Part shown: one piece after another, positions 1 to 64,000 of the stretch | How the letters are laid out: the number at the start of each line of letters is the position of its first letter | Position numbering within the stretch: position 1 is the first letter of the stretch | Made by a program: the position numbers and the translations under genes | Assembly: GCF_053078305.1 (NCBI RefSeq) | Contig: NZ_CP166879.1 | DNA length: 64,000 nucleotides | Direction: 5' to 3' (one strand) | The notes under the pieces: generated by a model | The model's input: the letters and a program-made list of their open reading frames with translations, nothing else | What the model was told of the DNA's origin: nothing | Databases searched by the model: none

Positions 1-432
1 GAATGGCGTTTCCATATGGCGGCCTATCAAAGCAGACCGGATGCCAACGCGGTTGTTCACAATCATGCCGTTCATTGCACAGCAGTTTCCATTCTTAACC
101 GACCGATCCCCGCTATTCACTACATGATTGCGGCGGCTGGCGGTAATTCTATTCCTTGCGCGCCTTATGCGACCTTTGGAACACGCGAACTTTCTGAACA
201 TGTTGCGCTGGCTCTCAAAAATCGTAAGGCAACTTTGTTACAACATCATGGGCTTATCGCTTGTGAGGTGAATCTGGAAAAAGCGTTATGGCTGGCGCAT
301 GAAGTTGAAGTGCTGGCGCAACTTTACCTGACGACCCTGGCGATTACGGACCCGGTGCCAGTGCTGAGCGATGAAGAAATTGCCGTAGTGCTGGAGAAAT
401 TCAAAACCTATGGGTTACGGATTGAAGAGTAA
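1..432 (+). CDS. fucA: L-fuculose-1-phosphate aldolase, C-terminal part (5' end lies outside window)
   Basis: Frame-1 ORF open from position 1, stop at 430-432; translation recognised as class II aldolase FucA C-terminus; followed by fucO as in fucAO operon. Confidence 0.85.
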   Translation, partial: EWRFHMAAYQSRPDANAVVHNHAVHCTAVSILNRPIPAIHYMIAAAGGNSIPCAPYATFGTRELSEHVALALKNRKATLLQHHGLIACEVNLEKALWLAHEVEVLAQLYLTTLAITDPVPVLSDEEIAVVLEKFKTYGLRIEE

Positions 433-456
433 TTTCGTAAAGCAACAAGGAGAAGG

Positions 457-1608
457 ATGATGGCTAACAGAATGATTCTGAACGAAACGGCATGGTTTGG
501 TCGGGGCGCTGTTGGGGCTTTAACCGATGAGGTGAAACGCCGTGGTTATCAGAAGGCGCTGATCGTCACCGATAAAACGCTGGTGCAATGCGGCGTGGTG
601 GCGAAAGTGACCCATAAGATGGATGCTGCAGGGCTGGCATGGGCGATTTACGACGGCGTAGTACCCAACCCAACAATTACTATCGTCAAAGAAGGGCTCG
701 GTGTATTCCAGAATAGCGGCGCGGATTACCTGATCGCTATTGGTGGTGGTTCTCCACAGGATACTTGTAAAGCGATTGGCATTATCAGCAACAACCCGGA
801 GTTTGCCGATGTGCGTAGCCTGGAAGGACTTTCCCCGACCAATAAACCCAGTGTACCGATTCTGGCAATCCCCACCACAGCAGGCACTGCGGCAGAAGTG
901 ACCATTAACTACGTGATCACTGACGAAGAAAAACGGCGCAAGTTTGTTTGCGTTGATCCGCATGATATCCCGCAGGTGGCGTTTATTGACGCTGACATGA
1001 TGGATGGTATGCCTCCAGCGCTGAAAGCTGCGACGGGTGTCGATGCGCTCACTCATGCTATTGAGGGGTATATTACCCGTGGCGCGTGGGCGCTAACCGA
1101 TGCACTGCACATTAAAGCGATTGAAATCATTGCTGGGGCGCTGCGAGGATCGGTTGCTGGTGATAAGGATGCCGGAGAAGAAATGGCGCTCGGGCAGTAT
1201 GTTGCGGGTATGGGCTTCTCGAATGTTGGGTTAGGGTTGGTGCATGGTATGGCGCATCCACTGGGCGCGTTTTACAACACTCCACACGGTGTTGCGAACG
1301 CCATCCTGTTACCGCATGTCATGCGCTATAACGCTGACTTTACCGGTGAGAAGTACCGCGATATCGCGCGCGTTATGGGCGTGAAAGTGGAAGGTATGAG
1401 TCTGGAAGAGGCGCGTAATGCCGCTGTTGAAGCGGTGTTTGCTCTCAACCGTGATGTCGGTATTCCGCCACATTTGCGTGATGTTGGTGTACGCAAGGAA
1501 GACATTCCGGCACTGGCTCAGGCGGCACTGGATGATGTTTGTACCGGTGGCAACCCGCGTGAAGCAACGCTTGAGGATATTGTAGAGCTTTACCATACCG
1601 CCTGGTAA
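457..1608 (+). CDS. fucO: Lactaldehyde reductase (iron-containing alcohol dehydrogenase)
   Basis: 383 aa ORF, RBS AAGGAG upstream; Fe-ADH family, recalled FucO sequence; tandem ATG at 457/460. Confidence 0.9.
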   Translation: MMANRMILNETAWFGRGAVGALTDEVKRRGYQKALIVTDKTLVQCGVVAKVTHKMDAAGLAWAIYDGVVPNPTITIVKEGLGVFQNSGADYLIAIGGGSPQDTCKAIGIISNNPEFADVRSLEGLSPTNKPSVPILAIPTTAGTAAEVTINYVITDEEKRRKFVCVDPHDIPQVAFIDADMMDGMPPALKAATGVDALTHAIEGYITRGAWALTDALHIKAIEIIAGALRGSVAGDKDAGEEMALGQYVAGMGFSNVGLGLVHGMAHPLGAFYNTPHGVANAILLPHVMRYNADFTGEKYRDIARVMGVKVEGMSLEEARNAAVEAVFALNRDVGIPPHLRDVGVRKEDIPALAQAALDDVCTGGNPREATLEDIVELYHTAW

Positions 1609-1662
1609 ATGCGCTGATGTGATAATGCCGGATACGACGTTTGCGGCGTATCCGGCTCGCCG

Positions 1663-2529
<867 letters not shown>

Positions 2530-3897
2530 TTAATCGCAGGCAACGATCTTCATTGCCAGGCCGCCGCGAGAGGTTTCGCGGTACTTGGCGTTCATATCTT
2601 TACCTGTTTCGTACATGGTTTCGATAACTTTATCGAGGCAGACGCGCGGCTCGCTGGTACGGCGCAGCGCCATACGTGCGGCGTTCACCGCTTTTACTGC
2701 CGCAATGGCGTTACGCTCGATGCATGGCACCTGTACCTGTCCGGCGACCGGGTCACACGTCAGACCGAGGTTGTGCTCCATGGCGATTTCCGCCGCGATG
2801 CACACCTGCGCCGGGCTTGCACCTAACAGTTCTGCCAGACCAGCCGCCGCCATTGAGCACGCCACACCAACTTCACCCTGGCAACCCACTTCGGCACCAG
2901 AAATCGACGCGTTCATCTTATAAAGAGAACCAATGGCGCTGGCTACCAGCAGGTAACGAGCCAGTGAGTTAGCGTTCACTTCGCGGATAAACTTATCGTA
3001 GTACGCCAGCACTGCCGGGATAATCCCGCACGCACCGTTAGTCGGCGCAGTCACCACGCGACCGCCAGCAGCGTTCTCTTCGTTCACTGCCAGTGCAAAC
3101 ATGTTGATCCAGTCAACAACCGCCATCGGGTCAGTGGTGGTTTTATCCTGGCTGACCAGCATCCGGCGTAGTGCCGCAGCACGGCGTGGAACGCGCAGTT
3201 TGCCAGGCAACACGCCTTCGGTGGAAATACCGCGCTCAATACCGCCGCGCATGACTTCCCAGACGTTCGCCAGGTGCTGTTCCAGCTCTTCTTTGCTGTG
3301 CAGCGCCAGCTCGTTTTTCATCATCAGGCCAGAGAGTGACAGCCCGGTTTCCTGACAATGTTTTTGCAGATCGGCTGCTGAACTGTACGGATAAGGAACT
3401 TCAACCGGTGCGCTATCCTGCTGGCCAAAATGCTCTTCATCAACGATAAAGCCACCGCCAATAGAGTAGTAAGTCTGACTGTAAACGACTTTATCACCCG
3501 CCAGCGCGGTAATGCGCATACCGTTTTCATGCAGAGAAAGGTTGTCGGCATGGAAGTTCATGCACTGATCAACCGGGAACTCCACTTCATGCTGACCGTT
3601 TGCCAGCATCAGGCGACCATGAGTATTCACATCCTGAATAAAACCAGGGATGGAATCGATATCCACGGTATCCGGCAGGTTACCCGCCAGGCCCATAATA
3701 ATGGCGATATCAGTGTGGTGGCCTTTACCAGTCAGAGAGAGCGAGCCGTACACGTCAACCACCACGCGGGTCACGTCTTTAAGCTGGTTACGGGCAATCA
3801 GATCGTCGGTAAATTGTTTACCCGCTTTCATTGGTCCAACGGTATGAGAACTGGAAGGGCCAATGCCGATTTTGAAAATATCGAATACGCTAATCAT
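2530..3897 (-). CDS. sdaB: L-serine dehydratase 2
   Basis: 455 aa ORF, Fe-S L-serine dehydratase family, downstream of sdaC. Confidence 0.9.
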   Translation of the reverse strand: MISVFDIFKIGIGPSSSHTVGPMKAGKQFTDDLIARNQLKDVTRVVVDVYGSLSLTGKGHHTDIAIIMGLAGNLPDTVDIDSIPGFIQDVNTHGRLMLANGQHEVEFPVDQCMNFHADNLSLHENGMRITALAGDKVVYSQTYYSIGGGFIVDEEHFGQQDSAPVEVPYPYSSAADLQKHCQETGLSLSGLMMKNELALHSKEELEQHLANVWEVMRGGIERGISTEGVLPGKLRVPRRAAALRRMLVSQDKTTTDPMAVVDWINMFALAVNEENAAGGRVVTAPTNGACGIIPAVLAYYDKFIREVNANSLARYLLVASAIGSLYKMNASISGAEVGCQGEVGVACSMAAAGLAELLGASPAQVCIAAEIAMEHNLGLTCDPVAGQVQVPCIERNAIAAVKAVNAARMALRRTSEPRVCLDKVIETMYETGKDMNAKYRETSRGGLAMKIVACD

Positions 3898-3954
3898 AGG
3901 AAATACATCGCGTTAAAACGGAGGAAGCGCCGCCCGAAAGCGGCGCGAAAGGAC

Positions 3955-5244
3955 TTAGCTGAACAGAGAGTAGAAGATTGCGGAGATTGCAATCAGACCC
4001 ATCACGACAACGAATACGTTGCTGATGTGACCGCTGTACTTACGCATTGCCGGTACTTTCTGAATTGCGTACATCGGCATCAGGAACAGGATCATCGCGA
4101 TGATTGGGCCGCCCAGGGTTTCAATCATACCCAGGATGCTCGGGTTCAGGGTGGCAACAATCCAGGTCGTTACCAGCATGAACAGCGCAGTGATACGGTT
4201 CAGCTTGTTGATTTCGATAGACTTACCTTTACCACGCAGAGATTTAATCACCATACCGTTGAAGCCTTCACGTGCGCCCAGGTAGTGGCCGAGGAAGGAT
4301 TTGGTGATAGCGATAATCGCGATAATCGGAGCCATCCACGCGATAACCGGTGCGTTAAAGTGGTTAGCCAGGTAAGACAGAATCGAGATGTTCTGCTCTT
4401 TAGCCGCAGCCAGGTCTGCCGGAGTCAGGCTCAGTACACAGCTGAAGACGAAGAACATTACGGTCAGCACCATCATGATGTGTGCGAATGCCAGGATCTT
4501 CGAGCATTTCTGTTCTGCCATATCGCCGTACTCTTCACGCTTCGCAACGGCGAAAGAAGAGATGATCGGAGAGTGGTTGAACGAGAACACCATTACCGGA
4601 ATTGCCAGCCACAGGGTCATCCACAGACCGTTTCCGGTTGCAGATGCAGTGTCCAGAGACAGCGTTTCCAGTGCTGCGCCGTTCCACTGCGGGATCAGGT
4701 ACAGAGCCAGCAGCATCAATACGCCAACAAACGGGAACACCAGAATACTCATCGCTTTAACGATCATCTGCTCACCGAAGCGAACGATGGTCATCATACC
4801 CACGATCAGGATCAGCGACAGAATCGCACGCGGCGGTGGCGTCATACCCAGCTGGTGAGACATGAAGCTTTCAACTGTATTGGTGATTGCCACGCTATAA
4901 ACCAGCAGGATCGGGTAGATAGCGAAGAAGTAGAGCAGGGTAATCAGTTTACCTGCGCCAATACCAAAGTGTTCTTCTACAACCTCGGTGATGTCTTCGC
5001 CCGGGTTTTTACCAGACAGTACGAAGCGAGTCAGGCCGCGGTGAGCAAAAAACGTCATCGGGAACGCAAGGATAGCCATGATGATCAGCGGGATCATACC
5101 GCCAACACCGGCGTTGATTGGCAGGAACAGCACGCCCGCGCCGATTGCCGTGCCGTAAAGGCCCAGCATCCACATGGTGTCTGTCTTGCGCCAGGCACTA
5201 CGAGAGTCTTTCGACGCAATCGTGCTGGTTTGAGTCGTTTCCAT
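3955..5244 (-). CDS. sdaC: Serine:H+ symporter
   Basis: 429 aa polytopic membrane protein, HAAAP family; sdaCB operon order. Confidence 0.9.
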
Positions 5245-5800
5245 CTATTTCTCCTGGAGGAATGCAAATAATTCAGCTTTTAGCCAGTTCAGCCCGGGAA
5301 GGTGCCTGACCGTAAAAATGAAATCTGTCTATCGGCGATGGCTTAATCATTTACCGCCGTAATAATTTGAGGGCGGAAAGATACACACAAGTTATGTATC
5401 TATCAGTGATCTTGATCCCAAATACAATAATCTACTTGGAAGATAGATTATCCCAACGCTTTACTCTGTAAATCAAAAGTAAAAGAGAATTTAAGGGCAA
5501 TATTTGCCCATTAAACGACATCTGACTTCTTCCGGGGCGCGCAATATATGTAGGTTGAACTGAAAAAATCAATACTTTTAGTTAATCATGGCGATAATTT
5601 CTTTTTCATAGCGATAAAATACGGTTTATGAAAATAGGGAAACGTTTGCGTTGCAACATAAATTGTATGACATATTAACTGTGATGATATTTGTCGCGTG
5701 AGGGTGGTAAGAAACATTCATATAACAAATGAAATGAGTTGATGAGTAAGTGACCAAAAACGAGAAAACCCGGCAACAAACGTCACCGGGGGAGCGGAGA

Positions 5801-7165
5801 TTACGTGCAGATTTCGTAGCAAGGGATGTAGGCTGAGCCTGGCAACTTCATACGATGCTGGGCAACAAAACCCTGTAGCAGGTCGTCCATACGACGCATA
5901 ATCTCTTTATCGCCGTTGATTTTGTAAGGACCAAACTCTTCAATGGCGCGAATACCGACTTCTTTTACGTTACCCGCCACAATACCGGAGAACGCACGGC
6001 GCAGGTCGGCAGCCAGCACTTCAACGGGTTGATCCGGGTAAAGCTTCAGATTAGCCATATTCTCGTGAGACGGCTCAAACGGCATTTGCAAATCTGGCGC
6101 AATGCGCATTGACCAGTTAAAGCTGTAAGCGTCACCAGTGTCGCGGCGATTTTCTTTCACCAGCGGCATCGATTTTTTCATCTGACGAGCGACTTCAGCG
6201 GCGTCATCAATGATGATGCGGTAATGGCGGCGCGCGTTTTCACCCAGCGTATGCACGACAAACTCGTCCAGTACGCGGAAGTAGTCGGCGCTCTCTTTCG
6301 GGCCGGTGAGGATCAATGGTAAAACCTGATCTTTGTTGGCCGGGTTCATTAAAATTCCCAGCAAATACAGCAACTCTTCTGCCGTACCCACACCGCCAGG
6401 GAAGATAATGATACCGTGAGCGATACGGACAAACGCTTCCAGACGTTTTTCGATATCCGGCATGATGATCAATTCGTTGACCAGCGGGTTAGGCGGTTCA
6501 GCGGCGATAATCGACGGCTCTGTCATACCAATAAAACGACTGTCTTTGTAACGCTGCTGCGCGTGTCCGACCGCAGCGCCTTTCATCGGCGCTTCCATCG
6601 CTCCTGGACCACAGCCGGTGCAGATATTCAGCTCGCGCAGCCCCAGCTGGTTTCCGACGCGACGGGCATACAAATACTCGTTTTCGTTAATTGAGTGACC
6701 GCCCCAGCAGACCACCATATTTGGCGCTTCACCCACATGCAGTGCGCGAGCGTTACGCAAGATGGAAAAGACCAGGTTAGTGATGTGGACGGAGTTGTCG
6801 AGATTCAGGTTGGGAAAACGAACGGTGTTATGGATTTGCCCGTAAACGAAGAGAATGTCTCGCAGAACCGCGAACAAGTTGGCCTGCAAAGCGCGAATAA
6901 TTCGCCCATCGACAAAAGCCTCTTCCGGGGGATTAATCAGTTCCAGCTTTACGCCGCGTTCACGGCGCAGGACGTTAATATCGAAATTTTCAAAACGAGA
7001 CAGCAATTCTTTGCTGTTATCGGTCAAACTACCGGAGTTCAGTACGGCAAGTGAACAGTTGCGAAACAGTTGATAGAGGTCGCTGCTGGCGGTGCGTTTA
7101 AGCATATCCACTTCCAGCTGCGACAACATATCCATGGAGCCAAGCGGGCTAATATGTGTAATCAA
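5801..7165 (-). CDS. ppnN: Nucleotide 5'-monophosphate nucleosidase (LOG family)
   Basis: 454 aa ORF matching recalled YgdH/PpnN; LOG-type motif GGVGTAEEL present. Confidence 0.85.
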
Positions 7166-7276
7166 GAAAAACTCCTTATGGGACGAATATCGTCATTCCC
7201 TTTGATTACAATAGCCCTGCCTGATGACCTTTCACAACCTTCTGCGTGAATCCAGCACGCAAAATTGAGAAAAAAT

Positions 7277-8125
7277 TTATTGCCGAACCAGTCTTGTGGT
7301 CGATGGGACAAAATCGCTATTACTGCGCCACGGGTTAATGTCCAGACCGCCACGACGGGTATAACGTGCGTAAACGCTCAATTTCTCTGGCTGGCAGAAG
7401 CGTAACAGGTCATTAAAGATGCGTTCCACGCACTGTTCGTGGAACTCGTTGTGATGACGGAATGAGACCAGGTAACGCAGCAGTTTTTCTCTGTCAATTT
7501 GGCGTCCACGATACTGAATTTGGATCGAACCCCAATCTGGTTGATGGGTGATCAGGCAGTTTGATTTCAGCAGGTGGCTGACGAGCGTCTCTTCCACTAC
7601 TTTTTCACCACTGGTGGCATTCTCCAGATAGTCAGTAGTGAATTCATAGTTATCGATAGTGATATCCTGGTCATCAATGCAAGTGCCATTGAAATGACCT
7701 ATCGGCTGGCCTTCCAGTTCATCAAGACGATATAACGCCACGCTAACCTCACCCTGAGCGCAAGTGCTTAAGTCGCGCTCCAGCGTCTGGCGCACATCAT
7801 CCCAGTTATTAAAACGCGTCTGGTTAAAACTGTTGAGATAGAGCTTAAAACTCTTCGACTCAATCAGATTTACGCTGGTGTAATCAAGTTCAACATGACC
7901 GACAGCGACCTGCGGCAAACCTTTCGCATTCAGCCAGGAAAGTTCATACAGCGTCCAGATATCCGTACCGTGAAAAGGCAGGTTATCCGCTTTCAGACCC
8001 AGCGGGTCGCGATTCAGGCTGCGTGGAACGCCTTGCAGTAGGCTGGCGTCATAGGTATCCCGGTAATCGGTTGATTTTCCAAGAGTCAGGCCCGCAAGAG
8101 CCTGATGGTTTGCATAAGAAGACAT
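7277..8125 (-). CDS. queF: NADPH-dependent 7-cyano-7-deazaguanine reductase
   Basis: 282 aa ORF, two-domain QueF type; synteny with syd. Confidence 0.85.
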
Positions 8126-8192
8126 GTTTCACCGTCATAAACCAGATAAACTAAACGACAAGTGTATCTGGTTTAAGTGAAGAGAGAAATTA

Positions 8193-8738
8193 GTGGACGA
8201 TTTGACCGCACAAGCCCTGAAAGATTTTACTGCACGCTACTGCGATGCGTGGCATGAAGAGCATAAAAGCTGGCCGTTAAGTGAGGAACTGTACGGCGTT
8301 CCTTCACCGTGCATTATTTCAACTACTGAAGATGCCGTATACTGGCAACCCCAGCCGTTTACCGGGGAACAAAATGTAAACGCGGTTGAACGCGCTTTTG
8401 ATATTGTGATACAACCCACAATTCATACCTTTTATACGACTCAGTTTGCCGGGGATATGCACGCGCAGTTTGGCGATATCAAACTGACATTGCTGCAAAC
8501 CTGGAGTGAAGACGACTTCCGTCGGGTGCAGGAAAATCTGATTGGTCATCTGGTGACTCAGAAAAGGCTAAAACTGCCACCCACGCTATTTATCGCGACG
8601 CTGGAAGAAGAGTTAGAGGTCATCTCGGTGTGTAATCTCTCCGGTGAAGTGTGTAAAGAGACGCTGGGAACACGTAAACGGACGCATTTAGCCTCAAATC
8701 TTGCGGAATTCCTTAATCAACTTAAGCCTCTTCTGTAA
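8193..8738 (+). CDS. syd: SecY-interacting protein Syd
   Basis: 181 aa ORF matching recalled Syd. Confidence 0.85.
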
Positions 8739-8757
8739 TCCAAATACCCCATCTGGT

Positions 8758-8775
8758 TGTGAGAGATCTCTTACA
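8758..8775. promoter_or_regulatory. UvrY (BarA/UvrY response regulator) binding palindrome upstream of csrB
   Basis: Sequence TGTGAGAGATCTCTTACA, an 18-nt near-palindrome about 175 nt upstream of the csrB 5' end; matches recalled UvrY/SirA box. Confidence 0.7.
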
Positions 8776-8948
8776 GACTCTGTAGGAGATCGCCAGGAAA
8801 TAAGCGAATACTTAAAAAGATAAGAATCGTTATTTTCATTTAAAATCAATATGTTGCTTGTTAATTCCTAACTTTCATATGAAATTTTCCTTAAGGCATT
8901 GTCTGTAAGCGCCTTGTAAGACTTCGCGAAAAAGACGATTCTATCTTC

Positions 8949-9317
8949 GTCGACAGGGAGTCAGACAACGAAGTGAACATCAGGATGATGACACTTCTGA
9001 AGGACACACCAGGATGGTGTTTCAGGGAAAGGCTTCTGGATGAAGCGAAGAGGATGACGCAGGACGCGTTAAAGGACACCTCCAGGATGGAGAATGAGAA
9101 CCGGTCAGGATGATCCGGTGGGTCAGGAAGGCCAGGGACACTTCAGGATGAAGTATCACATCGGGGTGGTGTGAGCAGGAAGCAATAGTTCAGGATGAAC
9201 GATTGGCCGCAAGGCCAGAGGAAAAGTTGTCAAGGATGAGCAGGGAGCAACAAAAGTAGCTGGAATGCTGCGAAACGAACCGGGAGCACTGTGAATACAG
9301 TGCTCCCTTTTTTTATT
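8949..9317 (+). ncRNA. csrB: CsrB small RNA (CsrA-sequestering)
   Basis: About 370 nt non-coding stretch with many CAGGATG / AGGA(T)G GGA-motifs spaced every 15-30 nt; ends in hairpin GGGAGCACTG...CAGTGCTCCC plus T7 run at 9282-9314. Confidence 0.92.
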
Positions 9318-9359
9318 CCTGCTATCCTTCGCGGCAGTTTTTCTTATTGAGGTTGCTTT

Positions 9360-9689
9360 ATGACCACTCATGACCGCGTTCGTCTCCAGTTGCAGGCGCT
9401 TGAAGCGTTACTGCGTGAACATCAGCACTGGCGAAACGATGAACCCCAGCCACATCAATTTAACAGTACCCAACCGTTCTTTATGGACACCATGGAACCA
9501 CTGGAGTGGTTGCAGTGGGTGCTGATCCCGCGAATGCACGATTTGTTAAATAACAACCAGCCGTTACCGGGCGCTTTTGCCGTTGCTCCCTATTATGAAA
9601 TGGCGCTGGCGACGGACCATCCGCAACGCGCGCTTATTCTGGCTGAGTTGGAAAAACTGGATGCTCTTTTTGCGGATGATGCGAGCTAA
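9360..9689 (+). CDS. yqcC: DUF446 protein YqcC
   Basis: 109 aa ORF; stop overlaps truC start (TAATG). Confidence 0.8.
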   Translation: MTTHDRVRLQLQALEALLREHQHWRNDEPQPHQFNSTQPFFMDTMEPLEWLQWVLIPRMHDLLNNNQPLPGAFAVAPYYEMALATDHPQRALILAELEKLDALFADDAS

Positions 9690-10471
9690 TGCTGGAAATA
9701 CTCTATCAGGATGAATGGCTGGTTGCGGTAAATAAACCCTCCGGCTGGCTGGTTCACCGCAGCTGGCTGGATCGCGACGAGAAAGTAGTGGTCATGCAAA
9801 CCGTGCGTGACCAGATAGGACAGCATGTTTTTACTGCTCATCGTCTGGACCGACCAACTTCTGGTGTGTTGTTGATGGGATTATCCAGCGAGGCCGGACG
9901 GCTGCTGGCACAACAGTTTGAACAGCACCAAATCCAGAAACGTTACCATGCGATTGTGCGCGGCTGGTTGATGGAAGAAGCGGTGCTGGATTATCCACTG
10001 GTGGAAGAACTGGACAAAATCGCTGATAAATTTGCCCGCGAAGATAAAGGCCCGCAGCCAGCAGTGACGCATTATCGCGGTCTGGCGACCGTAGAAATGC
10101 CGGTAGCGACCGGACGTTACCCGACCACGCGCTACGGCCTAGTGGAACTGGAGCCGAAAACCGGACGCAAACATCAGCTTCGCCGACATCTTGCCCATTT
10201 GCGTCATCCGATTATTGGCGATAGCAAACATGGCGATTTACGCCAGAATCGCAGCGGTGCTGAGCATTTTGGTCTTCAGCGGTTAATGCTGCATGCCAGT
10301 CAGTTGTCATTGACGCATCCTTTTACTGGCGAGCCGCTGACTATTCACGCGGGCCTGGACGACACCTGGATGCAGGCGTTATCACAATTTGGCTGGCGCG
10401 GTCTGCTTCCTGAAAATGAAAGGGTTGAGTTCAGTGCGCCATCAGGTCAGGATGGAGAGATAAGTTCCTAA
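9689..10471 (+). CDS. truC: tRNA pseudouridine(65) synthase
   Basis: 260 aa RluA-family pseudouridine synthase; translationally coupled to yqcC. Confidence 0.85.
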
Positions 10472-10488
10472 TCCAGGGAGAAAACGGT

Positions 10489-10938
10489 ATGGCGGAAATT
10501 GGTATTTTTGTCGGCACCATGTACGGAAATTCGCTGTTAGTGGCGGAAGAAGCAGAAGCAATTCTGACCGCACAGGGCCACAAAGCAACGGTATTTGAAG
10601 ATCCTGAATTAAGCGACTGGCTGCCCTATCAGGATAAGTATGTTCTGGTGGTTACGTCCACGACCGGGCAGGGCGACCTTCCTGATAGCATTGTGCCGCT
10701 CTTTCAGGGAATCAAAGATAGTCTGGGCTTCCAGCCGAATCTGCGTTATGGCGTGATTGCGCTCGGCGACAGCAGTTATGTAAATTTCTGCAATGGCGGC
10801 AAACAGTTCGATGCCTTGTTGCAGGAACAGAGCGCTCAGCGGGTTGGCGAAATGCTGTTGATTGACGCCAGTGAGAACCCGGAACCGGAAACGGAATCAA
10901 ATCCGTGGGTCGAACAGTGGGGCACGCTGTTGTCCTGA
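10489..10938 (+). CDS. yqcA: Flavodoxin-like protein
   Basis: 149 aa ORF with flavodoxin signature ([10 protein letters not shown]). Confidence 0.8.
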
Positions 10939-11372
10939 TATGTTCAGCGAGCGGTAAATGTCGTTTTAGCGGTGCTGAATCGAATCTTTTCAGGCAAATG
11001 CCAGTAAAAACTGCTTCATAGCGCGGATTTTTACTGGCGTTTGCCTGGAGTCAAGCGATCCATTTCATACTCTTCTTTATTTCTTCGTTTTAACCCTTCC
11101 TTTCTTGTTCTTGTTTTCATTTCCGTGAAGTGGATTCCACCGTCCAGGGCTAATGCCAAAATCGGGCCTCATTGAACGCATTAATGTTGTGTTGTTGCAC
11201 GGTGAGCCGCTATGGCGCGCTTTTTATACTGCTATTGCCAGATATAAACACGCGCCGTATTCGGCGAACGACCTATAAAAACGGCAAAAAACACCCTACG
11301 TCACCTCTGATTTCCTGGCGATGTCGCAGTCCAGAGTGAGCGTGGCTAACGCGAATTTTCAGGAGTGCAACA

Positions 11373-12725
11373 ATGAGTTCTTTAAGTCAGGCTGCGAGCA
11401 GTGTGGAAAAACGCACGAATGCTCGTTACTGGATAGTGGTGATGTTGTTTATCGTCACATCCTTCAACTACGGCGACCGCGCTACGCTTTCTATTGCCGG
11501 TTCGGAAATGGCCAAAGATATCGGCCTTGATCCCGTGGGAATGGGCTATGTGTTCTCTGCCTTCTCATGGGCTTATGTTATCGGGCAGATCCCTGGTGGT
11601 TGGTTGCTGGATCGTTTTGGTTCAAAACGCGTCTACTTCTGGTCGATCTTTATCTGGTCGATGTTTACCTTGCTGCAAGGCTTCGTCGATATCTTTAGTG
11701 GATTCGGCATTATCGTTGCCCTGTTTACTCTGCGCTTCCTGGTCGGGCTTGCTGAAGCGCCATCTTTCCCCGGCAACAGTCGCATTGTTGCGGCCTGGTT
11801 TCCGGCGCAGGAAAGGGGAACGGCGGTGTCGATTTTTAACTCCGCTCAATACTTCGCAACGGTGATCTTCGCGCCGATTATGGGCTGGCTGACGCATGAA
11901 GTGGGCTGGTCACACGTCTTCTTCTTTATGGGCGGTCTGGGGATTGTCATCAGCTTTATCTGGTTGAAAGTCATCCACGAGCCAAATCAACATCCGGGGG
12001 TAAATCAGAAAGAGCTGGAGTACATCGCCGCGGGTGGCGCGCTGATCAATATGGATCAGCAAAACACCAAAGTTAAAGTGCCGTTCAGCGTGAAGTGGGG
12101 GCAGATCAAACAACTGCTCGGGTCACGGATGATGATCGGCGTTTATATCGGTCAGTACTGTATTAACGCCCTGACTTACTTTTTCATTACCTGGTTTCCG
12201 GTTTATCTGGTGCAGGCGCGTGGGATGTCGATTCTGAAAGCGGGCTTTGTGGCTTCCGTTCCGGCGGTTTGTGGTTTTATCGGTGGTGTGCTGGGTGGGA
12301 TTATTTCCGACTGGCTGATGCGCCGCACGGGATCGCTGAACATTGCGCGTAAAACACCGATCGTAATGGGCATGTTGCTGTCGATGGTGATGGTGTTCTG
12401 CAACTACGTCAACGTTGAGTGGATGATCATCGGCTTTATGGCGCTGGCCTTCTTCGGTAAGGGCATCGGGGCGCTGGGTTGGGCAGTAATGGCAGATACC
12501 GCGCCAAAAGAGATCAGCGGTCTTTCCGGTGGCCTGTTCAACATGTTCGGTAACATTTCTGGCATCGTCACGCCAATCGCAATTGGTTATATCGTTGGCA
12601 CGACTGGCTCGTTTAATGGGGCGCTGATTTATGTTGGTGTTCATGCCTTAATCGCGGTACTGAGCTACCTGGTGCTGGTGGGCGATATCAAGCGTATCGA
12701 GCTGAAACCTGTCGCGGGGCAATAA
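11373..12725 (+). CDS. gudP: Glucarate/galactarate MFS transporter
   Basis: 450 aa MFS protein, first gene of gudPXD. Confidence 0.85.
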
Positions 12726-12726
12726 G

Positions 12727-14067
12727 ATGACGACACAATCCAGTCCTGTTATTACTGATATGAAAGTCATTCCGGTCGCCGGGCACGATAGCATGTTGCT
12801 TAATATTGGTGGGGCACATAACGCATATTTCACCCGCAATATTGTGGTACTCACCGATAACGCCGGGCATACCGGCATTGGTGAAGCGCCGGGCGGAGAG
12901 GTGATTTATCAGACGCTTGTCGAAGCTATTCCGATGGTGCTGGGCCAGGAAGTTGCGCGCCTGAATAAAGTGGTTCAGCAGGTGCATAAAGGTAATCAGG
13001 CCGCCGATTTTGATACCTTCGGTAAAGGGGCCTGGACCTTTGAATTGCGCGTTAACGCCGTGGCGGCGCTGGAAGCCGCCTTGCTTGACCTGCTAGGTAA
13101 GGCGCTGAATGTTCCGGTCTGCGAACTGTTAGGGCCAGGCAAGCAACGCGATGCTATCACCGTCCTCGGTTATCTGTTTTATATCGGTGATCGGACTAAA
13201 ACCGATCTTCCTTATCTGGAAAATACGCCGGGCAATCATGAGTGGTATCAGTTGCGACATCAGAAAGCGATGAACAGCGAAGCCGTTGTGCGTCTGGCGG
13301 AAGCCTCACAGGATCGCTATGGCTTTAAAGATTTCAAACTTAAGGGCGGGGTGTTACCTGGCGAGCAAGAAATCGACACTGTTCGTGCATTGAAGAAAAG
13401 CTTCCCGGATGCGCGGATTACCGTTGATCCCAACGGTGCCTGGCTGCTTGATGAAGCCATTTCTTTGTGCAAAGGGCTGAATGATGTTCTTACCTATGCC
13501 GAAGATCCATGCGGCGCAGAACAGGGCTTCTCCGGACGTGAAGTGATGGCGGAGTTTCGGCGGGCGACCGGCTTGCCCGTCGCGACTAATATGATCGCCA
13601 CCAACTGGCGCGAAATGGGCCATGCGGTAATGCTCAATGCGGTGGATATTCCACTTGCCGATCCGCATTTCTGGACGCTTTCCGGTGCAGTCCGAGTGGC
13701 GCAGCTTTGCGACGACTGGGGGCTGACCTGGGGCTGCCATTCTAATAACCATTTCGATATCTCTCTGGCGATGTTTACCCATGTGGGCGCGGCGGCACCG
13801 GGTAATCCTACCGCTATCGATACCCACTGGATTTGGCAGGAGGGCGATTGTCGCCTGACCCAAAATCCGCTGGAGATTAAAAACGGAAAAATTGCCGTTC
13901 CTGATGCGCCCGGTCTGGGCGTGGAACTGGACTGGGAACAGGTACAAAAGGCACATGAGGCCTATAAACGTCTGCCTGGCGGTGCGCGTAACGACGCAGG
14001 CCCGATGCAGTACCTGATCCCCGGCTGGACCTTTGACCGTAAACGTCCCGTTTTCGGCCGTCATTGA
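12727..14067 (+). CDS. gudX: Glucarate dehydratase-related protein (enolase superfamily)
   Basis: 446 aa, paralogous to the following gudD ORF. Confidence 0.85.
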
Positions 14068-14087
14068 TTCTGAAAAAGGACATAAAT

Positions 14088-15428
14088 ATGAGTTCTCAAT
14101 TTACGACGCCTGTTGTTACTGAAATGCAGGTCATCCCGGTGGCGGGCCATGACAGTATGCTGATGAATCTGAGTGGTGCACACGCACCGTTCTTCACGCG
14201 TAATATTGTGATTATCAAAGATAATTCTGGTCACACTGGCGTAGGGGAAATTCCCGGCGGCGAGAAAATCCGTAAAACGCTGGAAGATGCGATTCCGCTG
14301 GTAGTGGGTAAAACGCTGGGTGAATACAAAAACGTTCTGACGCTGGTGCGTAATACTTTTGCCGATCGTGATGCCGGCGGGCGCGGTTTGCAGACATTTG
14401 ATTTGCGTACCACTATTCATGTAGTTACCGGGATAGAAGCGGCAATGCTGGATCTGCTGGGGCAGCATCTGGGGGTTAACGTGGCATCCCTGCTGGGCGA
14501 TGGTCAACAGCGTAGCGAAGTCGAAATGCTCGGTTATCTGTTCTTCGTCGGTAATCGCAAAGCCACACCGCTGCCGTATCAAAGCCAGCCGGATGACTCA
14601 TGCGACTGGTATCGCCTGCGTCATGAAGAAGCGATGACGCCGGATGCGGTGGTGCGCCTGGCGGAAGCGGCGTATGAAAAATATGGCTTCAACGATTTCA
14701 AACTGAAAGGCGGTGTACTGGCCGGGGAAGAAGAGGCCGAGTCTATTGTGGCACTGGCGCAACGCTTCCCGCAGGCGCGTATTACGCTCGATCCTAACGG
14801 TGCCTGGTCGCTGAACGAAGCGATTAAAATTGGTAAATACCTGAAAGGTTCGCTGGCTTATGCAGAAGATCCGTGTGGTGCGGAGCAAGGTTTCTCCGGG
14901 CGTGAAGTGATGGCAGAGTTCCGTCGCGCGACTGGCCTGCCGACTGCAACCAATATGATCGCCACCGACTGGCGGCAGATGGGCCATACGCTCTCGTTAC
15001 AATCCGTTGATATCCCGCTGGCGGATCCGCATTTCTGGACGATGCAAGGTTCGGTACGTGTGGCGCAAATGTGCCATGAATTTGGCCTGACCTGGGGTTC
15101 ACACTCTAACAACCACTTCGATATTTCCCTGGCGATGTTTACCCATGTTGCCGCCGCTGCACCGGGTAAAATTACTGCTATTGATACGCACTGGATTTGG
15201 CAGGAAGGCAATCAGCGCCTGACCAAAGAACCGTTTGAGATCAAAGGCGGGCTGGTACAGGTGCCAGAAAAACCGGGGCTGGGTGTAGAAATCGATATGG
15301 ATCAAGTGATGAAAGCCCATGAGCTGTATCAGAAACACGGGCTTGGCGCGCGTGACGATGCGATGGGAATGCAGTATCTGATTCCTGGCTGGACGTTCGA
15401 TAACAAGCGCCCGTGCATGGTGCGTTAA
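14088..15428 (+). CDS. gudD: Glucarate dehydratase
   Basis: ATG at 14088 preceded by AAAAGGA RBS gives 446 aa; ORF track offers upstream start 14064. Confidence 0.88.
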
Positions 15429-15441
15429 GACAAAAAACCAA

Positions 15442-15464
15442 AACCGGCTCTATCTGGAGCCGGT
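15442..15464. terminator. Hairpin AACCGGCTC-tatc-GAGCCGGTT between convergent gudD and barA
   Basis: 9-bp perfect stem; A-run on plus strand (T-run on minus) fits termination of barA; no T-run after it on plus strand. Confidence 0.5.
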
Positions 15465-15490
15465 TTGAGACTGATGCCAAACACAAAATT

Positions 15491-15588
15491 GCCTGATGCG
15501 CTACGCTTATCAGGCCTACATGCTTTTTAATTTATTGAATTTAATTGGTTTTGTAGGCCGGATAAGGCGTTAACGCCGCATCCGGCAT
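15491..15588. repeat. REP/BIME-type extragenic palindromes
   Basis: Two inverted GCCTGATGCGCTACGCTTATCAGGCCTACA-like units typical of E. coli REP elements. Confidence 0.75.
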
Positions 15589-15660
15589 AAACACAGGCAC
15601 TTTGTCACCAATCTGAAACCAGCGTCATAAAAAGCCGATTGCTACTCGACAAGACGTCCG

Positions 15661-18417
15661 TTACCCGAGAATTTTGCTGGCTTCGCGCGCGACATTATCC
15701 ATCTCGTCCAACAGTTCCAGCAGCTCCGGCTCCAAATCTTCTTCTTTAGTACCGCTACGTAGCTGTTGTTCGATCAGTTGGCAGAGATTCTTCATACGCG
15801 GCACACCGCTATAGCCGCAACTGCCATGCAGTTTATGAATCAAATCAACCAGGCCTTCCGGGTTTTCTCCAACCAGCTGTTCCTCAACTTTGTTGCGAAC
15901 TTCAGGCAGGAAATCGAGTAACATTTGCAGCATATCGCGCGCTAAATCGGTTTTTCCTGCTGCCTGGCGTAGTGCCAGTTGCCAGTCGAGGGTCGCATTC
16001 GGGTTCACCACAATTTCGTTGACTTCGGGCGTCACGACGCGAGACGAAATACCGCTGCCAGGCTTGTAGCGCAACAACAAATTATGCAATCGCTCTTCTT
16101 CAATCGGTTTCGCCAGATAATCGCTCATCCCTGCGCCAAGCAGCTTCTCTTTTTGCCCGGCCATTGCATGCGCCGTTACCGCGATAACCGGCGTTTGTTG
16201 CTGATGGGGGAGCTGGTGGATGAGCTCGCAGGCCCGAATGCCATCCATGTCCGGCATTTGAATATCCATTAAGATCAAATCGAACGGCATCTGTTTCGCC
16301 CGTTCAACCGCCTGATGCCCGCTATCGCAAAGTTCCACATGTTGCACCATATCTTCCAGCAATGCGCCGATAAGTTTCAGGTTAGCGGGGTTGTCATCAA
16401 CCGCCATGACTGTCATTGCCAGCTTACTTTCATCGGTTACAGGCAAAAGCGTGTTTTGTTTGTGATGACAAAATTCCGTCAGGGCAGGCAGCAGGCGCGT
16501 AGGTGTTAATGGTTTCAGCAGACACGCGCCGATACCATCTTGCTTGAGTTTTTCAGCATTGACTTGTGCATGGCAAGGAAGTGCCAGCATCAGGAAATCG
16601 GTCATCGATACCGCTTTCGCTAATCGCTCATGTTGCATTGTTAGCGGCTCGCGGAAGGTCACCGCGATGCCTAACAACATCATGTCGTAATGCGCGGGAG
16701 GCAGCGCGGAGAACGTTGGGCTATAAACCACTTCCAGCGGCGTTTCACTTAAAATATCCAGCGTGCATTGCGCTGCTGCGGAGTTTGGTTCGACATAGGC
16801 CAGGCGTTTACCGGCGAGGCACTGGGTGGATGGCCCTTCAATAATAATGTTCGGGTTCAGATCGAGATTAATGTGGAACCAGAAAGTTGAACCGCGATTC
16901 GGCTGGCTATGGAACGAAATATCGCCGCCCATTTCATTAACCAGTTTTTGTGTAATCACCAGCCCCAGCCCGGTGCCACCATGACGGCGGGAAATACTGG
17001 CATCAGCCTGTCGGAAGGCCTGGAATAAGCGCGATTGATCACGTTCAGGAATACCAATGCCGGTATCCCGAATCTGCACTTCAATCTGCACTTTGGTATT
17101 ACTCAGCGCACGTTTTTCTACCAGAATATCAATGTTGCCATTCTCGGTGAATTTAATTGCATTCCCCACCAGGTTAGTGATGATTTGCTGTAATCGCAGT
17201 GGGTCGCCGATCACGTTATCAGGCACGTCGCTTTTAATATTGAGCGTCAGTTCCAACCCTTTATCGTGAGAAGAATGTGCCAGCAGAGTAACGACTTCAT
17301 CCAGCGTGCTGCGTAGTGGGAATGGAATACTTTCCAGAATCAGCTTACCTGCTTCCAGTTTCGAGAAGTCGAGAACATCATTAATAATTGCCAGCAAATT
17401 ATTTGCCGAACGTTCAATCGTATTCAGGTGATCGCGCTGCGTTGGTGTTAATTCTGTTTTCAGCGTCAGGCGGGTAAAGCCAATAACACCATTCAGTGGT
17501 GTACGCAGCTCGTGTGACATATTTGCCAGAAACTCGGATTTAATACGTGCCGCTTCCTGGGCGCGCTTTTTCGCCAGATCCAACTCAACGTTCTGAATTT
17601 CCATCTGCTCCAGCGTTTCACGCAGATCGGACGTCGCCTGGTCGATATTGTGCTGCATCTCTTCGTGATAAGCAGCCAGCGACATTGCCATCGAGTTGAT
17701 ACCGTTTTTCAGCATATCCAGCTCGCCGAGCATAAATCCTTCCACCCGGCTGTCGAGTTGCCCGCGACGGATGCGGTCGACGGTATTCACCATGTTGCGA
17801 ATCGGACCGGTTACATCGCGCATTAAGCGCCAGCCAAAAATAAGCGCAATACCGATACAAAACAGCATCATCACGCTGGAAATAAAGATCTCTTTATATT
17901 GCTGCAAGCGAACCGATTTAAGATCCAGCTCAAGCGCAATATATCCCAACATATTTTGACTATTTTTGGCATCGCTACTGGGCGATTCGTCGGGGGAGTA
18001 ACTCTCAGAAATAATCGGCGTGCGCAGGATCATAATATCGCCGTCACGAGTGACAGTGAGCTGGCGAGGAAACGGCACGTTGCTGCCGAGCTGCATTGAT
18101 GAGGGATCAAGATGAAAATTGGAGGTGACAAAGAGTCGGTTATTTTCATCATAAACCGAAATCGCGCGAACAATATCGGAATGGCGACGATGCAGTACGC
18201 TTATTAACTGACCGATAGATTCGCGATTTTGCAGGCTCATGCCATATTCAGTAGAAACTGCAAGCGGCTCAATAATGCTGGCACCGGCATCTTCCAGTTG
18301 ACGCTGCAAGTCGTTATAGCGATGCACGACGAAAAAGATACTCAGCAATAAACCAATAAGGACGGTCGGTGCCAGGATCAGAATCATCATGCGTGCGCGC
18401 AGGCTGTAGTTGGTCAT
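15661..18417 (-). CDS. barA: Hybrid sensor histidine kinase BarA
   Basis: 918 aa; TM/HAMP, HisKA (HELRTPLN), HATPase, receiver and HPt domains readable in translation. Confidence 0.92.
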
Positions 18418-18473
18418 GGAGTTCCGTTATGGGACAATTAAGGTCACACTGTTAAATTGAGAAAGTCTCGCCA

Positions 18474-19775
18474 ATGGCGCAATTCTACTCTGCAAAACGA
18501 CGCACGACGACGCGTCAGATCATAACCGTTTCAGTCAACGACCTCGACTCTTTTGGTCAGGGCGTGGCGCGACATAACGGCAAAACGCTATTTATCCCCG
18601 GATTATTGCCGCAGGAAAACGCGGAAGTTACTGTTACTGAAGATAAAAAACAGTATGCCCGCGCTAAAGTCGTACGCCGGTTAAGCGATAGCCCGGAACG
18701 CGAAACGCCACGCTGTCCTCATTTTGGCGTATGCGGCGGCTGTCAGCAACAACACGCCAGCGTGGATTTACAGCAGCGAAGCAAAAGTGCGGCACTCGCC
18801 CGATTAATGAAACACGAAGTCTCTGAAGTGATCGCCGATGTTCCCTGGGGCTATCGCCGTCGCGCGCGTTTAAGTCTGAACTACTTACCGAAAACACAGC
18901 AACTTCAGATGGGGTTTCGCAAAGCGGGCTCCAGTGACATTGTCGACGTTAAACAATGCCCCATTTTAGTGCCCCAACTTGAAGCATTGCTGCCCAAAGT
19001 CAGGGCATGCCTGGGCAGCTTACAAGCTATGCGCCATCTTGGTCATGTTGAACTGGTACAGGCAACCAGCGGCACGCTGATGATTTTGCGCCATACCGCA
19101 CCGCTAAGTTCGGCAGATCGCGAAAAACTGGAACGCTTTTCGCATTCTGAAGGCCTGGATCTGTATCTCGCCCCCGATAGTGAGATACTCGAAACCGTCT
19201 CTGGTGAGATGCCCTGGTATGACTCAAATGGGTTGCGCTTAACTTTTAGCCCGCGCGATTTTATTCAGGTCAATGCGGGTGTGAACCAAAAAATGGTAGC
19301 GCGTGCGTTGGAATGGCTGGATGTGCAACCTGAAGATCGCGTACTGGATCTGTTCTGCGGTATGGGCAACTTTACACTGCCATTGGCGACACAAGCTGCC
19401 AGTGTGGTCGGTGTAGAAGGTGTTCCGGCGCTGGTGGAAAAAGGCCAGCAGAATGCGCGTCTTAATGGCTTACAGAATGTGACGTTTTATCACGAAAATC
19501 TTGAAGAAGATGTCACAAAGCAGCCGTGGGCGAAAAACGGCTTCGATAAAGTGTTGCTGGACCCTGCGCGAGCAGGTGCCGCAGGTGTTATGCAGCAAAT
19601 TATAAAACTGGAACCTATTCGTATAGTTTATGTATCCTGTAACCCTGCAACGCTGGCTCGGGATAGCGAAGCGTTATTAAAAGCAGGATATACCATTGCG
19701 CGACTGGCGATGCTGGATATGTTCCCACACACGGGACATCTGGAATCGATGGTACTTTTCTCGCGCGTTAAATAG
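18474..19775 (+). CDS. rlmD: 23S rRNA (uracil1939-C5)-methyltransferase
   Basis: 433 aa; TRAM-like N-terminus with Cys cluster ([10 protein letters not shown]), SAM MTase fold. Confidence 0.88.
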
Positions 19776-19822
19776 TTGCGATTTGCCGATTTCGGCAGGT
19801 CTGGTCCCTAAAGGAGAGGACG

Positions 19823-22057
19823 ATGGTTGCGGTAAGAAGTGCACATATCAATAAGGCTGGTGAATTTGATCCGGAAAAATGGATCGCAAGTCTGGGTATT
19901 ACCAGCCAGAAGTCGTGTGAGTGCTTAGCCGAAACCTGGGCGTATTGTCTGCAACAGACGCAGGGGCATCCGGATGCCAGTCTGTTATTGTGGCGTGGTG
20001 TTGAGATGGTGGAGATCCTCTCGACATTAAGTATGGACATTGACACGCTGCGGGCGGCGCTGCTTTTCCCTCTGGCGGATGCCAACGTAGTCAGCGAAGA
20101 TGTGCTGCGTGAGAGCGTCGGTAAGTCGGTCGTTAACCTTATTCACGGCGTGCGTGATATGGCGGCGATCCGCCAGCTGAAAGCGACGCACACTGATTCT
20201 GTTTCCTCCGAACAGGTCGATAACGTTCGCCGGATGTTATTGGCGATGGTCGATGATTTTCGCTGCGTGGTCATCAAACTGGCGGAGCGTATTGCTCATC
20301 TGCGTGAAGTAAAAGATGCGCCGGAAGATGAACGCGTACTGGCGGCAAAAGAGTGCACCAATATCTACGCGCCGTTGGCAAACCGTCTTGGGATTGGGCA
20401 ACTGAAATGGGAGCTGGAAGATTACTGCTTCCGTTATCTCCACCCGACCGAATACAAACGCATCGCAAAACTGTTGCATGAACGCCGTCTCGACCGCGAA
20501 CACTATATCGAAGAGTTTGTCGGTCATCTGCGCGCTGAGATGAAAGCTGAAGGCGTTAAAGCTGAAGTGTATGGTCGTCCGAAACACATCTACAGCATCT
20601 GGCGCAAAATGCAGAAAAAGAACCTCGCCTTCGATGAGCTGTTTGATGTGCGTGCGGTACGTATTGTCGCCGAGCGTTTACAGGATTGTTATGCCGCACT
20701 GGGGATAGTGCACACTCACTATCGCCACCTGCCGGATGAGTTTGACGATTACGTCGCTAACCCGAAACCAAACGGTTATCAGTCTATTCATACCGTGGTT
20801 CTGGGGCCGGGTGGAAAAACCGTTGAGATCCAAATCCGCACCAAACAGATGCATGAAGATGCAGAGTTGGGTGTTGCTGCGCACTGGAAATATAAAGAGG
20901 GCGCGGCTGCTGGCGGCGCACGTTCGGGACATGAAGACCGGATTGCCTGGCTGCGCAAACTGATTGCGTGGCAGGAAGAGATGGCTGATTCCGGCGAAAT
21001 GCTCGACGAAGTACGCAGCCAGGTGTTTGACGACCGGGTGTATGTCTTTACGCCGAAAGGTGATGTCGTTGATTTACCTGCGGGATCAACGCCGCTGGAC
21101 TTCGCTTACCACATCCACAGTGATGTCGGACACCGCTGTATCGGGGCAAAAATTGGCGGGCGCATTGTGCCGTTCACCTACCAGCTGCAAATGGGCGACC
21201 AGATTGAAATTATCACCCAGAAACAGCCGAACCCCAGCCGTGACTGGTTAAACCCAAACCTCGGTTACGTCACAACCAGCCGTGGGCGTTCGAAAATTCA
21301 CGCCTGGTTCCGTAAACAGGACCGTGACAAAAACATTCTGGCTGGGCGGCAAATCCTTGACGACGAGCTGGAACATCTGGGGATCAGCCTGAAAGAAGCA
21401 GAAAAACATCTGCTGCCGCGTTACAACTTCAATGATGTCGACGAGTTGCTGGCGGCGATTGGTGGAGGGGATATCCGTCTCAATCAGATGGTGAACTTCC
21501 TGCAATCGCAATTTAATAAGCCGAGTGCCGAAGAGCAGGACGCCGCCGCGCTGAAGCAACTTCAGCAAAAAAGCTACACGCCGCAAAACCGCAGTAAAGA
21601 TAACGGTCGTGTGGTGGTTGAAGGTGTCGGTAACCTGATGCACCACATCGCGCGCTGCTGCCAGCCGATTCCTGGAGATGAGATTGTCGGCTTCATTACC
21701 CAGGGACGCGGTATTTCAGTACACCGCGCCGATTGCGAACAACTGGCGGAACTGCGCTCCCATGCGCCAGAACGCATTGTTGACGCGGTATGGGGCGAGA
21801 GCTACTCCGCCGGATATTCGCTGGTGGTCCGCGTGGTGGCTAATGATCGTAGTGGGTTGTTACGTGATATCACGACCATTCTCGCCAACGAAAAGGTGAA
21901 CGTACTTGGCGTTGCCAGCCGTAGCGACACCAAACAGCAACTGGCGACCATCGACATGACCATTGAGATTTACAACCTGCAGGTGCTGGGTCGCGTGCTG
22001 GGTAAACTCAACCAGGTGCCGGATGTTATCGACGCGCGTCGGTTGCACGGGAGTTAG
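19823..22057 (+). CDS. relA: GTP pyrophosphokinase ((p)ppGpp synthetase I)
   Basis: 744 aa RelA/SpoT family; immediately upstream of mazEF. Confidence 0.93.
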   Translation: MVAVRSAHINKAGEFDPEKWIASLGITSQKSCECLAETWAYCLQQTQGHPDASLLLWRGVEMVEILSTLSMDIDTLRAALLFPLADANVVSEDVLRESVGKSVVNLIHGVRDMAAIRQLKATHTDSVSSEQVDNVRRMLLAMVDDFRCVVIKLAERIAHLREVKDAPEDERVLAAKECTNIYAPLANRLGIGQLKWELEDYCFRYLHPTEYKRIAKLLHERRLDREHYIEEFVGHLRAEMKAEGVKAEVYGRPKHIYSIWRKMQKKNLAFDELFDVRAVRIVAERLQDCYAALGIVHTHYRHLPDEFDDYVANPKPNGYQSIHTVVLGPGGKTVEIQIRTKQMHEDAELGVAAHWKYKEGAAAGGARSGHEDRIAWLRKLIAWQEEMADSGEMLDEVRSQVFDDRVYVFTPKGDVVDLPAGSTPLDFAYHIHSDVGHRCIGAKIGGRIVPFTYQLQMGDQIEIITQKQPNPSRDWLNPNLGYVTTSRGRSKIHAWFRKQDRDKNILAGRQILDDELEHLGISLKEAEKHLLPRYNFNDVDELLAAIGGGDIRLNQMVNFLQSQFNKPSAEEQDAAALKQLQQKSYTPQNRSKDNGRVVVEGVGNLMHHIARCCQPIPGDEIVGFITQGRGISVHRADCEQLAELRSHAPERIVDAVWGESYSAGYSLVVRVVANDRSGLLRDITTILANEKVNVLGVASRSDTKQQLATIDMTIEIYNLQVLGRVLGKLNQVPDVIDARRLHGS

Positions 22058-22070
22058 GCAGAAATTTGCT

Positions 22071-22118
22071 CGTATCTACAATGTAGATTGATATATACTG
22101 TATCTACATATGATAGCG
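22071..22118 (+). promoter_or_regulatory. mazEF promoter region with alternating palindrome
   Basis: ATCTACA-A-TGTAGAT palindrome followed by overlapping TATCTACATATGATAG repeats, 15-60 nt upstream of mazE. Confidence 0.6.
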
Positions 22119-22134
22119 GTTTGAGGAAAGGGTT

Positions 22135-22383
22135 ATGATCCACAGTAGCGTAAAGCGTTGGGGAAATTCACCGGCGGTGCGGATCCCGGCTACGTTAATG
22201 CAGGCGCTCAATCTGAATATTGATGATGAAGTGAAGATTGACCTGGTGGATGGCAAATTAATTATTGAGCCAGTGCGTAAAGAGCCCGTATTTACGCTTG
22301 CTGAACTGGTCAACGACATCACGCCGGAAAACCTCCACGAGAATATCGACTGGGGAGAGCCGAAAGATAAGGAAGTCTGGTAA
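22135..22383 (+). CDS. mazE: Antitoxin MazE
   Basis: 82 aa AbrB/SpoVT-like ORF; stop overlaps mazF start. Confidence 0.92.
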
Positions 22384-22718
22384 TGGTAAGCCGATACGTA
22401 CCCGATATGGGCGATCTGATTTGGGTTGATTTTGACCCGACAAAAGGTAGCGAGCAAGCCGGACATCGTCCGGCTGTTGTCCTGAGTCCGTTCATGTACA
22501 ACAACAAAACAGGTATGTGTCTGTGTGTTCCTTGTACAACGCAATCAAAAGGATATCCGTTCGAAGTTGTTTTATCCGGTCAGGAACGTGATGGCGTAGC
22601 GTTAGCTGATCAGGTAAAAAGTATCGCCTGGCGGGCAAGAGGAGCAACGAAGAAAGGAACGGTTGCCCCAGAGGAATTACAACTCATTAAAGCCAAAATT
22701 AACGTACTGATTGGGTAG
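22383..22718 (+). CDS. mazF: Toxin MazF (ACA-specific mRNA interferase)
   Basis: 111 aa PemK/MazF family; mazE-mazF-mazG order after relA. Confidence 0.92.
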   Translation: MVSRYVPDMGDLIWVDFDPTKGSEQAGHRPAVVLSPFMYNNKTGMCLCVPCTTQSKGYPFEVVLSGQERDGVALADQVKSIAWRARGATKKGTVAPEELQLIKAKINVLIG

Positions 22719-22789
22719 GTGTTACTAACTCACTTCTATTCTGGTCACAGGTTTCCACCTGACAGACCCGCAATTTTCAGGACATTCTA

Positions 22790-23581
22790 ATGAATCAAAT
22801 CGACCGTTTGCTCACTATTATGCAGCGCCTGCGCGACCCGGAAAACGGCTGCCCGTGGGATAAAGAGCAGACATTTTCTTCTATTGCGCCTTACACCCTT
22901 GAAGAAACCTACGAGGTGCTGGACGCTATTGCCCGCGAAGACTTTGACGATCTGCGCGGTGAACTCGGCGATCTGCTGTTCCAGGTGGTGTTTTACGCAC
23001 AAATGGCTCAGGAAGAAGGGCGCTTTGACTTTAATGATATTTGCGCTGCGATTAGCGATAAATTAGAGCGTCGCCATCCGCATGTTTTTGCTGACAGTTC
23101 TGCCGAAAACAGTAGTGAAGTGCTTGCCCGTTGGGAGCAAATCAAAACCGAAGAGCGCGCGCAGAAAGCGCAGCATTCGGCGCTGGACGATATTCCTCGT
23201 AGTTTACCGGCTTTAATGCGTGCGCAAAAAATCCAGAAACGTTGCGCCAACGTTGGCTTCGATTGGACGACGCTTGGTCCGGTAGTCGATAAAGTCTACG
23301 AAGAGATCGACGAGGTGATGTACGAGGCACGGCAGGCTGTTATCGACCAGGCTAAACTGGAGGAGGAAATGGGTGACCTGCTGTTTGCCACGGTCAATCT
23401 GGCTCGTCATTTAGGGACAAAAGCGGAAATCGCATTGCAAAAAGCGAACGAAAAATTCGAGCGTCGTTTTCGCGAAGTGGAGCGTATTGTTGCCGCGCGT
23501 GGATTGGAAATGACAGGTGTTGACCTCGAAACAATGGAAGAAGTCTGGCAACAGGTAAAACGGCAGGAAATTGATCTCTAA
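22790..23581 (+). CDS. mazG: Nucleoside triphosphate pyrophosphohydrolase MazG
   Basis: 263 aa with tandem MazG domains. Confidence 0.9.
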   Translation: MNQIDRLLTIMQRLRDPENGCPWDKEQTFSSIAPYTLEETYEVLDAIAREDFDDLRGELGDLLFQVVFYAQMAQEEGRFDFNDICAAISDKLERRHPHVFADSSAENSSEVLARWEQIKTEERAQKAQHSALDDIPRSLPALMRAQKIQKRCANVGFDWTTLGPVVDKVYEEIDEVMYEARQAVIDQAKLEEEMGDLLFATVNLARHLGTKAEIALQKANEKFERRFREVERIVAARGLEMTGVDLETMEEVWQQVKRQEIDL

Positions 23582-23594
23582 GGGAATTACGCGG

Positions 23595-23637
23595 TCAAGC
23601 GCCATTTGTGTCATTTTTTAAATGACAAGCGCTTGAT
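23595..23637 (+). terminator. Bipartite hairpin after mazG
   Basis: TCAAGCGC...GCGCTTGA outer stem and TGTCATTT...AAATGACA inner stem, followed by T-rich run. Confidence 0.45.
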
Positions 23638-23793
23638 TTGCGTCAAAAACATTTACCCCAAAGGGGCTATTTTCTCACTCCTGATTTCAATAGTGCGCTG
23701 GCGAAGAGGAGGGATAATGAAAGTTTGTGGCACAGGTCATGTTCGGGTATACTGCTTTCCCGTCCTGGTTATTCCATCGTCTTTTCAACCTAA

Positions 23794-25446
<1,653 letters not shown>

Positions 25447-25518
25447 GTAAAAAAGTTAGAACGGCAACGCGTACCCAGGGTACGCGTTGTTTGTCTGGAG
25501 TTTCAGTTTAACTAGTGA

Positions 25519-26832
<1,314 letters not shown>

Positions 26833-26857
26833 GTCTGACTTTATCTGATTTAAAAAT

Positions 26858-26883
26858 GCCAGCCTTCGGGCTGGCGTTTTTTA
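26858..26883. terminator. Bidirectional intrinsic terminator between eno and the convergent TPM operon
   Basis: GCCAGCC-ttcg-GGCTGGC hairpin flanked by A5 on one side and T6 on the other. Confidence 0.8.
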
Positions 26884-26891
26884 TGGTTGAG

Positions 26892-27785
26892 TTACCAGCG
26901 ACCGGACGCGCCGCCACCGCCAGAAGAACCGCCCCCGCCGCTAAATCCGCCGCCACTTGAGCCTCCACCGGAAGAGGATGAAGAAGAACTTTTTCTTGAA
27001 GCTCTTTCTTTACTGAGTTTTTTGTATTTGGCGCGTAGCTTTTTATTGACGATAAGCCAAAAAATAACCAGTGGTACGCTCGCAAAAGGCGTTAACATAC
27101 CGCAGGCAACGATTAAATTGGTCCATGGTCCTGGCTCGGCAACATAGAGGAATACCATCCCGTAAATGGCGCCAGTGAGAGTGATCCAGGGTAAATTCGA
27201 CGGATCGGTAAAAACAATAAAATATGAAAGTACCGCCAGCAATATAATTACAGCAAGCGATAATGGAATAGGGGGATTGATACTGTAATAATCCCCCTTG
27301 TCTTCCGATAATTCACCATTCAACAGAAGCGCGCCGATATTTTCGCTTGCCAGTGTTAATCCACCCATCAGGTCATCACTTTTGAAGGCAGGGATCAATA
27401 TATCCCTGATAATCTTCGCCGCTTGCAGGTCGGTAACCACCCCTTCCAGCCCGTAGCCAACCTCAATACGAACAGCATGATCCTCCCAGGCAACCAGAAG
27501 TAAAATACCATCGTTTCTCTGCTTATCTCCCAGTTTCCAGCTATCAAAAACGCGTGTTGCATATTGTTCAATGGAATCGTCTCCGGTGGACGGCACTACT
27601 AATACAGCGACCTGCGCCCGTGTTTTATGTGTAATATCCTGCAGTTGCTGTGTCAGTGATTGTTGTTCAGAAGTGCTTAACGTACCAGTAATATCGGTCA
27701 CCTGTTGGCGCAGCTCCGGCACAGCAATTTGCTGGGCAAGCCCAGGAAGGCACCACAAAGTGAATAGAATAAAGATTAAGCGCAT
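26892..27785 (-). CDS. TPM-domain membrane protein, paralog 1 (YgcG-like)
   Basis: ATG at 27785 (ORF track uses TTG at 27797); signal peptide, TPM-like domain, C-terminal TM segment and Gly/Ser-rich tail ending SGRW. Confidence 0.75.
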   Translation of the reverse strand: MRLIFILFTLWCLPGLAQQIAVPELRQQVTDITGTLSTSEQQSLTQQLQDITHKTRAQVAVLVVPSTGDDSIEQYATRVFDSWKLGDKQRNDGILLLVAWEDHAVRIEVGYGLEGVVTDLQAAKIIRDILIPAFKSDDLMGGLTLASENIGALLLNGELSEDKGDYYSINPPIPLSLAVIILLAVLSYFIVFTDPSNLPWITLTGAIYGMVFLYVAEPGPWTNLIVACGMLTPFASVPLVIFWLIVNKKLRAKYKKLSKERASRKSSSSSSSGGGSSGGGFSGGGGSSGGGGASGRW

Positions 27786-27790
27786 TACGA

Positions 27791-28939
27791 TCACCAACGG
27801 CCGGATGAACCGCCGCCTCCTGAAGAACCGCCACCACCGCGGAAAGAATTTCTCGACGAAGAGCGAGAATGAGCATTACGATTCCCCGTTTTCCTGTTGC
27901 TTTTTTCTCCTGACCCCAGCTTAAGATTGCCAGTAAATTTGGCCACAATGATCAGCAGAACGATGCCAGCAATGGTTATTGGGCCGATAAAATGATCAAT
28001 TAACCCAATAATTGTTGAGATGAATGCAATATCTTTATTACTGGCGAACACCAGGCACCATCCCACAATAATTATCAGCATCACGACAAACAATGAATTT
28101 CGTCCTGATTCACGAACCTGCGGAGTCTTCTTTTGTTTTTTCACTTTAGCGTTTTTATTTTTTGGGGCCAGCATCATAGGAAATACGCGGCACAAATTAA
28201 AAACTACCGCGAGACGCTGCTTGCAGGTTGTTGCTAACAATAAACTAAAACAAACGACCGATACCCGCCGAATGATGACATCGTCCTGAAAGGAGAAAAA
28301 CCAGACCATAGGGGTAATCATCGATATCATCCATATGCCACGCCGTGGGCGGCTGGCAAATCGCCAGAGGACAACGATGGCAACGATCATCAGCAGTGTC
28401 CAGGCAAGACATGGCAGCGAACGTTGCGGATTAGCAAACAGATGATTGGCTAAAGCATCCAAAGGGCTAAGGTTCGCTTTGATATGGGTAAACTGTGCGA
28501 TGCTTTCAATTCCGCCCGTTAATCCAGCAAAGAGATTGTTTTTTTCGAATTCTGGCTGCATATGGTAACGAACAATTTGCGCAGCTTGTTCCGGCGGCAA
28601 CATCTCTTCCAGTCCATGTCCAATCTTCATTGACGCCAGCCCTTCCGGCCATACGACGAGAATTAAGATACCTTCGCCATATCGCTTCTCTCCAACGGGT
28701 TTCCAGTGATATACCCCGTATCTCTGCGAGGCTGCAAGTTTAATGTTTTTGCCCCCTGTGGTCGGCGTAACCAACACGGCCACCTGGAAGTGGTTTTGCT
28801 GCTCGAGAGTCTGTAATTGTTGAGTTAAAGCAGTTTGTTCTTCTGTCGTTAATGTCCCGGTTAAGTCATTCACTGAAGGCAATCGTTCAGCGAATACCTG
28901 AAAACTGCATAGCATCAGAAGTAAGAGAAAAATACGCAT
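27791..28939 (-). CDS. TPM-domain membrane protein, paralog 2, with extended multi-TM region
   Basis: 382 aa; signal peptide, TPM-like domain, about 5 hydrophobic helices, Gly/Ser-rich tail ending SGRW. Confidence 0.72.
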   Translation of the reverse strand: MRIFLLLLMLCSFQVFAERLPSVNDLTGTLTTEEQTALTQQLQTLEQQNHFQVAVLVTPTTGGKNIKLAASQRYGVYHWKPVGEKRYGEGILILVVWPEGLASMKIGHGLEEMLPPEQAAQIVRYHMQPEFEKNNLFAGLTGGIESIAQFTHIKANLSPLDALANHLFANPQRSLPCLAWTLLMIVAIVVLWRFASRPRRGIWMISMITPMVWFFSFQDDVIIRRVSVVCFSLLLATTCKQRLAVVFNLCRVFPMMLAPKNKNAKVKKQKKTPQVRESGRNSLFVVMLIIIVGWCLVFASNKDIAFISTIIGLIDHFIGPITIAGIVLLIIVAKFTGNLKLGSGEKSNRKTGNRNAHSRSSSRNSFRGGGGSSGGGGSSGRW

Positions 28940-28956
28940 ATCAATTCCTTTTGTTA

Positions 28957-29847
28957 CTAGCGCCCGGAAGCGCCACCGCCACCAGATGAACCGCCACCAC
29001 CGCTGAAATTGTCATTGTTGAATGAAGAGGATGACGATGATGAATAGTGGGAGGAAGAATTGCTTCTTGTATGGCGTGATGGCTGGTTGACATCACGCAT
29101 CAAATCCCGAACTTTTTTGCCGAAGGGAGTAACAGCGATGGCGACAGCCAGGAACGGTGTGGCGAAGCAGAGTAATGTTGCGAGTACTCCCCAGCTTCCG
29201 CTGAAGCCTGCTATAGGTAAAACAAAGGCCAGTACAATAGCTGCGAAGCAAATTACTCCCAGCGTTTTGATATATCCTCTGGCAGAAATAAACGTCAGTA
29301 CTATCGCCCAGACTAACAATGCCCACCAACCGCTAAAGGGCAAAGGGTGATCGGTCGGTGTAATCGTTGCTAAATTATTCCCCGTCAGACGACTTTCAAG
29401 ATCGCTGATCCCCTTTTGTAAACCGACAGCAAGGTCGCCTTTTTTAAATGCAGGAATAATATTGTTGCGAATAATTTTCCCGGACTGCGCATCCGTAATA
29501 ATACCTTCCAGTCCGTAACCGATTTCAATACGCACGGTATGATCCTGCCAGGCGACTAACAGTAGAACGCCATTATCGCGGTCTTTATCACCCGGTTTCC
29601 AGCTATCGAATACCCGCGTTGCGTACTGCTCGATGGTTTCATCGCCTGTTGTATCAACCACTAACACGACCAACTGTGCGTGGTTTTTTTGCGTCAGGGC
29701 TTTAATCTGGTTGGTCAGGGTGTTTACTTCGCTGTTTGTTAATGTGCCGGTTAAGTCATTCACATACTTGGGGGATTCAGGTACTGGAATTTGTGTGGCA
29801 AACACAGATGAACAGAAGAAAGCCATAAGGAAGATAAAATTTCGCAT
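28957..29847 (-). CDS. TPM-domain membrane protein, paralog 3 (YgcG-like)
   Basis: ATG at 29847 (MRNFIF...); about 55 percent identical to paralog 1 by eye over the TPM domain; Gly/Ser tail ending SGR. Confidence 0.75.
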   Translation of the reverse strand: MRNFIFLMAFFCSSVFATQIPVPESPKYVNDLTGTLTNSEVNTLTNQIKALTQKNHAQLVVLVVDTTGDETIEQYATRVFDSWKPGDKDRDNGVLLLVAWQDHTVRIEIGYGLEGIITDAQSGKIIRNNIIPAFKKGDLAVGLQKGISDLESRLTGNNLATITPTDHPLPFSGWWALLVWAIVLTFISARGYIKTLGVICFAAIVLAFVLPIAGFSGSWGVLATLLCFATPFLAVAIAVTPFGKKVRDLMRDVNQPSRHTRSNSSSHYSSSSSSSFNNDNFSGGGGSSGGGGASGR

Positions 29848-29860
29848 AGAACTTCCCCGC

Positions 29861-30463
29861 TTAATGAGCATTAGCATTCTGGCTAAAATCTATTGTTGGG
29901 GCTTTACTTACTGCGGTGACATCATCCGGCAAATAATTTTTCTTTGGTGTGTAATCCATGACCTTTGCGGTTAATACAGCGGGGAATTTGCGGATAGTGA
30001 CATTATATTGTTCAATGGCTTTAATATATCTTCCTCGCGCAACGGCAATTCTATTTTCACTTCCTTCGAGCTGTACCATTAAGTTTTGATAGAGCTCTTG
30101 AGCCTTTAACTCAGGGTAACGCTCACTAATTATCGTTAACTGACCGAGAGTGCGAGTCACCTGCGCCTGGGCCTGTTGCCAGGCTTGTAATTTTTGTGCA
30201 TCTCCCGGAGCTTGCTGAAGATCGCTGCTGGCGCGATTAGCCTGGCTACGAGCCAATGTTACGGCTTCCAAAACGTCTTTTTCATGGCTGGAATAACCTT
30301 TAATACTGGCGACAAGATTAGGAATAAGATCGGCGCGACGTTGATATTGATTCAATACCTCAGACCAGGAGGCGTTAACCTGCTCATCATAGGTTTGAAT
30401 ATCGTTATATCCACAGCCTGATAAATTGAAAATAAATATAATTACGATGAATATTCTGAGCAT
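29861..30463 (-). CDS. LemA-family lipoprotein
   Basis: 200 aa; N-terminal signal with lipobox-like LSGC; LemA-like coiled region; first gene of 4-gene minus-strand operon. Confidence 0.7.
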   Translation of the reverse strand: MLRIFIVIIFIFNLSGCGYNDIQTYDEQVNASWSEVLNQYQRRADLIPNLVASIKGYSSHEKDVLEAVTLARSQANRASSDLQQAPGDAQKLQAWQQAQAQVTRTLGQLTIISERYPELKAQELYQNLMVQLEGSENRIAVARGRYIKAIEQYNVTIRKFPAVLTAKVMDYTPKKNYLPDDVTAVSKAPTIDFSQNANAH

Positions 30464-30635
30464 GTTTAAATCCCTTTTAATTAATTCCTTAAAACATAAT
30501 ACTCTGCTTCATTTTATTCTTTATGATCTAATCCACTTTTTGCCATAAACCTGCCTGTAACAGAATGTTAATAAGACATGATTGTTGTGGCAGGATCTGC
30601 AATAATTAACAATTATCCACTTCACAGAGAATGCT

Positions 30636-31307
30636 ATGCAGTACCCGATTAACGAGATGTTCCAGACCCTGCAAGGTGAGGGTTACTTTACCGGCGTCCC
30701 CGCCATTTTTATTCGTTTACAGGGATGCCCGGTTGGCTGTGCCTGGTGCGACACCAAACACACCTGGGAAAAGCTTGAGGATCGGGAAGTCTCCCTTTTC
30801 AGCATTCTGGCGAAGACCAAAGAGAGTGATAAGTGGGGGGCGGCGAGCAGTGAAGACTTGCTGGCTGTCATTGGTCGCCAGGGATATACCGCGCGGCATG
30901 TGGTGATTACGGGTGGTGAGCCTTGCATTCATGATTTGCTGCCACTGACTGACCTGCTCGAAAAGAACGGTTTTAGCTGCCAGATCGAAACCAGTGGTAC
31001 TCATGAGGTACGCTGCACACCGAATACCTGGGTTACCGTATCGCCAAAGCTGAACATGCGCGGCGGCTATGAAGTGTTGTCACAGGCACTGGAGCGAGCC
31101 AACGAAATCAAGCATCCAGTGGGGCGCGTACGTGATATTGAAGCACTGGATGAACTTTTGGCGACGCTGACCGATGATAAACCGCGAGTCATTGCTCTGC
31201 AGCCGATTAGCCAAAAGGATGATGCCACACGTTTGTGCATTGAAACCTGCATTGCGCGTAATTGGCGTTTGTCGATGCAAACCCATAAATATTTAAATAT
31301 TGCCTGA
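30636..31307 (+). CDS. queE: 7-carboxy-7-deazaguanine synthase (radical SAM)
   Basis: 223 aa with CxxxCxxC-type motif (CPVGCAWC). Confidence 0.88.
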   Translation: MQYPINEMFQTLQGEGYFTGVPAIFIRLQGCPVGCAWCDTKHTWEKLEDREVSLFSILAKTKESDKWGAASSEDLLAVIGRQGYTARHVVITGGEPCIHDLLPLTDLLEKNGFSCQIETSGTHEVRCTPNTWVTVSPKLNMRGGYEVLSQALERANEIKHPVGRVRDIEALDELLATLTDDKPRVIALQPISQKDDATRLCIETCIARNWRLSMQTHKYLNIA

Positions 31308-31499
31308 TTAAACATTTATAAGCGTTATAAATGGGTGGAACCTGTAAAGACTTCTACTCATTTATATTCTTTGTCGTCTCTGAAAAACCTCCATTTTGCC
31401 CATCCTGAACTAATCATTATCATTCTCTACAAATTCTGTGGCGTTAATTTTTCACTGGAGTGAAAATTATTGCGGTAAAGTTTGGTAGATTTTAGTTTG

Positions 31500-31645
31500 T
31501 ATAGAGTTATTTTAAATATTTACCTTTTTAATCAATGGGTTAAGTGCTCTTTAACATAATGGATGTGTTGTTTGTGTGATACTGTAAAGTTGGTAGATTG
31601 TGACTGGCTTAAAAAATCATTAATTAATAATAGGTTATGTTTAGA
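31500..31645 (+). promoter_or_regulatory. CRISPR leader for array 2
   Basis: AT-rich; contains AGTTGGTAGATTGT motif 44 nt upstream of first repeat, shared with the cas-adjacent leader. Confidence 0.8.
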
Positions 31646-32528
31646 GAGTTCCCCGCGCTAGCGGGGATAAACCGTAATGAGTCAGGGGAATACCGAATAT
31701 TTTATAGAGTTCCCCGCGCTAGCGGGGATAAACCGAAATTTATCGAGATCGGCAGGGGTTACTGACAGAGTTCCCCGCGCTAGCGGGGATAAACCGGCCG
31801 TTAATCCGGACTGCCAGCGAATAACGCTGAGTTCCCCGCGCTAGCGGGGATAAACCGCAACATATTTAAACGATTTAAGCCAGGCATATGAGTTCCCCGC
31901 GCTAGCGGGGATAAACCGGGATTCATCACGCGGTTATCCGGGGGCCGTTAGAGTTCCCCGCGCTAGCGGGGATAAACCGGTGGTTGCGGGGTTATCGGTG
32001 GTAGTCACAATGAGTTCCCCGCGCTAGCGGGGATAAACCGCTCCAGCTCGATATCACACGACGCTATATCAGGAGTTCCCCGCGCTAGCGGGGATAAACC
32101 GGAAACAGCGCCCGCCGGTGCTGCGTTACCGTGGAGTTCCCCGCGCTAGCGGGGATAAACCGCCAACAAACTCATTTGCACTGGATTCGTGGATGAGTTC
32201 CCCGCGCTAGCGGGGATAAACCGACCGGCGCAATTGTTTTTCAGCAGCACCCGGCGAGTTCCCCGCGCTAGCGGGGATAAACCGTATTTTCTTTGTTGCG
32301 GTAGGCAATATCGCCAGAGTTCCCCGCGCTAGCGGGGATAAACCGGTATTTTGTCACGACCAGCACGAGGCCGAATAGAGTTCCCCGCGCCAGCGGGGAT
32401 AAACCGCCCCAACTCATGCCCACATGAAAAACGTTGACGAGTTCCCCGCGCCAGCGGGGATAAACCGCCGCAAAAGGTATTATTTTTATCCGTCAGTACG
32501 AGTTCCCCGCGCCAGCGGGGATAAACCA
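31646..32528 (+). CRISPR. CRISPR array, 15 repeats of 29 bp, 14 spacers of 32 bp (type I-E repeat)
   Basis: Exact 61-bp periodicity; 12 repeats GAGTTCCCCGCGCTAGCGGGGATAAACCG then 3 leader-distal repeats with CCAGCG loop; terminal repeat ends ...AACCA. Confidence 0.97.
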
Positions 32529-32996
32529 CCATATAACCCGTTATCTCTTTCTCAAGTTTTTATATTAGCTGTACTTGTAATAAGCAACATATCCACGTAA
32601 CACCTCATGTTCAAAATAGTTCCCCATGCCAGATAAGTTCACAATTATCGATACAAAAAATCAAATTTAATCAAAGTGTTATTTGTATAATCCTTAAACC
32701 GTTAAGAAATTTTAATATATTATTTTTTTAATATTAATTAATGCCTGTTAATTTTTTCTTTAGAATAACAGTGTATTTTTTAAGCTTGTTATTCATTGAT
32801 TAAGTAATAAATCTGGAAATTTGTCTTTGTTTTGAGGCTAATGAGTGGTTTTACATAACCGCCTCTATACGCTGTTGATGAATAGTTCTTATGAATAAAG
32901 ATATCCTGTTCATACTTTAAGTGAAAATTGATAAAGTGCGATTCGTATTGTCTTTTATTCTAAAGACATCGAGTGTAGTTAATATTCCTTGTAAAA

Positions 32997-33119
32997 ACAG
33001 GGATAAACCGAACTAGTTAAAGTTTTTATTATGTTCCCTGCATCAGCGGGGATAAACCGGACTTGTTATCATTTTTTAAGTTGTCGAACTTATGTTCCCC
33101 GCGCCAGCGGGGATAACCA
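32997..33119 (+). CRISPR. Vestigial CRISPR remnant (degenerate repeats)
   Basis: Partial repeat GGATAAACCG at 33001, ATGTTCCCTGCATCAGCGGGGATAAACCG at 33031-33059, ATGTTCCCCGCGCCAGCGGGGATAACC at 33092-33118; another fragment near 32617-32637. Confidence 0.7.
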
Positions 33120-33165
33120 TTCAGGTATGTTCAGGCCGGGCAGTTTCCCGCCCGGTTTTCCTCAC

Positions 33166-34644
33166 TTACGCATTCGACCAGCTCTGGATCGAATCCGCAT
33201 TCCCCAATTCCCCATGCATCACTTCATACGATTTTTTCAGAATCACATCAGTGTGTTTGGTTAAATCTTTGAAAATGCCTTTATTCATCGCGTCGTAGCG
33301 TTTGGCATTGCTCTCAACAGGCATAAAGATATCTTTCACGCGAACCATTTTATCGACAGCCGTTGCGTAATCCGGGTATAGCCCCAGACCTACCGCTGTA
33401 TTAATCGCTGCCCCCAGGCTTGCACAACCGTTAATGGCATTACGTCGTGCCGGAAGGTTGAACACGTCGGCAAAAATCTGCATAAACAGATCGCTGTTCG
33501 AACCGCCGCCAGTAATGATTACATGCTTCGCAAAGTGATTCATTTCATTACACATATTGTCGTAATTGTTCTTCAGCGTCAGCGCCACGCTTTCCAGTAT
33601 CGAACGATATATCCATGCGTAATCCATGCTGGAATCAAAGCCGATCATAATCCCACGTTTGTAGGGTTCCCACGGGTTGGTCAGCCAGTCCAGCACCGTC
33701 ATCAGACCATTACAGCCAGGCGGCACACAAGAAGCTTTTTTGTTGAGCAAATCTTCCGGTGAAAGATCCTGTGCTTTGGCATCCTGAATTAACGACTCGC
33801 CTAACATGTCGCGTAGCCAGCTCACCGTCCACATGCCTTTACGGATACCGTACCCTTCATACAGCAATGTTTCCGGAATAGAAGACATAATCGGCCAGTA
33901 CGCCACCGGATCTTTCGGCAGTGCTTTACCGTTCATCATCAGCGCGATGTAGGTGCCAAGAGAAATCACCGCCGTTTCATCATCCAGTAATCCGGCTCCC
34001 AGAGCTTCTACCGGTTTATCACTGGTGGTACAAACAACCGGCAGCCCTGACGGGAAATGTGTCGCCAGCGCGGCTTGAGGTGTGATCTGTCCAAGAACAG
34101 TGCCTGGCATTTGCACATCAAACAGCATATGACGGGGGATATTAAACTTCTCCATTACCGCAGCATCTTCGCTCCATGCCCAGCTCTTATAATCCACCGG
34201 CCACTGACCAAAATAGTTGGCGATATTGTCTTTAAACTCGCCGGTTAAGCGATGCGTCAGATAACCCGAAAAAGAGGTGACATATGCCACGTCAGGATTA
34301 GTGTGTTCGTAGGGACGCGTTACGCGTGCATCCTGCCAGCTAATCAACGGCGCAGCAGGCGTGCCATCGGCTTTCAATAACGCACGGCAGCAACGGATGG
34401 ATCCCAGACCAATACCGACAATATCTTCTTTATTCCCGGCAAACTGACTCATCAAATCGTGACCGGCAAAACATAATGATGCCCATAAATCGTCGTCAGG
34501 ATGTTCTGCAGTATCGGCATCTGGCGTGTGCATCGGCTGCAATAAACCTTTGCCTTCGCAAACCACGTTACCTTCCAGATCGTATATCACCACTTTTGTG
34601 CTCTGACTTCCGCCATCAATCCCTATGATGTATTTTTTCGACAT
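33166..34644 (-). CDS. ygcE: FGGY-family carbohydrate kinase
   Basis: 492 aa, FGGY sugar kinase N- and C-domains. Confidence 0.8.
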   Translation of the reverse strand: MSKKYIIGIDGGSQSTKVVIYDLEGNVVCEGKGLLQPMHTPDADTAEHPDDDLWASLCFAGHDLMSQFAGNKEDIVGIGLGSIRCCRALLKADGTPAAPLISWQDARVTRPYEHTNPDVAYVTSFSGYLTHRLTGEFKDNIANYFGQWPVDYKSWAWSEDAAVMEKFNIPRHMLFDVQMPGTVLGQITPQAALATHFPSGLPVVCTTSDKPVEALGAGLLDDETAVISLGTYIALMMNGKALPKDPVAYWPIMSSIPETLLYEGYGIRKGMWTVSWLRDMLGESLIQDAKAQDLSPEDLLNKKASCVPPGCNGLMTVLDWLTNPWEPYKRGIMIGFDSSMDYAWIYRSILESVALTLKNNYDNMCNEMNHFAKHVIITGGGSNSDLFMQIFADVFNLPARRNAINGCASLGAAINTAVGLGLYPDYATAVDKMVRVKDIFMPVESNAKRYDAMNKGIFKDLTKHTDVILKKSYEVMHGELGNADSIQSWSNA

Positions 34645-34670
34645 GATTTTTCTCCTGTAATTTTCCTGGC

Positions 34671-35948
34671 TTACTTGCTGCTAGCCATTGCGGGGGCGCT
34701 ATCAGCAGTACGAATTTTTTGGAACAGCAAAAAGGTAAAGACGATCACCATGCCGAGTGCCGCCATGCCCATCAGCCACATGTTGCGGTAGGCTTCTGCT
34801 GCGGGCAGGGTGTCCTGCCAGTGGCCGATAATCGGGTAAACGAAGACATCCGGCAGGAATCCAATCACCGAACAAATACCTACCGTGGTGCCCATAATGT
34901 AAGACGGTGTTCTCGCTTCGCCAGGGCAGGCCCAGTACAGCCCGCGTGAGGCGTAACAGGTGAATCCCAGCAGTAAAATCAGGCCAATCCCCATCGCGAC
35001 CGATTGCGGGTTAGAGTTGGTAACAAGCAGGGCAGTCAGTGCCAGCAGGCCGATGATGGAAAGGATTTGAATCACGCGGGTAGGGGATTTCACTTTACTG
35101 TAGGTGGTGATAATGCCGCCAAGTGGGCCGCACAGCGCGCGGAATATTTTGTTGATCACAATCCCCATGTAGCTCGCCGCCACCAGCGACATGCCATACA
35201 TTTCGGTCAGATAGTTGGTGGAGTAACTCAGAATGGCGTAGATGGTGAAGACACCAAAAATCACCATGCTGCAATACCAGGTGGTGCTGATGCGCAAAAC
35301 GGCCAGGATGTCGCTAAGCTGGAATGATTGTTTATCTTCGTTATTGGCACTGCGCAGGTTGTTGTTATCGCTAACAAAAAACCAGCACAGAATCCCCAAC
35401 AAGATGTAAACCACACTATAGATGATAATGACCGTTTTCAGGCTGGCGCTGTCATCCGGTGCAAAGCGAGAAAAGACCCACATGGTAAACACCGCCAGCG
35501 ACATTACACCGACGCCGCGCAGCCCTTCCATCCAGCCCATAATTTTCCCTTGCTCGCTATGATCGCCAAGCAACGATGCGGCTTTAATCGACACCGACCA
35601 CAGCATTAAAATCGTTGTTATCGCAAAGGCGACCTGAATACAGAGCATTACCCACAGCGGTGGATATGTTGCCATTAACAGACCCAGTAATCCGGTAATG
35701 ATCATCGCGGAAGTAATCATTTTGCGGTGTGAAAATTTATCGGCAATAACGCCGCTGGGGGCATAAAGAATAATAGCTGCAATACCAAAGGTACTCATTA
35801 TTAAACCTATCTCGGTATTGCTGAATCCCATAAATTTCGCCATGGGAATTTGATAAATATAACGTAAATAAGCCAGGTCAAAACTAACGCCGCCGCTAAA
35901 ACTAATTATCGCGAGGGTTATCCAACGGCGATATGAGTTGTGTTGCAT
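34671..35948 (-). CDS. yqcE: MFS transporter
   Basis: 425 aa, about 12 TM helices. Confidence 0.75.
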   Translation of the reverse strand: MQHNSYRRWITLAIISFSGGVSFDLAYLRYIYQIPMAKFMGFSNTEIGLIMSTFGIAAIILYAPSGVIADKFSHRKMITSAMIITGLLGLLMATYPPLWVMLCIQVAFAITTILMLWSVSIKAASLLGDHSEQGKIMGWMEGLRGVGVMSLAVFTMWVFSRFAPDDSASLKTVIIIYSVVYILLGILCWFFVSDNNNLRSANNEDKQSFQLSDILAVLRISTTWYCSMVIFGVFTIYAILSYSTNYLTEMYGMSLVAASYMGIVINKIFRALCGPLGGIITTYSKVKSPTRVIQILSIIGLLALTALLVTNSNPQSVAMGIGLILLLGFTCYASRGLYWACPGEARTPSYIMGTTVGICSVIGFLPDVFVYPIIGHWQDTLPAAEAYRNMWLMGMAALGMVIVFTFLLFQKIRTADSAPAMASSK

Positions 35949-36266
35949 ATCGTATTCCCATTTGTAATAGACAAAAAAAAGAGAAAAGTAAGCCGCCCTT
36001 TCAGGTGGATTACTTTTCTCAGGTCTCTAGTAATTGCAATAAGAAATAACATGGAAAGCAGAGGTGTTGTGTGAGAGTAATCACGCTTCTGCTTTTTAAA
36101 ACTATTTGATAATGCGAATATCACACTGTGATTACGATCACATTAGCAGTTATGCCCTTATGCTAAAAATTATCTCCAGTTACCAGAGATAATGAGAAAG
36201 GTAACTTCCCTCTCGCGGGGGAAGTTACCTTTCTTTTTTTTTGCCTTACGGAAATTGGAGCTAACT

Positions 36267-37052
36267 ATGTCAATCGAATCTCTCAATGCGTTCTCAATGG
36301 ATTTTTTCTCCCTGAAAGGTAAAACCGCAATTGTTACCGGCGGGAATAGCGGTTTAGGCCAGGCATTTGCCATGGCGTTGGCCAAAGCAGGCGCAAATGT
36401 CTTTATTCCTAGCTTCGTCAAAGATAACGGCGAAACAAAGGAAATGATTGAAAAACAGGGTGTTGAAGTTGATTTTATGCAGGTGGATATCACCGCAGAA
36501 GGCGCGCCGCAGAAGATTATCGCTGCTTGCTGTGAGCGTTTCGGAACAGTTGATATTCTGGTTAACAATGCCGGTATTTGTAAGCTGAATAAGGTGCTGG
36601 ACTTTGGTCGAGCCGACTGGGACCCGATGATTGATGTGAACCTGACCGCCGCATTCGAGTTAAGCTACGAAGCGGCAAAAATTATGATCCCGCAGAAAAG
36701 CGGTAAAATTATTAATATCTGTTCATTGTTCTCTTACTTAGGTGGACAATGGTCACCTGCATATTCTGCCACTAAACATGCTCTTGCCGGATTCACCAAA
36801 GCTTATTGTGATGAACTAGGTCAATATAATATTCAGGTAAATGGTATCGCCCCTGGCTATTATGCAACAGATATTACGCTGGCGACACGCAGTAATCCAG
36901 AAACCAATCAGCGCGTTCTTGATCATATTCCGGCAAAACGTTGGGGCGATACTCAGGATTTAATGGGCGCAGCCGTATTCCTCGCAAGTCCGGCATCGAA
37001 TTATGTCAACGGGCATTTATTAGTGGTTGATGGCGGTTATTTAGTGCGCTAA
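36267..37052 (+). CDS. ygcW: Short-chain dehydrogenase/reductase (KduD/FabG-like)
   Basis: ATG at 36267 gives about 261 aa with TGGNSGLG Rossmann motif; ORF track start 36192 is probably an upstream extension. Confidence 0.8.
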   Translation: MSIESLNAFSMDFFSLKGKTAIVTGGNSGLGQAFAMALAKAGANVFIPSFVKDNGETKEMIEKQGVEVDFMQVDITAEGAPQKIIAACCERFGTVDILVNNAGICKLNKVLDFGRADWDPMIDVNLTAAFELSYEAAKIMIPQKSGKIINICSLFSYLGGQWSPAYSATKHALAGFTKAYCDELGQYNIQVNGIAPGYYATDITLATRSNPETNQRVLDHIPAKRWGDTQDLMGAAVFLASPASNYVNGHLLVVDGGYLVR

Positions 37053-37121
37053 CCCATAACGGTGGTTTCTGTTTTCTCTTATTAATGATTATTCCATTTT
37101 TATTATCAGGAAGGAATTACT

Positions 37122-38576
37122 ATGTCTTTATCTCGCGCAGCGATTGTCGACCAGCTAAAGGAAATTGTTGGTGCAGATCGCGTAATTACCGATGAAACAG
37201 TATTAAAGAAGAACAGTATTGACCGTTTTCGTAAATTTCCGGATATTCATGGTATTTATACTTTGCCGATTCCGGCTGCGGTCGTAAAACTCGGTTCCAC
37301 AGAACAAGTCTCCCGTGTGCTGAATTTTATGAATGCGCACAAAATTAACGGTGTGCCGCGTACCGGTGCTTCCGCCACCGAAGGTGGGCTGGAAACTGTT
37401 GTAGAAAACTCGGTGGTGCTCGACGGTTCCGCCATGAATCAAATCATTAATATTGATATTGAGAATATGCAGGCGACGGCGCAATGTGGCGTTCCGCTGG
37501 AGGTGCTGGAAAACGCGTTGCGTGAAAAAGGTTACACCACGGGGCATTCTCCGCAGTCAAAGCCGCTGGCGCAGATGGGCGGCCTGGTAGCAACCCGCAG
37601 TATCGGGCAGTTCTCCACACTCTACGGCGCAATCGAAGATATGGTCGTTGGTCTGGAAGCCGTATTGGCTGATGGCACCGTCACACGTATTAAAAACGTG
37701 CCACGCCGCGCGGCTGGCCCGGACATTCGTCACATCATCATCGGCAACGAAGGTGCATTGTGCTATATCACTGAAGTAACAGTGAAAATCTTTAAATTCA
37801 CCCCGGAAAACAATCTCTTCTACGGCTATATCCTGGAAGACATGAAAACCGGCTTCAACATCCTGCGTGAAATCATGGTGGAAGGGTATCGTCCGTCGAT
37901 CGCTCGTTTGTATGACGCTGAAGATGGCACCCAACACTTCACGCATTTTGCCGACGGAAAATGCGTGCTGATCTTTATGGCTGAAGGTAACCCTCGCATT
38001 GCGAAGGCGACGGGCGAAGGGATTGCGGAAATCGTTGCCCGCTACCCGCAATGCCAACGCGTGGACAGCAAGCTGATCGAAACCTGGTTTAACAACCTGA
38101 ACTGGGGACCGGATAAAGTGGCTGCCGAACGTGTGCAGATCCTCAAAACCGGCAACATGGGCTTTACTACCGAAGTGTCCGGCTGCTGGAGCTGCATCCA
38201 CAAAATCTACGAAAGCGTTATTAACCGTATTCGTACCGAGTTCCCGCACGCCGACGACATCACTATGCTGGGCGGTCACTCCTCTCATAGCTATCAGAAC
38301 GGCACCAACATGTACTTCGTCTACGACTACAACGTTGTCAACTGTAAGCCGGAAGAGGAAATCGACAAGTACCACAATCCGCTCAACAAAATCATTTGCG
38401 AAGAAACCATTCGCCTCGGTGGTTCGATGGTGCACCACCACGGTATCGGTAAACATCGCGTTCACTGGAGCAAGCTGGAACACGGCAGCGCGTGGGCGTT
38501 GCTGGAAGGGCTGAAAAAGCAGTTCGATCCTAACGGCATTATGAATACGGGTACTATCTATCCGATTGAAAAATAA
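37122..38576 (+). CDS. ygcU: FAD-linked oxidase (alkyl-DHAP synthase / D-lactate dehydrogenase-like)
   Basis: 484 aa, FAD_binding_4-like N-terminal domain. Confidence 0.8.
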   Translation: MSLSRAAIVDQLKEIVGADRVITDETVLKKNSIDRFRKFPDIHGIYTLPIPAAVVKLGSTEQVSRVLNFMNAHKINGVPRTGASATEGGLETVVENSVVLDGSAMNQIINIDIENMQATAQCGVPLEVLENALREKGYTTGHSPQSKPLAQMGGLVATRSIGQFSTLYGAIEDMVVGLEAVLADGTVTRIKNVPRRAAGPDIRHIIIGNEGALCYITEVTVKIFKFTPENNLFYGYILEDMKTGFNILREIMVEGYRPSIARLYDAEDGTQHFTHFADGKCVLIFMAEGNPRIAKATGEGIAEIVARYPQCQRVDSKLIETWFNNLNWGPDKVAAERVQILKTGNMGFTTEVSGCWSCIHKIYESVINRIRTEFPHADDITMLGGHSSHSYQNGTNMYFVYDYNVVNCKPEEEIDKYHNPLNKIICEETIRLGGSMVHHHGIGKHRVHWSKLEHGSAWALLEGLKKQFDPNGIMNTGTIYPIEK

Positions 38577-38669
38577 TGTGTCAGGCAGCGTTCCGCGATG
38601 ACGGGGCGTTGCCTTTTCGGCTTCTCAGGCGAGAAGCCGTTCTTATTACCGGACAATGAAGGGGTAAAG

Positions 38670-40007
38670 ATGAACACTTCACCGGTGCGAATGGATGATT
38701 TACCGCTTAACCGTTTTCACTGTCGAATTGCTGCGCTCACTTTCGGCGCACACCTGACCGACGGTTATGTTCTCGGCGCCATTGGTTACGCCATTATTCA
38801 ACTTACGCCCGCCATGCAACTGACGCCGTTTATGGCGGGAATGATCGGCTGCTCGGCGCTCCTTGGTTTGTTTCTTGGCAGCCTGGTTCTTGGGTGGATC
38901 TCCGACCATATTTGTCGGCAAAAAATCTTCACCTTCAGCTTTTTGCTGATTACGCTCGCTTCGTTCCTGCAATTTTTTGCCACCACGCCAGAGCATCTTA
39001 TTGGACTGCGCATTTTGATCGGCATTGGTCTGGGAGGCGATTACTCAGTCGGTCACACCTTGCTGGCTGAATTTTCCCCGCGCCGCCATCGCGGTATTTT
39101 ACTGGGCGCATTCAGCGTGGTGTGGACCGTAGGCTATGTGCTGGCAAGTATTGCCGGACATCACTTTATTTCCGAAAACCCGGAGGCCTGGCGCTGGCTA
39201 CTGGCATCGGCAGCTCTGCCCGCGTTGTTGATTACGTTATTACGCTGGGGAACGCCAGAATCGCCACGCTGGCTACTGCGCCAGGGGCGTTTTGCAGAAG
39301 CTCACGCTATCGTGCATCGCTATTTTGGTCCCCATGTTTTACTGGGCGATGAAGTGGTAACGGCGACCCATAAACACATCAAAACCTTGTTCTCTTCGCG
39401 TTACTGGCGGCGCACGGCGTTTAACAGCGTCTTCTTTGTCTGCCTCGTAATCCCATGGTTTGTGATTTATACCTGGCTGCCAACTATCGCCCAGACTATT
39501 GGTCTGGAAGATGCGCTGACTGCCAGCCTGATGCTTAATGCGTTGTTAATTGTGGGCGCGCTGCTGGGATTAGTTCTGACGCACCTGCTGGCACATCGCA
39601 AATTTTTGCTGGGAAGTTTTTTGCTGCTGGCGGCAACGCTGGTAGTAATGGCCTGTTTGCCTTCCGGCAGTTCATTAACGCTGCTGCTTTTTGTTCTCTT
39701 CAGCACCACCATTTCGGCAGTCAGTAATCTGGTGGGCATTTTGCCTGCGGAAAGTTTTCCTACTGACATTCGCTCGCTGGGCGTCGGTTTTGCCACCGCC
39801 ATGAGTCGGTTGGGGGCGGCGGTAAGTACTGGCCTGCTGCCGTGGGTGCTGGCGCAGTGGGGAATGCAAGTCACCTTATTGCTCCTGGCGGCAGTGTTGT
39901 TGGTTGGTTTTGTTGTGACCTGGCTATGGGCACCAGAAACCAAAGCACTCCCGCTGGTGGCGGCGGGAAATGTAGGAGGTGCGAATGAACATTCTGTTAG
40001 CGTTTAA
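38670..40007 (+). CDS. ygcS: MFS transporter (sugar/aromatic acid porter-like)
   Basis: ATG at 38670 with GAAGGGG RBS, about 445 aa, 12 TM. Confidence 0.78.
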   Translation: MNTSPVRMDDLPLNRFHCRIAALTFGAHLTDGYVLGAIGYAIIQLTPAMQLTPFMAGMIGCSALLGLFLGSLVLGWISDHICRQKIFTFSFLLITLASFLQFFATTPEHLIGLRILIGIGLGGDYSVGHTLLAEFSPRRHRGILLGAFSVVWTVGYVLASIAGHHFISENPEAWRWLLASAALPALLITLLRWGTPESPRWLLRQGRFAEAHAIVHRYFGPHVLLGDEVVTATHKHIKTLFSSRYWRRTAFNSVFFVCLVIPWFVIYTWLPTIAQTIGLEDALTASLMLNALLIVGALLGLVLTHLLAHRKFLLGSFLLLAATLVVMACLPSGSSLTLLLFVLFSTTISAVSNLVGILPAESFPTDIRSLGVGFATAMSRLGAAVSTGLLPWVLAQWGMQVTLLLLAAVLLVGFVVTWLWAPETKALPLVAAGNVGGANEHSVSV

Positions 40008-40762
40008 AGCCGAACCGGATGCCGGAATGCTGGCGGAAAAAGAGTGGCAGGCGGCGGCTCAGGGTAATAGCGGACCGGATGTTTCGCTACTGCGAAGTTT
40101 ACTCGGTGCTGATGAACAGGCTGCCGCCGCGCTGCTGTTGGCGCAGAGAAAAAACGGTACGCCGATGTCTTTAACCGCGTTGAGCATGGGGGATGAACTG
40201 GCGTTACACTGGCTGCGCTATCTCATGGCTCTTGGGTTTGAGGAAGCTGTATTGCTGGAGACGGCGGCAGATCTGCGCTTTGCGCCGGAATTTGTCGCTC
40301 GCCATATTGCCGAATGGCAGCGTCAGAATCCGCTGGATCTGATAATTACCGGCTGCCAAAGCAGCGAAGGGCAGAATGGGCAAACGCCATTTTTGCTGGG
40401 TGAAGCTGGGCTGGCCCTGCTTCACCCAGGTGGAGCGTTTCACTCTCGACGCGCTGTTTATCACCCTCGAACAGCGTACTGAACATGGGCTGCGCTGTTG
40501 TCGGATTCGCTTGCCTGCGGTGATTGCCGTGCGTCAGTGCGGTGAAGTGGCCTTGCCAGTACCGGGAATGCGCCAGCGAATGGCTGCGGGGAAAGCGGAA
40601 ATTATCCGTAAAACTGTTGCTGCCGAATTGCCAGCGATGCAGTGTCTGCAACTGGCAAGAGCAGAGCAACGACGCGGAGCGACGCTGATTGATGGGCAAA
40701 CGGTAGCAGAAAAAGCGCAAAAGCTATGGCAGGACTATTTACGCCAAAGGATGCAGCCATGA
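39985..40762 (+). pseudogene. ygcR: Electron-transfer flavoprotein beta-like (FixA-like), apparently frameshifted
   Basis: Two overlapping ORFs (to 40482, and 40376-40762) in different frames; locus is 778 bp, not a multiple of 3; frame changes near 40390-40400. Confidence 0.6.
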
Positions 40763-41619
40763 ATATCGCAATTGTGACAATAAATCAGGAGAATGCCGCA
40801 TTAGCGGGCTGGCTGGCGGCGCAGGATTTCAGCGGTTGTACCCTGGCGCACTGGCAAATAGAACCACAGCCCGTAGTGGTGGAACAGGTGCTGGATGCGC
40901 TGGTGGAACAGTGGCAGCGAACGCCTGCGGACGTTGTTCTCTTTCCGCCGGGAACGTTTGGCGATGAACTGTCGACCCGGCTGGCCTGGCGTTTACATGG
41001 TGCAAGCATCTGCCAGGTGACTTCGTTAGAGATTCCAACCGTAAGCGTGCGCAAATCCCACTGGGGAAATGCGCTAACGGCGACGCTGCAAACAGAAAAA
41101 CGCCCGCTATGTCTTTCCCTGGCGCGCCAGGCGGGAGCAGATAAAAATGCCACGTTGCCCTCTGGTATGCAGCAACTGAACATAGTCCCAGGTGCGCTTC
41201 CGGACTGGCTGGTTAGCATAGAGAACCTGAAAAATGTTACCCGCGACCCATTAGCTGAGGCCAGACGGGTGTTGGTGGTGGGGCAGGGCGGAGAGGCAGA
41301 TAACCAGGAAATCGCTATGCTGGCAGAAAAGCTGGGAGCCGAAGTGGGCTACAGTCGGGCGCGAGTGATGAACGGTGGCGTTGATGCTGAAAAAGTGATT
41401 GGTATTTCCGGACATCTGCTGGCACCTGAGGTGTGTATTGTTGTTGGTGCTTCTGGCGCAGCAGCGTTAATGGCGGGCGTACGCAATAGCAAGTTTGTGG
41501 TGGCGATTAATCATGACGCCAGCGCAGCGGTATTTTCACAGGCAGATGTTGGCGTGGTTGATGACTGGAAAGTGGTGCTGGAGGCACTGGTGACAAACAT
41601 TGACGCAGATTGCCAATAA
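40759..41619 (+). CDS. ygcQ: Electron-transfer flavoprotein alpha-like (FixB-like)
   Basis: ATG at 40759 gives 286 aa; ATGA overlap with end of ygcR reading frame. Confidence 0.8.
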   Translation: MNIAIVTINQENAALAGWLAAQDFSGCTLAHWQIEPQPVVVEQVLDALVEQWQRTPADVVLFPPGTFGDELSTRLAWRLHGASICQVTSLEIPTVSVRKSHWGNALTATLQTEKRPLCLSLARQAGADKNATLPSGMQQLNIVPGALPDWLVSIENLKNVTRDPLAEARRVLVVGQGGEADNQEIAMLAEKLGAEVGYSRARVMNGGVDAEKVIGISGHLLAPEVCIVVGASGAAALMAGVRNSKFVVAINHDASAAVFSQADVGVVDDWKVVLEALVTNIDADCQ

Positions 41620-41624
41620 CGTGT

Positions 41625-41730
41625 TGCCGGATGATCCTGCCTACGGTTCTGGACTGGGGACCTGTAGGCCTGATAAGACGCGTTAAGCGTCGCATCAGGC
41701 GCTGAATGTCGGATGTGGCGTGCGGCCTAC
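41625..41730. repeat. REP/BIME extragenic palindromes
   Basis: GCCTGATAAGACGCG...CGCATCAGGC-type REP units between convergent ygcQ and ygcP. Confidence 0.7.
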
Positions 41731-41766
41731 AAATCAAACCAAATTCAATTGGTTACGATTATCCCG

Positions 41767-42342
41767 TCAAAGCAATTTTTTCGCTAACGTCCAGACTCCG
41801 GTATTCGTGGTGGAAAGCGCCACGACACCCGCGTTAATCGCATTACGCGCATCTTCTTCATCGCATACCAGCCCGCCAGCAATCAGCGGTTGGCGGATTT
41901 TTTCCGTCACCCAGCCCAGCACTTTGGGCATGCAGCCTGGCAGGATCTCAATACAATCCGGATTCGATTGCGCAACTTGCTTATCAATGTTGTGAAACGA
42001 AATCGAATCAACAATAAACAGGCGATGAATACAGAAAAAACCTTCCGCTCTTGCCGCTTTCAACATTGAGGCTTTGGTACTGATAATGCCGTCCGCCTCG
42101 GTCACCAGTTTCAAAAACTGAATCACGACTTCTTTATTTGACGCGCCTTCCAGCAAATCAACATGAATAAAAGCATATTTCCCGGCGTTCTTAATCTTTT
42201 TAACGATATTACTGATGGTGCAGATATTGCCGTACAACACGGAAATAAATTGGCATTCAGAATCGATTGCCAGTTGCAGGCTGGCATTATCTTTAACGGC
42301 AGCAATCACCGGATTCTGGCGGAGCAGGTGTAAGAGGGGCAT
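41767..42342 (-). CDS. ygcP: GlpP-like glycerol-3-phosphate responsive antiterminator family protein
   Basis: 191 aa; family assignment from memory of YgcP. Confidence 0.65.
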   Translation of the reverse strand: MPLLHLLRQNPVIAAVKDNASLQLAIDSECQFISVLYGNICTISNIVKKIKNAGKYAFIHVDLLEGASNKEVVIQFLKLVTEADGIISTKASMLKAARAEGFFCIHRLFIVDSISFHNIDKQVAQSNPDCIEILPGCMPKVLGWVTEKIRQPLIAGGLVCDEEDARNAINAGVVALSTTNTGVWTLAKKLL

Positions 42343-42358
42343 AAATTATCCTTATTAT

Positions 42359-42619
42359 TTATCCAAAGCGGTAGGTGATGCCGAATCCGGAAGGTGGATA
42401 GCGCCACTGTTGTAGTGTTGATTCGTCGCACAGCAAACGGCAGGTGCCACACTCAAGGCAACCGCGATAATCAACACGCAAGTCGCCTTCCGGCGTGAGC
42501 GCAAAAAGACCTGCCGGGCAGGCGTTAATTAATCGTTCTGCCGTCTGGCGCTCAACGGAGTCAGCCGGAACAATATGCGGCGCATCAGCAGCGCGCCAGA
42601 GATTACGGGCTACAGACAT
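42359..42619 (-). CDS. ygcO: Ferredoxin-like protein (FixX-like)
   Basis: ATG at 42619 gives 86 aa with Cys cluster (CLECGTCRLLCD); overlaps ygcN stop by 10 nt. Confidence 0.75.
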   Translation of the reverse strand: MSVARNLWRAADAPHIVPADSVERQTAERLINACPAGLFALTPEGDLRVDYRGCLECGTCRLLCDESTLQQWRYPPSGFGITYRFG

Positions 42620-43881
42620 CGAACACTCCTGATAACATCGCCCGCCAGATTCCACAAGCCATGACGACGTAAATGACGCCAGAGTAACTGGCGCAGCGGT
42701 GGAACAGGTTTATCACCCTGATCCCATAAATCGCGGGAAATATCCTGCATTAACGCAGGCCACGTACGGTACCATCCCGGGCGTTGCAAAAGCGCCGGAA
42801 CATGCTGATAACGCTGTAGAACTTCCCACAGCAGGCTGCGCTCTACGTTGTGATGATAAAGCGGAAACAGATTTTGCGGCTCGCGGTGCTGGCAGGCGCT
42901 TATCAGTGTTTGTGCCGCCGCCTGCGCGCCAGTTAGCGCCGTATCCATGCCGCGCACAGAAATTCCGGTATTGACGCAACTGCGCAACGCATCGCCCACC
43001 AGCAGCCAGCCGTTACCGGCGTATTGTACCGGCATACTGTGCAAGCCACCTTCTGGCACCAGATGCGCACCATACTCCAGTGATTCCGTGTTTTTGATAA
43101 GCGGGCGCACTGCCGGATGCGTTTTAAAGCGAGCAAGCAGCTCGCTTGCCGGAACACGACTTTGCGTAAGGGAAGAGAGTGGGCAAACAATCCCTAACGA
43201 GAGCGTTTGTTGATTAGTATAAAGAAATGCGCCGCCGGGTAAGTCATCACAGATTCCGCCGCTGAACAGCAACGCTGCGCCTTCGTTATTCTCCAGATGA
43301 AAACGTTCTTCAATAGCGGATGTTTCCAGCGACAGCACTTCTTTGATCCCCAACGCCATCGCTTCGCCAGCAGGACGAGTCACTAACCCGTGACGTTCAG
43401 CCAGGACGCTGTTGGCACCTTCTGCCAGCACCACATAACGGGCGCGGAGAATATCGTCACCACAAATGACACCACACACCCTGCCGTTTTCTTCATACAG
43501 TGCATCCACCGTCGCACCAGGGATGCATTCGACACCTTCTTTTTCGGCTTCGGCAACCAGCCACGGATCGAACCGTGCACGTAATACACTCCAGGATTCA
43601 CCGCCGGGCTGTAAGCTGGAAAACGTCGTTGCGCAATCCGGCGTTAACAGGGAAAGGCTTTCGTGAGTGATGCGTCGTTCAAGAGGCGCGGTCAGATGAA
43701 ATTGAGGGAGGAGTTCCGCGAGTGCATGGGTATATAACCGCCCGCCGGAAAGATTTTTGCTGCCGGGGATTTCAGCGCGTTCCAGTAACAAAACGGATAA
43801 ACCCGCTCGCGCGCAGCGTAACGCGCAAGCGGTGCCTGCAATACCGGCACCAATAATAATAATGTCGCAGTCGTCTTCCAT
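42610..43881 (-). CDS. ygcN: FAD-dependent oxidoreductase (FixC-like, ETF-quinone oxidoreductase type)
   Basis: ATG at 43881 gives 423 aa with GAGIAG dinucleotide-binding motif. Confidence 0.8.
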   Translation of the reverse strand: MEDDCDIIIIGAGIAGTACALRCARAGLSVLLLERAEIPGSKNLSGGRLYTHALAELLPQFHLTAPLERRITHESLSLLTPDCATTFSSLQPGGESWSVLRARFDPWLVAEAEKEGVECIPGATVDALYEENGRVCGVICGDDILRARYVVLAEGANSVLAERHGLVTRPAGEAMALGIKEVLSLETSAIEERFHLENNEGAALLFSGGICDDLPGGAFLYTNQQTLSLGIVCPLSSLTQSRVPASELLARFKTHPAVRPLIKNTESLEYGAHLVPEGGLHSMPVQYAGNGWLLVGDALRSCVNTGISVRGMDTALTGAQAAAQTLISACQHREPQNLFPLYHHNVERSLLWEVLQRYQHVPALLQRPGWYRTWPALMQDISRDLWDQGDKPVPPLRQLLWRHLRRHGLWNLAGDVIRSVRCL

Positions 43882-43958
43882 GTCATGCCCCAGATATCCT
43901 GAACACAACACCCTAACATAGCGTTACTTAAGGGAAATTGACCGCCGCCACACTCTTA

Positions 43959-44324
43959 TCATTCGCCGCGATAGATACAACCAGCGGTGCAGGTTTCTTT
44001 TACCATCACCGCACTTAACAGCGGCACAACGGGTTTAACCTGATCCCAAATCCATTTTGCTAAAACTTCGCTAGTTGGGTTTTCCAGACCTGGAATATCA
44101 TTGAGATAATGGTGATCGAGGCGCTCATAAGTTGGCTTAAACGCCGCTTTTAGTTCAGCGAAATCGATAATCCAGCCCGTATGCGGATCGACTTCCCCGG
44201 TAATTTCCAGTCGCACCATAAAGGAATGCCCGTGCAGGCGACCACATTTATGCCCTTTCGGGACGTGTGGTAAGCGGTGAGCGGCTTCGAAGGTGAAATC
44301 TTTAAATAACGTGGTGGACATCAT
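43959..44324 (-). CDS. queD: 6-carboxy-5,6,7,8-tetrahydropterin synthase
   Basis: ATG at 44324 gives 121 aa with PTPS Cys-x-His motifs; ORF track shows longer 149 aa frame. Confidence 0.85.
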
Positions 44325-44639
44325 AATTTCTCTACAGGACGATAAAACCGCCGTAGAGTACCGGAAAGGCTGTTTTTTCGCATTATCTAAAACGACTTTG
44401 TTGCGCAAAATCGCTGATTTATCTTAATGATTGGCTAAATTCATTTGTTTTTCATTAGGTTGGTTAATCTATTTTGTTGTTAAAGACTATTGCTAAAACA
44501 GGTTAGTCGATTTGGTTATTAGTTATCGCTATCCCGTCTTTAATCCACACCGTTCACCCCGTTAACCTTACCTTCTCTTCTGTTTTATGGGCGCTGACAG
44601 GGCGCAGAAACAGCTTTGCTTACTGGAACATAACGACGC

Positions 44640-46439
44640 ATGACGACACAGGTCCCACCTTCCGCGTTGCTTCCGTTGAACCCGGAGCAACTGGCACGCC
44701 TTCAGGCGGCCACGACCGATTTAACTCCCACCCAGCTTGCCTGGGTTTCTGGCTATTTCTGGGGCGTGCTCAATCAGCAGCCTGCTGCGCTTGCAGCAAC
44801 GCCAGCGCCAGCCGCAGAAATGCCGGGTATAACTATTATCTCCGCCTCGCAAACCGGCAATGCGCGCCGGGTTGCTGAAGCATTACGCGATGATTTATTG
44901 ACGGCAAAACTGAACGTTAAGCTGGTGAACGCGGGCGACTATAAATTCAAACAAATCGCCAGCGAAAAACTGCTTATCGTGGTGACGTCAACGCAAGGAG
45001 AAGGGGAACCGCCGGAAGAAGCCGTCGCGCTGCATAAGTTCCTGTTCTCCAAAAAAGCGCCGAAGCTGGAAAACACCGCATTTGCCGTGTTTAGCCTCGG
45101 CGATAGCTCTTATGAATTTTTCTGCCAGTCCGGGAAAGATTTTGACAGCAAGCTGGCGGAACTGGGCGGTGAACGCCTGCTCGACCGTGTCGATGCCGAC
45201 GTTGAATACCAGACCGCTGCCAGCGAGTGGCGCGCTCGCGTGGTTGATGCGCTTAAATCGCGTGCGCCTGTCGCGGCACCTTCGCAATCCGTCGCTACTG
45301 GCGCGGTAAATGAAATCCACACCAGCCCGTACAGCAAAGACTCGCCGCTGGTGGCGAGCCTCTCTGTTAACCAGAAAATTACCGGGCGTAACTCTGAAAA
45401 AGACGTTCGCCATATCGAAATTGACTTAGGTGACTCGGGCCTGCGTTACCAGCCGGGTGACGCGCTGGGTGTCTGGTATCAGAACGATCCGGCACTGGTG
45501 AAAGAACTTGTCGAACTGCTGTGGCTGAAAGGCGATGAACCTGTCACCGTCGAGGGCAAAACGTTGCCTCTGAACGAAGCGCTACAGTGGCACTTCGAAC
45601 TGACCGTCAACACCGCCAACATTGTTGAGAATTACGCCACGCTTACCCGCAGTGAAACACTGCTGCCGCTGGTGGGCGATAAAGCGAAGTTACAGCATTA
45701 CGCCGCGACGACGCCGATTGTTGACATGGTGCGTTTCTCCCCGGCACAGCTTGATGCCGAAGCGCTAATTAATCTGCTGCGCCCGCTGACGCCGCGTCTC
45801 TATTCCATTGCCTCCTCGCAGGCGGAAGTCGAGAACGAAGTACACGTCACCGTTGGTGTGGTGCGTTACGACGTGGAAGGCCGCGCCCGTGCCGGGGGGG
45901 CCTCCAGCTTCCTTGCGGACCGCGTGGAAGAAGAGGGCGAACTCCGCGTATTTATCGAACATAACGATAACTTCCGCCTACCAGCCAATCCAGAAACCCC
46001 GGTGATTATGATTGGCCCAGGCACCGGTATCGCGCCGTTCCGCGCCTTTATGCAGCAACGTGCTGCCGATGAAGCACCGGGTAAAAACTGGCTGTTCTTT
46101 GGCAACCCGCATTTTACGGAAGATTTCCTCTACCAGGTGGAGTGGCAGCGCTACGTCAAAGAGGGTGTGCTGACACGTATCGATCTCGCCTGGTCGCGCG
46201 ATCAAAAAGAAAAAGTTTACGTACAAGACAAACTACGCGAACAGGGCGCGGAGCTGTGGCGCTGGATCAATGACGGTGCCCACATTTATGTCTGCGGCGA
46301 CGCTAATCGCATGGCGAAAGACGTTGAGCAGGCACTTCTGGAAGTGATTGCCGAATTTGGTGGTATGGACACCGAAGCGGCGGATGAATTTTTAAGTGAG
46401 CTGCGCGTAGAGCGCCGTTATCAGCGAGATGTCTACTAA
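44640..46439 (+). CDS. cysJ: Sulfite reductase [NADPH] flavoprotein alpha subunit
   Basis: 599 aa, flavodoxin plus FAD/NADPH domains. Confidence 0.95.
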
Positions 46440-48151
46440 TGAGCGAAAAACATCCAGGGCCTTTAGTGGTCGAAGGAAAACTGACAGACGCCGAGCGCAT
46501 GAAGCTTGAAAGCAACTACCTGCGCGGCACCATTGCGGAAGATTTAAACGACGGTCTGACCGGCGGCTTTAAGGGCGACAACTTCCTGCTGATCCGCTTC
46601 CACGGCATGTATCAGCAGGATGACCGCGACATCCGCGCCGAACGTGCTGAACAGAAGCTGGAGCCGCGCCACGCGATGCTGTTGCGCTGCCGTCTGCCGG
46701 GTGGGGTGATTACCACTAAACAGTGGCAGGCGATAGACAAATTTGCCGGTGAAAACACCATCTATGGCAGCATTCGCCTGACCAACCGCCAGACGTTTCA
46801 GTTCCACGGCATTCTGAAAAAGAACGTCAAACCGGTGCACCAGATGCTGCACTCGGTTGGTCTTGATGCGCTGGCGACCGCTAACGACATGAACCGTAAC
46901 GTACTCTGCACCTCGAACCCTTACGAGTCGCAGCTACACGCGGAAGCGTATGAATGGGCGAAGAAAATCTCTGAACATCTGCTGCCGCGTACCCGCGCGT
47001 ATGCGGAGATCTGGCTCGATCAGGAAAAAGTCGCCACCACTGATGAAGAACCGATCCTCGGCCAGACCTACCTGCCGCGTAAATTCAAAACCACGGTAGT
47101 GATCCCGCCACAGAACGATATCGATCTGCACGCCAACGACATGAACTTCGTGGCGATCGCCGAAAACGGCAAGCTGGTGGGCTTTAACCTGTTGGTGGGC
47201 GGTGGGCTTTCCATCGAACACGGCAACAAGAAAACCTACGCCCGCACCGCGAGTGAGTTTGGCTATCTGCCGCTAGAGCATACGCTAGCGGTGGCGGAAG
47301 CCGTCGTGACAACTCAGCGTGACTGGGGTAACCGAACCGATCGTAAAAATGCCAAAACCAAATACACGCTGGAGCGCGTGGGGGTTGAGACGTTTAAAGC
47401 GGAAGTGGAGCGTCGCGCGGGGATCAAATTTGAACCGATCCGTCCGTATGAGTTCACCGGACGCGGAGATCGTATTGGCTGGGTTAAGGGCATTGATGAT
47501 AACTGGCACCTGACGCTGTTTATCGAAAATGGTCGCATCCTTGATTATCCGGGGCGTCCGCTGAAAACCGGCCTGCTGGAGATCGCGAAGATCCACAAAG
47601 GTGATTTCCGCATTACGGCGAACCAGAATCTGATCATCGCCGGTGTGCCGGAAAGCGAGAAAGCGAAGATCGAGAAGATCGCCAAAGAGAGCGGGTTAAT
47701 GAATGCCGTCACGCCGCAGCGTGAAAACTCAATGGCCTGCGTCTCGTTTCCGACTTGCCCGCTGGCGATGGCGGAAGCGGAGCGTTTCCTACCGTCTTTT
47801 ATCGACAACATCGATAATTTAATGGCGAAACATGGTGTTAGCGATGAGTATATCGTGATGCGTGTAACAGGCTGCCCGAACGGTTGTGGTCGCGCGATGC
47901 TGGCGGAAGTGGGCCTGGTGGGTAAAGCGCCGGGTCGCTACAACCTGCATCTTGGCGGCAACCGTATTGGGACACGTATCCCACGGATGTATAAAGAAAA
48001 CATCACCGAGCCGGAAATCCTGGCGTCGCTTGATGAACTGATAGGGCGCTGGGCGAAAGAGCGCGAAGCGGGTGAAGGCTTCGGCGACTTTACGGTGCGT
48101 GCGGGCATCATTCGCCCGGTGCTCGATCCGGCGCGCGATTTGTGGGATTAA
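46439..48151 (+). CDS. cysI: Sulfite reductase [NADPH] hemoprotein beta subunit
   Basis: 570 aa; start overlaps cysJ stop (TAATG). Confidence 0.95.
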
Positions 48152-48163
48152 CCATCAGCCCGG

Positions 48164-48206
48164 TCTTGTAGGCCTGATAAGACGCGTGAGCGTCGCATCA
48201 GGCAAG
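48164..48206. repeat. REP element between cysI and cysH
   Basis: CTTGTAGGCCTGATAAGACGCG...CGCATCAGGC palindrome. Confidence 0.7.
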
Positions 48207-48224
48207 GCAAACAGTGAGGAATCT

Positions 48225-48959
48225 ATGCCCAAACTCGATCTAAACGCCCTGAACGAACTGCCGAAGGTAGATCGCATTCTGGCGCTGGCAGAAACTAACG
48301 CCCAACTGGAAAAACTGGACGCTGAAGGCCGCGTAGCCTGGGCGCTGGATAATCTGCCCGGTGAATATGTGCTTTCTTCCAGCTTCGGCATTCAGGCGGC
48401 GGTGAGCCTGCATCTGGTGAATCAGATTCGCCCGGATATTCCAGTGATCCTCACCGATACCGGTTACTTGTTCCCGGAAACCTACCGCTTTATTGACGAG
48501 TTAACGGACAAACTCAAGCTCAACCTGAAAGTGTACCGTGCTACCGAAAGCGCAGCCTGGCAGGAAGCACGCTACGGAAAACTGTGGGAACAGGGCGTTG
48601 AAGGCATTGAAAAGTACAATGACATCAACAAAGTCGAACCGATGAACCGGGCGCTGAAAGAACTTAACGCGCAAACGTGGTTTGCTGGCCTGCGCCGCGA
48701 ACAATCCGGCAGCCGCGCCAATTTACCGGTGCTGGCAATTCAGCGTGGCGTATTTAAAGTGCTGCCGATTATCGACTGGGATAACCGAACTATTTATCAG
48801 TACCTGCAAAAACATGGCCTTAAATATCACCCATTATGGGATGAAGGATATTTATCGGTTGGTGATACCCATACAACCCGTAAATGGGAACCCGGCATGG
48901 CTGAAGAAGAAACGCGTTTCTTTGGCTTAAAAAGGGAATGTGGGTTACACGAAGGGTAA
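48225..48959 (+). CDS. cysH: Phosphoadenosine phosphosulfate reductase
   Basis: ATG at 48225 after GAGGA RBS gives 244 aa; upstream in-frame extension of the ORF-track call runs through the REP element and is not credible. Confidence 0.92.
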
Positions 48960-49223
48960 ATATTGCCGGATAAATTAAACGCCTCTGTCAGAAATGATGG
49001 GGGCGTTTTTATTTTGCGAGCAGCATTCCTGATTTTAAACGTGAACGCCGCTGGAAGAATTAACAGGTATAGAATGGTGTTGGGTGCTTGAGGCTGTCTG
49101 GCGTTAAGCATTCGCGAGGTTCCAGATGGACAAAAGCCCCAGGCGATATTTCTATCAACCTGAGGCCAGCGTTCGAACCTAAGCAATTCGAATGTTAGTC
49201 TCTTCTTTGCAGGGAGGCAAGAC

Positions 49224-49376
49224 ATGCTGACAAAATATGCCCTTGTGGCAATCATCGTACTGTGTTGTACAGTACTGGGATTCACGCTGATGGTAGGCGA
49301 CTCGTTGTGTGAGTTGAGTATCAGAGAACGTGGTATGGAGTTTAAGGCTGTTCTCGCTTACGAATCGAAGAAGTAG
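49224..49376 (+). CDS. hokX: Hok/Gef-family type I toxin (probable hokX)
   Basis: 50-codon ORF, not in the ORF track because under 60 aa; hydrophobic N-terminal TM segment plus conserved Hok C-terminal pattern (LCEL..R...EF.A.LAYESK); followed by a hairpin. Confidence 0.65.
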
Positions 49377-49568
49377 CCACCACGCGGGGGTAAAACCCCG
49401 CGTATTGAATTGTGATGGTTTGGTCTCCTGCACCCTTTTTTAAATTTATATTTTTTATGTGAATATATTGTCTCTATTTATTATTATGAATTTCAAATGA
49501 AAATCATAAATTTATTCACAATATAAATGTTTTATTGGCTGATATATATCACAGATAATTTTTAAAAT

Positions 49569-52268
49569 ATGCGTAAATATCCTTTAAGTTTACTGAAGGA
49601 TAAAAATATTGTGACTTTCTTTGATTTCTGGGGAAAAACCCGACGCGACGAGAAAGAAGGGGGTGACGACTATCACCTTCTTTGCTGGCATTCGCTGGAT
49701 GTGGCCGCGATGGGCTATTTAATGGTTAAAAGAAATTGCTTCGGGCTGGCTGATTATTTTCGTCAATTAGGGATTTCTGACAAGGAACAGGCGGCTCAAT
49801 TTTTCGCCTGGTTGTTGTGCTGGCACGATATTGGAAAATTTGCCCGCTCATTTCAGCAACTTTACCTGCACCCACAACTCAAGGTTCTGGAAGGCGCAAG
49901 AAAGAATTACGAAAAGATCTCTCATTCAACGCTGGGCTACTGGTTGTGGCATCATTATTTAAGTGAATGCGAAGAATTGCTTCCTGCCTCTTCACTCTCT
50001 ACTCGCAAACTTAAACGTGTAATAGCGATGTGGATGCCCATGACTACCGGGCATCATGGTCGGCCCCCTGACCGTATTGATGAACTGGATAATTTTCTGC
50101 CTGAAGACAAAGCTGCCGCACGAGATTTTCTCCTTGAAATCAAGTCACTGTTTCCGCTCATAGAGATTCCCACATTCTGGGATGATGACGAGGGCGTTGA
50201 ACTTTTAAAACAACTTTCCTGGTATATCTCTGCAACAGTCGTACTCGCAGACTGGACGGGTTCGTCAACGCGATTTTTTCCACGCGTCGCACAGACAATG
50301 AATATTAAAGATTACTGGCAGAAAACTTTAGTTCAGGCTCAAAACGCCTTAACCGTCTTTCCTCCAAAAGCAGAAACCGCACCTTTCACCGGAATTAATA
50401 CGCTGTTTCCTTTTATTGAGCACCCGACACCATTACAGCAAAAGGTACTGGATCTGGATATCAGCCAGCCAGGGCCACAGTTATTTATTCTGGAAGATGT
50501 GACTGGCGCAGGTAAAACAGAAGCGGCGCTTATCCTGGCGCACAGGTTGATGGCTGAGAATAAAGCTCAGGGTTTGTTTTTTGGCCTGCCAACAATGGCA
50601 ACGGCCAATGCCATGTACGATCGGCTGGTCAAAACCTGGCTTGCTTTCTTTTCGCCAGAATCCCGCCCCAGCCTGGTGCTGGCACACAGCGCCCGTACAT
50701 TAATGGAACGCTTTAATGAATCACTCTGGTCCGGTGATTTAGTCGGGTCAGAAGAACCGGATGAACAAGCGTTCAGTCAAGGATGTGCAGCCTGGTTTGC
50801 CGACAGTAACAAGAAGGCTTTACTGGCTGAAATTGGCGTCGGCACGCTGGATCAGGCGATGATGGCAGTGATGCCGTTTAAACATAATAATCTGCGGCTT
50901 CTGGGGTTGAGTAACAAAATCCTGCTGGCTGATGAGATCCACGCCTGTGACGCTTACATGTCGTACATTCTTGAAGGGTTGATTGAGCGACAGGTGCGTG
51001 GCGGAAACAGCGTCATTTTGCTTTCTGCTACGTTATCTCAACAGCAGCGCGACAAACTTGTCGCCGCCTTTGCGCGTGGCACAGAGGGCCAGCAAGAAGC
51101 TCCGTTCCTGGAAAAGGATGATTACCCCTGGCTGACGCATGTCACGAAATCCGATGTGCATTCGCACCGGGTAGCGACGCGCAAAGACGTTGAGCGTAGC
51201 GTGAGCGTGGGTTGGCTTCATAGCGAACAAGAATGTATTGCGCGTATCGAATCAGCGGTAAGTCAGGGGAAATGCATCGCCTGGATCCGGAATTCTGTCG
51301 ATGACGCTATTAAGGTTTATCGTCAGTTACTTGCCCGCGGCGTCATTCCTGCTTCCAGCCTTTCACTTTTTCATAGCCGCTTTGCTTTTAGCGATCGCCA
51401 GCGAATTGAAACGGAAACGCTGGCACGCTTTGGTAAAAATTGTAGTTTAAAAAGATCATCTCAAGTCATTGTTTGTACACAAGTAATTGAGCAAAGTGTG
51501 GATATTGACCTGGACGAAATGATCTCCGACCTGGCCCCCATTGATTTGCTGATCCAGCGAGCGGGGCGATTACAACGGCATATTCGTGATATTAATGGTC
51601 AGTTAAAACGTGATGGAAAAGACGAGCGTTCCCCTCCTGAATTGCTGATTCTGGCCCCCGTCTGGGACGACTCTCCGGGTGACGAATGGTTTGGTAGTGC
51701 GATGCGTAACAGCGCATATGTCTACCCCGATCATGGGCGAATCTGGCTGACGCAGCGAGTATTGCGTGAGCAAGGCGCTATTCAGATGCCACACGCAGCC
51801 CGGCTTCTTATTGAATCCGTCTACGGTGAGGACGTGGTAATGCCGGAAGGATTTGCCCGCAGCGAGCAGGAGCAAGTGGGCAAATATTACTGCGATCGCG
51901 CAATGGCTAAAAAGTTTATGCTGAACTTCAGGCCCGGCTATGCCGCCAATATCAACGATTACCTCCCGGAAAAGCTGTCGACACGTCTGGCTGAAGAGTC
52001 TGTTTCCCTGTGGCTGGCTACCTGTATTGACGGTGTGGTGAAGCCTTATGCCAGCGGTGCTCACGCATGGGAAATGAGCGTTGCCAGAGTGCGTCGAAGC
52101 TGGTGGAAAAAACATCGGGATGAATTTTCTTTACTGGAAGGGGAAGCGTTCAGGCAGTGGTGCATTGAACAACGGCAAGATCCGGAGATGGCAAACGTGA
52201 TTTTAGTCACCGATGACGAAAGCTGCGGGTATTCGGCTACGGAAGGATTGATTGGCAAGGTTGATTGA
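49569..52268 (+). CDS. cas3: Cas3 HD nuclease / helicase (type I-E)
   Basis: 899 aa; HD motifs (HSLDVAA, HDIGK), Walker A (GAGKTEAA), DEAH-like box (LADEIHACD); preceded by AT-rich promoter region. Confidence 0.92.
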   Translation: MRKYPLSLLKDKNIVTFFDFWGKTRRDEKEGGDDYHLLCWHSLDVAAMGYLMVKRNCFGLADYFRQLGISDKEQAAQFFAWLLCWHDIGKFARSFQQLYLHPQLKVLEGARKNYEKISHSTLGYWLWHHYLSECEELLPASSLSTRKLKRVIAMWMPMTTGHHGRPPDRIDELDNFLPEDKAAARDFLLEIKSLFPLIEIPTFWDDDEGVELLKQLSWYISATVVLADWTGSSTRFFPRVAQTMNIKDYWQKTLVQAQNALTVFPPKAETAPFTGINTLFPFIEHPTPLQQKVLDLDISQPGPQLFILEDVTGAGKTEAALILAHRLMAENKAQGLFFGLPTMATANAMYDRLVKTWLAFFSPESRPSLVLAHSARTLMERFNESLWSGDLVGSEEPDEQAFSQGCAAWFADSNKKALLAEIGVGTLDQAMMAVMPFKHNNLRLLGLSNKILLADEIHACDAYMSYILEGLIERQVRGGNSVILLSATLSQQQRDKLVAAFARGTEGQQEAPFLEKDDYPWLTHVTKSDVHSHRVATRKDVERSVSVGWLHSEQECIARIESAVSQGKCIAWIRNSVDDAIKVYRQLLARGVIPASSLSLFHSRFAFSDRQRIETETLARFGKNCSLKRSSQVIVCTQVIEQSVDIDLDEMISDLAPIDLLIQRAGRLQRHIRDINGQLKRDGKDERSPPELLILAPVWDDSPGDEWFGSAMRNSAYVYPDHGRIWLTQRVLREQGAIQMPHAARLLIESVYGEDVVMPEGFARSEQEQVGKYYCDRAMAKKFMLNFRPGYAANINDYLPEKLSTRLAEESVSLWLATCIDGVVKPYASGAHAWEMSVARVRRSWWKKHRDEFSLLEGEAFRQWCIEQRQDPEMANVILVTDDESCGYSATEGLIGKVD

Positions 52269-52271
52269 GAT

Positions 52272-52323
52272 GCCCTGGCGTCGGATGACGCCAGGGCTTA
52301 TCCCCGCTGACGCGGGGAACAGG
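52272..52323. repeat. Perfect 11-bp hairpin followed by inverted orphan CRISPR-repeat-like sequence
   Basis: GCCCTGGCGTC-ggat-GACGCCAGGGC at 52272-52297; minus-strand reading of 52295-52323 is CCTGTTCCCCGCGTCAGCGGGGATAAGCC, 25 of 27 identical to the array repeat. Confidence 0.8.
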
Positions 52324-52718
52324 AACCAATTTTTGTATCTCACTAACTTGGTTAATCCCTAGAATCAGGGAATGGATTTATTTTATCAATGCTATTGTGA
52401 TTATGATAGATGGGTAATTGCTATGAGTTAATGAGAAACAAAAATTTTAAATAATGTCCGGATCCGGAGTTGAGTCACACCGTTACAAGGCGTATTTTCG
52501 TGACCGGTGAAAAGCTGCGGTGAAGAGGACTACGATGTTGTCGATTTTTTTGCTTCAACTTGTGCTAAGTCTGCTTTCAAAACGACAAACTAAGTTCGAT
52601 TTTCGTATCACATTCAACGTCTTTTCTTTTATCCGACTCAGATTAAGTCTCCAACTAAATCTGAAAATATGGTGATGGACAACCGACCAGGGATGGTCTT
52701 TTCTACGAGAGGATGCGT

Positions 52719-54281
52719 ATGAACTCGTTTTCACTTCTGACAACCCCGTGGTTGCCCGTTCGTTTTAAAGACGGAACGACAGGCAAACTGGCGCCAGTCG
52801 ATCTGGCTGATGAAAATGTTGTCGATATCGCTGCGCCACGAGCAGATCTCCAGGGAGCAGCATGGCAGTTTTTACTGGGGCTACTACAAACCAGTTTCGC
52901 GCCCAAAAATCATGGTCGTTGGGATGATATCTGGCAAGACGGACTGGAAGCCGAAAAGCTACGGGAAGCATTGCTGTCTTTAGAACATGCTTTCCAGTTT
53001 GGGCCAGATTCCCCTTCATTTATGCAGGATTTCGAGGCGCTCACGGGAGATAAAGTTCAGGTTGCTTCATTACTGCCTGAGATTCCCGGCGCTCAAACAA
53101 CGAAGTTTAATAAAGACCACTTTATTAAGCGTGGCGTGACTGAACACGTATGCCCTCATTGTTCCGCGTTAGCTCTGTTCTCCCTACAGTTAAATGCACC
53201 GTCAGGCGGCAAAGGCTACCGAACCGGTTTACGCGGCGGTGGGCCGATGACGACTCTGATTGAATTGCAGGAGTATCAGGGCAATCAACAAGCCCCCTTG
53301 TGGCGCAAACTGTGGCTCAACGTGATGCCGCAGGATGAAGCCGACTTACCGCTACCCAAAAAATTTGACGATCTGGTTTTCCCCTGGCTTGGCCCGACGC
53401 GTACCAGCGAACTGGCCGGTGCGGTGGTAACCGATGATCAGGTCAATAAACTCCAGGCGTACTGGGGAATGCCGCGGCGTATTCGTATTGATTTTAATAC
53501 CACGACAGTCGGCAACTGCGATATTTGCGGTGAGCAGGACGACGCGCTTCTGAGCCTGATGACGACCAAAAATTACGGTGCGAATTATGCCATGTGGCAG
53601 CATCCATTAACGCCTTACCGTGTACCACTTAAAGAGGGTGGCGAGTTTTACTCAGTTAAACCACAACCAGGCGGTTTAATTTGGCGCGACTGGTTAGGCC
53701 TTATCGAAACGGGTAAGTCAGAAAACAATACGGAACTTCCCGCTCTGGTGGTGAAACTCTTTAATGCCAGCAGTCTCAAGCAGGCAAAAGTAGGCCTATG
53801 GGGATTTGGCTATGATTTCGACAACATGAAAGCCCGCTGTTGGTACGAACACCGTTTCCCGCTGCTGCTCAATAAAAAAGAAGGCCAGATACCGAAACTG
53901 CGGCTGGCTGCGCAAACGGCTTCACGCATTCTAAGTCTGTTACGGAGTGCATTGAAAGAAGCATGGTTCTCCGATCCAAAAGGTGCACGGGGTGATTTCA
54001 GTTTTGTGGATATCGACTTCTGGAACAAAACTCAGCATCGCTTCCTGAGGTTAGTGCGCCAAATTGAAGAAGGTCAGGATGCGGATGAATTACTCAGCAA
54101 ATGGAATAAGGAGATTTGGTTATTCTCGCGTCAGGATTTTGACGAGCGTGTATTCACCAATCCTTATGAGCCCGTTGATTTAAAACGCGTCATGACCGCG
54201 CGCAAAAAATATTTTACAACATCGGCGGAGAAGCAAAATGCTAAAGCCGCCAGGGAGAAAAAGCAGGAGGCTGCTGAATGA
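52719..54281 (+). CDS. cse1: Cse1/CasA (Cas8e), Cascade large subunit
   Basis: About 520 aa first gene of Cascade operon; ATG 52719 has better RBS spacing than 52713; position between cas3 and cse2. Confidence 0.85.
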   Translation: MNSFSLLTTPWLPVRFKDGTTGKLAPVDLADENVVDIAAPRADLQGAAWQFLLGLLQTSFAPKNHGRWDDIWQDGLEAEKLREALLSLEHAFQFGPDSPSFMQDFEALTGDKVQVASLLPEIPGAQTTKFNKDHFIKRGVTEHVCPHCSALALFSLQLNAPSGGKGYRTGLRGGGPMTTLIELQEYQGNQQAPLWRKLWLNVMPQDEADLPLPKKFDDLVFPWLGPTRTSELAGAVVTDDQVNKLQAYWGMPRRIRIDFNTTTVGNCDICGEQDDALLSLMTTKNYGANYAMWQHPLTPYRVPLKEGGEFYSVKPQPGGLIWRDWLGLIETGKSENNTELPALVVKLFNASSLKQAKVGLWGFGYDFDNMKARCWYEHRFPLLLNKKEGQIPKLRLAAQTASRILSLLRSALKEAWFSDPKGARGDFSFVDIDFWNKTQHRFLRLVRQIEEGQDADELLSKWNKEIWLFSRQDFDERVFTNPYEPVDLKRVMTARKKYFTTSAEKQNAKAAREKKQEAAE

Positions 54282-54814
54282 GTATTGTAAAAGAGGAGCA
54301 CAAAGCCACGCTGCGTAAATGGCACGAAGAGTTGCAGGCTAAACGCGGCAATCGTGCCAGTCTGCGGCGTAGCACAACGGTTAATGATGTTTGCTTGTCA
54401 GAAGGGTTTCGTTCTCTGCTGATGCAGACCCACACTTTGTGGAAAATTGAAGCACAAGAGTGGCGTTTTACCGCACTGGCGCTGGTCGCCGCAGTTAGCG
54501 CCAATGTAAAAGCCATTGATGAACGGCAGCCTTTTGCCGCGCAGCTGGCGGCGGTAATGTCGGAGGGGCGTTTTACTCGCCTGTCGGCAGTAAAAACGCC
54601 GGATGATTTACTGCGTCAGTTACGTCGCGCGGTCAAATTATTAAACGGTTCCGTCAATCTTATCTCTTTGGCAGAAGATATTTTCCGCTGGTGCCAGGAG
54701 AGCGACGACCTGCTCAATCATCACCGCCGCCAGCAGCGGCCAACCGAATTTATCCGTATCCGCTGGGCACTGGAATATTACCAGGCTGGCGACGCCGATA
54801 ACGAACAAAATTAA
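54278..54814 (+). CDS. cse2: Cse2/CasB, Cascade small subunit
   Basis: 178 aa; ATGA overlap with cse1. Confidence 0.85.
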   Translation: MSIVKEEHKATLRKWHEELQAKRGNRASLRRSTTVNDVCLSEGFRSLLMQTHTLWKIEAQEWRFTALALVAAVSANVKAIDERQPFAAQLAAVMSEGRFTRLSAVKTPDDLLRQLRRAVKLLNGSVNLISLAEDIFRWCQESDDLLNHHRRQQRPTEFIRIRWALEYYQAGDADNEQN

Positions 54815-54828
54815 TAAAGGACTATCTC

Positions 54829-55884
54829 ATGACAACATTTATTCAGCTTCATTTGTTAACCGCTTACCCTGCTGCCAACCTTAACCGTGATGATACTGGT
54901 GCGCCAAAAACTGTGGTACTGGGTGGTGCAACGCGTCTGCGCGTTTCCTCACAAAGTCTGAAACGTGCGTGGCGCACTTCTGCACTTTTTGAACAGGCAC
55001 TGGCGGGCCATATTGGTATTCGCAGTGGGCGAATTGCGCGTGAGGCGGCAACTATCCTGATTGAGAAAGGAATCGAAGAGAAAAAAGCCATCGAATGGGC
55101 GGCAAAAATTGCGGATTATCTTGGGAAAGCTAAAAACGACAAAAAACCAAAAGATCCGCTCACTAACGCCGAAACTGAACAATTAGTTCATATCAGCCCG
55201 GCAGAATTTGACGCCGTAAAAGCGCTGGCCCATCAACTGGCAGAAGAAAAGCGCGCGCCAAAAGAGGAAGATCTCGCGTTGTTACGTAAAGACCGTATAG
55301 CGGTAGATATCGCTATGTTTGGTCGTATGCTGGCGAATAAACCTGAGTTTAATGTTGAAGCCGCCTGCCAGGTCGCGCATGCGTTTGGTGTCAGTGAAAC
55401 GATTGTCGAAGATGATTTTTTCACCGCCGTTGATGATTTGCGCCAGGCCTCTGAAGATGCCGGTGCCGGGCATCTCGGAGAAACCGGATTCGGTTCAGCA
55501 CTTTTCTACACCTATATCTGCATTGATAAAGATCTGCTGGTAGAAAACCTCGGCGGTGACGAAGCGTTAGCTAATCAGACCATACGCGCTTTTACGGAAG
55601 CCGCGCTTAAAGTTTCCCCAACCGGTAAACAAAATAGCTTTGCCAGCCGTGCCTACGCCTCCTGGGCGCTGGCGGAAAAAGGCACTGATCAACCGCGTTC
55701 TCTGGCGGCGGCTTTCTATGAACCCATTAATGGTACCCGTCAGTTAGATGTGGCGGTGCAGCGTATTACAACGCTTCGCGAAAACATGAATACGGTCTAC
55801 GAACAGAAGACTGAATGCGCAAGTTTTGACGTGATGAACAAACAGGGAAGCATGAAGGACGTACTGGACTTTATCTGCGCGTAA
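54829..55884 (+). CDS. cas7: Cas7e/CasC, Cascade backbone subunit
   Basis: 351 aa with LNRDD...RVSSQSLKRA N-terminal signature recalled from CasC. Confidence 0.88.
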   Translation: MTTFIQLHLLTAYPAANLNRDDTGAPKTVVLGGATRLRVSSQSLKRAWRTSALFEQALAGHIGIRSGRIAREAATILIEKGIEEKKAIEWAAKIADYLGKAKNDKKPKDPLTNAETEQLVHISPAEFDAVKALAHQLAEEKRAPKEEDLALLRKDRIAVDIAMFGRMLANKPEFNVEAACQVAHAFGVSETIVEDDFFTAVDDLRQASEDAGAGHLGETGFGSALFYTYICIDKDLLVENLGGDEALANQTIRAFTEAALKVSPTGKQNSFASRAYASWALAEKGTDQPRSLAAAFYEPINGTRQLDVAVQRITTLRENMNTVYEQKTECASFDVMNKQGSMKDVLDFICA

Positions 55885-55894
55885 GGGGCGGCTT

Positions 55895-56641
55895 ATGAGC
55901 CAATATCTGATTTTTCAGCTTCATGGGCCAATGGCATCCTGGGGCGTCGATGCCCCCGGCGAAGTGCGTCATACCCATGAACTGCCTTCGCGCTCAGCAT
56001 TGCTGGGTCTGCTGGCTGCCGGGGTAGGGATTCGGCGTGATGATACCGAACGCTTAAACGCGTTTAATCGCCACTATTCACTGGTGGTTTGCGCCAGCCG
56101 TAACCCGCGCTGGGCACGGGATTATCACACGATCCAGATGCCAAAAGAGGTGCGCAAAGCGCGTTATTTCAGCCGTCGCGAAGAGTTGAGCGACTCTGAT
56201 CTTCTGAGCGCGATTATCTCCCGGCGCGACTACTACACCGACGCCTGGTGGATGGTGGCGGTGGCAACAACAGCCGATGCGCCTTACAGCCTCGAACAGT
56301 TGCAGGGCGGTTTACGCCATCCAGTTTTTCCTCTTTATCTGGGGCGAAAAAGTCATCCGCTGGCATTACCACTTGCGCCGTTACTGCTCGAAGGCAACGC
56401 GTCTGATGTTTTACGTAACGCATACCAACAGTATCAGGATCATTTCCACGACCTGAAAGTCTCACTCCCGAAACTTCAGGATGAATGCTGGTGGGAAGGG
56501 GAGCACGACGGCCTGGTCGTGAGCAAAATATTACGCCGCCGGGATGTTCCTTTAAATCGCCAGCAGTGGCTGTTTGGGGAACGCACCGTCAATCAGGGGC
56601 CGTGGCTCAGCAAGGAGGAACCATGTACCTCTCAAGAATAA
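55895..56641 (+). CDS. cas5: Cas5e/CasD
   Basis: 248 aa; N-terminal L.GPM..WG motif typical of Cas5e. Confidence 0.85.
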   Translation: MSQYLIFQLHGPMASWGVDAPGEVRHTHELPSRSALLGLLAAGVGIRRDDTERLNAFNRHYSLVVCASRNPRWARDYHTIQMPKEVRKARYFSRREELSDSDLLSAIISRRDYYTDAWWMVAVATTADAPYSLEQLQGGLRHPVFPLYLGRKSHPLALPLAPLLLEGNASDVLRNAYQQYQDHFHDLKVSLPKLQDECWWEGEHDGLVVSKILRRRDVPLNRQQWLFGERTVNQGPWLSKEEPCTSQE

Positions 56642-57269
56642 CCTTACATACCGCTCAGCTTTTGCCTGCGCAGTTGCTGCATCTGGTGGATCGCGGTGAA
56701 TATGTGATGCATCAGTGGCTGTGGGATCTCTTCCCTGGCGGCAAAGAAAGGCAATTTCTTTATCGTCGGGAGGAACTTCAGGGTGCGTTTCGCTTTTTTG
56801 TCCTCTCGCAGGAACGCCCGGCGGAAAGTGAAACTTTCACTATCGAATGCCGGTCATTTGCTCCGGAGCTGCGTACCGGACAATCCCTTTGTTTCAACCT
56901 GCGGGCGAATCCCACAATTTGTAAAGCGGGCAAGCGCCACGATCTGCTGATGGAGGCGAAACGGCAGGTGAGGGGACAGGCGGAAGGGCGTGATGTCTGG
57001 TTGCATCAACAACAGGCGGCGCTGGACTGGCTGGCAGCGCAGGGGGAGAGAAGCGGTTTTACACTGCTGGATACCTCGGTTGATGCCTACCGACAACAGC
57101 AACTGCGGCGGGAAAACTCCCGGCAACTGATCCAGTTCAGTAGCGTGGATTATACGGGGATGCTTACGGTCACCGATCCCGGGTTATTTCTGCAACGTCT
57201 CAGTCAGGGGTATGGCAAAAGCCGCGCGTTCGGCTGTGGTCTGATGCTGATCAAACCCGGAGCAGAGGT

Positions 57270-57273
<4 letters not shown>
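56623..57273 (+). CDS. cas6e: Cas6e/CasE, crRNA endoribonuclease
   Basis: ATG at 56623 after AGGAGG RBS, 216 aa starting MYLSRI...; overlaps cas5 end by 19 nt; ORF track shows only a longer upstream-extended frame. Confidence 0.85.
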
Positions 57274-58483
<1,210 letters not shown>

Positions 58484-58579
58484 GTTATGTGTTCTTTAAA
58501 AATAAGGAAATGTTTGAATTTAGTTGGTAGATTGTTGATGTGGAATAAATTTGTTTAAAAACAGATATGTATGCTTAGT
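58484..58579 (+). promoter_or_regulatory. CRISPR leader for array 1
   Basis: AT-rich, contains AGTTGGTAGATTGT at 58522-58535, 45 nt upstream of first repeat. Confidence 0.8.
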
Positions 58580-59579
58580 GTGTTCCCCGCGCCAGCGGGG
58601 ATAAACCGGGGGGGCAATAATATGTGCGGCGGATCACCAGGTGTTCCCCGCGCCAGCGGGGATAAACCGTCGGAAAAATGGCTGGCCTCAACGGTGAAAA
58701 CGTGTTCCCCGCGCCAGCGGGGATAAACCGCCAGGGTGAAACTTTTCGCTGACGTAAATAAAGTGTTCCCCGCGCCAGCGGGGATAAACCGACAATCACA
58801 TATACGACGCGAGACGGAGATCGGTGTTCCCCGCGCCAGCGGGGATAAACCGTGATGGGCGAATACAAGCGCTGGCGCAACGAGGTGTTCCCCGCGCCAG
58901 CGGGGATAAACCCGGCATTCTTAACCGGCGCAACAAGGGGGGCGCGTGTTCCCCGCGCCAGCGGGGATAAACCGGTTAACTCCAGGTGGCGCGGCAGTGT
59001 TCAGAAGTGTTCCCCGCGCCAGCGGGGATAAACCGTGCTCTCATTTGTGTCGGCATCACTCGCGTCGGTGTTCCCCGCGCCAGCGGGGATAAACCGTCTG
59101 CCGCGAGCTGGTCTACGCCTACGCCATGGTGTTCCCCGCGCCAGCGGGGATAAACCGACATATGCCACAACCAGGCGAAGAAAAGTGTTCCCCGCGCCAG
59201 CGGGGATAAACCGCCCGTCACCGACGCGCAGTGGCGCTACCGTGAGTGTTCCCCGCGCCAGCGGGGATAAACCGGTCGCTGGGTTATTTTGTGTTGTGGG
59301 GCGATCGTGTTCCCCGCGCCAGCGGGGATAAACCGCTCATATTCGGATTGATCGTGTGTTTCGGTTTGTGTTCCCCGCGCCAGCGGGGATAAACCTGCGT
59401 ATATCTGTTGATGCGCACGGCGTGGCGGGTGTTCCCCGCGCCAGCGGGGATAAACCGAATGATTTAATACCAGACGCAGAGTGCCACACGTGTTCCCCGC
59501 GCCAGCGGGGATAAACCGGGCGCACTGGATGCGATGATGGATATCACTTAGAATTCCCCGCCCCTGCGGTAGAACACCC
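58580..59579 (+). CRISPR. CRISPR array, 17 repeats (GTGTTCCCCGCGCCAGCGGGGATAAACCG), 16 spacers
   Basis: 61-bp periodicity except one 56-bp unit (27-nt spacer at 59158-59184); degenerate terminal repeat GAATTCCCCGCCCCTGCGGTAGAACACCC at 59551-59579. Confidence 0.97.
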
Positions 59580-59599
59580 AGCTCCCATTTTCCAACCCA

Positions 59600-60637
59600 T
59601 CAAGACGCCTTCGCCAACTCCTTCACCAGCGGTAGCATTATCCGCATAACGTCACGGCAACGACGTTCTATTCTTCCAGGAAGTGCTTTATCAATATGTT
59701 GCTGATTATCCAGTCTTACGTCATGCCAGCTATTTCCCGCAGGGAATGCGGCTGTTTTTGCGCGTTGCTGATAACCATCCTTATTCCCAAGATTCCAGTT
59801 AGTCGCTTCCACCGAAAGTACAGCAATGCCCGCTTTGTCGAATATTTCTGCGTCATTACAACACCCAGTGCCTTTCGGATAATTTTTATTCAAACCCGGA
59901 TTGGTCGTTGCGGCAATTCCATGACTACGCGCAATTGCCAGCGCCCTGTCGCGCGTTAATTTCCTTACTGCTTCAGGGGTTTTTACACCGCTGTTGAAAT
60001 ACAATTTATCGCCAACAATTAAGTTATCGAGATTAATCACCAGCAGCGTATTTTTCTTTTCGGTGTCACTCATCCGCTTGAGTAAATTCTCAGCGCCTAA
60101 TTTCCCTTCCTCTTCGCCGCTGGTCGCCACAAATCGAATACCATACTCGGTAGGCGTATTTTTCAGGCGTTCTGCCAATTCCAGCATGACACCTAAACCT
60201 GCGGCGTTATCATCCATTCCTTGTAACGTCAGCCCGCCGAGATTGGCATCGGCGTCAGCATCGCTCAGCGGGGCGTAAGTATCCAGATGCGCCATAATGA
60301 TGATCTGCTGCGGCGCTTTGCCTTCATGAGCGGCAATCACCGTACTTCCCGTCACGTTATGCCAGCTCTTGCGATTATCGCGGGCGGTATAAATATACCG
60401 ACTATTAAATGTCCGAATATCACTGCGATAACCCATTTGCTGAAACTGTTGGCGAATATAATCGGCAGATAACATTTCTGCAGGAGTTCCGGTCATGCGT
60501 CCCGGAAAGAAAGTAGCAATATGTCGTGCCTGGGTATTAGCAAAATCGCCAGGTTTAGGTGACGAGGCGTGTACGGGGAGAATAAAGCATACGCCGAGCG
60601 CCAGGGCAGCGGTACGGTGGCGCAATGCGGAAAACAT
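59600..60637 (-). CDS. iap: Alkaline phosphatase isozyme conversion aminopeptidase
   Basis: 345 aa with signal peptide, M28 peptidase family; classical CRISPR-adjacent gene in E. coli. Confidence 0.88.
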   Translation of the reverse strand: MFSALRHRTAALALGVCFILPVHASSPKPGDFANTQARHIATFFPGRMTGTPAEMLSADYIRQQFQQMGYRSDIRTFNSRYIYTARDNRKSWHNVTGSTVIAAHEGKAPQQIIIMAHLDTYAPLSDADADANLGGLTLQGMDDNAAGLGVMLELAERLKNTPTEYGIRFVATSGEEEGKLGAENLLKRMSDTEKKNTLLVINLDNLIVGDKLYFNSGVKTPEAVRKLTRDRALAIARSHGIAATTNPGLNKNYPKGTGCCNDAEIFDKAGIAVLSVEATNWNLGNKDGYQQRAKTAAFPAGNSWHDVRLDNQQHIDKALPGRIERRCRDVMRIMLPLVKELAKAS

Positions 60638-60888
60638 AGTGAGTCCTTAAATACCATGCAAATTTTTTTACCGCCATAGTATGAAACTGCCGCTGCGCTA
60701 AAACAATTTCAAATCTTCCTAAACGCCCGAAATCCGGTGCCTTAAGCACTTTTTGATATTAGCTTTGCCAAATCGTTATTCCGTTAAGGAACTACTCATT
60801 CTAATTGGTAATTTCATTCGTTCTCTTACGCTCCCTATAGTCGAAACATCTGATGGCAAGAAAATAGCGGTATTGCAAAGGAACGGTT

Positions 60889-61797
60889 ATGGATCAAATA
60901 CGACTTACTCACCTGCGGCAACTGGAGGCGGAAAGCATCCACATTATTCGCGAGGTGGCGGCAGAATTCTCAAATCCGGTGATGCTCTACTCTATCGGTA
61001 AAGATTCCAGCGTCATGCTGCATCTGGCGCGCAAGGCGTTTTATCCAGGTACGCTACCTTTCCCGTTGCTGCATGTCGATACCGGCTGGAAATTCCGCGA
61101 GATGTATGAGTTCCGCGATCGTACGGCGAAAGCCTACGGCTGCGAGCTGCTGGTGCATAAAAACCCGGAAGGCGTGGCGATGGGGATTAATCCATTCGTG
61201 CACGGCAGCGCGAAACATACCGATATTATGAAAACTGAAGGTCTGAAACAGGCACTGAACAAATACGGTTTTGATGCCGCCTTCGGTGGTGCGCGCCGTG
61301 ACGAAGAGAAATCCCGTGCTAAAGAGCGTATCTACTCTTTCCGTGATCGCTTCCATCGCTGGGACCCGAAAAATCAGCGCCCGGAGCTGTGGCACAACTA
61401 TAACGGGCAGATTAACAAAGGCGAAAGCATCCGCGTTTTCCCGCTCTCTAACTGGACCGAGCAGGATATCTGGCAATACATCTGGCTGGAAAATATCGAC
61501 ATTGTTCCGTTGTATCTCGCTGCGGAACGTCCGGTTCTGGAACGCGACGGTATGTTGATGATGATTGATGACAACCGTATCGACCTGCAACCGGGCGAAG
61601 TGATTAAAAAACGGATGGTGCGTTTCCGTACGCTGGGCTGCTGGCCGCTGACCGGTGCGGTGGAGTCAAATGCACAAACGCTGCCGGAGATCATCGAAGA
61701 GATGCTGGTTTCCACCACCAGTGAACGTCAGGGGCGTGTGATTGACCGCGACCAGGCTGGTTCTATGGAGCTGAAAAAACGTCAGGGGTATTTTTAA
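60889..61797 (+). CDS. cysD: Sulfate adenylyltransferase subunit 2
   Basis: 302 aa PAPS-reductase-like fold. Confidence 0.95.
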
Positions 61798-61798
61798 G

Positions 61799-63226
61799 AT
61801 GAACACCGCACTTGCACAACAAATCGCCAATGAAGGCGGCGTCGAAGCCTGGATGATTGCGCAACAACATAAAAGCCTGCTGCGTTTTCTGACCTGTGGT
61901 AGCGTCGATGACGGCAAAAGTACCCTGATTGGTCGTCTGCTGCACGATACCCGCCAAATCTATGAAGATCAGCTCTCATCGCTGCATAACGACAGCAAAC
62001 GACACGGTACCCAGGGCGAGAAACTGGATTTGGCGTTGCTGGTGGATGGCCTGCAAGCTGAACGCGAACAGGGTATTACTATCGACGTGGCTTACCGTTA
62101 TTTCTCTACCGAGAAGCGTAAATTTATTATCGCCGACACCCCCGGGCACGAGCAGTATACCCGCAATATGGCGACCGGCGCCTCAACGTGTGAGCTGGCG
62201 ATCTTATTGATCGACGCCCGTAAAGGCGTGCTCGATCAAACCCGTCGTCACAGTTTTATCTCCACGCTGCTGGGGATCAAACATCTGGTCGTAGCGATCA
62301 ACAAAATGGATCTGGTGGATTACAGTGAAGAGACATTCACCCGCATTCGTGAAGACTACCTGACTTTCGCCGAACAGTTACCTGGCAATCTGGATATTCG
62401 CTTTGTGCCGCTCTCTGCGCTGGAAGGCGACAACGTGGCTTCGCAAAGTGAAAGTATGCCGTGGTACAGCGGTCCGACACTGCTCGAAGTGCTGGAAACC
62501 GTGGAGATCCAGCGAGTGGTGGATGTCCAGCCAATGCGCTTCCCAGTGCAGTACGTTAACCGCCCAAATCTCGATTTTCGTGGCTACGCCGGAACGCTGG
62601 CATCCGGTCGCGTGGAAGTCGGGCAACGTGTAAAAGTGCTGCCCTCTGGTGTGGAATCAAACGTCGCGCGGATCGTGACTTTTGATGGTGATCGCGAAGA
62701 AGCCTTTGCCGGAGAAGCGATCACCCTGGTGCTGACGGATGAGATCGACATCAGCCGTGGCGATCTGCTGCTGGCGGCAGACGAAGCGTTACCAGCTGTG
62801 CAGAGCGCGTCGGTGGATGTGGTATGGATGGCGGAACAGCCGCTTTCCCCGGGCCAGAGTTATGACATCAAAATTGCCGGTAAGAAGACGCGTGCTCGTG
62901 TTGATGGCATTCGTTATCAGGTTGATATTAATAACCTTACCCAACGCGAAGTTGAAAACCTGCCGCTGAACGGCATCGGCCTGGTGGATCTCACTTTTGA
63001 CGAGCCACTGGTGTTAGATCGTTATCAGCAAAACCCGGTTACCGGTGGGCTGATTTTTATCGATCGCCTGAGCAATGTGACCGTAGGTGCCGGTATGGTG
63101 CATGAGCCAGTTAGCCAGGTAACTGCTGCGCCATCTGAATTTAGTGCATTCGAACTGGAATTGAATGCCCTGGTTCGCCGCCACTTTCCACACTGGGGCG
63201 CGCGCGATTTGCTGGGGGATAAATAA
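61799..63226 (+). CDS. cysN: Sulfate adenylyltransferase subunit 1 (GTPase)
   Basis: 475 aa with GTP-binding motifs ([18 protein letters not shown]). Confidence 0.95.
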
Positions 63227-63831
63227 TGGCGCTGCATGACGAAAACGTCGTCTGGCATAGCCATCCGGTCACTGTGCAACAACGCGAGCTACACCACGGT
63301 CATCGTGGTGTAGTGCTGTGGTTTACCGGCCTCTCCGGGTCCGGTAAATCAACGGTCGCCGGGGCGCTGGAGGAGGCGTTACATAAACTCGGCGTTAGTA
63401 CGTATCTGCTGGATGGCGATAATGTTCGCCACGGATTATGCAGCGATCTCGGTTTTAGCGATGCCGATCGTAAAGAGAATATCCGTCGCGTCGGTGAAGT
63501 GGCGAATTTGATGGTTGAAGCCGGACTGGTGGTGCTGACCGCATTTATCTCGCCACACCGCGCCGAACGCCAGATGGTTCGCGAACGCGTAGGAGAAGGG
63601 CGCTTTATCGAAGTGTTTGTCGATACGCCGCTGGCGATTTGCGAAGCCCGCGATCCAAAAGGCTTATATAAGAAAGCGCGTGCCGGTGAACTGCGCAACT
63701 TTACGGGAATAGATTCCGTTTACGAAGCGCCTGAATCGGCAGAAATTCATCTCAATGGTGAACAATTAGTAACAAATTTGGTACAGCAATTATTAGATCT
63801 GTTGAGACAGAACGATATTATCAGATCCTGA
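63226..63831 (+). CDS. cysC: Adenylylsulfate kinase
   Basis: 201 aa with P-loop GLSGSGKST; TAATG overlap with cysN. Confidence 0.95.
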
Positions 63832-63880
63832 GACACCACCGGGTTTCCATGCCCGGTTCGTCAAAGTAACAGGATCAAAT

Positions 63881-64000
63881 ATGCGTAATAGCCATAACAT
63901 TACACTAACAAATAACGACAGCCTTACTGAGGATGAAGAAACCACATGGTCACTGCCTGGTGCCGTGGTCGGTTTTATCTCTTGGTTATTTGCGCTGGCG
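63881..64000 (+). CDS. ygbE: Small membrane protein, N-terminal part (3' end outside window), probably ygbE
   Basis: ORF starting MRNSHNITLTNNDSL... runs to window end; position downstream of cysC. Confidence 0.5.
   Translation, partial: MRNSHNITLTNNDSLTEDEETTWSLPGAVVGFISWLFALA

Follow-up and report, generated by a model that had tools for sequence, protein, structure and literature searches.

What is the ygc cluster of Escherichia coli for, and how is it controlled? In the stretch of DNA analyzed here (64,000 nt of contig NZ_CP166879.1, RefSeq assembly GCF_053078305.1; referred to as the window), an earlier note had recognized ten genes and assigned them to the ETF, FixC-/FixX-like, FAD-linked oxidase, SDR, FGGY kinase, MFS transporter, and antiterminator families. 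All ten ygc/yqc genes are present where the note placed them (Table 1), and domain searches bore out the note's family assignment in every case. Coordinates here refer to K-12 start codons; the earlier end of the cluster, 43911, is that of the longest ORF, and the K-12 start of ygcN maps to 43881. The genes form three transcription units (i.e., ygcW-U-S-R-Q, yqcE-ygcE, and ygcN-O-P) rather than two blocks. At least 80% of the cluster is covered in 5,060 of 5,426 complete E. coli genomes. It is a genuine catabolic island with a substrate that is still unassigned, as the note had said, and a full-text literature search found no defined pathway for its genes.

Table 1. Features of the ygc cluster and its intergenic control region in the window
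Feature	Position	Strand	Description or evidence
ygcE	33166-34644	-	FGGY-family kinase; second gene of the yqcE-ygcE operon; intact ORF
yqcE	34671-35948	-	MFS transporter
yqcE leader RNA element	35969-36037	-	Fold energy and covariance model
Putative second CRP site TGTGAGAGTAATCACG	36070-36085		Predicted; read off the sequence
CRP site TGTGATTACGATCACA	36127-36142		Sequence; Kd in the literature
ygcW leader RNA element	36176-36247	+	Terminator scan, fold energy, covariance model, covariation
ygcW	36267-37052	+	NAD(P)-dependent SDR
ygcU	37122-38576	+	FAD-linked flavoenzyme, alkyl-DHAP synthase type
ygcS	38670-40007	+	MFS transporter
ygcR	39985-40762	+	ETF beta subunit; frameshifted pseudogene in the window
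ygcQ	40759-41619	+	ETF alpha subunit
REP-like element	41667-41740		Between convergent ygcQ and ygcP; weak Rfam naRNA4 match
ygcP	41767-42342	-	GlpP-family protein, predicted RNA-binding antiterminator
ygcO	42359-42619	-	FixX-like ferredoxin
ygcN	42610-43881	-	FixC-like FAD-dependent ETF:quinone oxidoreductase

The flanks differ from their earlier description as CRISPR remnants and REP elements. Apart from two or three degenerate repeats adjoining ygcE (32980-33118), the CRISPR sequences are full arrays, one of 15 repeats at 31646-32527 and a second at about 58580-59457, roughly 15 kb past ygcN. Between ygcN and the second array stand queD, cysJI, and sok RNA; cysH, hok, and cas genes are also predicted there from synteny with strain A16. 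The only REP-like sequence is a single weak match to Rfam naRNA4 (32.8 bits versus a gathering score of 59.5), which lies inside the cluster.

The leaders of ygcW and yqcE each carry an element of about 70 nt, in which a strong intrinsic terminator is overlapped by an alternative (antiterminator) hairpin whose stem is GUUACY/RGUAAC and whose conserved loop carries AGAGA…GAGAAA (motif common to both leaders, UUACYAGAGA-N3-4-GAGAAARGUAA). In the ygcW element (fold energy, -42.3 kcal/mol; z = -6.99; covariance model, 77.7 bits), the upstream strand AGUUACC (36178-36184) and the AGAGAUAAUGAGAAA loop are followed by a 19-bp terminator stem (36194-36235), a U9 tract (36236-36243), and the ygcW ATG at 36267. 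The yqcE element (-27.3 kcal/mol; z = -4.06; 70.5 bits) has the upstream strand AAUUACU (36035-36029), an AGAGA..GAGAAA loop, a terminator stem (36020-35981), and a U8 tract (35980-35973); it is at least 99% identical in 4,674 E. coli records and carries no annotation among the RefSeq E. coli records listed. In the window, as in K-12, the covariance model found two full copies and no more. Neither this model nor another search found the element upstream of ygcN, the 5' leader of which has no significant fold (z = 0.58).

The element also lies beside ygcP homologs in Vibrio, Clostridium, and Leminorella, and about 100 distinct copies were collected from roughly 70 loci in at least six phyla. 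In these copies, 94.6% of the cells of the antiterminator helix are paired and 53 cells are changed on both sides (example pair: GC, 68; AU, 30); none of 500 shuffles was as good, and slid controls reached at most 55%. The terminator helix is 90.8% paired, with seven pairs showing two-sided changes (0 of 500 shuffles), and the covariation of the upstream strand with the 5' arm of the terminator does not depend on the 3' arm. Every ygcP-type locus examined has the element, a co-occurrence that is partly built in, since most loci were fetched via YgcP homology. A metagenome scan with the RNA pattern alone, derived from the enterobacterial consensus, returned five contigs, all of which had ygc core genes beside the match. 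At loci with mapped ORFs, the gene 3' of the element encodes YgcW, YqcE, YgcU, YgcE, or a BCCT transporter, and never YgcN or YgcP. The element appears to be a previously undescribed RNA switch.

Each element has a CRP site with its center 41.5 bp from the element's 5' end: the TGTGATTACGATCACA site, upstream of the ygcW element, and the putative TGTGAGAGTAATCACG site, near the yqcE element; transcription start sites were deduced from this geometry. Footprint-seq gave an in vitro Kd of 1.7 nM for the TGTGATTACGATCACA site (PMC12871828), yqcE-ygcE is listed as Crp activated (PMC8085971), and ygcW and yqcE are both among the highest-ranked CRP predictions of PhyloScan (PMC1794230).

The label "antiterminator-like" given earlier to ygcP was right as to family (full-length PF04309 G3P_antiterm; E = 1.6e-62) but overlooked the two leader terminators that give it a mechanistic meaning. 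In Bacillus subtilis, GlpP with G3P overrides leader terminators (PMC9604022, PMC10573289). The leaders of canonical GlpP loci, which carry phosphodiesterase and GlpA-type G3P dehydrogenase genes, share the design of the ygc element (i.e., a variable stem and a conserved purine loop; 13 to 16 nt). The ygcW and yqcE elements are most likely the antitermination target of YgcP, which would bind them as RNA. It is improbable that the leaders instead act as a metabolite-binding riboswitch or as plain bidirectional terminators or REP-like palindromes, with YgcP serving as a TIM-barrel enzyme of the pathway. The relatives of YgcP in the PDB are 3kts and 1vkf, and the TIM-barrel-like fold of PF04309 proteins, seen in these two entries, would suit this alternative, as would the weak score of each hairpin on the complementary strand and the fact that RNA binding by YgcP is a prediction. 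However, the hairpins sit between divergent start codons, with no gene ending at either, and the covariation of the upstream strand with the 5' arm apart from the 3' arm fits a switch and not a simple palindrome. The shared purine-loop design, the established antitermination by B. subtilis GlpP, and the lack of any Rfam match to the element likewise argue against this alternative.

YgcU (Pfam FAD_binding_4 and FAD-oxidase_C) belongs to the FAD-linked oxidase family, as first assigned, but its alkyl-DHAP-synthase character had been overlooked, and the sources found by full-text search give its homologs generic names only. Its nearest PDB sequence relatives are the ADPS entries 4bby and 2uuu, and it keeps equivalents of ADPS Arg419, Tyr578, and His615-617. 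In pattern searches, the Tyr and HHH motifs were matched in 40 of 40 orthologs and the Arg-bearing string P-S-x-A-R-L-Y-D in 32 of 40; YgcU Arg262 does not vary across an alignment of 25 sequences, Enterococcus and a spirochete among them. With the AlphaFold model (pLDDT, 82.8) as the query, the top 30 Foldseek matches in the PDB were all AGPS (TM, 0.82 to 0.85). By these residues and the modeled fold, YgcU is a flavoenzyme closest to alkyl-DHAP synthase. AGPS catalyzes a redox-neutral exchange, whereas a YgcU tied to ETF would require a different, and speculative, fate of the flavin adduct. Eukaryotic AGPS partners an SDR, alkyl-DHAP reductase (PMC7517302). The kinase gene ygcE is 96.6% identical to that of K-12 at the nucleotide level; LsrK (AI-2 kinase) is the sole PDB relative of YgcE at E <= 1e-20.

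Genome-context comparison, which the earlier note had suggested, yielded a conserved core of YgcP, YgcW, YgcU, and YgcE, kept from Enterobacterales to Firmicutes, Actinobacteria, Spirochaetes, and Anaerolineae at 43 to 79% identity (YgcE, 43 to 57%; YgcW, 60 to 79%). ETF genes join it chiefly in anaerobes and facultative anaerobes (in anaerobes, EtfB-EtfA come after YgcU), and FixCX (i.e., YgcNO) accompanies it in Enterobacterales only. Since many aerobic taxa, as well as Pantoea, Erwinia, and Serratia, have no ETF in the cluster, the conserved system is the four-protein core, and ETF/FixCX is an optional electron outlet outside it. YqcE-like MFS genes lie beside the core in 26 of 44 clustered loci; YqcE is weakly similar to anion:cation symporter and organophosphate antiporter families. 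YgcS is related to sugar-porter, aromatic-acid, and organic-cation transporters and is found in clusters of Enterobacterales only, with the gene of Pantoea, Erwinia, and Serratia standing in another, neighboring operon. Whereas the E. coli cluster has MFS transporters, other phyla have BCCT genes with their own upstream copy of the leader element or choline-type OpuC ABC transporter genes inside the core operon, an association that recurs in many unrelated taxa. These genes suggest that the head group in other phyla is of the choline type, and the difference in transporters means that the E. coli substrate may differ from that of Firmicutes.

The likeness to cai/fix noted earlier, which misleads as an analogy, extends to the ETF/FixCX parts, YgcN, YgcO, YgcQ, and YgcR being paralogs of FixC, FixX, FixB, and FixA (YgcQ, Pfam ETF_alpha 2.3e-17 and ETF 3.3e-06; YgcO, NF011993 FixX 83.8 bits, under the 166-bit cutoff; YgcN, NF007450 384.7 bits and NF007542 FixC 364.9 bits, both under cutoff). 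The K-12 copy of YgcR supports the earlier ETF beta assignment (Pfam ETF, E = 2.4e-16), but a 2-bp deletion near 40399-40405 in the window, previously overlooked, shifts the frame and leads to a stop after codon 166. This allele occurs in none of the 5,072 E. coli genomes carrying the stretch (best identity, 95.7%) and is a sequencing error or else a pseudogene specific to this strain; with its ETF beta gene frameshifted, this genome may have no active ETF route. Carnitine reduction in E. coli is believed to draw its electrons from fixABCX, and the paralogy invites the reading that YgcNO and YgcQR feed electrons to YgcU for reduction of a substrate, i.e., a cai/fix-like anaerobic electron sink. 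We consider this highly improbable: in Bacilli, Actinobacteria, Pantoea, Erwinia, and Serratia the core stands without ETF, only Enterobacterales have FixCX beside it, genes for a CoA-transferase, CoA-ligase, or acyl-CoA dehydrogenase are missing, the kinase and NAD-dependent SDR indicate oxidative carbon catabolism, and the regulation is by CRP.

It is possible, if rather doubtful, that the compound degraded is an ordinary small polyol, e.g., a tetritol (cf. Brucella ery), or a sugar acid, e.g., one resembling KDG or gluconate. YgcW would then be a KduD-/Ga5DH-type dehydrogenase, YgcE would phosphorylate ketoses or acid sugars, and YgcU would be a dehydrogenase of D-2-hydroxyacids or polyol phosphates linked to ETF, with the quaternary-amine transporters elsewhere incidental. 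YgcW is an SDR nearest KduD and gluconate 5-dehydrogenase, with matches to models of the latter and a score just under the KduD cutoff (NF005390, 349.6 bits versus 369), so sugar-acid chemistry would fit equally well; YgcU also matches GlcD, LctD, and D-LDH; the order YgcU-EtfB-EtfA resembles that of LctBCD lactate dehydrogenase; and E. coli has MFS-type transporters and CRP control, which is typical of sugar operons. However, YgcU lacks the His/His/Glu (..EHG..) metal motif, which a neighboring LctD-like paralog keeps, and has in its place the HHH, Tyr, and Arg residues of AGPS. The regulatory RNA on BCCT genes and the OpuC genes within the operon, in many unrelated taxa, also argue against this reading, as does the absence of dehydratase, aldolase, and isomerase genes; YgcE matches xylulokinase, AI-2 kinase, and glycerol kinase NCBIfam models, all far under the equivalog cutoffs of the characterized FGGY kinases.

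From the gene content and its conservation, the two-helix RNA element, and the catalytic residues and AGPS-like modeled fold of YgcU, we infer a pathway that is activated by CRP, antiterminated by YgcP, and directed at a substituted glycerol-like compound, its electrons reaching quinone via ETF and YgcNO. We give this proposal an even chance of being right. CRP would turn on the two divergent promoters, and each leader would by default fold into the terminator and stop transcription ahead of ygcW or yqcE. Ligand-loaded YgcP would bind and stabilize the alternative hairpin, which would sequester the 5' arm of the terminator and allow read-through; by analogy with GlpP and glycerol-3-phosphate, the ligand is probably the phosphorylated product of YgcE. 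In the predicted order of steps, the substrate would enter through YqcE and/or YgcS in E. coli, and through BCCT or choline-type OpuC in other phyla; YgcE would phosphorylate a primary hydroxyl, YgcW would oxidize the adjacent secondary hydroxyl, and the resulting DHAP-like keto-phosphate would be the substrate of YgcU, the two electrons of which would pass to ETF (YgcRQ), FixCX-like YgcNO, and quinone. Genes for an aldolase, isomerase, or phosphatase are absent from the E. coli cluster, so one has to assume that the pathway ends in a central metabolite. The predicted substrate class is most likely a 1-substituted glycerol or very similar small polyol, yielding DHAP and the freed substituent, and the ygc cluster would be a catabolite-controlled, substrate-inducible regulon.

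The cluster consists of E. coli ygc/yqc genes in K-12 order, arranged in three transcription units (see the table), and exhibits 94 to 98% nucleotide identity to MG1655. At least 80% of the cluster is covered in 5060 of 5426 complete E. coli genomes (best match, 98.8% identity). The family assignments proposed in an earlier note, made from the sequence alone, were all borne out (i.e., YgcE as an FGGY kinase, YgcW as a KduD-like SDR, YgcN and YgcO as FixC- and FixX-like proteins, YqcE and YgcS as MFS transporters, and YgcU as an FAD-linked oxidase with FAD_binding_4 and FAD-oxidase_C domains). YgcP, labeled antiterminator-like, matches PF04309 (G3P_antiterm) over 173 of 173 model positions (E = 1.6e-62). 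The description of an ETF alpha/beta pair holds for the domains, which are present in YgcQ and in the K-12 YgcR (E = 2.4e-16 against Pfam ETF), but not for the window, where ygcQ is intact and ygcR is frameshifted. A 2-bp deletion with adjacent substitutions (CTGGCGGAAATGCTGG to CTGGGTGAAGCTGG) ends the YgcR protein at codon 166. This allele was found in none of the 5072 complete E. coli genomes carrying that stretch and represents either a strain-specific pseudogene or a sequencing error.

The note had also described the cluster as bracketed by CRISPR remnants and REP elements. The two flanking arrays are complete, however: one is a type I-E-style array of 15 repeats of GAGTTCCCCGCGC(T/C)AGCGGGGATAAACCG, and the other is a full type I-E-style array approximately 15 kb away. 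A short run of degenerate repeats abuts the ygcE stop codon. Of the REP elements, one weak naRNA4/REP match was recovered, with no other REP evidence. The gathering-level Rfam matches in the window were CsrB (384 bits) and sok, the antitoxin RNA of a hok/sok module (111.7 bits), only. A 9-bp GC-rich hairpin (CGGCTTCTCAGGCGAGAAGCCG) between ygcU and ygcS might attenuate transcription inside the operon or affect RNA stability. Beside queE, the window carries a LemA-family gene at the place occupied by yqcG and ygcG in K-12; in strain A16, the closest complete genome, the LemA-family gene is followed by three TPM-domain genes. The earlier observation of a cluster with no assigned substrate is real and was for the most part described correctly. 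The absence of an assigned substrate still stands, and a literature search by the ten gene names and functional terms found no defined ygc pathway. The papers returned predict or measure CRP sites, screen at the genome scale, or type CRISPRs with ygcE as a landmark. In a collection of 5.8 billion proteins, YgcU homologues are named only "FAD-binding oxidoreductase" or bear similarity-based labels (i.e., "alkyldihydroxyacetonephosphate synthase" and "Uncharacterized FAD-linked oxidoreductase Rv2280").

Positions of the features discussed, in the window or in fetched genomic loci of other bacteria (L handles)
Feature	Sequence	Position	Strand
ygc cluster	window	33166-43911	
yqcE-ygcE unit	window	35948 to 33166	minus
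ygcW-ygcU-ygcS-ygcR-ygcQ unit	window	36267 to 41619	plus
ygcN-ygcO-ygcP unit	window	43881 to 41767	minus
ygcR	window	39985-40762	plus
ygcR 2-bp deletion	window	near 40399-40405	
ygcW leader hairpin and U9	window	36194-36243	plus
yqcE leader hairpin and U8	window	36020-35973	minus
First base of ygcW element	window	36176	plus
First base of yqcE element	window	36036	minus
CRP site	window	36127-36142	
Second CRP-like site	window	36070-36085	
ygcU-ygcS intergenic hairpin	window	38618-38639	
naRNA4/REP match	window	41667-41740	
CRISPR array 1	window	31646-32527	
Degenerate CRISPR repeats	window	32980-33118	
CRISPR array 2	window	about 58580-59457	
CsrB sRNA	window	8958-9317	
sok antitoxin RNA	window	49082-49239	
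LemA-family gene	window	29861-30463 and upstream	
Leader copy before ygcU	L003	7264-7329	
Leader copy before ygcU	L052	7157-7222	
Canonical GlpP-locus leader	L084	3064-3138	
Canonical GlpP-locus leader	L086	9871-9950	
Canonical GlpP-locus leader	L088	10619-10695	
ygcS in a neighboring operon	L042, L043, L045, L050	about 4300-9900	
Enterococcus variant cluster	L075, L078, L083, L085	about 6900-20300	

Each of the two divergent operons opens with a leader of the same design. A terminator scan identified a 19-bp hairpin followed by U9 that ends 24 nt before the ygcW ATG, and direct reading of the intergenic region revealed a second hairpin, followed by U8, on the other strand ahead of yqcE. Both hairpins lie between divergent start codons, so no gene terminates there. 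Compared with shuffled controls, the folds scored z = -6.99 (ygcW leader) and z = -4.06 (yqcE leader). The two leaders share the motif UUACY-AGAGA-N3-4-GAGAAARGUAA, within an element of approximately 70 nt whose terminator is overlapped by an alternative hairpin. Rfam returned no match at either leader (E-value and gathering thresholds), and among the matches listed, RefSeq E. coli records have no annotation at the yqcE leader. The latter is near-perfectly conserved in E. coli genomes according to a blastn search for further regulon members, which was too insensitive to bear on extra copies, as it missed even the ygcW copy.

In Vibrio hannami, Clostridium sediminicola, and Leminorella, copies of this element precede genes for the SDR, the kinase, or the MFS protein. 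With a profile made from seven copies, nhmmer detected the element in essentially every locus containing the conserved core described below; trimming left 100 distinct copies. Enterococcus and Listeria have divergent versions, which visual inspection and a covariance model both confirmed. Covariation was judged on a plain MAFFT alignment. The outer helix of the terminator is 90.8% paired, with changes on both sides at seven pairs, and none of 500 shuffles was as good. The alternative helix, between the GUUACY upstream strand and the RGUAAC 5' arm of the terminator, is 94.6% paired (versus at most 55% with a slid partner), with 53 cells changed on both sides and compensatory changes at four of seven pairs (e.g., G-C in 68 and A-U in 30 sequences, U-A in 80 and C-G in 16, and A-U in 93 and G-C in 6); again, none of 500 shuffles matched. 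At several positions, the upstream strand is a better partner for the 5' arm than the 3' arm is, as expected of a functional alternative hairpin. The loop of this hairpin is 13 to 16 nt long and contains nearly invariant AGAG and GAGAAA boxes.

The covariance model recovered exactly two full copies in the 64-kb window (77.7 and 70.5 bits); K-12 has the same pair. Where ORFs were mapped, the element lies 5' of genes encoding YgcW, YqcE, YgcU, YgcE, and BCCT proteins, so the BCCT transporters belong to the same regulon; no copy was assigned to YgcN or YgcP. Two Clostridium loci (L003 and L052) carry a full copy inside the operon, before ygcU. Since most loci had been fetched through YgcP, we also ran the reverse search, with the RNA pattern alone against metagenomes: it returned five contigs, and all five had ygc core genes beside the match. 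The ygcN leader does not fold significantly (z = 0.58), and searches with nhmmer and with the covariance model gave no element upstream of ygcN; the ygcNOP unit is therefore probably not under the switch.

Upstream of the elements lie a measured and a putative site for CRP. The site TGTGATTACGATCACA has a measured Kd of 1.7 nM (PMC12871828), ygcW and yqcE were among the top PhyloScan predictions (PMC1794230), and yqcE-ygcE has been entered as Crp activated (PMC8085971). The first base of the ygcW element is 41.5 bp from the center of this site, and the first base of the yqcE element is at the same distance (41.5 bp) from the center of a second, CRP-like site. This geometry, from which the predicted start sites are taken, fits two class II CRP promoters whose transcripts would start with the switch.

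We collected the contexts of distant YgcP homologues and scanned with a YgcP alignment at one genome per species, which gave 80 loci; the Ygc proteins were mapped onto all loci by tblastn, and ORFs were clustered for 44 loci. YgcP, YgcW (60 to 79% identity), YgcU (55 to 72%), and YgcE (43 to 57%) occur together across phyla: in Enterobacterales and Vibrionaceae, in Bacilli (Halobacillus, Thalassobacillus, Gracilibacillus, Fodinisporobacter, and Listeria newyorkensis), in Clostridia and Sporomusa, and in one Anaerolineaceae genome, Spirochaetes, and Actinobacteria (Streptomyces, Arthrobacter, and Prauserella). An Ancalomicrobiaceae genome has a YgcP homologue and the other core genes; YgcW was undetected there on a contig that is cut. 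EtfB-EtfA directly follows YgcU in anaerobes and facultative anaerobes and is absent from core-carrying aerobic Bacilli, Actinobacteria, Pantoea, Erwinia, Serratia, and Ewingella, and YgcN and YgcO (FixCX) are confined to Enterobacterales. Given these distributions, the ETF/FixCX module is an optional electron outlet rather than the heart of the system.

Transporters at these loci vary. A YqcE-like MFS protein is encoded in 26 of the 44 clustered loci and YgcS in Enterobacterales only, and many Firmicutes, Vibrio, Spirochaetes, and others have BCCT or OpuC-type ABC transporters. Halobacillus and Thalassobacillus have a minimal operon of SDR, kinase, YgcU, and BCCT genes. In the Fodinisporobacter operon, the OpuC substrate-binding protein has a choline-binding OpuBC scaffold as its nearest relative (E = 1e-75); the Vibrio BCCT protein is nearest to BetP. 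Accessory genes encode PHP and SurE-like phosphatases and betaine-aldehyde-dehydrogenase-like, proline-racemase-like, formaldehyde-activating-enzyme-like, and YegS-like lipid kinase proteins; these sets are inconsistent across taxa, and we did not rely on them for the substrate. In four loci of Serratia, Pantoea, and Erwinia (L042, L043, L045, and L050), ygcS lies outside the ygcW operon, in a neighboring operon with formaldehyde-activating-enzyme-like, aldo-keto reductase, and succinate-semialdehyde-dehydrogenase-like genes, adjoining a GcvA/choline-sulfate-type LysR regulator. A variant cluster in Enterococcus has two YgcW paralogues, an OpuC transporter within the operon, and a YegS/DgkB-type lipid kinase gene nearby. 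No FGGY kinase was detected within the four fetched Enterococcus loci, where YgcE may be replaced by a kinase for substituted glycerols.

The best solved relatives of YgcU by sequence are alkyl-DHAP synthases (E = 5e-40), followed by glycolate oxidase, D-LDH, and LctD. Its AlphaFold model (pLDDT, 82.8) has the two-domain VAO/PCMH fold; the top 30 Foldseek matches in the PDB are all AGPS (TM, 0.82 to 0.85), with D-LDHs next (TM, 0.77 to 0.79). Because the PDB includes R419H and Y578F mutants, the alignments directly show which YgcU residues occupy the catalytic positions of ADPS: opposite Arg419, Tyr578, and His615-617, YgcU has Arg262 (PSIARLYD), a Tyr (GTNMYF), and HHHG. In a pattern search of 40 YgcU orthologues, all 40 had the Tyr motif and HHHG and 32 had P-S-x-A-R-L-Y-D. 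Arg262, Tyr398, and His438-440 do not vary across an alignment of 25 sequences, Enterococcus and spirochaete members among them. YgcU lacks the His/His/Glu metal-binding motif (H..H.. and ..EHG..). We considered YgcU as a D-lactate or glycolate dehydrogenase and rejected this reading from the motif (i.e., HHHG where GlcD and LctD have EHG).

As in eukaryotes, where an SDR alkyl-DHAP reductase acts after AGPS (PMC7517302), YgcU is partnered with an SDR, here together with a kinase, which could interconvert substituted glycerol, glycerol-phosphate, and DHAP. However, the context of YgcU is catabolic and inducible, identity to AGPS is only 24 to 26%, and the protein is approximately 170 residues shorter (484 aa versus 658 aa in guinea-pig AGPS), with the alignment beginning near residue 50-60 of YgcU and residue 200 of AGPS. 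The long-chain substrates of AGPS have no counterpart in the evidence on YgcU. AGPS is redox neutral, whereas YgcU is genetically coupled to ETF and an ETF:quinone oxidoreductase, which implies net oxidation; the conserved ETF synteny implies that YgcU, unlike AGPS, is net reduced. Oxidative cleavage or a role as a G3P-analogue dehydrogenase would fit such a net reduction.

The gene order FAD-linked oxidase, EtfB, EtfA is that of LctBCD of Acetobacterium woodii (PDB 7qh2), and here too the dehydrogenase would reduce ETF, although YgcU lacks the LctD-type metal-binding His/His/Glu. In some Clostridia, an LctD-like paralogue (FADox2), followed by Fer4-EtfA, adjoins the ygc core, so YgcU and LctD are distinct enzymes. 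This paralogue has an H..HVN segment in all six typical-length members and SEHG or TEHG in three of seven. The second, LctD-like flavoenzyme accompanies the core in six loci of Clostridia, Sporomusa, and Anaerolineaceae (L003, L009, L051, L052, L056, and L066), with its own EtfB and ferredoxin-domain EtfA in three (L003, L052, and L056). Its presence is a hint that strict anaerobes form a D-2-hydroxy acid downstream, possibly D-lactate.

The nearest known parallel for YgcP is GlpP of Bacillus subtilis, which, with glycerol-3-phosphate, overrides terminators in the glpD, glpFK, and glpTQ leaders (PMC9604022 and PMC10573289). The ygc system likewise has a PF04309 regulator (PDB relatives, 3kts and 1vkf), regulated operons that open with an intrinsic terminator in the 5' UTR, a regulon kinase that could make a phosphorylated inducer, and catabolite control on top. 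It differs in that the regulated genes are not glpF, glpK, glpD/glpA, glpT, or glpQ, but an SDR, an AGPS-like flavoenzyme, a distinct FGGY kinase, and MFS, BCCT, or OpuC transporters, and in that it is found in Proteobacteria, E. coli among them, with CRP in the place of CcpA. Ten fetched loci encode a YgcP homologue (46 to 52% identity) without YgcW, YgcU, or YgcE. Judging from the two that are annotated, both with a GlpA-type G3P dehydrogenase and one with a glycerophosphodiester phosphodiesterase, they look like canonical glycerol loci. In three such canonical GlpP loci (L084, L086, and L088), the leader has the same design, i.e., an upstream strand, a loop with two GAGA-like boxes, and the 5' arm of a terminator, with different stem sequences; the GUUACY/RGUAAC stem is specific to the ygcP-type loci. 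This parallel suggests a general rule of RNA recognition in the GlpP family, for which we found no description in the literature searched. Since a strict double-GAGA regular expression matched only L088 and the ygc covariance model gave weak scores (25 to 27 bits for L084 and L086) or nothing on the canonical leaders, a family-wide design is suggestive rather than established. The shared design with different stems makes the ygc element best seen as a distinct subtype of GlpP-family antiterminator target.

The E. coli bgl sugar operon offers a mechanistic precedent, in which an RNA hairpin stabilized by a protein of the BglG/SacY type overlaps the 5' arm of the leader terminator. The ygc hairpin overlaps the terminator in the same way, and stabilization by a protein is proposed for it as well, but the YgcP family is unrelated, without CAT or PRD domains or PTS control, and the RNA motif is different. 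We consider it probable that YgcP drives antitermination at the ygcW and yqcE leaders. YgcP, which is linked to the RNA by genomic association, is a candidate RNA-binding regulator; if it works like GlpP, the compound that YgcE phosphorylates would, in its phosphorylated form, be the ligand. The covariation is of the switch type and canonical GlpP loci offer a parallel, both of which make a protein-independent riboswitch or a trivial palindrome an unlikely account of the leaders.

For the enzymes, the earlier comparison was with cai/fix. Like the cai-linked FixABCX and YdiQRST systems, the cluster has ETF alpha and beta, a FixC-like flavoprotein, and a FixX-like ferredoxin, and it likely connects the flavoenzyme with the quinone pool. 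YgcN (384.7 and 364.9 bits against two FixC-type models) and YgcO (83.8 bits against FixX) score below the equivalog cutoffs and are thus paralogues. The partner is a VAO/PCMH-fold flavoenzyme instead of cai-type or acyl-CoA enzymes, genes for which were not found in the window or in approximately 90 related loci, and ETF/FixCX is dispensable in many lineages and broken at ygcR in the window. The cai/fix analogy was prompted by this optional part, and a cai/fix-like reductive sink is unlikely, since versions without ETF exist and CoA enzymes are absent. An ordinary polyol or sugar-acid pathway is possible: YgcW falls just under the KduD cutoff, and the E. coli transporters are of MFS types. 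Such a pathway, however, leaves unexplained both the AGPS signature of YgcU and the choline-type transporters, which are encoded in the core operon or have their own copy of the leader element. YgcE matches FGGY models at the family level (E = 1e-41 to 1e-19) and misses every equivalog cutoff widely (e.g., 143 versus 380 bits); its orthologues are recorded with Pfam FGGY_N and FGGY_C.

In our best, still tentative, reading, YgcE, YgcW, and YgcU could convert a 1-substituted glycerol successively to the 1-substituted glycerol-phosphate, the 1-substituted DHAP, and DHAP plus the substituent. This route needs no aldolase or isomerase, consistent with the lack of both in the cluster. We hold substituted-glycerol chemistry to be possible, though doubtful, and have low confidence in any one specific compound as the substrate. 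The broadest version, which we regard as speculative and rather improbable in its entirety, is that the entry to eukaryotic ether-lipid synthesis is run in reverse, by the kinase, the SDR, and then the AGPS-like enzyme, in a widespread bacterial pathway cleaving otherwise inert 1-substituted glycerols and switched by a new GlpP-family riboregulatory element. Its candidate substrates are choline-bearing derivatives of glycerol, or glyceryl ethers (e.g., the head groups of betaine lipids after deacylation). Cleavage would proceed via a flavin-N5 adduct, oxidatively where ETF is present, and release DHAP and the freed head group; the riboregulatory element would turn the pathway on and sense a phosphorylated intermediate.

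Among the blocks of E. coli K-12 genes that have no function assigned, the ygc genes form one of the larger ones. What is new here is a candidate regulatory mechanism with two RNA elements in the window, a four-gene core, and a specific chemical hypothesis. It is probably the two leader terminators that silence the operons under laboratory conditions; removing both should unlock a phenotype. The analysis provides a candidate RNA-binding regulator, a candidate RNA target with predicted contact motifs, and an explicit chemical proposal for the flavoenzyme. The regulation, if confirmed, would to our knowledge be the first GlpP-type antitermination system described in Proteobacteria, with an RNA motif family outside Rfam that spans at least six phyla. 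Confirmation of the chemistry would establish a catabolic role for the AGPS fold and identify a nutrient for choline-type transporters of gut, soil, and marine bacteria. Should the reversed ether-lipid reading prove true, gut Enterobacteriaceae would represent a new source of choline-type metabolites or use a new electron donor for anaerobic respiration.

Follow-up and report, generated by a model that had tools for sequence, protein, structure and literature searches.

The window analysed here, a 64-kb stretch of Escherichia coli DNA, contains a copy of ygcR, a gene of the electron transfer flavoprotein (ETF) beta/FixA family, together with the neighbouring ygcQ. The features at the locus are the following.

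39985 to 40762, + strand: ygcR pseudogene, ETF beta/FixA family, 778 bp versus 780 bp in intact alleles
39985 to 40482, + strand: N-terminal frame of ygcR, with 138 native codons, Gly139 (ancestral Ala), Glu140, 25 out-of-frame codons (AGLALLHPGGAFHSRRAVYHPRTAY) and a TGA
40406 to 40762, + strand: C-terminal part of ygcR, with 118 native codons and a stop, lying in frame +1 with respect to the N-terminal part
40759 to 41619, + strand: ygcQ, ETF alpha/FixB family, intact, 286 aa

The upstream open reading frame begins at the ATG at 39985 (an in-frame GTG lies at 39979), reads through QTPFLLGE and ends at a TGA at 40480-40482, giving a product of 165 aa. The downstream frame has no stop between 40373 and the TGA at 40760-40762, and reads LGWPCFTQVERF from 40406. 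An earlier note on this DNA, made from its letters alone, had described two halves of ygcR in different frames and a locus of 778 bp, two short of 780; the first is borne out by the raw sequence and the list of open reading frames, and the codon arithmetic of the second is exact, as 140 codons, one base, 118 codons and a stop add up to 778 bp. The ATGA by which the C-terminal half was said to be coupled to ygcQ is likewise present, formed by the overlap of the ygcR TGA and the ygcQ ATG at 40759-40762. That the gene is ygcR, of the ETF-beta/FixA family, is supported by its annotation in complete E. coli genomes and by alignment with intact alleles, the identity between the window ygcR and annotated ygcR being >98%. 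In complete genomes the gene sits between ygcS (MFS transporter) and ygcQ (ETF alpha/FixB), and the intact locus is annotated as 'electron transfer flavoprotein subunit beta/FixA family protein'. The E. coli ygcR/ygcQ genes form an ETF-like pair paralogous to fixAB and ydiQR, and the window has the same gene order, ygcW-ygcU-ygcS-ygcR-ygcQ, with ygcP-ygcO-ygcN on the opposite strand; it departs from this arrangement only in that the beta gene is frameshifted, whereas ygcQ, the alpha gene, is intact, as is the remainder of the cluster.

Comparison with the ygcR of other E. coli genomes, a check proposed in the earlier note, was carried out on a collection of 5,426 complete genomes, about 5,094 of which matched the locus over at least 80% of its length. 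Among the matches listed, the intact state was in every case a single CDS annotated ygcR, one continuous open reading frame of 780 bp. The best identity of any complete genome to the window ygcR was at most 99.1%, and the lineage of the window is therefore rare in that collection. Over 20,861 bp the window is 100% identical to GCA_000736735.1 / JPQG01000003.1, from E. coli strain 48, in whose annotation no CDS is called between ygcS and ygcQ. JPQG00000000 belongs to E. coli strain 48, a Shiga-toxin-producing roe deer isolate carrying subAB2-3 (PMC5323612). The exact YgcQ of the window was found on six or seven contigs, and a 5.94-Mb contig also carries an identical YgcQ and YgcU. The other aligned contigs with an identical YgcQ have all of the private SNPs of the window, and are therefore close relatives; within ygcR they differ from it only at the lesion.

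Several further observations were made in the neighbourhood. With a period of 61 bp and the repeat GAGTTCCCCGCGCTAGCGGGGATAAACCG, a type I-E CRISPR array occupies 31680-32500, between the queE/ygcF side and ygcE, and its spacers differ between the window and relatives that are near-identical to it over the next 19.5 kb. The ygcS product is 445 aa in the JPQG record (L011 7912-9249) versus 469 aa in related contigs and RefSeq genomes; the window open reading frame (38598-40007) fits 469 aa from the ATG at 38598, and the discrepancy looks like a matter of start-codon choice by an older annotation pipeline. Between cysH and cas3 there is a 50-aa open reading frame of the Hok/Gef family, at about 49224-49376 (L011 18466-18618). 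The cas3 gene (49610 onward; L011 18853 onward) encodes 885 aa in the JPQG record versus 899 aa in close relatives. In two relatives, L009 and L012, this stretch holds instead a gene for an M28/M42-type peptidase and a PAPS-reductase-like gene, which means that the cas region is variable in the strain 48 lineage.

Alignment with intact alleles places the lesion in ygcR within a single short tract.

40400 to 40404, + strand: converted tract GTGAA, which replaces ancestral CGGAAAT

The lesion consists of a C>G change at 40400, a G>T change at 40401 and the loss of AT after 40404, and is thus a three-part cluster within 7 nt, made up of two adjacent substitutions and a 2-nt deletion. The ancestral sequence at the site is CTGGCGGAAATGC; in the ancestral allele TTTTTGCTGG is followed by CG GAA AT GCTGGGC, and in the window TTTTTGCTGG is followed by GT GAA GCTGGGC. 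The earlier note had spoken of a 2-bp deletion, which holds for the net change of -2 bp but not for a plain deletion, since the alignment shows the replacement of CGGAAAT by GTGAA. The lesion lies inside GGCGGAAATGC and outside any homopolymer, and the T5 run 6 nt upstream (40390-40394) is unaltered. Compared over 6,860 bp with contig L006, which encodes an identical YgcQ, the window differs only here, by two mismatches and a 2-bp gap; compared over 19.5 kb (32100 to 51619) with contig L010, it shows four other SNPs and zero other indels. With so few other differences from these two contigs, the lesion is recent and behaves as one cluster.

The allele is private to this strain in the collections that we searched. 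With an 81-bp query across the site, the top identity in 4,922 complete genomes was 95.2%, which corresponds to the ancestral allele (an intermediate would be expected at about 97.6%), and neither the derived allele nor an intermediate was found among them. A synthetic query for the reciprocal allele, in which the right arm of the inverted repeat described below is rewritten to match the left, likewise found no match in the complete genomes. The exact products of the frameshift, searched for as two versions of the N-terminal open reading frame and as the C-terminal one, are absent among 15 billion proteins, so that no independent assembly carries it. The 165-aa query did retrieve shortened YgcR proteins, 125-179 aa in length, from a collection of 5.8 billion proteins, and they come from different frameshifts: all of them read the ancestral DNA at the site, as IFAGGNAGLALL in the shifted frame, and the reading LLGEAGLALL occurs in none of these truncated homologues. 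We considered a recurrence of the allele and found it unsupported, as the other truncated YgcR proteins arise from other frameshifts. They include several 165-aa singletons. A 179-aa product with 59 members has its frameshift in the T5 run at 40390-40394, just upstream of the lesion, and a second 179-aa product with 127 members has a later one; proteins P0034, P0038 and P0052 are examples of these other frameshift alleles. Protein P0048, a 165-aa frameshifted E. coli YgcR fragment, is filed under Actinoallomurus acanthiterrae and is probably E. coli contamination. The gene is thus often broken in public data, whether by real decay or by errors, while the allele of the window is private.

The altered tract lies within one arm of an inverted repeat.

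40396 to 40411, + strand: left arm of the inverted repeat, CTGGGTGAAGCTGGGC, which carries the mutation and has become complementary to the right arm
40414 to 40429, + strand: right arm of the inverted repeat, GCCCTGCTTCACCCAG, unaltered, the putative template

A repeat search of the window reported 16-nt arms that are 94% complementary (15 of 16 positions pairing) around a 2-nt spacer, and the same search of the intact ygcR allele detected no inverted repeat. The intact alleles, L006 and others, nevertheless hold an imperfect repeat, CTGG-CG-GAA-AT-GC-T-GGGC / GCCC-T-GC-TTC-AC-CCAG, in which 13 of the 16 right-arm positions have a left-arm partner, three positions are mismatched and 2 nt are bulged. 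The ancestral left arm departs from the complement of the right arm by two mismatches (CG), the 2-nt bulge (AT) and a T.T mismatch further in. Exactly the two CG mismatches and the AT bulge are removed by the three changes observed, and the inner T.T stays in place. Every change is thus templated by the opposite arm, as C>G, G>T and the deletion of AT yield CTGGGTGAAGC, the reverse complement of GCTTCACCCAG. When folded as single-stranded DNA, the derived hairpin reaches -16.5 kcal/mol (z = -4.9, with none of 200 shuffles as good), compared with -6.6 kcal/mol for the ancestral one (z = +0.25, with 118 of 200 shuffles as good). By hairpin stability, GTGAA ranks first among all 1,024 5-mers that could replace the ancestral 7-mer, and among the 126 distinct combinations of two substitutions with a 2-nt deletion at the site no other does as well. 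When 5,000 random events with the geometry of this lesion were placed elsewhere in ygcR, none brought a folding-energy change of -9.9 kcal/mol or better. The converted tract is flanked by microhomologies, CTGG/CCAG on the outer side and GC/GC and GGGC/GCCC on the inner side. A Dcm site, CCAGG (40426-40430), forms the outer end of the unaltered right arm.

These features bear on whether the frameshift is real. The earlier note had offered a sequencing error as an alternative to a genuine mutation, and it might indeed be supposed that strain 48 has an intact 780-bp ygcR and that the draft consensus, or its assembly, is wrong at this site. The allele is present in a single assembly, its exact frameshift products are missing from the 15 billion proteins searched, and the draft, of 2014 vintage and with a contig of 1.42 Mb, was probably obtained from long reads, the same group having used PacBio for sister strains. 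Long-read consensus errors, however, are typically single-base indels in homopolymers, a hallmark that the ygcR lesion does not match: it combines two substitutions with a 2-nt deletion outside any such run, and the adjacent T5 run is unaffected. The 19.5 kb shared with the closest relative contain zero other indels, a random error is not expected to produce the most hairpin-stabilising 5-mer of 1,024, and template switching in vitro would be expected to alter single molecules rather than the consensus. An artefact therefore seems unlikely to us, although it keeps some weight. What stands of the sequencing-error alternative is that only one assembly has the allele; the templated, complex nature of the change and the indel-free 19.5 kb disfavour it, and suggest that the frameshift is probably real.

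A real lesion could have arisen in steps, by an ordinary 2-bp deletion and two unrelated point substitutions that are adjacent by chance. Relaxed selection on ygcR would make such an accumulation plausible, given how often the gene is broken by other frameshifts in public data, but the three changes fall within 7 nt while the remaining 6.86 kb is identical to L006, intermediates are absent among the approximately 5,000 genomes, the AT is not in a repeat that would favour slippage, and all three changes fit the opposite arm. We regard a stepwise origin as very improbable. Gene conversion from an ectopic donor, for example from an ETF-beta paralogue like ydiQ or fixA, is a little more improbable still. 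The Ala>Gly change creates an LLGE motif, which is presumably present in ETF-beta paralogues too, and this could be read as a trace of such a donor; however, the 64-kb window was found to contain the derived 15-mer GCTGGGTGAAGCTGG only once, also when one mismatch was allowed, and to our knowledge the paralogues of ygcR are too diverged to offer flanking homology. Neither the loss of 2 nt nor the break in the frame would be expected from conversion, and the local arm 14 nt away accounts for every base and is the more economical source.

We consider it quite likely that ygcR was inactivated by one quasipalindrome-associated template-switch mutation. In quasipalindrome (QP) mutation, of which the pattern at ygcR is the signature, the polymerase stalls at a quasipalindrome and the nascent strand takes the wrong template (PMC7202029). 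Among the work cited there are the model of Ripley (1982), the natural hotspot in thyA (Dutra and Lovett 2006) and the lacZ QP5/QP6 reporters. In the case of ygcR, the starting state would be the ancestral gene with its imperfect inverted repeat. During DNA synthesis, the nascent 3' end would leave its proper template and prime on the complementary arm through the outer CTGG/CCAG or the inner GC/GC microhomology, some 5-7 nt would be copied from the other arm before the return, and CGGAAAT would in this way be rewritten as GTGAA. One such rewriting step would clear the 2-nt bulge and two mismatches together, and the inner T.T mismatch would survive because it lies outside the copied tract. Against a template switch it counts that priming would have relied on microhomologies of just 4 bp, or of 2 bp beside a mismatch, that the allele is known only from the draft assembly of E. 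coli strain 48 (JPQG01000003.1), and that the site is no recurrent hotspot in the approximately 5,000 complete genomes.

We infer the template switch itself, its occurrence in vivo and its strand. Across the window the + strand shows a positive GC skew and is therefore taken as the leading-strand sequence, with forks moving from left to right. If the switch was an intramolecular fold-back, in which the arm synthesised second is rewritten, the event would have taken place on the nascent lagging strand, and if it was a cross-fork (intermolecular) switch, it would have taken place on the leading strand; the sequence may fit either and cannot distinguish between them. In quasipalindrome switching the leading strand is reported to mutate more readily as a rule, and DNA-protein crosslinks, including trapped Dcm, to stimulate the template switches (PMC6357072).

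The case resembles described quasipalindrome mutations (the Ripley 1982 model, the thyA hotspot and the lacZ QP5/QP6 reporters of the Lovett laboratory) in that the ancestor already has an imperfect inverted repeat, a multi-nucleotide change including a frameshift affects one arm only, each change adds to the complementarity of that arm with its partner, and short microhomologies bound the copied tract. As in those mutations, the repeat becomes 'more perfect' and yet not fully perfect (PMC7202029). Unlike the thyA and lacZ reporters, the ygcR case is natural and unselected, comes from a wild Shiga-toxin-producing isolate and was recognised by genome comparison. It also differs from the thyA hotspot in its rarity, with none of the approximately 5,000 complete genomes showing the change in either direction, and it is read from sequence, not from genetic evidence such as dependence on ExoI/ExoVII, AZT or fluoroquinolones. 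A further likeness is to the short-range template-switch clusters of human and yeast (bioRxiv 10.1101/2021.11.26.470150, PMC8604942), where one inverted local copy also explains a cluster of substitutions and an indel and homogenises the arms. The human and yeast work deals with variants in human populations or with yeast protein innovation, whereas the ygcR case is bacterial and the gene is inactivated.

Since a strong hairpin now stands right at the frame junction, it could be proposed that it stimulates a programmed +1 or -2 ribosomal frameshift and that full-length YgcR is still made. The earlier note had mentioned a two-frame organisation shared with orthologues as a sign of such a programmed feature, and no orthologue examined shares it: the layout occurs in one strain only, all of those orthologues are single open reading frames, and those of Citrobacter and Klebsiella are 260 aa long. 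By eye, no +1 slippery or hungry-codon site was recognised in the 40373-40482 overlap, and hairpins stimulate -1 shifts, which would not restore the ygcR frame. With the allele private and the direction of the shift wrong for a hairpin-stimulated -1 event, we rejected programmed frameshifting, which we hold to be the least credible of the explanations considered.

The consequence for the protein can be judged from its domain content. The YgcR of an intact relative has a single Pfam ETF domain (PF01012; residues 47-214, 60 bits), and in the window the native frame is left past codon 140 of 259, about midway through this domain. The N-terminal fragment scores 24.9 bits against PF01012, under the curated cut-off of 26.7, and a Pfam search with the C-terminal fragment gave no PF01012 match. 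Because the break bisects the ETF domain and the fragments fail the threshold, the product is likely non-functional; the crippling of the ETF module that the earlier note had foreseen thus agrees with a break through the sole ETF domain, and YgcR is most likely inactive. The DNA of the window is clearly ygcR, and its product is not an intact member of the ETF beta/FixA family. The ygcQ product retains its matches to ETF_alpha (PF00766, 64 bits) and ETF, and an AGGA is retained upstream of the ygcQ ATG. Translation of ygcR now halts 277 nt upstream of the ygcQ start, and with ribosomes halting at that distance the translational coupling of ygcR to ygcQ through the ATGA would be lost. Strain 48 is probably without a working YgcR/YgcQ electron transfer flavoprotein.

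One paper reports that, in a mazEF context, more cells survive DNA damage when ygcR is deleted (PMC2646832). As ygcR is thereby reported to promote mazEF-linked death after DNA damage, and as DNA damage and fluoroquinolones stimulate quasipalindrome switching, the loss of ygcR might be imagined as an adaptive, hairpin-templated knock-out of a mazEF-linked death gene, with the quasipalindrome serving as a contingency switch flipped by DNA damage or fluoroquinolone. We find this reading highly doubtful.

A single template switch at an imperfect hairpin can look like two SNPs and a deletion in a genome comparison, and for annotation the ygcR lesion should be scored as one event. It provides a clean natural instance of a class of mutation that is mostly known from engineered reporters. 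The mechanism is already known and is seen here in a natural isolate, which makes the case neat and useful for annotation and unsurprising to the specialist. The biological effect is probably small, as no function has been established for the ygc cluster and public data contain many other ygcR frameshifts, and the ygcR of strain 48 is a tidy but ordinary strain-private pseudogene.

Follow-up and report, generated by a model that had tools for sequence, protein, structure and literature searches.

The cysH–cas3 interval of an Escherichia coli genome most likely carries an intact hokX/sokX type I toxin–antitoxin locus

The HokX toxin gene and its setting

The window, a stretch of 64,000 nucleotides from an Escherichia coli genome (contig NZ_CP166879.1), contains a gap of 609 nucleotides between the end of cysH at position 48959 and the start of cas3 at position 49569, which we analyzed within positions 48700–49900. 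This intergenic region is 100% identical to that of E. coli strain PapM-32-1, where it is also flanked by cysH and cas3. The terminator hairpin of cysH occupies positions 48977–49008, and two sub-threshold Rfam matches at 48917–49017, to ctRNA_p42d and Spot_42, proved to be merely this hairpin. Downstream lie a small toxin gene, its structured leader and 3′ elements on the + strand and a probable antisense RNA gene with its promoter on the – strand (Table 1).

The original prediction had placed a Hok/Gef-family toxin frame directly upstream of cas3, and both the placement and the family hold. The 50-codon frame is present with exactly the translation first quoted, and hokX precedes cas3 by 128–192 nt, both genes being read from one strand. 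Alignment to the Pfam HOK_GEF model (PF01848) matched the full model, with positions 1–42 of 42 corresponding to residues 5–46 of the protein (E = 6.3e-10). The protein shares 39 of its 50 residues (78%) with K-12 HokE, and the RefSeq product, a “Hok/Gef family protein” (WP_000956458.1, in PapM-32-1), is common to O157 and many other strains. Pfam, HokE similarity and the RefSeq name thus agree on a Hok/Gef toxin: the protein is small (~50 aa), has its transmembrane helix near the N terminus and is conserved toward the C terminus. The scores against the NCBIfam models NF007290 (HokA equivalog; 53 bits, cut-off 89) and NF007279 (Hok family toxin subfamily; 39.5 bits, cut-off 73) fall below their cut-offs, indicating that the protein is not HokA and is outside that curated subfamily model. 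On sequence grounds it belongs in the HokE/HokX branch. The gene had also been described as hidden, a description that does not stand: among the matches listed, RefSeq annotates the frame in all genomes carrying it.

The coding sequence is conserved both within and beyond E. coli. Its variable sites among nine E. coli alleles comprise eight synonymous changes and one non-synonymous change (C15F); the other allele comparisons reported here draw on ten E. coli alleles. The 50-codon frame is kept in all 45 loci, from ~30 Enterobacteriaceae species, that were collected by means of a codon pattern for EFKAVLAYE.

Table 1 Features of the hokX/sokX locus (positions in the window)
Feature	Position	Strand	Basis
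Probable hokX promoter, –10 box TAGAAT, 6 nt before the predicted mRNA start	49070–49075	+	Conservation
Predicted hokX mRNA in full length; begins with GGGUGC, ends in the U-run past the fold-back element	49082–49441	+	Rfam start, homology end, fold
Structured hok leader, match to RF01794 “sok”	49082–49239	+	111.7 bits
tac-like 5′ element, GGGUGC UU GAGGCU	49082–49095	+	Full-length fold
Non-conserved upstream ORF; ATG with GAGG at 49116–49119, TAA at 49180	49126–49182	+	Allele comparison
SokX antisense RNA, probable; 5′ end ~49184, 3′ end ~49126	49126–49184	–	Projected from K-12 sokX (b4701, 2887353–2887411)
Conserved 12-codon leader ORF, ending in a TGA that overlaps the start of hok (ATGCTGA); best candidate mok-equivalent	49192–49230	+	
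Probable SokX promoter: –35 TTGCCT (complement of 49215–49220), 17-nt spacer, –10 TAACAT (complement of 49192–49197)	49192–49220	–	Sequence, conservation
hok Shine–Dalgarno GGGAGG, 6 nt before ATG	49212–49217	+	Sequence
hokX coding sequence, 50-aa Hok/Gef toxin	49224–49376	+	Pfam, HokE identity, RefSeq, conservation
G+C-rich hairpin after the stop codon, intact; IS186/IS421 insertion site in other strains	49383–49402	+	Fold
fbi-like element GGUCUCCUGCACCC in the 3′ UTR, complementary to the 5′ end of the mRNA	49422–49435	+	MFE and ensemble pairing
T-run directly after fbi, where the full-length transcript may end	49436–49441	+	Sequence

The original prediction had further seen in the locus a probable counterpart of hokX/sokX of K-12. 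The correspondence with hokX/sokX is supported by Pfam, by an Rfam leader match (RF01794), by the identity to HokE and by the literature; the attribution to K-12 is not, as K-12 has the leader and sokX (b4701) and no hok frame. The locus is already named, annotated and catalogued, and nothing about it is new as such. The name hokX was given in E. coli B, and in the adherent-invasive strain NRG857c (AIEC) the gene sits between cysH and iap (PMC7232551). In a survey of 237 urological isolates “hok/sokX” stood beside cysH in 90%, the rest being K-12-like with sokX only (PMC12736100), and toxin–antitoxin inventories include both hokX and sokX (PMC11598369). We sought the original source of the name; the papers found credit E. 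coli B without a reference. Beyond correct annotation, the significance of the window allele is thus small, as it is an uninterrupted copy of a common and already named locus.

Leader, promoters and antisense RNA

The original prediction of a structured leader is borne out by a match to the Rfam model RF01794, which is aligned in full (model positions 1–157 over 158 nt) and scores 111.7 bits (gathering score 59; E = 3.3e-26). The model is named “sok”, and reading the match as a Sok RNA on the + strand was considered and ruled out by running the model on K-12 hokC, hokE and sokX. There, RF01794 matches the strand of hokC, of hokE and of the hokX leader, opposite the annotated sokC, sokE and sokX. 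For annotators, the Rfam “sok” model accordingly marks the hok mRNA leader and not the Sok strand.

A hexamer of the form TAnnAT stands at a fixed distance of 6 nt before GGGTGC in 42 of the 42 loci with enough upstream sequence, and in the ten E. coli alleles this hokX –10 box is invariant. The sequence upstream of it is unrelated among the 42 loci and holds no conserved –35. Conservation of TAnnAT within otherwise unrelated sequence fits a weak, –35-less promoter with a start at about 49082, and it is there that we infer hokX transcription to begin. A consensus scan for promoters and terminators listed neither the hok promoter, whose box is without a –35, nor the Sok promoter; conservation and the K-12 annotation served to place the two. 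At the hok Shine–Dalgarno, GGAGGCAA is invariant in 42 loci. Among the E. coli alleles the leader varies only at 49167–49183 and at 49191. This variable patch lies in or beside the segment complementary to the 5′ region of SokX.

A search of the – strand for a sok-like promoter and antisense RNA had been suggested as a check on the toxin gene, and it returned conserved promoter hexamers together with the projected K-12 sokX. The corresponding 59-mer is predicted to form a long hairpin, preceded by a 5′ tail with little pairing and followed by a terminal UUUUGU (–22.7 kcal/mol, z –3.6). The probable promoter has 8 of 12 consensus matches, and since the scan cut-off was 9 it was left unlisted. 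Both hexamers are invariant in the ten E. coli alleles; across species the –35 is invariant while the –10 reads TAACAT, TACCAT or TACTAT, and 7 nt separate it from the annotated 5′ end of K-12 SokX. The –35 overlaps the hok ribosome-binding site (GGGAGG). K-12 homology, the fold and the conserved hexamers, all features of the sequence, thus point to a cis-antisense Sok RNA of ~60 nt with its own promoter. RNA-seq reads over sok_15/sokX have been reported in strain EDL933 (PMC5331693).

The leader contains two short frames, the first of which had been put forward as a possible mok remnant. This upstream frame exists as described (18 codons plus TAA), and the ORF list gives it only inside a longer TTG-initiated frame at 49088–49198; it is not a conserved mok. 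The TAA at 49180 is CAA in other alleles. In the BL21, EC21Z-048 and K-12 alleles the frame from ATG 49126 runs to the TGA at 49228–49230, and in O157 and S7 a 1-nt deletion leads it to a TAG stop. The frame is confined to Escherichia and Pseudocitrobacter loci, where its length ranges from 6 to 83 codons; with the ATG missing outside these genera and so variable a length, the frame at 49126–49182, considered as a truncated mok, was rejected as the conserved element. The ATG itself is mostly paired in the predicted folds, with a probability of being unpaired of 0.09 in the full-length mRNA and of 0.10 and 0.56 in two truncated mRNAs.

The second frame, at 49192–49230, is the more plausible counterpart of mok. 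In 35 of the 45 loci, an ATG at this position opens a frame that crosses the hok ribosome-binding site: in 24 of them, including the window, the ATG is at –32 and the stop at +7 relative to hok, and in 11 further loci the ATG is at –33 or –36 and in frame with hok. Eight loci of the Klebsiella/Enterobacter type are without an ATG at this position. The 12-codon frame has no obvious Shine–Dalgarno, and its ATG is 8 nt outside the annotated SokX-complementary stretch. The Sok –10 overlaps this ATG, so that conservation of the ATG could be explained by the promoter and does not count as independent evidence. The canonical mok of R1 and hokC (mokC), with ~70 codons and a start just 3′ of GAGGC, 57 nt before hok, is absent; hokX and hokE are without a start codon there, and the 12-codon frame of hokX instead begins 32 nt before hok. 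In plasmid R1, translation of mok is required only as far as the hok translation-initiation region (PMC9841398), a need that the frame at 49192–49230 would meet. Annotators may regard a 12-codon frame ending on the hok start as the best candidate for a mok-equivalent in the HokE/HokX branch.

Fold-back pairing and a proposed mechanism

The hairpin that the original prediction placed after the hok stop is there, in the form CGCGGGG-GTAAAA-CCCCGCG. Further downstream, homology between loci with differing downstream contexts (cas3 or iap) stops at ~49443, which sets the end of the predicted mRNA. The fold predicted for 49082–49440 closes the 5′ end onto the 3′ end (MFE –130.6 kcal/mol, z –3.9), with 49082–49087 pairing with 49435–49430 and 49090–49095 with 49427–49422 at a probability of being unpaired of ~0. 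The duplex between the two ends has an energy of –21.8 kcal/mol against –15.5 ± 2.7 kcal/mol for shuffled 3′ UTRs, 19 of 1000 shuffles being as good.

This pairing recurs in related loci. In 40 of 42 loci from ~30 species, the best duplex that the 3′ UTR forms with the first 20 nt of the mRNA ends 57–65 nt past the stop codon, and 41 of the 42 have a GCACC-type motif at that distance. Duplex energies over the 42 loci range from –19 to –26 kcal/mol. Over 28 distinct 5′/3′ combinations, 82.7% of cells are paired as against 33–49% in slid registers, in a register anchored on the GCACC motif and so favoring pairs 1–6; both-sided (compensatory) changes occur in only three tac/fbi pairs. The intact hokE mRNA, the 3′ UTR of which differs in sequence, is also predicted to close 5′ to 3′ (z –6.2). 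From these models we interpret the 5′–3′ pairing as the tac/fbi fold-back known from plasmid R1 (PMC9841398).

Removal of fbi leads, in the predicted folds, to local re-pairing of the 5′ end. The target loop at 49176–49186 rises in its probability of being unpaired from 0.28 to 0.81 in one truncation and does not in another. Folds of the 3′-truncated mRNAs did not reproduce the Rfam tac/ucb hairpin, and the accessibility of the hok ribosome-binding site was unchanged in them. The support that thermodynamic folding gives to an activation switch is thus partial and inconsistent.

The arrangement of these elements suggests a mechanism of the following kind. The weak promoter without a –35 would give rise to a stable mRNA of ~360 nt, from 49082 to ~49441, and pairing of tac (49082–49095) with fbi (49422–49435) would keep this hokX mRNA compact and untranslated. 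Slow trimming from the 3′ end would then strip off fbi and allow the 5′ end to refold locally, whereby the refolded leader would become a target of SokX (~49184 to 49126), transcribed from a promoter that overlaps the hok ribosome-binding site. As long as SokX is present, the resulting duplex would be destroyed and no toxin made. Once SokX is exhausted, the 12-codon frame at 49192–49230 would be translated through the hok ribosome-binding site, leading to synthesis of the 50-aa Hok, which would insert in the inner membrane and collapse the membrane potential. For plasmid R1 hok/sok, membrane depolarization, an unstable antitoxin RNA opposed to a stable toxin mRNA and cleavage of the duplex by RNase III are known (PMC9841398). 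What the analysis shows at hokX is the sequence with its homology, its conservation and its predicted pairings; it is by homology that we infer toxicity, RNA ends, processing, SokX instability and translational coupling.

We conclude, with a probability of about 0.88, that the locus is an intact chromosomal E. coli hokX/sokX type I toxin–antitoxin system, a close paralogue of hokE/sokE, and most likely R1 hok/sok-like. With R1 hok/sok and with hokC/mokC/sokC (gef) it has in common the Hok/Gef toxin, the RF01794 leader, the predicted tac/fbi fold-back, the G+C-rich hairpin after the stop and a cis-antisense Sok promoter overlapping the toxin translation signals (PMC9841398). Unlike R1 hok/sok, it is chromosomal and without a role in plasmid maintenance.

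Its closest paralogue, hokE/sokE, has a leader that is alignable throughout, a toxin of the same 50 aa, a hairpin after the stop and the same 5′–3′ closure, and the 5′ end annotated for Sok is placed alike in both, 8 nt ahead of the leader ATG. By contrast, hokE lies at another chromosomal site (ybdK–entD) and has 4 extra nt before its start, placing its leader frame in frame with hok, whereas that of hokX stops at +7. The 3′ UTR of hokE has also diverged, and its fbi, GGCACC, pairs with a 5′ GGUGCC. Since the region of the Sok 5′ tail differs between hokE and hokX, cross-regulation of the two loci is unlikely.

Strain variation and the relation to cas3

Most E. coli carry the hokX frame: of 5426 complete E. 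coli genomes, 4220 have it with an identity of at least 90% and 1206 are without it. In 2239 genomes the match extends over at least 80% of the intergenic query, in which hokX is followed by cas3 as in the window. In some strains hokX is instead followed directly by a convergent iap, without cas genes. Beyond E. coli, cysH and hokX are also neighbors in E. whittamii and other Escherichia species, in Pseudocitrobacter and in two further genera; for E. albertii, the sequence compared covers only the cas3/casA side of the locus.

Two kinds of damage to the locus were found in other strains. K-12 MG1655 shares the site beside cysH, and its sequence is near-identical to that of the window from cysH to the hok ATG (49226), where the alignment breaks. 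This break indicates that K-12 has lost the hok frame, the hairpin and the 3′ element, and only the ncRNA gene sokX (b4701) is annotated there, transcribed in the opposite direction to cysH and cas3. In the window, hokX is followed by the non-K-12 variant of cas3. Three strains, 005008, MFDS1001074 and BL21, lose homology to the window within the hairpin, at 49398/49399, and continue with ATAAGCGCTAACTTAAGGGTTG, an IS186-type junction, such that fbi is lost. Downstream of it, 005008 and MFDS1001074 have an annotated IS4-like transposase of the IS421 family, and BL21 has none. The same type of junction is found in K-12 hokC and hokE and in E. albertii hokX, and annotators should therefore treat the 3′ hairpin as a recurrent IS186 insertion site at which insertion removes the fold-back element. 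The window copy is uninterrupted, with no IS in the hairpin, no deletion of the hok frame and fbi in place.

Such losses raise the question of whether the window copy is a silent relic, that is, a recognizable toxin gene that is no longer expressible, like the inactivated hok loci of K-12. The chromosomal hok loci of K-12 have been reported as non-functional, in a passage of PMC7232551 that cites Pedersen and Gerdes (1999), and the function of hokX is thus not to be taken for granted. Further points in the same direction are the absence of a canonical mok, the TAA at 49180 that cuts the longer upstream frame, and the number of lineages in which hokX has been lost or interrupted through absence of the frame, IS186 or the K-12 deletion. 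However, none of the known inactivating lesions is present in the window, and that TAA falls in a frame that is not conserved in any case. Moreover, all regulatory elements are invariant across the E. coli alleles, the variation in the coding sequence is 8:1 in favor of synonymous sites, and both the 50-aa frame and the tac/fbi complementarity have been kept over ~30 species. We therefore consider a silent relic unlikely. The intact allele would be well suited for testing the activity of chromosomal hok loci.

Turning to cas3, its adjacency to hokX is real and, judged by the gene orders compared, not obligate, the two being separable in both directions. Conservation of the hok module extends as far as the T-run (~49443) and stops ahead of the A+T-rich region upstream of cas3, and the consensus scan found no terminator-like site on the + strand between hok and cas3. 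At least four T residues directly follow fbi in about half of the related loci. R1 has a separate terminator hairpin downstream of fbi; in hokX, by comparison, the T-run follows fbi directly. As this U-run comes straight after the tac/fbi helix and no local terminator hairpin is present, the long-range helix might itself terminate transcription, with transcripts that fail to close reading on into cas3. We regard this as distinctly improbable; if true, it would link folding of the toxin mRNA to cas3 expression in strains so arranged.

A broader tie to the adjacent type I-E CRISPR-Cas system, in which hokX/sokX would serve as an addiction module or as back-up abortive infection, or in which hokX transcription would read into cas3, is very improbable. 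It draws on the short same-strand distance to cas3, on the missing terminator-like site and on the occurrence of the order cysH–hokX–cas3 in E. coli, E. albertii, another Escherichia species and Pseudocitrobacter. R1 hok/sok, in addition, has been reported to exclude phage T4. Against such a tie, hokX stands beside iap without cas genes in many strains, as also described in PMC7232551, K-12 keeps cas3 without hok, and paralogues of the same architecture are found at unrelated sites, e.g. ybdK–entD. Homology between the different contexts stops right after fbi and the T-run, which marks the hok module as self-contained, and the PADLOC anti-phage models gave no family matching the Hok peptide at E values up to 0.1.

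Finally, 49224–49376 might be taken for an open frame that arose by chance in structured non-coding sequence and encodes no protein. This notion could appeal to the length of only 50 codons and to the longer spurious – strand frames that overlap the frame, but is refuted for practical purposes by the comparisons of sequence described above, namely the Pfam match over the full model, the 78% identity with HokE, the bias of substitutions toward synonymous sites and the constant 50-codon length in 45 loci.

Leader strand and polymorphism

The Rfam model RF01794 ("sok antitoxin") matches the hokX leader on the strand of the hok mRNA, that is, in the sense orientation. In the K-12 loci compared, the annotated sokC, sokE and sokX genes all lie on the strand opposite to their RF01794 matches. 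Pipelines that call such matches the antitoxin gene place it on the wrong strand and assign it a length of ~157 nt instead of ~60 nt.

Among 10 E. coli alleles, the leader is invariant except for a single polymorphic patch, which occurs in at least four haplotypes, with a 1-nt indel among the differences. This patch is located within and adjoining the stretch complementary to the 5´ region of SokX, the antisense RNA of the locus. In the paradigm hok/sok system of plasmid R1, target recognition is set by the part corresponding to the Sok 5´ region.

In RefSeq, a 270-nt ORF labelled "hypothetical protein" lies antisense to the leader and CDS of hokE, the closest paralogue, and comparable minus-strand ORFs run across hokX. 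All of these are probably false gene calls in a locus of structured RNA.

Coordinates of features at hokX and in comparison loci (L-numbers) from other genomes
Feature	Position	Strand
RF01794 match	window 49082-49239	+
Polymorphic leader patch	window 49167-49183 and 49191	
ORFs antisense to hokX	window 49179-49433 and 48827-49285	-
RefSeq ORF antisense to hokE	L013 47-316, L014 551-820	-
ctRNA_p42d and Spot_42 matches	window 48917-49017	
cysH intrinsic terminator	window 48977-49008	
GGGG(N5-6)CCCC hairpin, just 3´ of hok stop	window 49383-49402	
TTTTTT	window 49436-49441	
Porin/prophage sequence, BL21(RP)	L012 2154-4153	
Paired HokE/HokX-type copies	L013 285-437 and 788-940; further pairs in L031, L033, L041, L042	same strand

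The cysH terminator and the T-run 3´ of hokX

Upstream, two sub-threshold Rfam matches, ctRNA_p42d at 24.9 bits and Spot_42 at 19.7 bits, overlie the cysH intrinsic terminator; both were rejected, as they seemingly arise from the terminator hairpin alone. On the cas3 side, the T-run immediately follows the fold-back (fbi) element, and no terminator-like site was found on the + strand between that element and cas3 (49442-49568). A T-run right after the fbi element is present in about half of 44 related loci, whereas hokE-type and some Klebsiella loci have a separate hairpin farther downstream.

IS186/IS421 insertion at the 3´ hairpin

In the hokX, hokC and hokE loci compared, IS186/IS421 has inserted repeatedly in the hairpin that follows the hok stop codon. 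Three E. coli strains and E. albertii have the identical junction CCC/ATAAGCGCTAACTTAAGGGTTG in hokX, and K-12 hokC and hokE share it. Each insertion at the hairpin severs the fold-back element from the mRNA. In BL21(RP), the interrupted hokX hairpin is followed by a truncated porin gene and DLP12-type prophage genes (quuD, ylcG, rusA, ybcO) in place of cas3 or iap. This arrangement suggests an IS-mediated rearrangement.

Copies and fragments in other genomes

E. coli RM10042, E. whittamii, Enterobacter sp. JUb54 and Klebsiella spallanzanii carry HokE/HokX-type copies on the same strand, spaced by ~500 nt; another K. spallanzanii contig carries a pair 1.2 kb apart. A low-coverage, 2.3-kb Marinobacter sp. 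B9-2 contig (L022), from a non-enterobacterial assembly, encodes only the C-terminal 16 residues of a HokE-like peptide joined to unrelated sequence, probably reflecting contamination or a chimeric contig.

Follow-up and report, generated by a model that had tools for sequence, protein, structure and literature searches.

The cas3–casA gap and its inverted repeat

The window, that is, the whole 64-kb stretch of DNA analysed here, is part of an E. coli chromosome with the gene order cysJIH, hok/sok, cas3, casABCDE, cas1, cas2, CRISPR, iap. A 99.9% identical genome has annotations for the complete type I-E cas set, cas6e among them, and the features of the cas3–casA gap are collected in Table 1. 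A sequence-only reading of the window had drawn attention to a perfect hairpin directly after cas3 and to an inverted 'orphan' CRISPR repeat overlapping it. When the coordinates were re-read, the hairpin was found as reported, 3 nt past the cas3 stop. The minus strand of 52295-52323 reads CCTGTTCCCCGCGTCAGCGGGGATAAGCC, as stated there; in register with the array repeat the copy covers 52294-52322 and agrees with it at 25 of the inner 27 nt. The 7-bp stem is intact, as had also been claimed; the tetraloop, said to be identical as well, is GUCA compared to GCCA in the array, which explains one of the two mismatches in this stretch. We term this repeat psiR2; its final 4 nt are shared with the near arm of the GC-rich hairpin. 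It does run against the cas operon and the two arrays, and sequence comparison agrees that the Cas6e-type hairpin, which would supply the 3' handle CUGUUCCCCGCGUCAGCGGGG, is predicted only on the strand antisense to cas3. A search of the window with the repeat 26-mer, allowing up to three mismatches, matched the psiR2 site, the array repeats and a relic repeat at 33092-33117; no match was obtained in 100 shuffled sequences, which excludes a chance origin of psiR2.

Table 1. Features in and around the cas3–casA gap of the window
Feature	Position	Strand	Description
cas3 ORF	49569-52268	+	TGA stop 52266-52268; Cas3 annotation from a 99.9% identical E. coli genome
GC-rich hairpin	52272-52297		GCCCTGGCGTC-GGAT-GACGCCAGGGC; perfect 11-bp stem, 4-nt loop
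psiR2 (reported 'orphan' repeat)	52294-52322	-	CTGTTCCCCGCGTCAGCGGGGATAAGCCC; 25/29 identical to array repeat
psiS, 26-nt spacer-like guide	52348-52323	-	AGTTAGTGAGATACAAAAATTGGTTC
psiR1, degenerate upstream repeat	52377-52349	-	ATCCATTCCCTGATTCTAGGGATTAACCA; short hairpin kept
Candidate extended -10, mini-CRISPR promoter	52380-52388	-	TGATAAAAT; predicted from sequence
Alternative mini-CRISPR promoter	52431-52426 and 52408-52403	-	-35 TTAACT and -10 TATCAT, respectively; predicted by consensus scan
PAM	52423-52425	+	ATG; directly precedes target
psiS target (protospacer)	52426-52451	+	positions 1-21 (52426-52446) as psiS except 6 and 12
Second candidate -10	52450-52455	+	AATAAT; abuts target; predicted
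Candidate sigma-70 promoter towards casA	52470-52498	+	-35 TTGAGT 52470-52475, 17-nt spacer, -10 TATTTT 52493-52498; predicted
46-aa ORF	52535-52675	+	MLSIFLLQLVLSLLSKRQTKFDFRITFNVFSFIRLRLSLQLNLKIW (MLSIFLL...); strong SD GAAGAGGA 52522-52529, 5-nt spacing
casA	52719-54281	+	start per PGAP annotation of a 99.9% identical genome; in-frame ATG also at 52713
Array repeat	58580-59518	+	GTGTTCCCCGCGCCAGCGGGGATAAACCG; 16 copies

The repeat does not stand alone. At a distance of 26 nt lies another, degenerate repeat, psiR1, with the spacer-like sequence psiS between the two, giving a mini-CRISPR in the order psiR1-psiS-psiR2 on the minus strand of the cas3–casA gap, outside the array. The resemblance of psiR1 to the array repeat (~13/29 identical, counted by eye) is mainly in the 5'-handle segment, GGGAUUAACCA compared to GGGAUAAACCG, and its stem is short (5-6 bp). 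The degeneration of the two repeats is therefore asymmetric: psiR1 has kept the 5'-handle segment and psiR2 the hairpin with the 3' handle. The predicted fold of the precursor RNA comprises three hairpins, those of psiR1 and psiR2 and the GC-rich hairpin (z = -5.95). We rejected the idea of an array that acquires spacers, since the repeats are only 25/29 and ~13/29 identical to the array repeat and the flanks are unlike the leader at 58484-58579. An Rfam scan of the whole window at gathering thresholds returned only CsrB and sok and nothing in this intergenic region.

A seed-perfect, PAM-flanked partial match to psiS was found 78 bp on from psiS itself. ATG is a functional, interference-proficient type I-E PAM, and type I-E Cascade leaves every sixth guide base flipped out and unpaired. 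The only two mismatches within the first 21 positions of psiS thus fall on positions that Cascade would leave unpaired in any case, and positions 22-26 do not pair with the target. In the 64-kb window, psiS positions 1-21 fit two places only, psiS itself and the target, and none of 3000 shuffles of psiS equalled the psiS/target match within the cas3–casA gap. We also searched for a phage-borne mimic of psiS (Cracr). A scan of viral contigs gave three matches, all in unrelated coding sequence without repeat-like flanks, a number in keeping with chance for 18 specified bases, and the mini-CRISPR had no blastn match among GenBank phages.

Candidate promoters were identified on both strands. For the mini-CRISPR, a TGnTAnnAT-like motif occurs at the place equivalent to the extended -10 in three related loci (L003, L055 and L002). 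The promoter proposed by the consensus scan is the sole minus-strand match there, a count no higher than expected by chance, and is not conserved in relatives. Of these two predictions, we prefer the extended -10, which is conserved and lies closer to psiR1. Towards casA, alignment placed a -35 TTG and a -10 TAnnTT in register across four otherwise diverged loci, and this pair is the best candidate for the promoter, although at 8/12 it scores under the threshold of the consensus scan. The target lies ~20-45 bp upstream of the conserved -35, with its end ~20 bp away, and ~265-290 bp upstream of casA. Repression from a site upstream of the conserved -35 is putative, and so is its mode.

Co-variation of guide and target in related loci

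To place the element among its relatives, loci were gathered from GTDB genomes with a CasA query, from metagenomes and through CasA homologues, the Citrobacter rodentium locus being obtained through its CasA protein. A metagenome scan for the hairpin together with psiR2 yielded only three contigs. The sequence-only reading had counted a lack of conservation in related loci as evidence against its proposal, but the architecture proved to be kept in at least five genera, namely Escherichia, Klebsiella, Atlantibacter, Salmonella and Citrobacter. The common layout consists of the cas3 stop, the GC-rich hairpin, psiR2, psiS and psiR1, followed 60-135 bp on by a PAM-flanked seed match. It was found with the hairpin in the window and in L003, L002, L047, L004, L011, L014, L048, L051, L057 and L058; L055 has the mini-CRISPR and the seed match without the GC-rich hairpin and without an adjacent cas3. 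The carriers are E. coli 135, 06-00048 and TUM14771, Klebsiella spallanzanii, Atlantibacter, Citrobacter rodentium, one S. enterica lineage and several Logan/metagenome assemblies. The PAM is ATG or AAG in all related loci, the target may be on either strand, and the psiR1 pattern, a short hairpin with a kept 5'-handle segment, recurs throughout. The guides are 19, 26-27 or 32-33 nt long, near 32 minus multiples of 6. Such lengths would fit shortened-spacer Cascade complexes with fewer Cas7 subunits.

The guides are mostly unrelated in sequence between lineages, each with its own matching target. In 9 of the 11 loci so tested, none of 3000 shuffles did as well as the native guide. As a positive control, the same search recovered the published C. 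rodentium CreA target with its ATG PAM and a 14-nt seed run, in exact agreement with the anatomy published for that gap. Among close relatives the changes are paired: at position 15, psiS and target both have A in the window and both have T in L003, and in L055 positions 14 and 16 are altered in both. Position 6 of the target varies freely among the window, L003 and L055. Two loci look decayed, with no target in L046 and only 8-nt seeds in L045. Guide and target thus co-evolve in the related loci, 11 further loci having distinct pairs.

This kind of element is already described, including in the enterobacterial cas3–casA gap, and the gain from the present allele, a new example, is incremental. 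Validation exists for S. enterica (CreR) and C. rodentium (CreTA), and for E. coli there is a prediction. CreR is a degenerate mini-CRISPR in which psiR1 provides the 5' handle and psiR2 the 3' handle, while psiS partly matches a cas-promoter site that has a flanking PAM (Liu et al., bioRxiv 10.1101/2023.03.10.532045; Cell Host Microbe 2023). The type I-E CreR of S. enterica repressed PcasA 8.6-fold via E. coli Cascade, and repression was lifted by excess crRNA or by AcrIE8 (10.1101/2023.03.10.532045). The window shares with CreR the two degenerate repeats in the cas3–casA gap and the PAM-flanked partial match to psiS upstream of casA. In our set, the S. enterica locus L051, which is not from ATCC 51960, the strain of Liu et al., has its element at the same position, the same GC-rich hairpin and a psiS that starts with AGTTAGT, as in the window. 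This identifies the window element as an orthologue with a diverged guide/target pair. The differences from CreR are that psiS and target have diverged past the first 7 nt, that the PAM is ATG in the window compared to AAG there, and that the target lies farther from casA than the ~140 bp seen there, a distance accounted for by an insertion of ~170 bp carrying a 46-aa ORF.

Comparable mini-arrays, transcribed opposite to cas3, were found between cas3 and cas8 in ~19% of bacterial type I-E loci, including one E. coli locus (Shmakov et al. 2023, PMC10120712). The window element resembles them in its position in the locus, in the direction of its putative transcription against cas3 and in its PAM-flanked target in the cas8/casA promoter region. 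For K-12, an antisense 'anti-Pcas' transcript of 150-200 nt has been reported from the intergenic region (Pul et al. 2010, as cited in PMC7074321). The K-12 locus has, at the site of this transcript, a good psiR1 (the cas strand reads CGGTTTATCCCTACTTAAGTAGGGAAGGTG) and a partial target flanked by AAG, but its psiR2 is almost gone, the GC-rich hairpin is absent and positions 9 and 17 of the match are truly mismatched. The other E. coli cas variant, with a near-perfect psiR2, is the one found in the window.

More distant parallels are found in other subtypes. In the type I-B CreTA of Haloarcula hispanica, in work attributed to Li et al. in Science in 2021, the toxin RNA is said to sequester tRNA. 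This system and the tracr-L of S. pyogenes Cas9 reportedly work by the logic proposed for the present element: through a degenerate crRNA-like guide of partial complementarity, the effector comes to repress transcription of a toxin, of its own genes or of both. They belong to subtypes I-B and II-A and have no sequence relation to the present element.

Together, these results make it very probable that the inverted repeat is the psiR2 of a regulatory mini-CRISPR of the creR/creA type on the minus strand, whose guide would most likely hold Cascade at the promoter region in front of casA. The adjacent type I-E Cas6e would cut the transcript at the base of each repeat hairpin, that of psiR1 and that of psiR2. 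The product would be a crRNA-like RNA of ~55 nt, consisting of the 5' handle AUUAACCA, the 26-nt psiS and the 3' hairpin CUGUUCCCCGCGUCAGCGGGG. Loaded into Cascade, this RNA would pair with the ATG-flanked target over 21 nt and leave the PAM-distal end unpaired, so that Cascade would sit upstream of casA as a repressor and cutting by Cas3 would not be licensed. Such binding would provide feedback on the downstream unit, the 46-aa ORF followed by casABCDE-cas1-cas2, whose expression would rise when crRNAs titrate Cascade or when anti-CRISPRs block it. The sequence-only reading had proposed a cis element linking Cascade and Cas6e to the expression of cas3. The link to cas gene expression holds in this model; nothing found indicates control of cas3, and the match to psiS lies upstream of casA.

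The short ORF upstream of casA

The insertion that holds the 46-aa ORF lies between the targeted promoter region and the casA ribosome-binding site. It is missing from the otherwise collinear L055, whose promoter runs straight into the casA leader. The encoded peptide would be hydrophobic and basic (GRAVY 0.73; seven K+R compared to one D+E). Only six of the 5426 E. coli genomes carry the ORF, and its segment is 99.6-100% identical among them, whereas the creA segment is only 93% identical between their two subgroups. Its position, strong SD and composition make it a candidate for a Cascade-repressed cargo or toxin.

A matching layout has been published for C. rodentium. Its 495-bp cas3–casA gap has creA on the strand opposite to cas3 and a target that is flanked by ATG and lies at a promoter, and translation of a 96-bp ORF in the gap is toxic once Cascade is lost (InducTn-seq paper, Nat Microbiol 2025, PMC12055562). 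The locus that we recovered (L048) has the 495-bp gap as published and the same GC-rich hairpin directly past the cas3 stop. With the window it shares the opposite-strand creA, the ATG-flanked target upstream of the promoter and a short ORF with a strong ribosome-binding site before casA. The toxin itself differs, being the 32-aa MQEESTRFKCLFLRMMVRLGKKLSISFQLSLH in C. rodentium, whereas the 46-aa ORF of the window is unrelated and its role putative. The 32-aa ORFs at the equivalent place in L004, L011, L014, L057 and L058, which include E. coli TUM14771, Klebsiella and Atlantibacter, are clearly homologous to the CreT of C. rodentium (z 8-22 within the family), with many synonymous differences, noted by eye, between L004 and L011. 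The 46-aa ORF was rejected as a member of this family (z 0.7-2.9). No homologue was detected in NCBIfam, PADLOC or PHROGs, where E values of 0.07-0.2 were noise, and a set of 5.8 billion proteins yielded no candidate. Against plasmid and phage DNA, only the casA-proximal 40 bp of the region matched, in misfiled chromosomes.

These comparisons raise the possibility that the 46-aa ORF is a toxin silenced by Cascade-CreA. Loss or inhibition of Cascade would then release it, and the cell would be addicted to its Cascade genes. This would extend the regulatory explanation, and the two are compatible. The layout shared with C. rodentium CreTA, the strong SD and composition of the ORF, its confinement to an insertion and the near-identity of its segment compared to the creA segment all favour addiction, as does the presence of other short ORFs in other alleles, with 49 aa in L045 at the equivalent slot and the CreT family elsewhere. 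Against it stand the lack of detectable CreT homology and of homologues in the databases searched, the invariance of the ORF in the six genomes, which leaves no substitution pattern indicating translation, and the regulators of L002 and L055, which are kept with no short ORF downstream. On balance we hold addiction to be a tentative reading, somewhat short of even. The more specific proposal, that the ORF encodes a new peptide toxin unrelated to CreT, that this E. coli allele forms a CreTA addiction module and that the cas3–casA gap is a slot for repeated toxin capture under a conserved guide/target switch, is more doubtful still.

Persistence of the module and the hairpin downstream of cas3

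We surveyed 5426 complete E. coli genomes for the module. The cas3/casA flanks of the window are shared by 2450 genomes, of which 16 have the hairpin and psiR2, that is, an intact switch, six of them with the window-type allele. In about 2,430 the flanks enclose a 97-bp gap from which the whole module is deleted, a state also found in E. albertii. A weathered switch of the K-12 type is present in 1132 genomes. The loss of the module from ~2,430 of the 2,450 genomes with these flanks indicates that it is dispensable.

Its absence from most E. coli with these flanks, the decay of L046 and the stray degenerate repeats found elsewhere in the genome (e.g. at 33001-33117) would suit the view, already offered in the sequence-only reading, that the repeat is a relic of an old inverted array, or else a recombination junction between cas variants, non-functional and kept by chance. 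We consider this very improbable. The repeat is the 3' repeat of a two-repeat mini-CRISPR whose PAM-flanked seed match co-varies with psiS in more than 10 loci of five genera (0/3000 shuffles in nine), exactly the handle-forming part of each repeat is kept, both hairpins have compensatory changes that a relic would not be expected to show, and there are orthologues with demonstrated function.

To examine the hairpins, stem pairs were counted by script in 12 loci, outwards from the loop, because a 1-nt bulge in the hairpins outside E. coli shifts an ungapped alignment out of register. The GC-rich hairpin folds in all 12. Compensatory double changes occur at four stem positions, one of which has three pair types, and the inner nine pairs contain a single non-pair in 108 cells. 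The GC-rich hairpin is thus a conserved structure and not a by-product. The psiR2 stem is likewise paired in all 12 loci, L003 and L014 (Atlantibacter) having a double change from C:G to U:A. U-G wobbles in the psiR2 stem of C. rodentium and L057, and in the GC-rich hairpin of L014, pair on the minus strand only; those of psiR2 point to the minus-strand RNA as the molecule under selection.

A role on the plus strand alone, with the GC-rich and repeat stems acting in tandem as a cas3 terminator or as a stabiliser of the 3' end of its mRNA, is likewise highly improbable. The GC-rich hairpin does begin 3 nt past the cas3 stop in every locus that has one, and its fold on the plus strand, taken with the repeat stem, is just as good (-39.2 kcal/mol). 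A 3' barrier for cas3 mRNA would, though, fit the regulatory mini-CRISPR too, whereas the plus-strand role leaves psiR1, psiS, the PAM-flanked target and their co-variation unexplained. It also conflicts with the minus-strand wobbles and with L055, where the mini-CRISPR adjoins neither cas3 nor a GC-rich hairpin. On the plus strand neither stem is followed by a U-tract. The GC-rich hairpin was in addition rejected as a Rho-independent terminator for either strand, as no U-tract adjoins its stem (the plus strand reads UUAUCCCC and the minus strand AUCUCAAU) and the terminator scan made no call.

The key papers searched for the GC-rich hairpin make no mention of it. In the regulatory mini-CRISPR, the hairpin would most likely insulate the convergent cas3 and creA transcripts or serve as a barrier at their 3' ends. 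It may, in addition, hide the final bases of the 5'-handle-like AUAAGCCC that remains downstream of the cut by Cas6e, which would make the cas3-antisense RNA unusable as a guide. That the invariant hairpin is required for the switch, taken jointly with a new-toxin CreTA in this allele, seems to us just as doubtful as that reading of the ORF.

The points of note in this allele are its unrelated 46-aa cargo ORF, the conserved GC-rich hairpin and the three-state distribution in E. coli. An inverted repeat that looked like stray junk would be explained as part of a self-regulating circuit that sets the level of Cascade and may make cells dependent on it. The natural psiS/target pairs of these loci form a ready set of partial-match guides that would allow binding without cutting. 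The intact, degraded K-12-type and cleanly deleted states of this one locus in E. coli also bear on the frequent silence of the type I-E systems of this species.

The cas3-casA gap in E. coli K-12 and in the short-gap loci

The cas3-casA gap of E. coli K-12 MG1655 carries a weathered version of the window's mini-CRISPR (psiR1, psiS and psiR2, of the creR/creA type). Its psiR1 is well preserved, with the antisense strand reading CACCTTCCCTACTTAAGTAGGGATAAACCG, and its psiR2 is hardly discernible and overlaps the cas3 stop. The K-12 psiS begins TTATTGGTCTTATTAT, and its partial target, TTATTCGTTTTATTAT, is flanked by AAG. The GC hairpin, the 11-bp stem that follows cas3 in the window, is absent from this gap. 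This type of intergenic region was found in 1132 of 5426 genomes. Shmakov et al. probably drew this K-12 mini-CRISPR as their E. coli locus, and the anti-Pcas RNA probably originates from it.

Most E. coli with the cas variant of the window, together with E. albertii, have a gap of only 97 bp. The hairpin, mini-CRISPR, psiS target, promoter region and ORF are all cleanly missing from it. The breakpoint is located immediately 3' of GATGCC, 3 nt inside the GC hairpin.

Features of the window and of the compared cas3-casA loci
Feature	Locus	Position	Strand or context	Sequence
Weathered mini-CRISPR	E. coli K-12 MG1655 (L006), NC_000913.3 2883900-2885000	about 655-575	minus; in cas3-casA gap	
97-bp cas3-casA gap	L001; L007-L009 likewise	1770-1866 (L001)		
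CsrB (Rfam)	window	8958-9317		
Second I-E array, 15 repeats	window	31646-32528		
Two or three stray degenerate repeats	window	33001-33117		ATGTTCCCTGCATCAGCGGGGATAAACCG and ATGTTCCCCGCGCCAGCGGGGATAACC
sok antitoxin RNA (Rfam)	window	49082-49239	closely upstream of cas3	
12-nt perfect palindrome	window	52457-52468	between psiS target and conserved -35	TCCGGATCCGGA
Small hairpin, GGA in loop	window	52685-52698	20-25 nt ahead of casA start	GACCAGGGATGGTC
Window-like allele	L055 (Logan SRR33471270)	555-835		
Two inverted repeat-like sequences	L015 (Chimaeribacter californicus)	about 2170-2260	sequences on cas strand	CTATCCCCGCTAATGTGGGGAAC and CGGTTTAGCCCACAGCGTGGGAACAG
26-aa very hydrophobic ORF	L051 (S. 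enterica)	1365-1445	between target and casA	MFNSLFLLINLNVFFERIVFLIHIHL

Other elements in the window

The small hairpin ahead of casA recurs at the corresponding position in every casA leader that was compared, and is kept as CCA(G/T/C)GGA(T/C)GG in Escherichia, Klebsiella, Citrobacter, Salmonella, Atlantibacter and Chimaeribacter. Another GGA lies inside the Shine-Dalgarno sequence, and the two GGA motifs together resemble a CsrA binding pair. Further upstream, loci L003 and L055 retain the TCCG-N4-CGGA pattern of the palindrome and L002 retains part of it; the palindrome may be a regulator binding site.

Repeats 1-12 of the second I-E array carry T as a loop base (GAGTTCCCCGCGCTAGCGGGG...), where the final three carry the usual C; the stray degenerate repeats lie about 500 bp beyond this array. 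In the cas-adjacent array, one repeat-to-repeat distance (59129-59213) is 56 nt rather than 61, and the spacer there is therefore 27 nt rather than 32. The sok and CsrB RNAs are ordinary E. coli features, and a near-identical genome has a Hok/Gef CDS annotated at the sok position.

Mini-CRISPRs and short ORFs in related loci

In the Logan assembly, psiR2 matches the array repeat perfectly. The match between psiS and its target spans 23 nt with one real mismatch. Neither cas3 nor the GC hairpin precedes this mini-CRISPR, which has other sequence upstream. The allele is without the cargo ORF (the 46-aa candidate toxin of the window) and looks like a plain creR-only state. In Chimaeribacter, casA lies about 800 bp downstream of the repeat-like pair. 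The pair is followed by a long gap that is rich in AT and contains several short ORFs, and the pair possibly represents a more distant mini-CRISPR of the creR/creA kind.

The S. enterica gap holds creR as well as the 26-aa ORF. Since CreR has been described as 'seemingly standalone' (Liu et al., bioRxiv 10.1101/2023.03.10.532045), this ORF may be worth attention as a possible toxin.

Follow-up and report, generated by a model that had tools for sequence, protein, structure and literature searches.

A 14-nucleotide motif shared by two type I-E CRISPR leaders of Escherichia coli very probably corresponds to the known leader upstream element

The system closest to the one described here is the type I-E leader of Escherichia coli as studied in the laboratory. 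A leader of 60 bp is sufficient for spacer acquisition and one of 40 bp is not, and the −10 box positioned from −61 to −66 can be deleted without effect on acquisition (Yosef 2012, PMC3384332). Mutations of the K-12 leader at −34 to −45 or at −58 to −69 were tolerated, and mutation of the segment from −46 to −57, called CBS2, abolished acquisition in vivo and led to the loss of both the supershifted complex and the integration product in vitro (Yoganand 2017, NAR 45:367, PMC5224486). The CBS2 mutation left IHF binding and bending unaffected, and within CBS2 only the central GTGG at −50 to −53 was essential; this tetranucleotide received the name integrase anchoring site, or IAS (Yoganand 2017, PMC5224486). 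The IHF site occupies −9 to −35 of the leader according to a 2023 review (PMC10011333). A passage of that review, which cites Nunez 2016, Yoganand 2017 and Wright 2017, states that IHF bending causes an upstream element at −50 to −55 to touch Cas1-Cas2. Passages in two more papers describe the Wright 2017 integration-complex structure in the same terms, with IHF bending bringing the upstream motif to Cas1.

The motif in the two leaders

The window, by which we mean the whole 64-kb stretch of DNA that was analyzed, is E. coli chromosome with a type I-E CRISPR-Cas locus. The genes upstream of array 1 are ordered cas3-cse1-cse2-cas7-cas5-cas6e-cas1-cas2, and Cas1 of the window matches E. coli Cas1 structures, including 5WFE and 5VVJ-L, with E=4e-174. 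The repeats of both arrays are canonical I-E 29-mers. Repeat 1 was set to a common register for the two arrays (G[T/A]GTTCCCC..., starting at 58580 and 31646), in which the features are as follows.

49569-52268: cas3, first gene of the cas operon
57270..58193, plus strand: cas1, type I-E, the integrase subunit, with 84% amino-acid identity to K-12 Cas1
58190..58483, plus strand: cas2, type I-E, with 85% identity to K-12 Cas2
58522..58535, plus strand: motif AGTTGGTAGATTGT at −58 to −45 in the leader of array 1 (cas2-adjacent, CRISPR2.1, leader-A type)
58523-58534, plus strand: CBS2 within the array 1 motif, in the register of Yoganand 2017
58526-58530, plus strand: core GGTAG in the array 1 motif, with the IAS-equivalent GTAG at 58527-58530
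58575..58608, plus strand: integration site of array 1, TTAGT (−5 to −1) followed by repeat 1 GTGTTCCCCGCGCCAGCGGGGATAAACCG
58580..59579, plus strand: CRISPR array 1, 17 repeats of GTGTTCCCCGCGCCAGCGGGGATAAACCG, the last degenerate
31588..31601, plus strand: motif AGTTGGTAGATTGT at −58 to −45 in the leader of array 2 (cas-distal, CRISPR2.3 type)
31592-31596, plus strand: core GGTAG in the array 2 motif
31641..31674, plus strand: integration site of array 2, TTAGA (−5 to −1) followed by repeat 1 GAGTTCCCCGCGCTAGCGGGGATAAACCG
31646..32529, plus strand: CRISPR array 2, 15 repeats, 27 kb from array 1

The window holds two exact copies of AGTTGGTAGATTGT, at 58522-58535 and 31588-31601, and no further match with two or fewer mismatches was found in it (0.22 expected from shuffles). 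The gap between the motif and repeat 1 is 44 nt in both leaders. A preliminary description of this DNA had located the first copy correctly and placed the second at 31589-31602, which is one base off. It had also stated that the two copies lie at the same distance from repeat 1, which holds, although the values given there, 45 and 44 nt, become 44 and 44 in the common register. Chance alone would yield about 15 identical 14-mer pairs in 64 kb, and such a pair is hence not rare per se. The ungapped identity of the two leaders is 21/44 at −1 to −44 and 8/42 at −59 to −100, and the flanks of the motif are only 34-48% identical; at this flank-level identity, a 14/14 run would arise with a probability of 2e-5 to 3e-3. 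The significance of the motif is its occurrence at the same register in otherwise differing leaders, not the mere identity of two 14-mers. The divergence that the preliminary description assigned to the rest of the leaders is borne out by these figures but is not complete. Near the junction, 8 of the 10 bases at −10 to −1 are common to both leaders, and a second upstream block, TAATCAATrGGTTAwGTGyTCTTTAA..., is 36/42 identical and includes a perfect IHF consensus. The two leaders are present in 4089 and 4559 of 5426 E. coli genomes.

Comparison with K-12 MG1655 identified array 2 as the CRISPR2.3 homologue, on the queE side, with a leader that agrees fully (100%) with that of K-12 CRISPR2.3 from −1 to −58. 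The repeats and leader of K-12 CRISPR2.3 are in turn identical to those of the BL21-AI array whose leader was truncated (Yosef 2012, PMC3384332). Array 1 corresponds to CRISPR2.1, next to cas2; its repeats are "A-type" and its leader is "leader-A", as in the cas-E variant of which O157:H7 is the typical example. At the register of the motif, the K-12 CRISPR2.1 leader, called "leader-T", has GGTTGGTGGGTTGT, which agrees with the window motif at 11/14 positions; at the IAS, K-12 CRISPR2.1 reads GTGG where both leaders of the window read GTAG.

Several further observations were made on the arrays and their surroundings. At the −10 box position of the CRISPR2.3 leader (31580-31585) the window strain has TACTGT and K-12 has TACTAT; this change, one of the few differences between the array 2 leader and that of K-12, might weaken transcription of array 2. 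The repeats of array 2 begin with GAG ("T-type"), and those of K-12 CRISPR2.3 with GTG. Repeats 1-12 of array 2 carry the loop variant GCGCTAGCGGGG and the three leader-distal repeats the canonical GCGCCAGCGGGG, which fits an origin of the variant in repeat 1 followed by its copying with each later acquisition. One spacer of array 1, at 59158-59184, is 27 nt long in place of the usual 32 (repeat spacing 56 versus the usual 61). Three degenerate I-E-like repeats at 32980-33116, about 450 bp 3′ of array 2, correspond to the CRISPR2.2 remnant, which K-12 has in the equivalent position too. Elsewhere in the window, Rfam matches were obtained for the CsrB sRNA (8958-9317, 384 bits) and for a sok-type antitoxin RNA (49082-49239, 112 bits), the latter about 330 bp 5′ of the cas3 start.

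Conservation and assignment of the motif

Type I-E loci of other species were gathered through Cas1 and not through the motif, so that circularity was avoided. Cas1 of the window was aligned with that of K-12, and the alignment served as the query against one genome per species, which yielded 80 loci, mostly from Gammaproteobacteria; at 70 of the 80 an I-E array begins about 90-100 nt after cas2. After leaders with 85% identity or more had been removed, 56 non-redundant leaders were anchored at the leader-repeat junction without gaps, and the information content was determined at each position. Three peaks were seen, corresponding to the junction (T−5 92%, A−3 89%, G−2 98%), the IHF core (C−18 92%, A−17 96%, T−10 94%, A−9 80%, with an A-tract at −34 to −31) and the motif. 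The 5′ part of the motif peak consists of T−56 (78%), T−55 (76%), G−54 (91%), G−53 (96%) and T−52 (91%), and its 3′ part of R−51 (91%), G−50 (83%), A−49 (78%), T−47 (82%) and T−45 (92%). GGTRG starts exactly at −54 in 44 of the 56 leaders and within 1 nt of that position in 48. GGTR was found near −54 in every leader except that of the betaproteobacterial Parasutterella (55/56), and in a gapped alignment GGT is invariant in 57/57 sequences. Both window leaders have the core GTRG at −53 to −50 in the context yGGTRGA. The core is thus kept in register in 55/56 leaders from other species, and a lack of conservation in other I-E leaders, which the preliminary description had named as evidence against its reading, was not seen.

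Two of the loci, L004 (JAEWTL010000035.1) and L078 (JAIJJM010000114.1), lie on short contigs whose Cas1 is 99% identical to that of E. coli, in metagenome-assembled genomes labelled Bacillota and Collinsella. The L004 leader has the same 14-mer, and its −1 to −90 region is identical. These contigs are most likely mis-binned E. coli.

The region between the motif and repeat 1 was inspected for the IHF site.

58545..58571, plus strand: proximal IHF-site region of leader 1, −35 to −9, positions from PMC10011333
31611..31637, plus strand: proximal IHF-site region of leader 2, −35 to −9, identical to the K-12 CRISPR2.3 leader

In leader 2 the 13-mer TAATAATAGGTTA at −21 to −9 (31625-31637) agrees with the IHF consensus at 7/9 positions. 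The corresponding 13-mer of leader 1, AAACAGATATGTA (−21 to −9, 58559-58571), agrees at 6/9 when counted by hand, which is under the scan cut-off of at least 7/9, and it retains C−18, A−17, T−10 and A−9, the bases kept across species. A candidate IHF site is therefore placed between the motif and repeat 1 in both arrays, with the weaker evidence in array 1.

The register of the motif, −58 to −45, when set against −57 to −46 for CBS2 and −53 to −50 for the IAS, means that the 14-mer contains all of both. The window leaders also agree with the class of upstream motifs in position, core, intervening IHF site, cognate integrase and conservation across species. We conclude that the 14-mer is very probably the type I-E leader upstream motif, that is CBS2 with the IAS at its center. 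The motif is a real, functional and already known element, and an ordinary feature of such a leader. The suggestion of the preliminary description that it is an integration-site determinant for Cas1-Cas2 is thus upheld: it covers CBS2 and the IAS, which are required in E. coli, it falls within the leader DNA that separates the sufficient 60 bp from the insufficient 40 bp, and it is conserved in 55/56 leaders. Element, position and mechanism were all published in 2016-2017, so the assignment brings nothing new to the field, and the survey across species is a re-confirmation of motif conservation only.

By analogy with the E. coli leaders of the literature, the motif would be required for acquisition independently of IHF binding, and it would be contacted by Cas1 in the IHF-bent complex, as has been reported for its counterpart. 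We infer that the leader-A copy at 58522 behaves like those leaders. In the mechanism that we envision, IHF would bind the leader at about −35 to −9 and introduce a sharp bend. The bend would fold the DNA around −50 to −55 back onto Cas1-Cas2 at the leader-repeat junction, where a Cas1 subunit would touch the motif. This added contact, always equally far from repeat 1, would stabilize the complex on the first repeat only, so that new spacers would enter next to the leader and the other repeats would be spared. The motif would in this way explain both the entry of new spacers at the leader end and how one Cas1-Cas2 integrase recognizes the first repeat of two separate arrays; its distance is the same in both, as we see it, because the single Cas1-Cas2 encoded at 57270-58483 uses both as substrates. 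Since junction bases, IHF site and upstream motif, the full complement of leader signals, are present in each array, both are probably competent for acquisition. One published result suggests a less strict requirement. A reporter with 43 bp of leader-A, carried on a high-copy plasmid and put under positive selection, took up spacers by means of its cognate Cas1-Cas2. Because only 43 bp of leader-A were present, the reporter lacked the motif, and since it still acquired spacers, the motif may be an aid to efficiency or specificity rather than an absolute requirement everywhere.

Alternative readings of the motif

The preliminary description had also offered IHF as the protein that recognizes the motif, and there is a weak 7/9 match to the IHF consensus WATCAANNNNTTR on the minus strand over it (AATCTACCAACTA, 58521-58533). 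Matches of 7/9 are, however, frequent in these AT-rich leaders, and the best conserved bases of the motif, G−54 and G−53, land on N positions of the consensus. The mapped IHF site lies at −9 to −35, between the motif and the repeat (PMC10011333), which leaves the motif upstream of it, and the CBS2 mutant is still bound and bent by IHF (Yoganand 2017, PMC5224486). On these grounds the identification of the motif as an IHF site was rejected; we consider it very unlikely that the motif is itself bound by IHF. Another possibility is that the motif has no function and is a leftover of common ancestry, the product of gene conversion between the leaders, or a chance identity. The leaders are homologous and have a second conserved block in common, and identical 14-mers are, as calculated above, no rarity in 64 kb. 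Against this stand the low probability of a 14/14 run at the identity of the flanks (2e-5 to 3e-3) and the presence of the core in register in 55/56 leaders from other genera, with flanks that cannot be aligned, which together make an absence of function highly improbable.

A different proposal is that the motif serves mainly as an element of the pre-crRNA promoter, either as the start and initial transcribed sequence or as an extended −10 element, given that TGGTAGATT reads TGnTAnnnT. The relevant hexamers, at the position of the −10 box mapped in the literature, are the following.

58514..58519, plus strand: TTGAAT at the mapped pre-crRNA −10 box position of leader 1, −66 to −61
31580-31585: TACTGT, the array 2 equivalent of the −10 box

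The published −10 box at −61 to −66 and a start about 50 nt 5′ of repeat 1 would put the start inside the motif; with the usual spacing of about 7 nt from a −10 box at −66 to −61, we would expect it near G−54. The fit of TGGTAGATT to the extended −10 pattern, together with TAnnnT at −52 to −47 in 25 of the 56 leaders, also speaks for a promoter. However, A−51, the essential second position of the hexamer, is present in 57% of the leaders and replaced by G in 34%, among them K-12; the bases with the highest conservation, G−54, G−53 and G−50, are not required by a −10 element; and the hexamer at −66 to −61 is not conserved across species. Scans with the sigma-70 consensus detected no promoter at the motif. 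Moreover, mutations of CBS2 or the IAS block integration with purified proteins, where there is no transcription (PMC5224486), and removal of the −10 box spares acquisition (Yosef 2012, PMC3384332). A promoter element as the main identity of the motif is therefore improbable, with only a slim chance of being correct. Because the motif overlaps the start region of pre-crRNA and reads TGnTAnnnT, a contribution to transcription is conceivable, and a secondary transcriptional role is possible in some leaders; −10 function would leave the conservation of the motif unexplained. A start near −54 would give an RNA beginning with GGUAGAUUGU, and one could envision that the motif acts in this RNA, where it would fold or bind a protein at the 5′ end of the leader transcript of pre-crRNA. 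When 57 sequences of leader plus repeat were folded to a consensus, the repeat hairpin was the only structure, supported by covariation, and the motif was unpaired. Rfam gave no family match in either leader, and integration in vitro needs the DNA motif with no RNA present (PMC5224486). The reading at the RNA level was rejected in view of the fold and the Rfam result, and its likelihood is close to nil.

Upstream leader DNA and comparison with known systems

A second perfect IHF consensus is located 5′ of the motif in each window leader, AATCAATAGGTTA at 58475-58487 and AATCAATGGGTTA at 31530-31542; that of array 1 straddles the cas2 stop codon. A distal site with at least 8/9 consensus positions is found in 43/56 leaders of other species (10% in shuffles). 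It occurs at registers of 39-40, 49-51 or, in array 2 of the window, 62 bp 5′ of the GGTR core, steps that are approximately one helical turn apart. The distal site is not needed for basal acquisition, because a 60-bp leader suffices. Immediately downstream, at 58488-58500 and 31543-31555, is the block (G/A)yTCTTTAA(A/C)AA, which is conserved at most of the loci L004-L083. This block follows the distal IHF-like site and shifts with that site rather than with the motif, and it overlaps the expected −35 region of the published K-12 pre-crRNA promoter.

Farther upstream, the cas2 coding sequence contains GGTGGATTTG at 58429-58438, part of the codons for PVDLDG, which matches the cross-species consensus of the motif core, GGTGGATTT. 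It lies about 150 bp 5′ of repeat 1 and has a degenerate counterpart, TTGGTAGATTTT, at 31481-31492. GGTGGATTTG is not spaced from the distal IHF site as the motif is from the proximal one, and the likeness of GGTGGATTTG to the motif core is probably a coincidence or a result of coding constraint. MAFFT paired GTTTGGTAGATTTT (31479-31492) with CCGGTGGATTTGG of cas2. The DNA 5′ of the array 2 leader was considered as a possible remnant of the cas2 3′ end, and this was rejected, as local alignment and shuffles support only a 42-nt block, which takes in the cas2 stop codon and the distal IHF consensus.

A more elaborate arrangement can be envisioned. In leaders with A−51, which include both window leaders, TGGTAGATT might double as an extended −10 element and start, in which case RNA polymerase and the integration complex would compete, and the phased distal IHF site might set the architecture. 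If this is true, then competition of RNA polymerase with IHF-Cas1-Cas2 for one DNA would couple transcription of the array to the uptake of spacers. We think that such a dual use is rather unlikely.

Taken as the upstream motif of type I-E leaders, the 14-mer resembles most closely the IAS/CBS2 of the E. coli I-E leader (Yoganand 2017, NAR 45:367; Wright 2017, Science 357:1113). Organism, system and register are the same, as is the order of repeat, IHF site and motif; the difference is that the K-12 CRISPR2.1 leader that was mutated has GTGG and the window leaders have GTAG. The IHF site of the I-E leader (Nunez 2016, Mol Cell 62:824), at −9 to −35, is another part of this integration-site determinant, and polarized acquisition depends on both, but it is a separate element, with the 14-mer located upstream of it and not needed for IHF binding. 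The leader motifs of types I-F and I-C (Santiago-Frangos 2021, Curr Biol; 2023 preprint 10.1101/2023.05.26.542337) follow the same logic, in which a distant motif reaches the integrase through the folding of the leader by IHF. Their motif sequences and spacings are subtype-specific and unlike those of type I-E, and type I-F has two IHF bends, inverted-repeat motifs and Cas2/3. A further likeness, drawn by Yoganand 2017 (PMC5224486), is to the arm-type sites of phage lambda attP in the intasome with IHF. The lambda enzyme belongs to an unrelated family, the tyrosine recombinases, and the DNA sites are unrelated, yet there too a protein that bends the DNA brings a remote site within reach of a second surface with which the recombinase binds DNA.

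Follow-up and report, generated by a model that had tools for sequence, protein, structure and literature searches.

A natural Escherichia coli type I-E CRISPR array whose repeat-end variants probably record the base preceding the protospacer

Introduction

That the final base of a type I-E repeat is set by the captured spacer is already known and is an ordinary property of these systems. The mechanism, in which a 28-nt duplicon is joined to a 33-nt spacer whose first base derives from the PAM, was published in 2012-2013 (PMC3338789, PMC3737337). Swarts 2012 (PMC3338789) reported that the last repeat nucleotide always equalled the PAM's third nucleotide and that the variant base was not propagated; repeats ending in CCT were paired with AAT, those ending in CCA with AAA or CGA, and a natural CCT repeat end was noted in CRISPR 2.3 of K-12. 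For the non-K12 variant of the system, Diez-Villasenor 2013 (PMC3737337) described a 28-nt duplicon, 33-nt spacers and a CWT (= AWG) motif. For leader-A arrays the counts were 34 of 55 for CAT versus 9 for CTT, and CAT/ATG is the commonest natural PAM (PMC3737337). Slipped acquisition (Shmakov 2014, cited by Stringer 2020, bioRxiv 10.1101/2020.02.10.942821, who also quantified it) adds a further source of irregular flanks: +1 and -1 slips together accounted for some 60% of the non-AAG primed acquisitions seen on the non-target strand. During naive adaptation in E. coli, AAG makes up about 25% of pre-spacer usage (bioRxiv 10.1101/2020.02.10.942821).

Here we analyzed a window of 64,000 nucleotides (contig NZ_CP166879.1 of RefSeq assembly GCF_053078305.1) containing a natural array in which two repeats end in an unusual base. 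The locus resembles the system of Swarts 2012 in that the repeat end equals the -1 base of the protospacer (T where the PAM is GAT; G in the four controls, where it is ATG or CTG) and is not propagated. It differs in that the earlier cases were laboratory plasmid acquisitions in K-12, whereas the present one is an inherited unit in a wild array, associated with another cas variant and with a prophage target.

Results

A type I-E locus between cas2 and iap

An E. coli type I-E CRISPR locus lies in the window, with its array in the CRISPR2.1 position between cas2 and iap. Large open reading frames extend across 49569-58483, and the final two are cas1 (57270-58193) and cas2 (58190-58483), both on the plus strand, as are the leader, repeats and spacers described below. 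Over residues 1-304, the cas1 product matched structures of E. coli K-12 Cas1 (3NKD among others) at E = 4e-174 with many substitutions, and cas1e is annotated at the corresponding place in related strains with the same leader. The cas2 assignment rests on the size (97 aa) and position of the reading frame, which are those of the annotated cas2e in two fetched loci, L002 (strain Res13-Sevr-PER07-33) and L014. An AT-rich leader (58484-58579), which by eye matches that of Res13-Sevr-PER07-33, runs from cas2 to the first repeat. The newest spacers of the array lie at the 58580 end, since the leader sets its orientation.

Array 1 (58580-59579) comprises 16 full 29-nt repeats (GTGTTCCCCGCGCCAGCGGGGATAAACCG) spanning 58580-59518, 16 spacers and a degenerate terminal repeat at 59551-59579. 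A repeat pattern search of the window gave 34 matches against 0 expected from shuffles. The period is 61 nt in 14 of the 15 full-repeat spacings, and both this period and the 29-nt repeat GWGTTCCCCGCGCCAGCGGGGATAAACCG are those of E. coli type I-E arrays. The array is flanked by cas2 and the leader on one side and by iap, on the opposite strand, on the other; where other E. coli genomes match this region, they carry CRISPR and iap annotations, and the order cas1e, cas2e, CRISPR, iap is the same in related strains with the same leader. When the whole of array 1 was compared with complete E. coli genomes, none shared more than the trailer-end spacers and spacer A1.11.

The locus appears to be of the non-K12 cas-EO variant (leader-A, or 'CRISPR-A'), which it resembles in its GTGTTC-type repeats next to cas2, its Cas1 divergent from that of K-12 and its mostly ATG PAMs; this assignment draws on repeat type, on Cas1 and Cas2 lengths shared with related strains and on PAM usage. 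The earlier note had taken AAG as the normal PAM, which needs correcting for this variant: its usual natural PAM is ATG, within AWG, and not AAG alone (PMC3737337), and ATG also precedes three of the four control protospacers described below.

Several irregularities were seen around the locus. Spacer A1.10 (59158-59184) is only 27 nt long, giving one unit of 56 instead of 61 nt with perfect repeats on both sides, and has probably either lost 5 nt internally or been acquired in aberrant form. Another small irregularity of acquisition length is found in the array of the same type in Res13-Sevr-PER07-33, where a 33-nt spacer (L002 651-683) makes a 62-nt unit. Further upstream, a reading frame of 899 aa occupies the cas3 position (49569-52268). 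Directly after its end lies a GC-rich hairpin (CCCTGGCGTC...GACGCCAGGG), followed by a lone degenerate, inverted CRISPR repeat on the minus strand (TTCCCCGCGTCAGCGGGGATAAGCC, 2 mismatches); the two together span 52273-52320, in the intergenic stretch before the next large reading frame (52713-54281).

Variation confined to the last repeat base

Comparison of the 16 full repeats of array 1 confirmed what had been noticed from the letters alone: position 29 is G in 14 of them, C in repeat 6 (58885-58913, final base at 58913) and T in repeat 14 (59368-59396, final base at 59396). The spacers behind the variants, A1.06 and A1.14, lie at 58914-58945 and 59397-59428, as the earlier note had placed them. 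Positions 1-28 are invariant throughout. Both variants are isolated, and the newer, leader-proximal neighbors end in G again.

Could these be point mutations at the last base of two repeats, arising after acquisition and bearing no relation to the flank of the protospacer? Old, trailer-proximal E. coli repeats do gather substitutions, seen in the fetched arrays at positions 1, 9, 12, 13, 18, 27 and 28, and the T variant sits in the old part of its array, in unit 14 of 16. Yet array 1 shows just two substitutions across its 16 x 29 repeat positions, and each of them is at position 29, with the other 28 untouched; under uniform mutation this has a probability of about (1/29)^2 = 0.001. The wider set points the same way. 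Of 87 unique repeat-spacer units from the fetched arrays, 83 have G at position 29, 3 have T and 1 has C; this position shows 4 independent variants, and no other position shows more than 2 independent events. Moreover, T equals the base preceding the protospacer both for A1.14 and for a second, independent T case (see below). We therefore regard mutation as very unlikely. With roughly one unit in twenty ending in a base other than G, the phenomenon is an ordinary one.

Array 2 of the same window (31646-32528) shows how a true repeat mutation behaves. There, position 14 reads T instead of C in all 12 leader-proximal repeats (31646-32345) and C in the three oldest, a change propagated by successive duplications. 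The position-29 variants of array 1, in contrast, are solitary, and this combination is the signature expected if duplication covers only 28 nt of the repeat and the spacer brings base 29 with it. All 14 spacer-preceding repeats of array 2 end in G; its terminal repeat (32500-32528) ends in A. By our reading, position 14 of its repeat is a loop base of the repeat hairpin. About 500 nt past array 2, two degenerate repeats enclosing one spacer (33031-33120) look like a remnant array, and the same arrangement is present in strain no107 (L004 2737-2826).

The T variant and its prophage protospacer

BLAST with 59397-59428, as the earlier note had suggested, recovered a protospacer for A1.14 (GCGTATATCTGTTGATGCGCACGGCGTGGCGG), which together with the T at 59396 would make up a 33-nt integrated fragment. 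Among complete E. coli genomes, the spacer matched 31 of 32 positions in a gene of a lambdoid prophage of E. coli STEC384/STEC379, a hypothetical coding sequence; upstream of it are the O/P replication genes, and ninG and holin genes lie downstream. The flank reads GCGACCAGAT/GCGTATATC (the slash marks the start of the protospacer), with T at -1 and GAT as the adjoining PAM; at 31/32 this is a present-day prophage and not the actual donor, whose flank could have differed. The proposal that a repeat end other than G was copied from a non-canonical PAM is thus supported for the T unit, where T stands at -1 and the PAM is neither AAG nor ATG. Outside these genomes A1.14 was unmatched by blastn (word 11, E <= 10) in either 50,697 phage records or 72,556 plasmids, its first 20-mer had no match in IMG/VR, and the whole target gene had no blastn match in the phage collection.

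The spacer itself is present in the arrays of six other complete E. coli genomes. In all three of these that were read (L002, L014 and L015), each sequenced independently, the repeat before A1.14 ends in T, while the leader-proximal spacers are unlike those of array 1. This marks the T as old and inherited and not as a sequencing error. Errors of sequencing or assembly in the window would also not be expected solely at position 29 of otherwise perfect repeats, and although the C variant and its spacer were found in no other sequence (complete E. coli genomes; exact look-up of reading-frame products), we consider such errors extremely improbable as the source of the variants.

The targeted gene is 639 bp long (L001 5711-6349, in STEC384) and is also matched by spacers of two other E. 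coli lineages, one in L004 with PAM ATG and one in L003 with PAM GCG, and the same strand carries all three protospacers. The gene may be a recurrent natural target or an acquisition hotspot.

G-ending controls and a second natural T case

Four spacers of the window that follow a G-ending repeat could be traced, and all four protospacers have G at -1. Three of them are preceded by ATG: A1.07 (32/32, in an ST131 prophage), A1.13 (30/32, in a phage capsid gene) and A2.13 (32/32, in a phage ImmA gene). The fourth, A1.05, has a weak match of 29/32 in a Klebsiella phage with PAM CTG. Three of the four protospacers thus have AWG on their 5' side, in each case as ATG.

Res13-Sevr-PER07-33 has two further T-ending repeats besides the one before A1.14. 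The spacer behind one of them (L002 867-927) has a perfect protospacer in a chromosomal lateral-flagellar gene cluster (fliD, lafA, flgL, flgK), found in at least 59 genomes among the matches listed; a query with two spacers matched 1,276 genomes. In the one copy read (L017 4001-4032, labelled DH5alpha) the flank is GACGCCT/GCACCG, again with T at -1 and with CCT as the PAM. Position 29 hence equals the -1 base of the protospacer in every traceable case, namely A1.14, this second T case and the four controls. By chance, T would stand at -1 about once in four, and in both T cases together about once in sixteen. The CCT of this protospacer is also identical to the last three bases of its repeat, and the spacer is therefore likely to be interference-dead and harmless.

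Slipped or plain non-canonical capture of the T unit

The earlier note had further suggested that the variants arose by slipped acquisition. For the T unit this is plausible. The boundary GAT/G holds an ATG at -2 to +1, one base out of register. This is what a -1 slip would give, with the capture window starting one base upstream of where a canonical ATG would place it; ATG also precedes three of the four control protospacers. The 33-mer of the unit accordingly begins one base before the canonical G start, and the unit length stays at 61 nt. In its NAT the T unit mirrors the NAA that results from a -1 slip at AAG, as slipped acquisition (Shmakov 2014) is cited and quantified in Stringer 2020. 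There, however, slips were scored statistically against AAG in K-12, whereas here we have one natural event that is not separable from capture at GAT: the offset ATG has a chance expectation of about 1/16, and with a single event a slip and plain capture at GAT cannot be told apart.

Two other derivations of the T unit did not fit the prophage sequence. For a flip, the 3' flank of the protospacer (CGTTCTGT) has no CAT or CTT in register. A +2 slip would need AAGAT or ATGAT; the prophage, which around the protospacer reads GCGACCAGAT/GCGTATATCTGTTGATGCGCACGGCGTAGCGG, has CAGAT.

Both variants could instead have been captured at genuinely non-canonical PAMs (GAT for the T unit, NNC for the C unit) with no slip, at the kind of poor site that is commonly used in naive adaptation. 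Position 29 would still equal the -1 base, so that the main mechanism is kept and only the word 'slip' is at stake. The modest share of AAG in naive pre-spacer usage agrees with such capture (bioRxiv 10.1101/2020.02.10.942821), as do the AAT, AAA and CGA PAMs with matching repeat ends in Swarts 2012 (PMC3338789), and one G-ending control has CTG. Furthermore, no AWG lies within two bases of the CCT-flanked lateral-flagellar protospacer, so some natural units that do not end in G are plain non-canonical captures. Set against this are the out-of-register ATG in GAT/G, the dominance of ATG among the traceable spacers of this strain (3/4) and the finding that +1 and -1 slips explain most non-canonical primed acquisitions (bioRxiv 10.1101/2020.02.10.942821). 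Capture with no slip is, on balance, possible but somewhat doubtful, and we favor a -1 slip for the T unit.

The C variant

Spacer A1.06 (GGCATTCTTAACCGGCGCAACAAGGGGGGCGC, 58914-58945) would, together with the C at 58913, form the corresponding 33-nt integrated fragment. From the same phage and plasmid collections, blastn with A1.06 (word 11, E <= 10) returned only a 19-nt chance match in Azospirillum, and at E <= 1 there was no match in 5,426 complete E. coli genomes, other arrays included. In IMG/VR, neither exact 20-mers of both halves nor two wobble-degenerate 31/32-nt patterns had a match. The first 20 nt hit nine loci in GTDB genomes and JGI metagenomes, all of them 22/32 chance matches in unrelated bacteria, and an exact look-up of the products of five spurious reading frames across array 1 revealed no other assembly with the same units. 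In the collections searched, then, no protospacer contradicts a point mutation of this repeat. We nonetheless infer, by analogy with the T unit and from the fact that both variants occupy position 29, that the C arrived with A1.06 and that the same base stood before its protospacer. A -1 slip away from AWG cannot account for this unit, as it would need A or T at the repeat end. The C would be explained by a +1 or +2 slip (AWGC, AWGNC) or by a non-canonical PAM such as AAC or ATC.

Discussion

We consider it very probable that position 29 of the repeat in this cas-EO type I-E array derives from the PAM, with the T plausibly explained by a -1 slip and the C by extension of the same reasoning. 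Under this explanation, Cas1-Cas2 would duplicate the leader-proximal repeat no further than its first 28 nt and integrate a fragment of 33 nt. This fragment would begin with the base that closes the PAM, and it is this base that is then read as 'repeat position 29'. Each spacer would thus keep, at position 29, a record of the base at -1 of its protospacer: G after an ATG or AAG PAM, and another base if the cut that yielded the fragment did not fall right behind an AWG. For the T at 59396, the source would be the lambdoid phage sequence GAT/GCGTATATC, from which it would have come with 59397-59428, most likely by a capture displaced one base upstream of the canonical ATG. The C at 58913 would have come likewise with 58914-58945, from a protospacer presumably preceded by C.

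Whether such spacers still protect their host may depend on the PAM they were taken from. In K-12, GAT was protective in one phage assay and non-interfering ('stable') in plasmid assays (PMC6568314), and because these reports conflict, A1.14 may be a weak or priming-only guide. It is also conceivable, if rather unlikely, that natural arrays keep a fossil record of mis-registered acquisitions and that such spacers are preferentially retained when directed against prophages or chromosomal islands: PAMs such as GAT and CCT would not support interference and would hence, we propose, cause no autoimmunity. The 639-bp prophage gene targeted on the same strand by three lineages is in line with such a record and hints at a hotspot.

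The importance of these observations beyond annotation is small, and they amount to a textbook illustration and not a discovery. For the cas-EO variant, which has been studied less and normally uses ATG as its PAM, the locus offers a clean example from nature. It confirms that the true boundary in E. coli type I-E arrays is a 28-nt repeat and a 33-nt spacer, and it follows that polymorphisms at position 29 are spacer sequence recording the -1 base and not repeat mutations. Counting this extra base lengthens the spacer match, which is useful both for PAM prediction and for matching spacers to phages.
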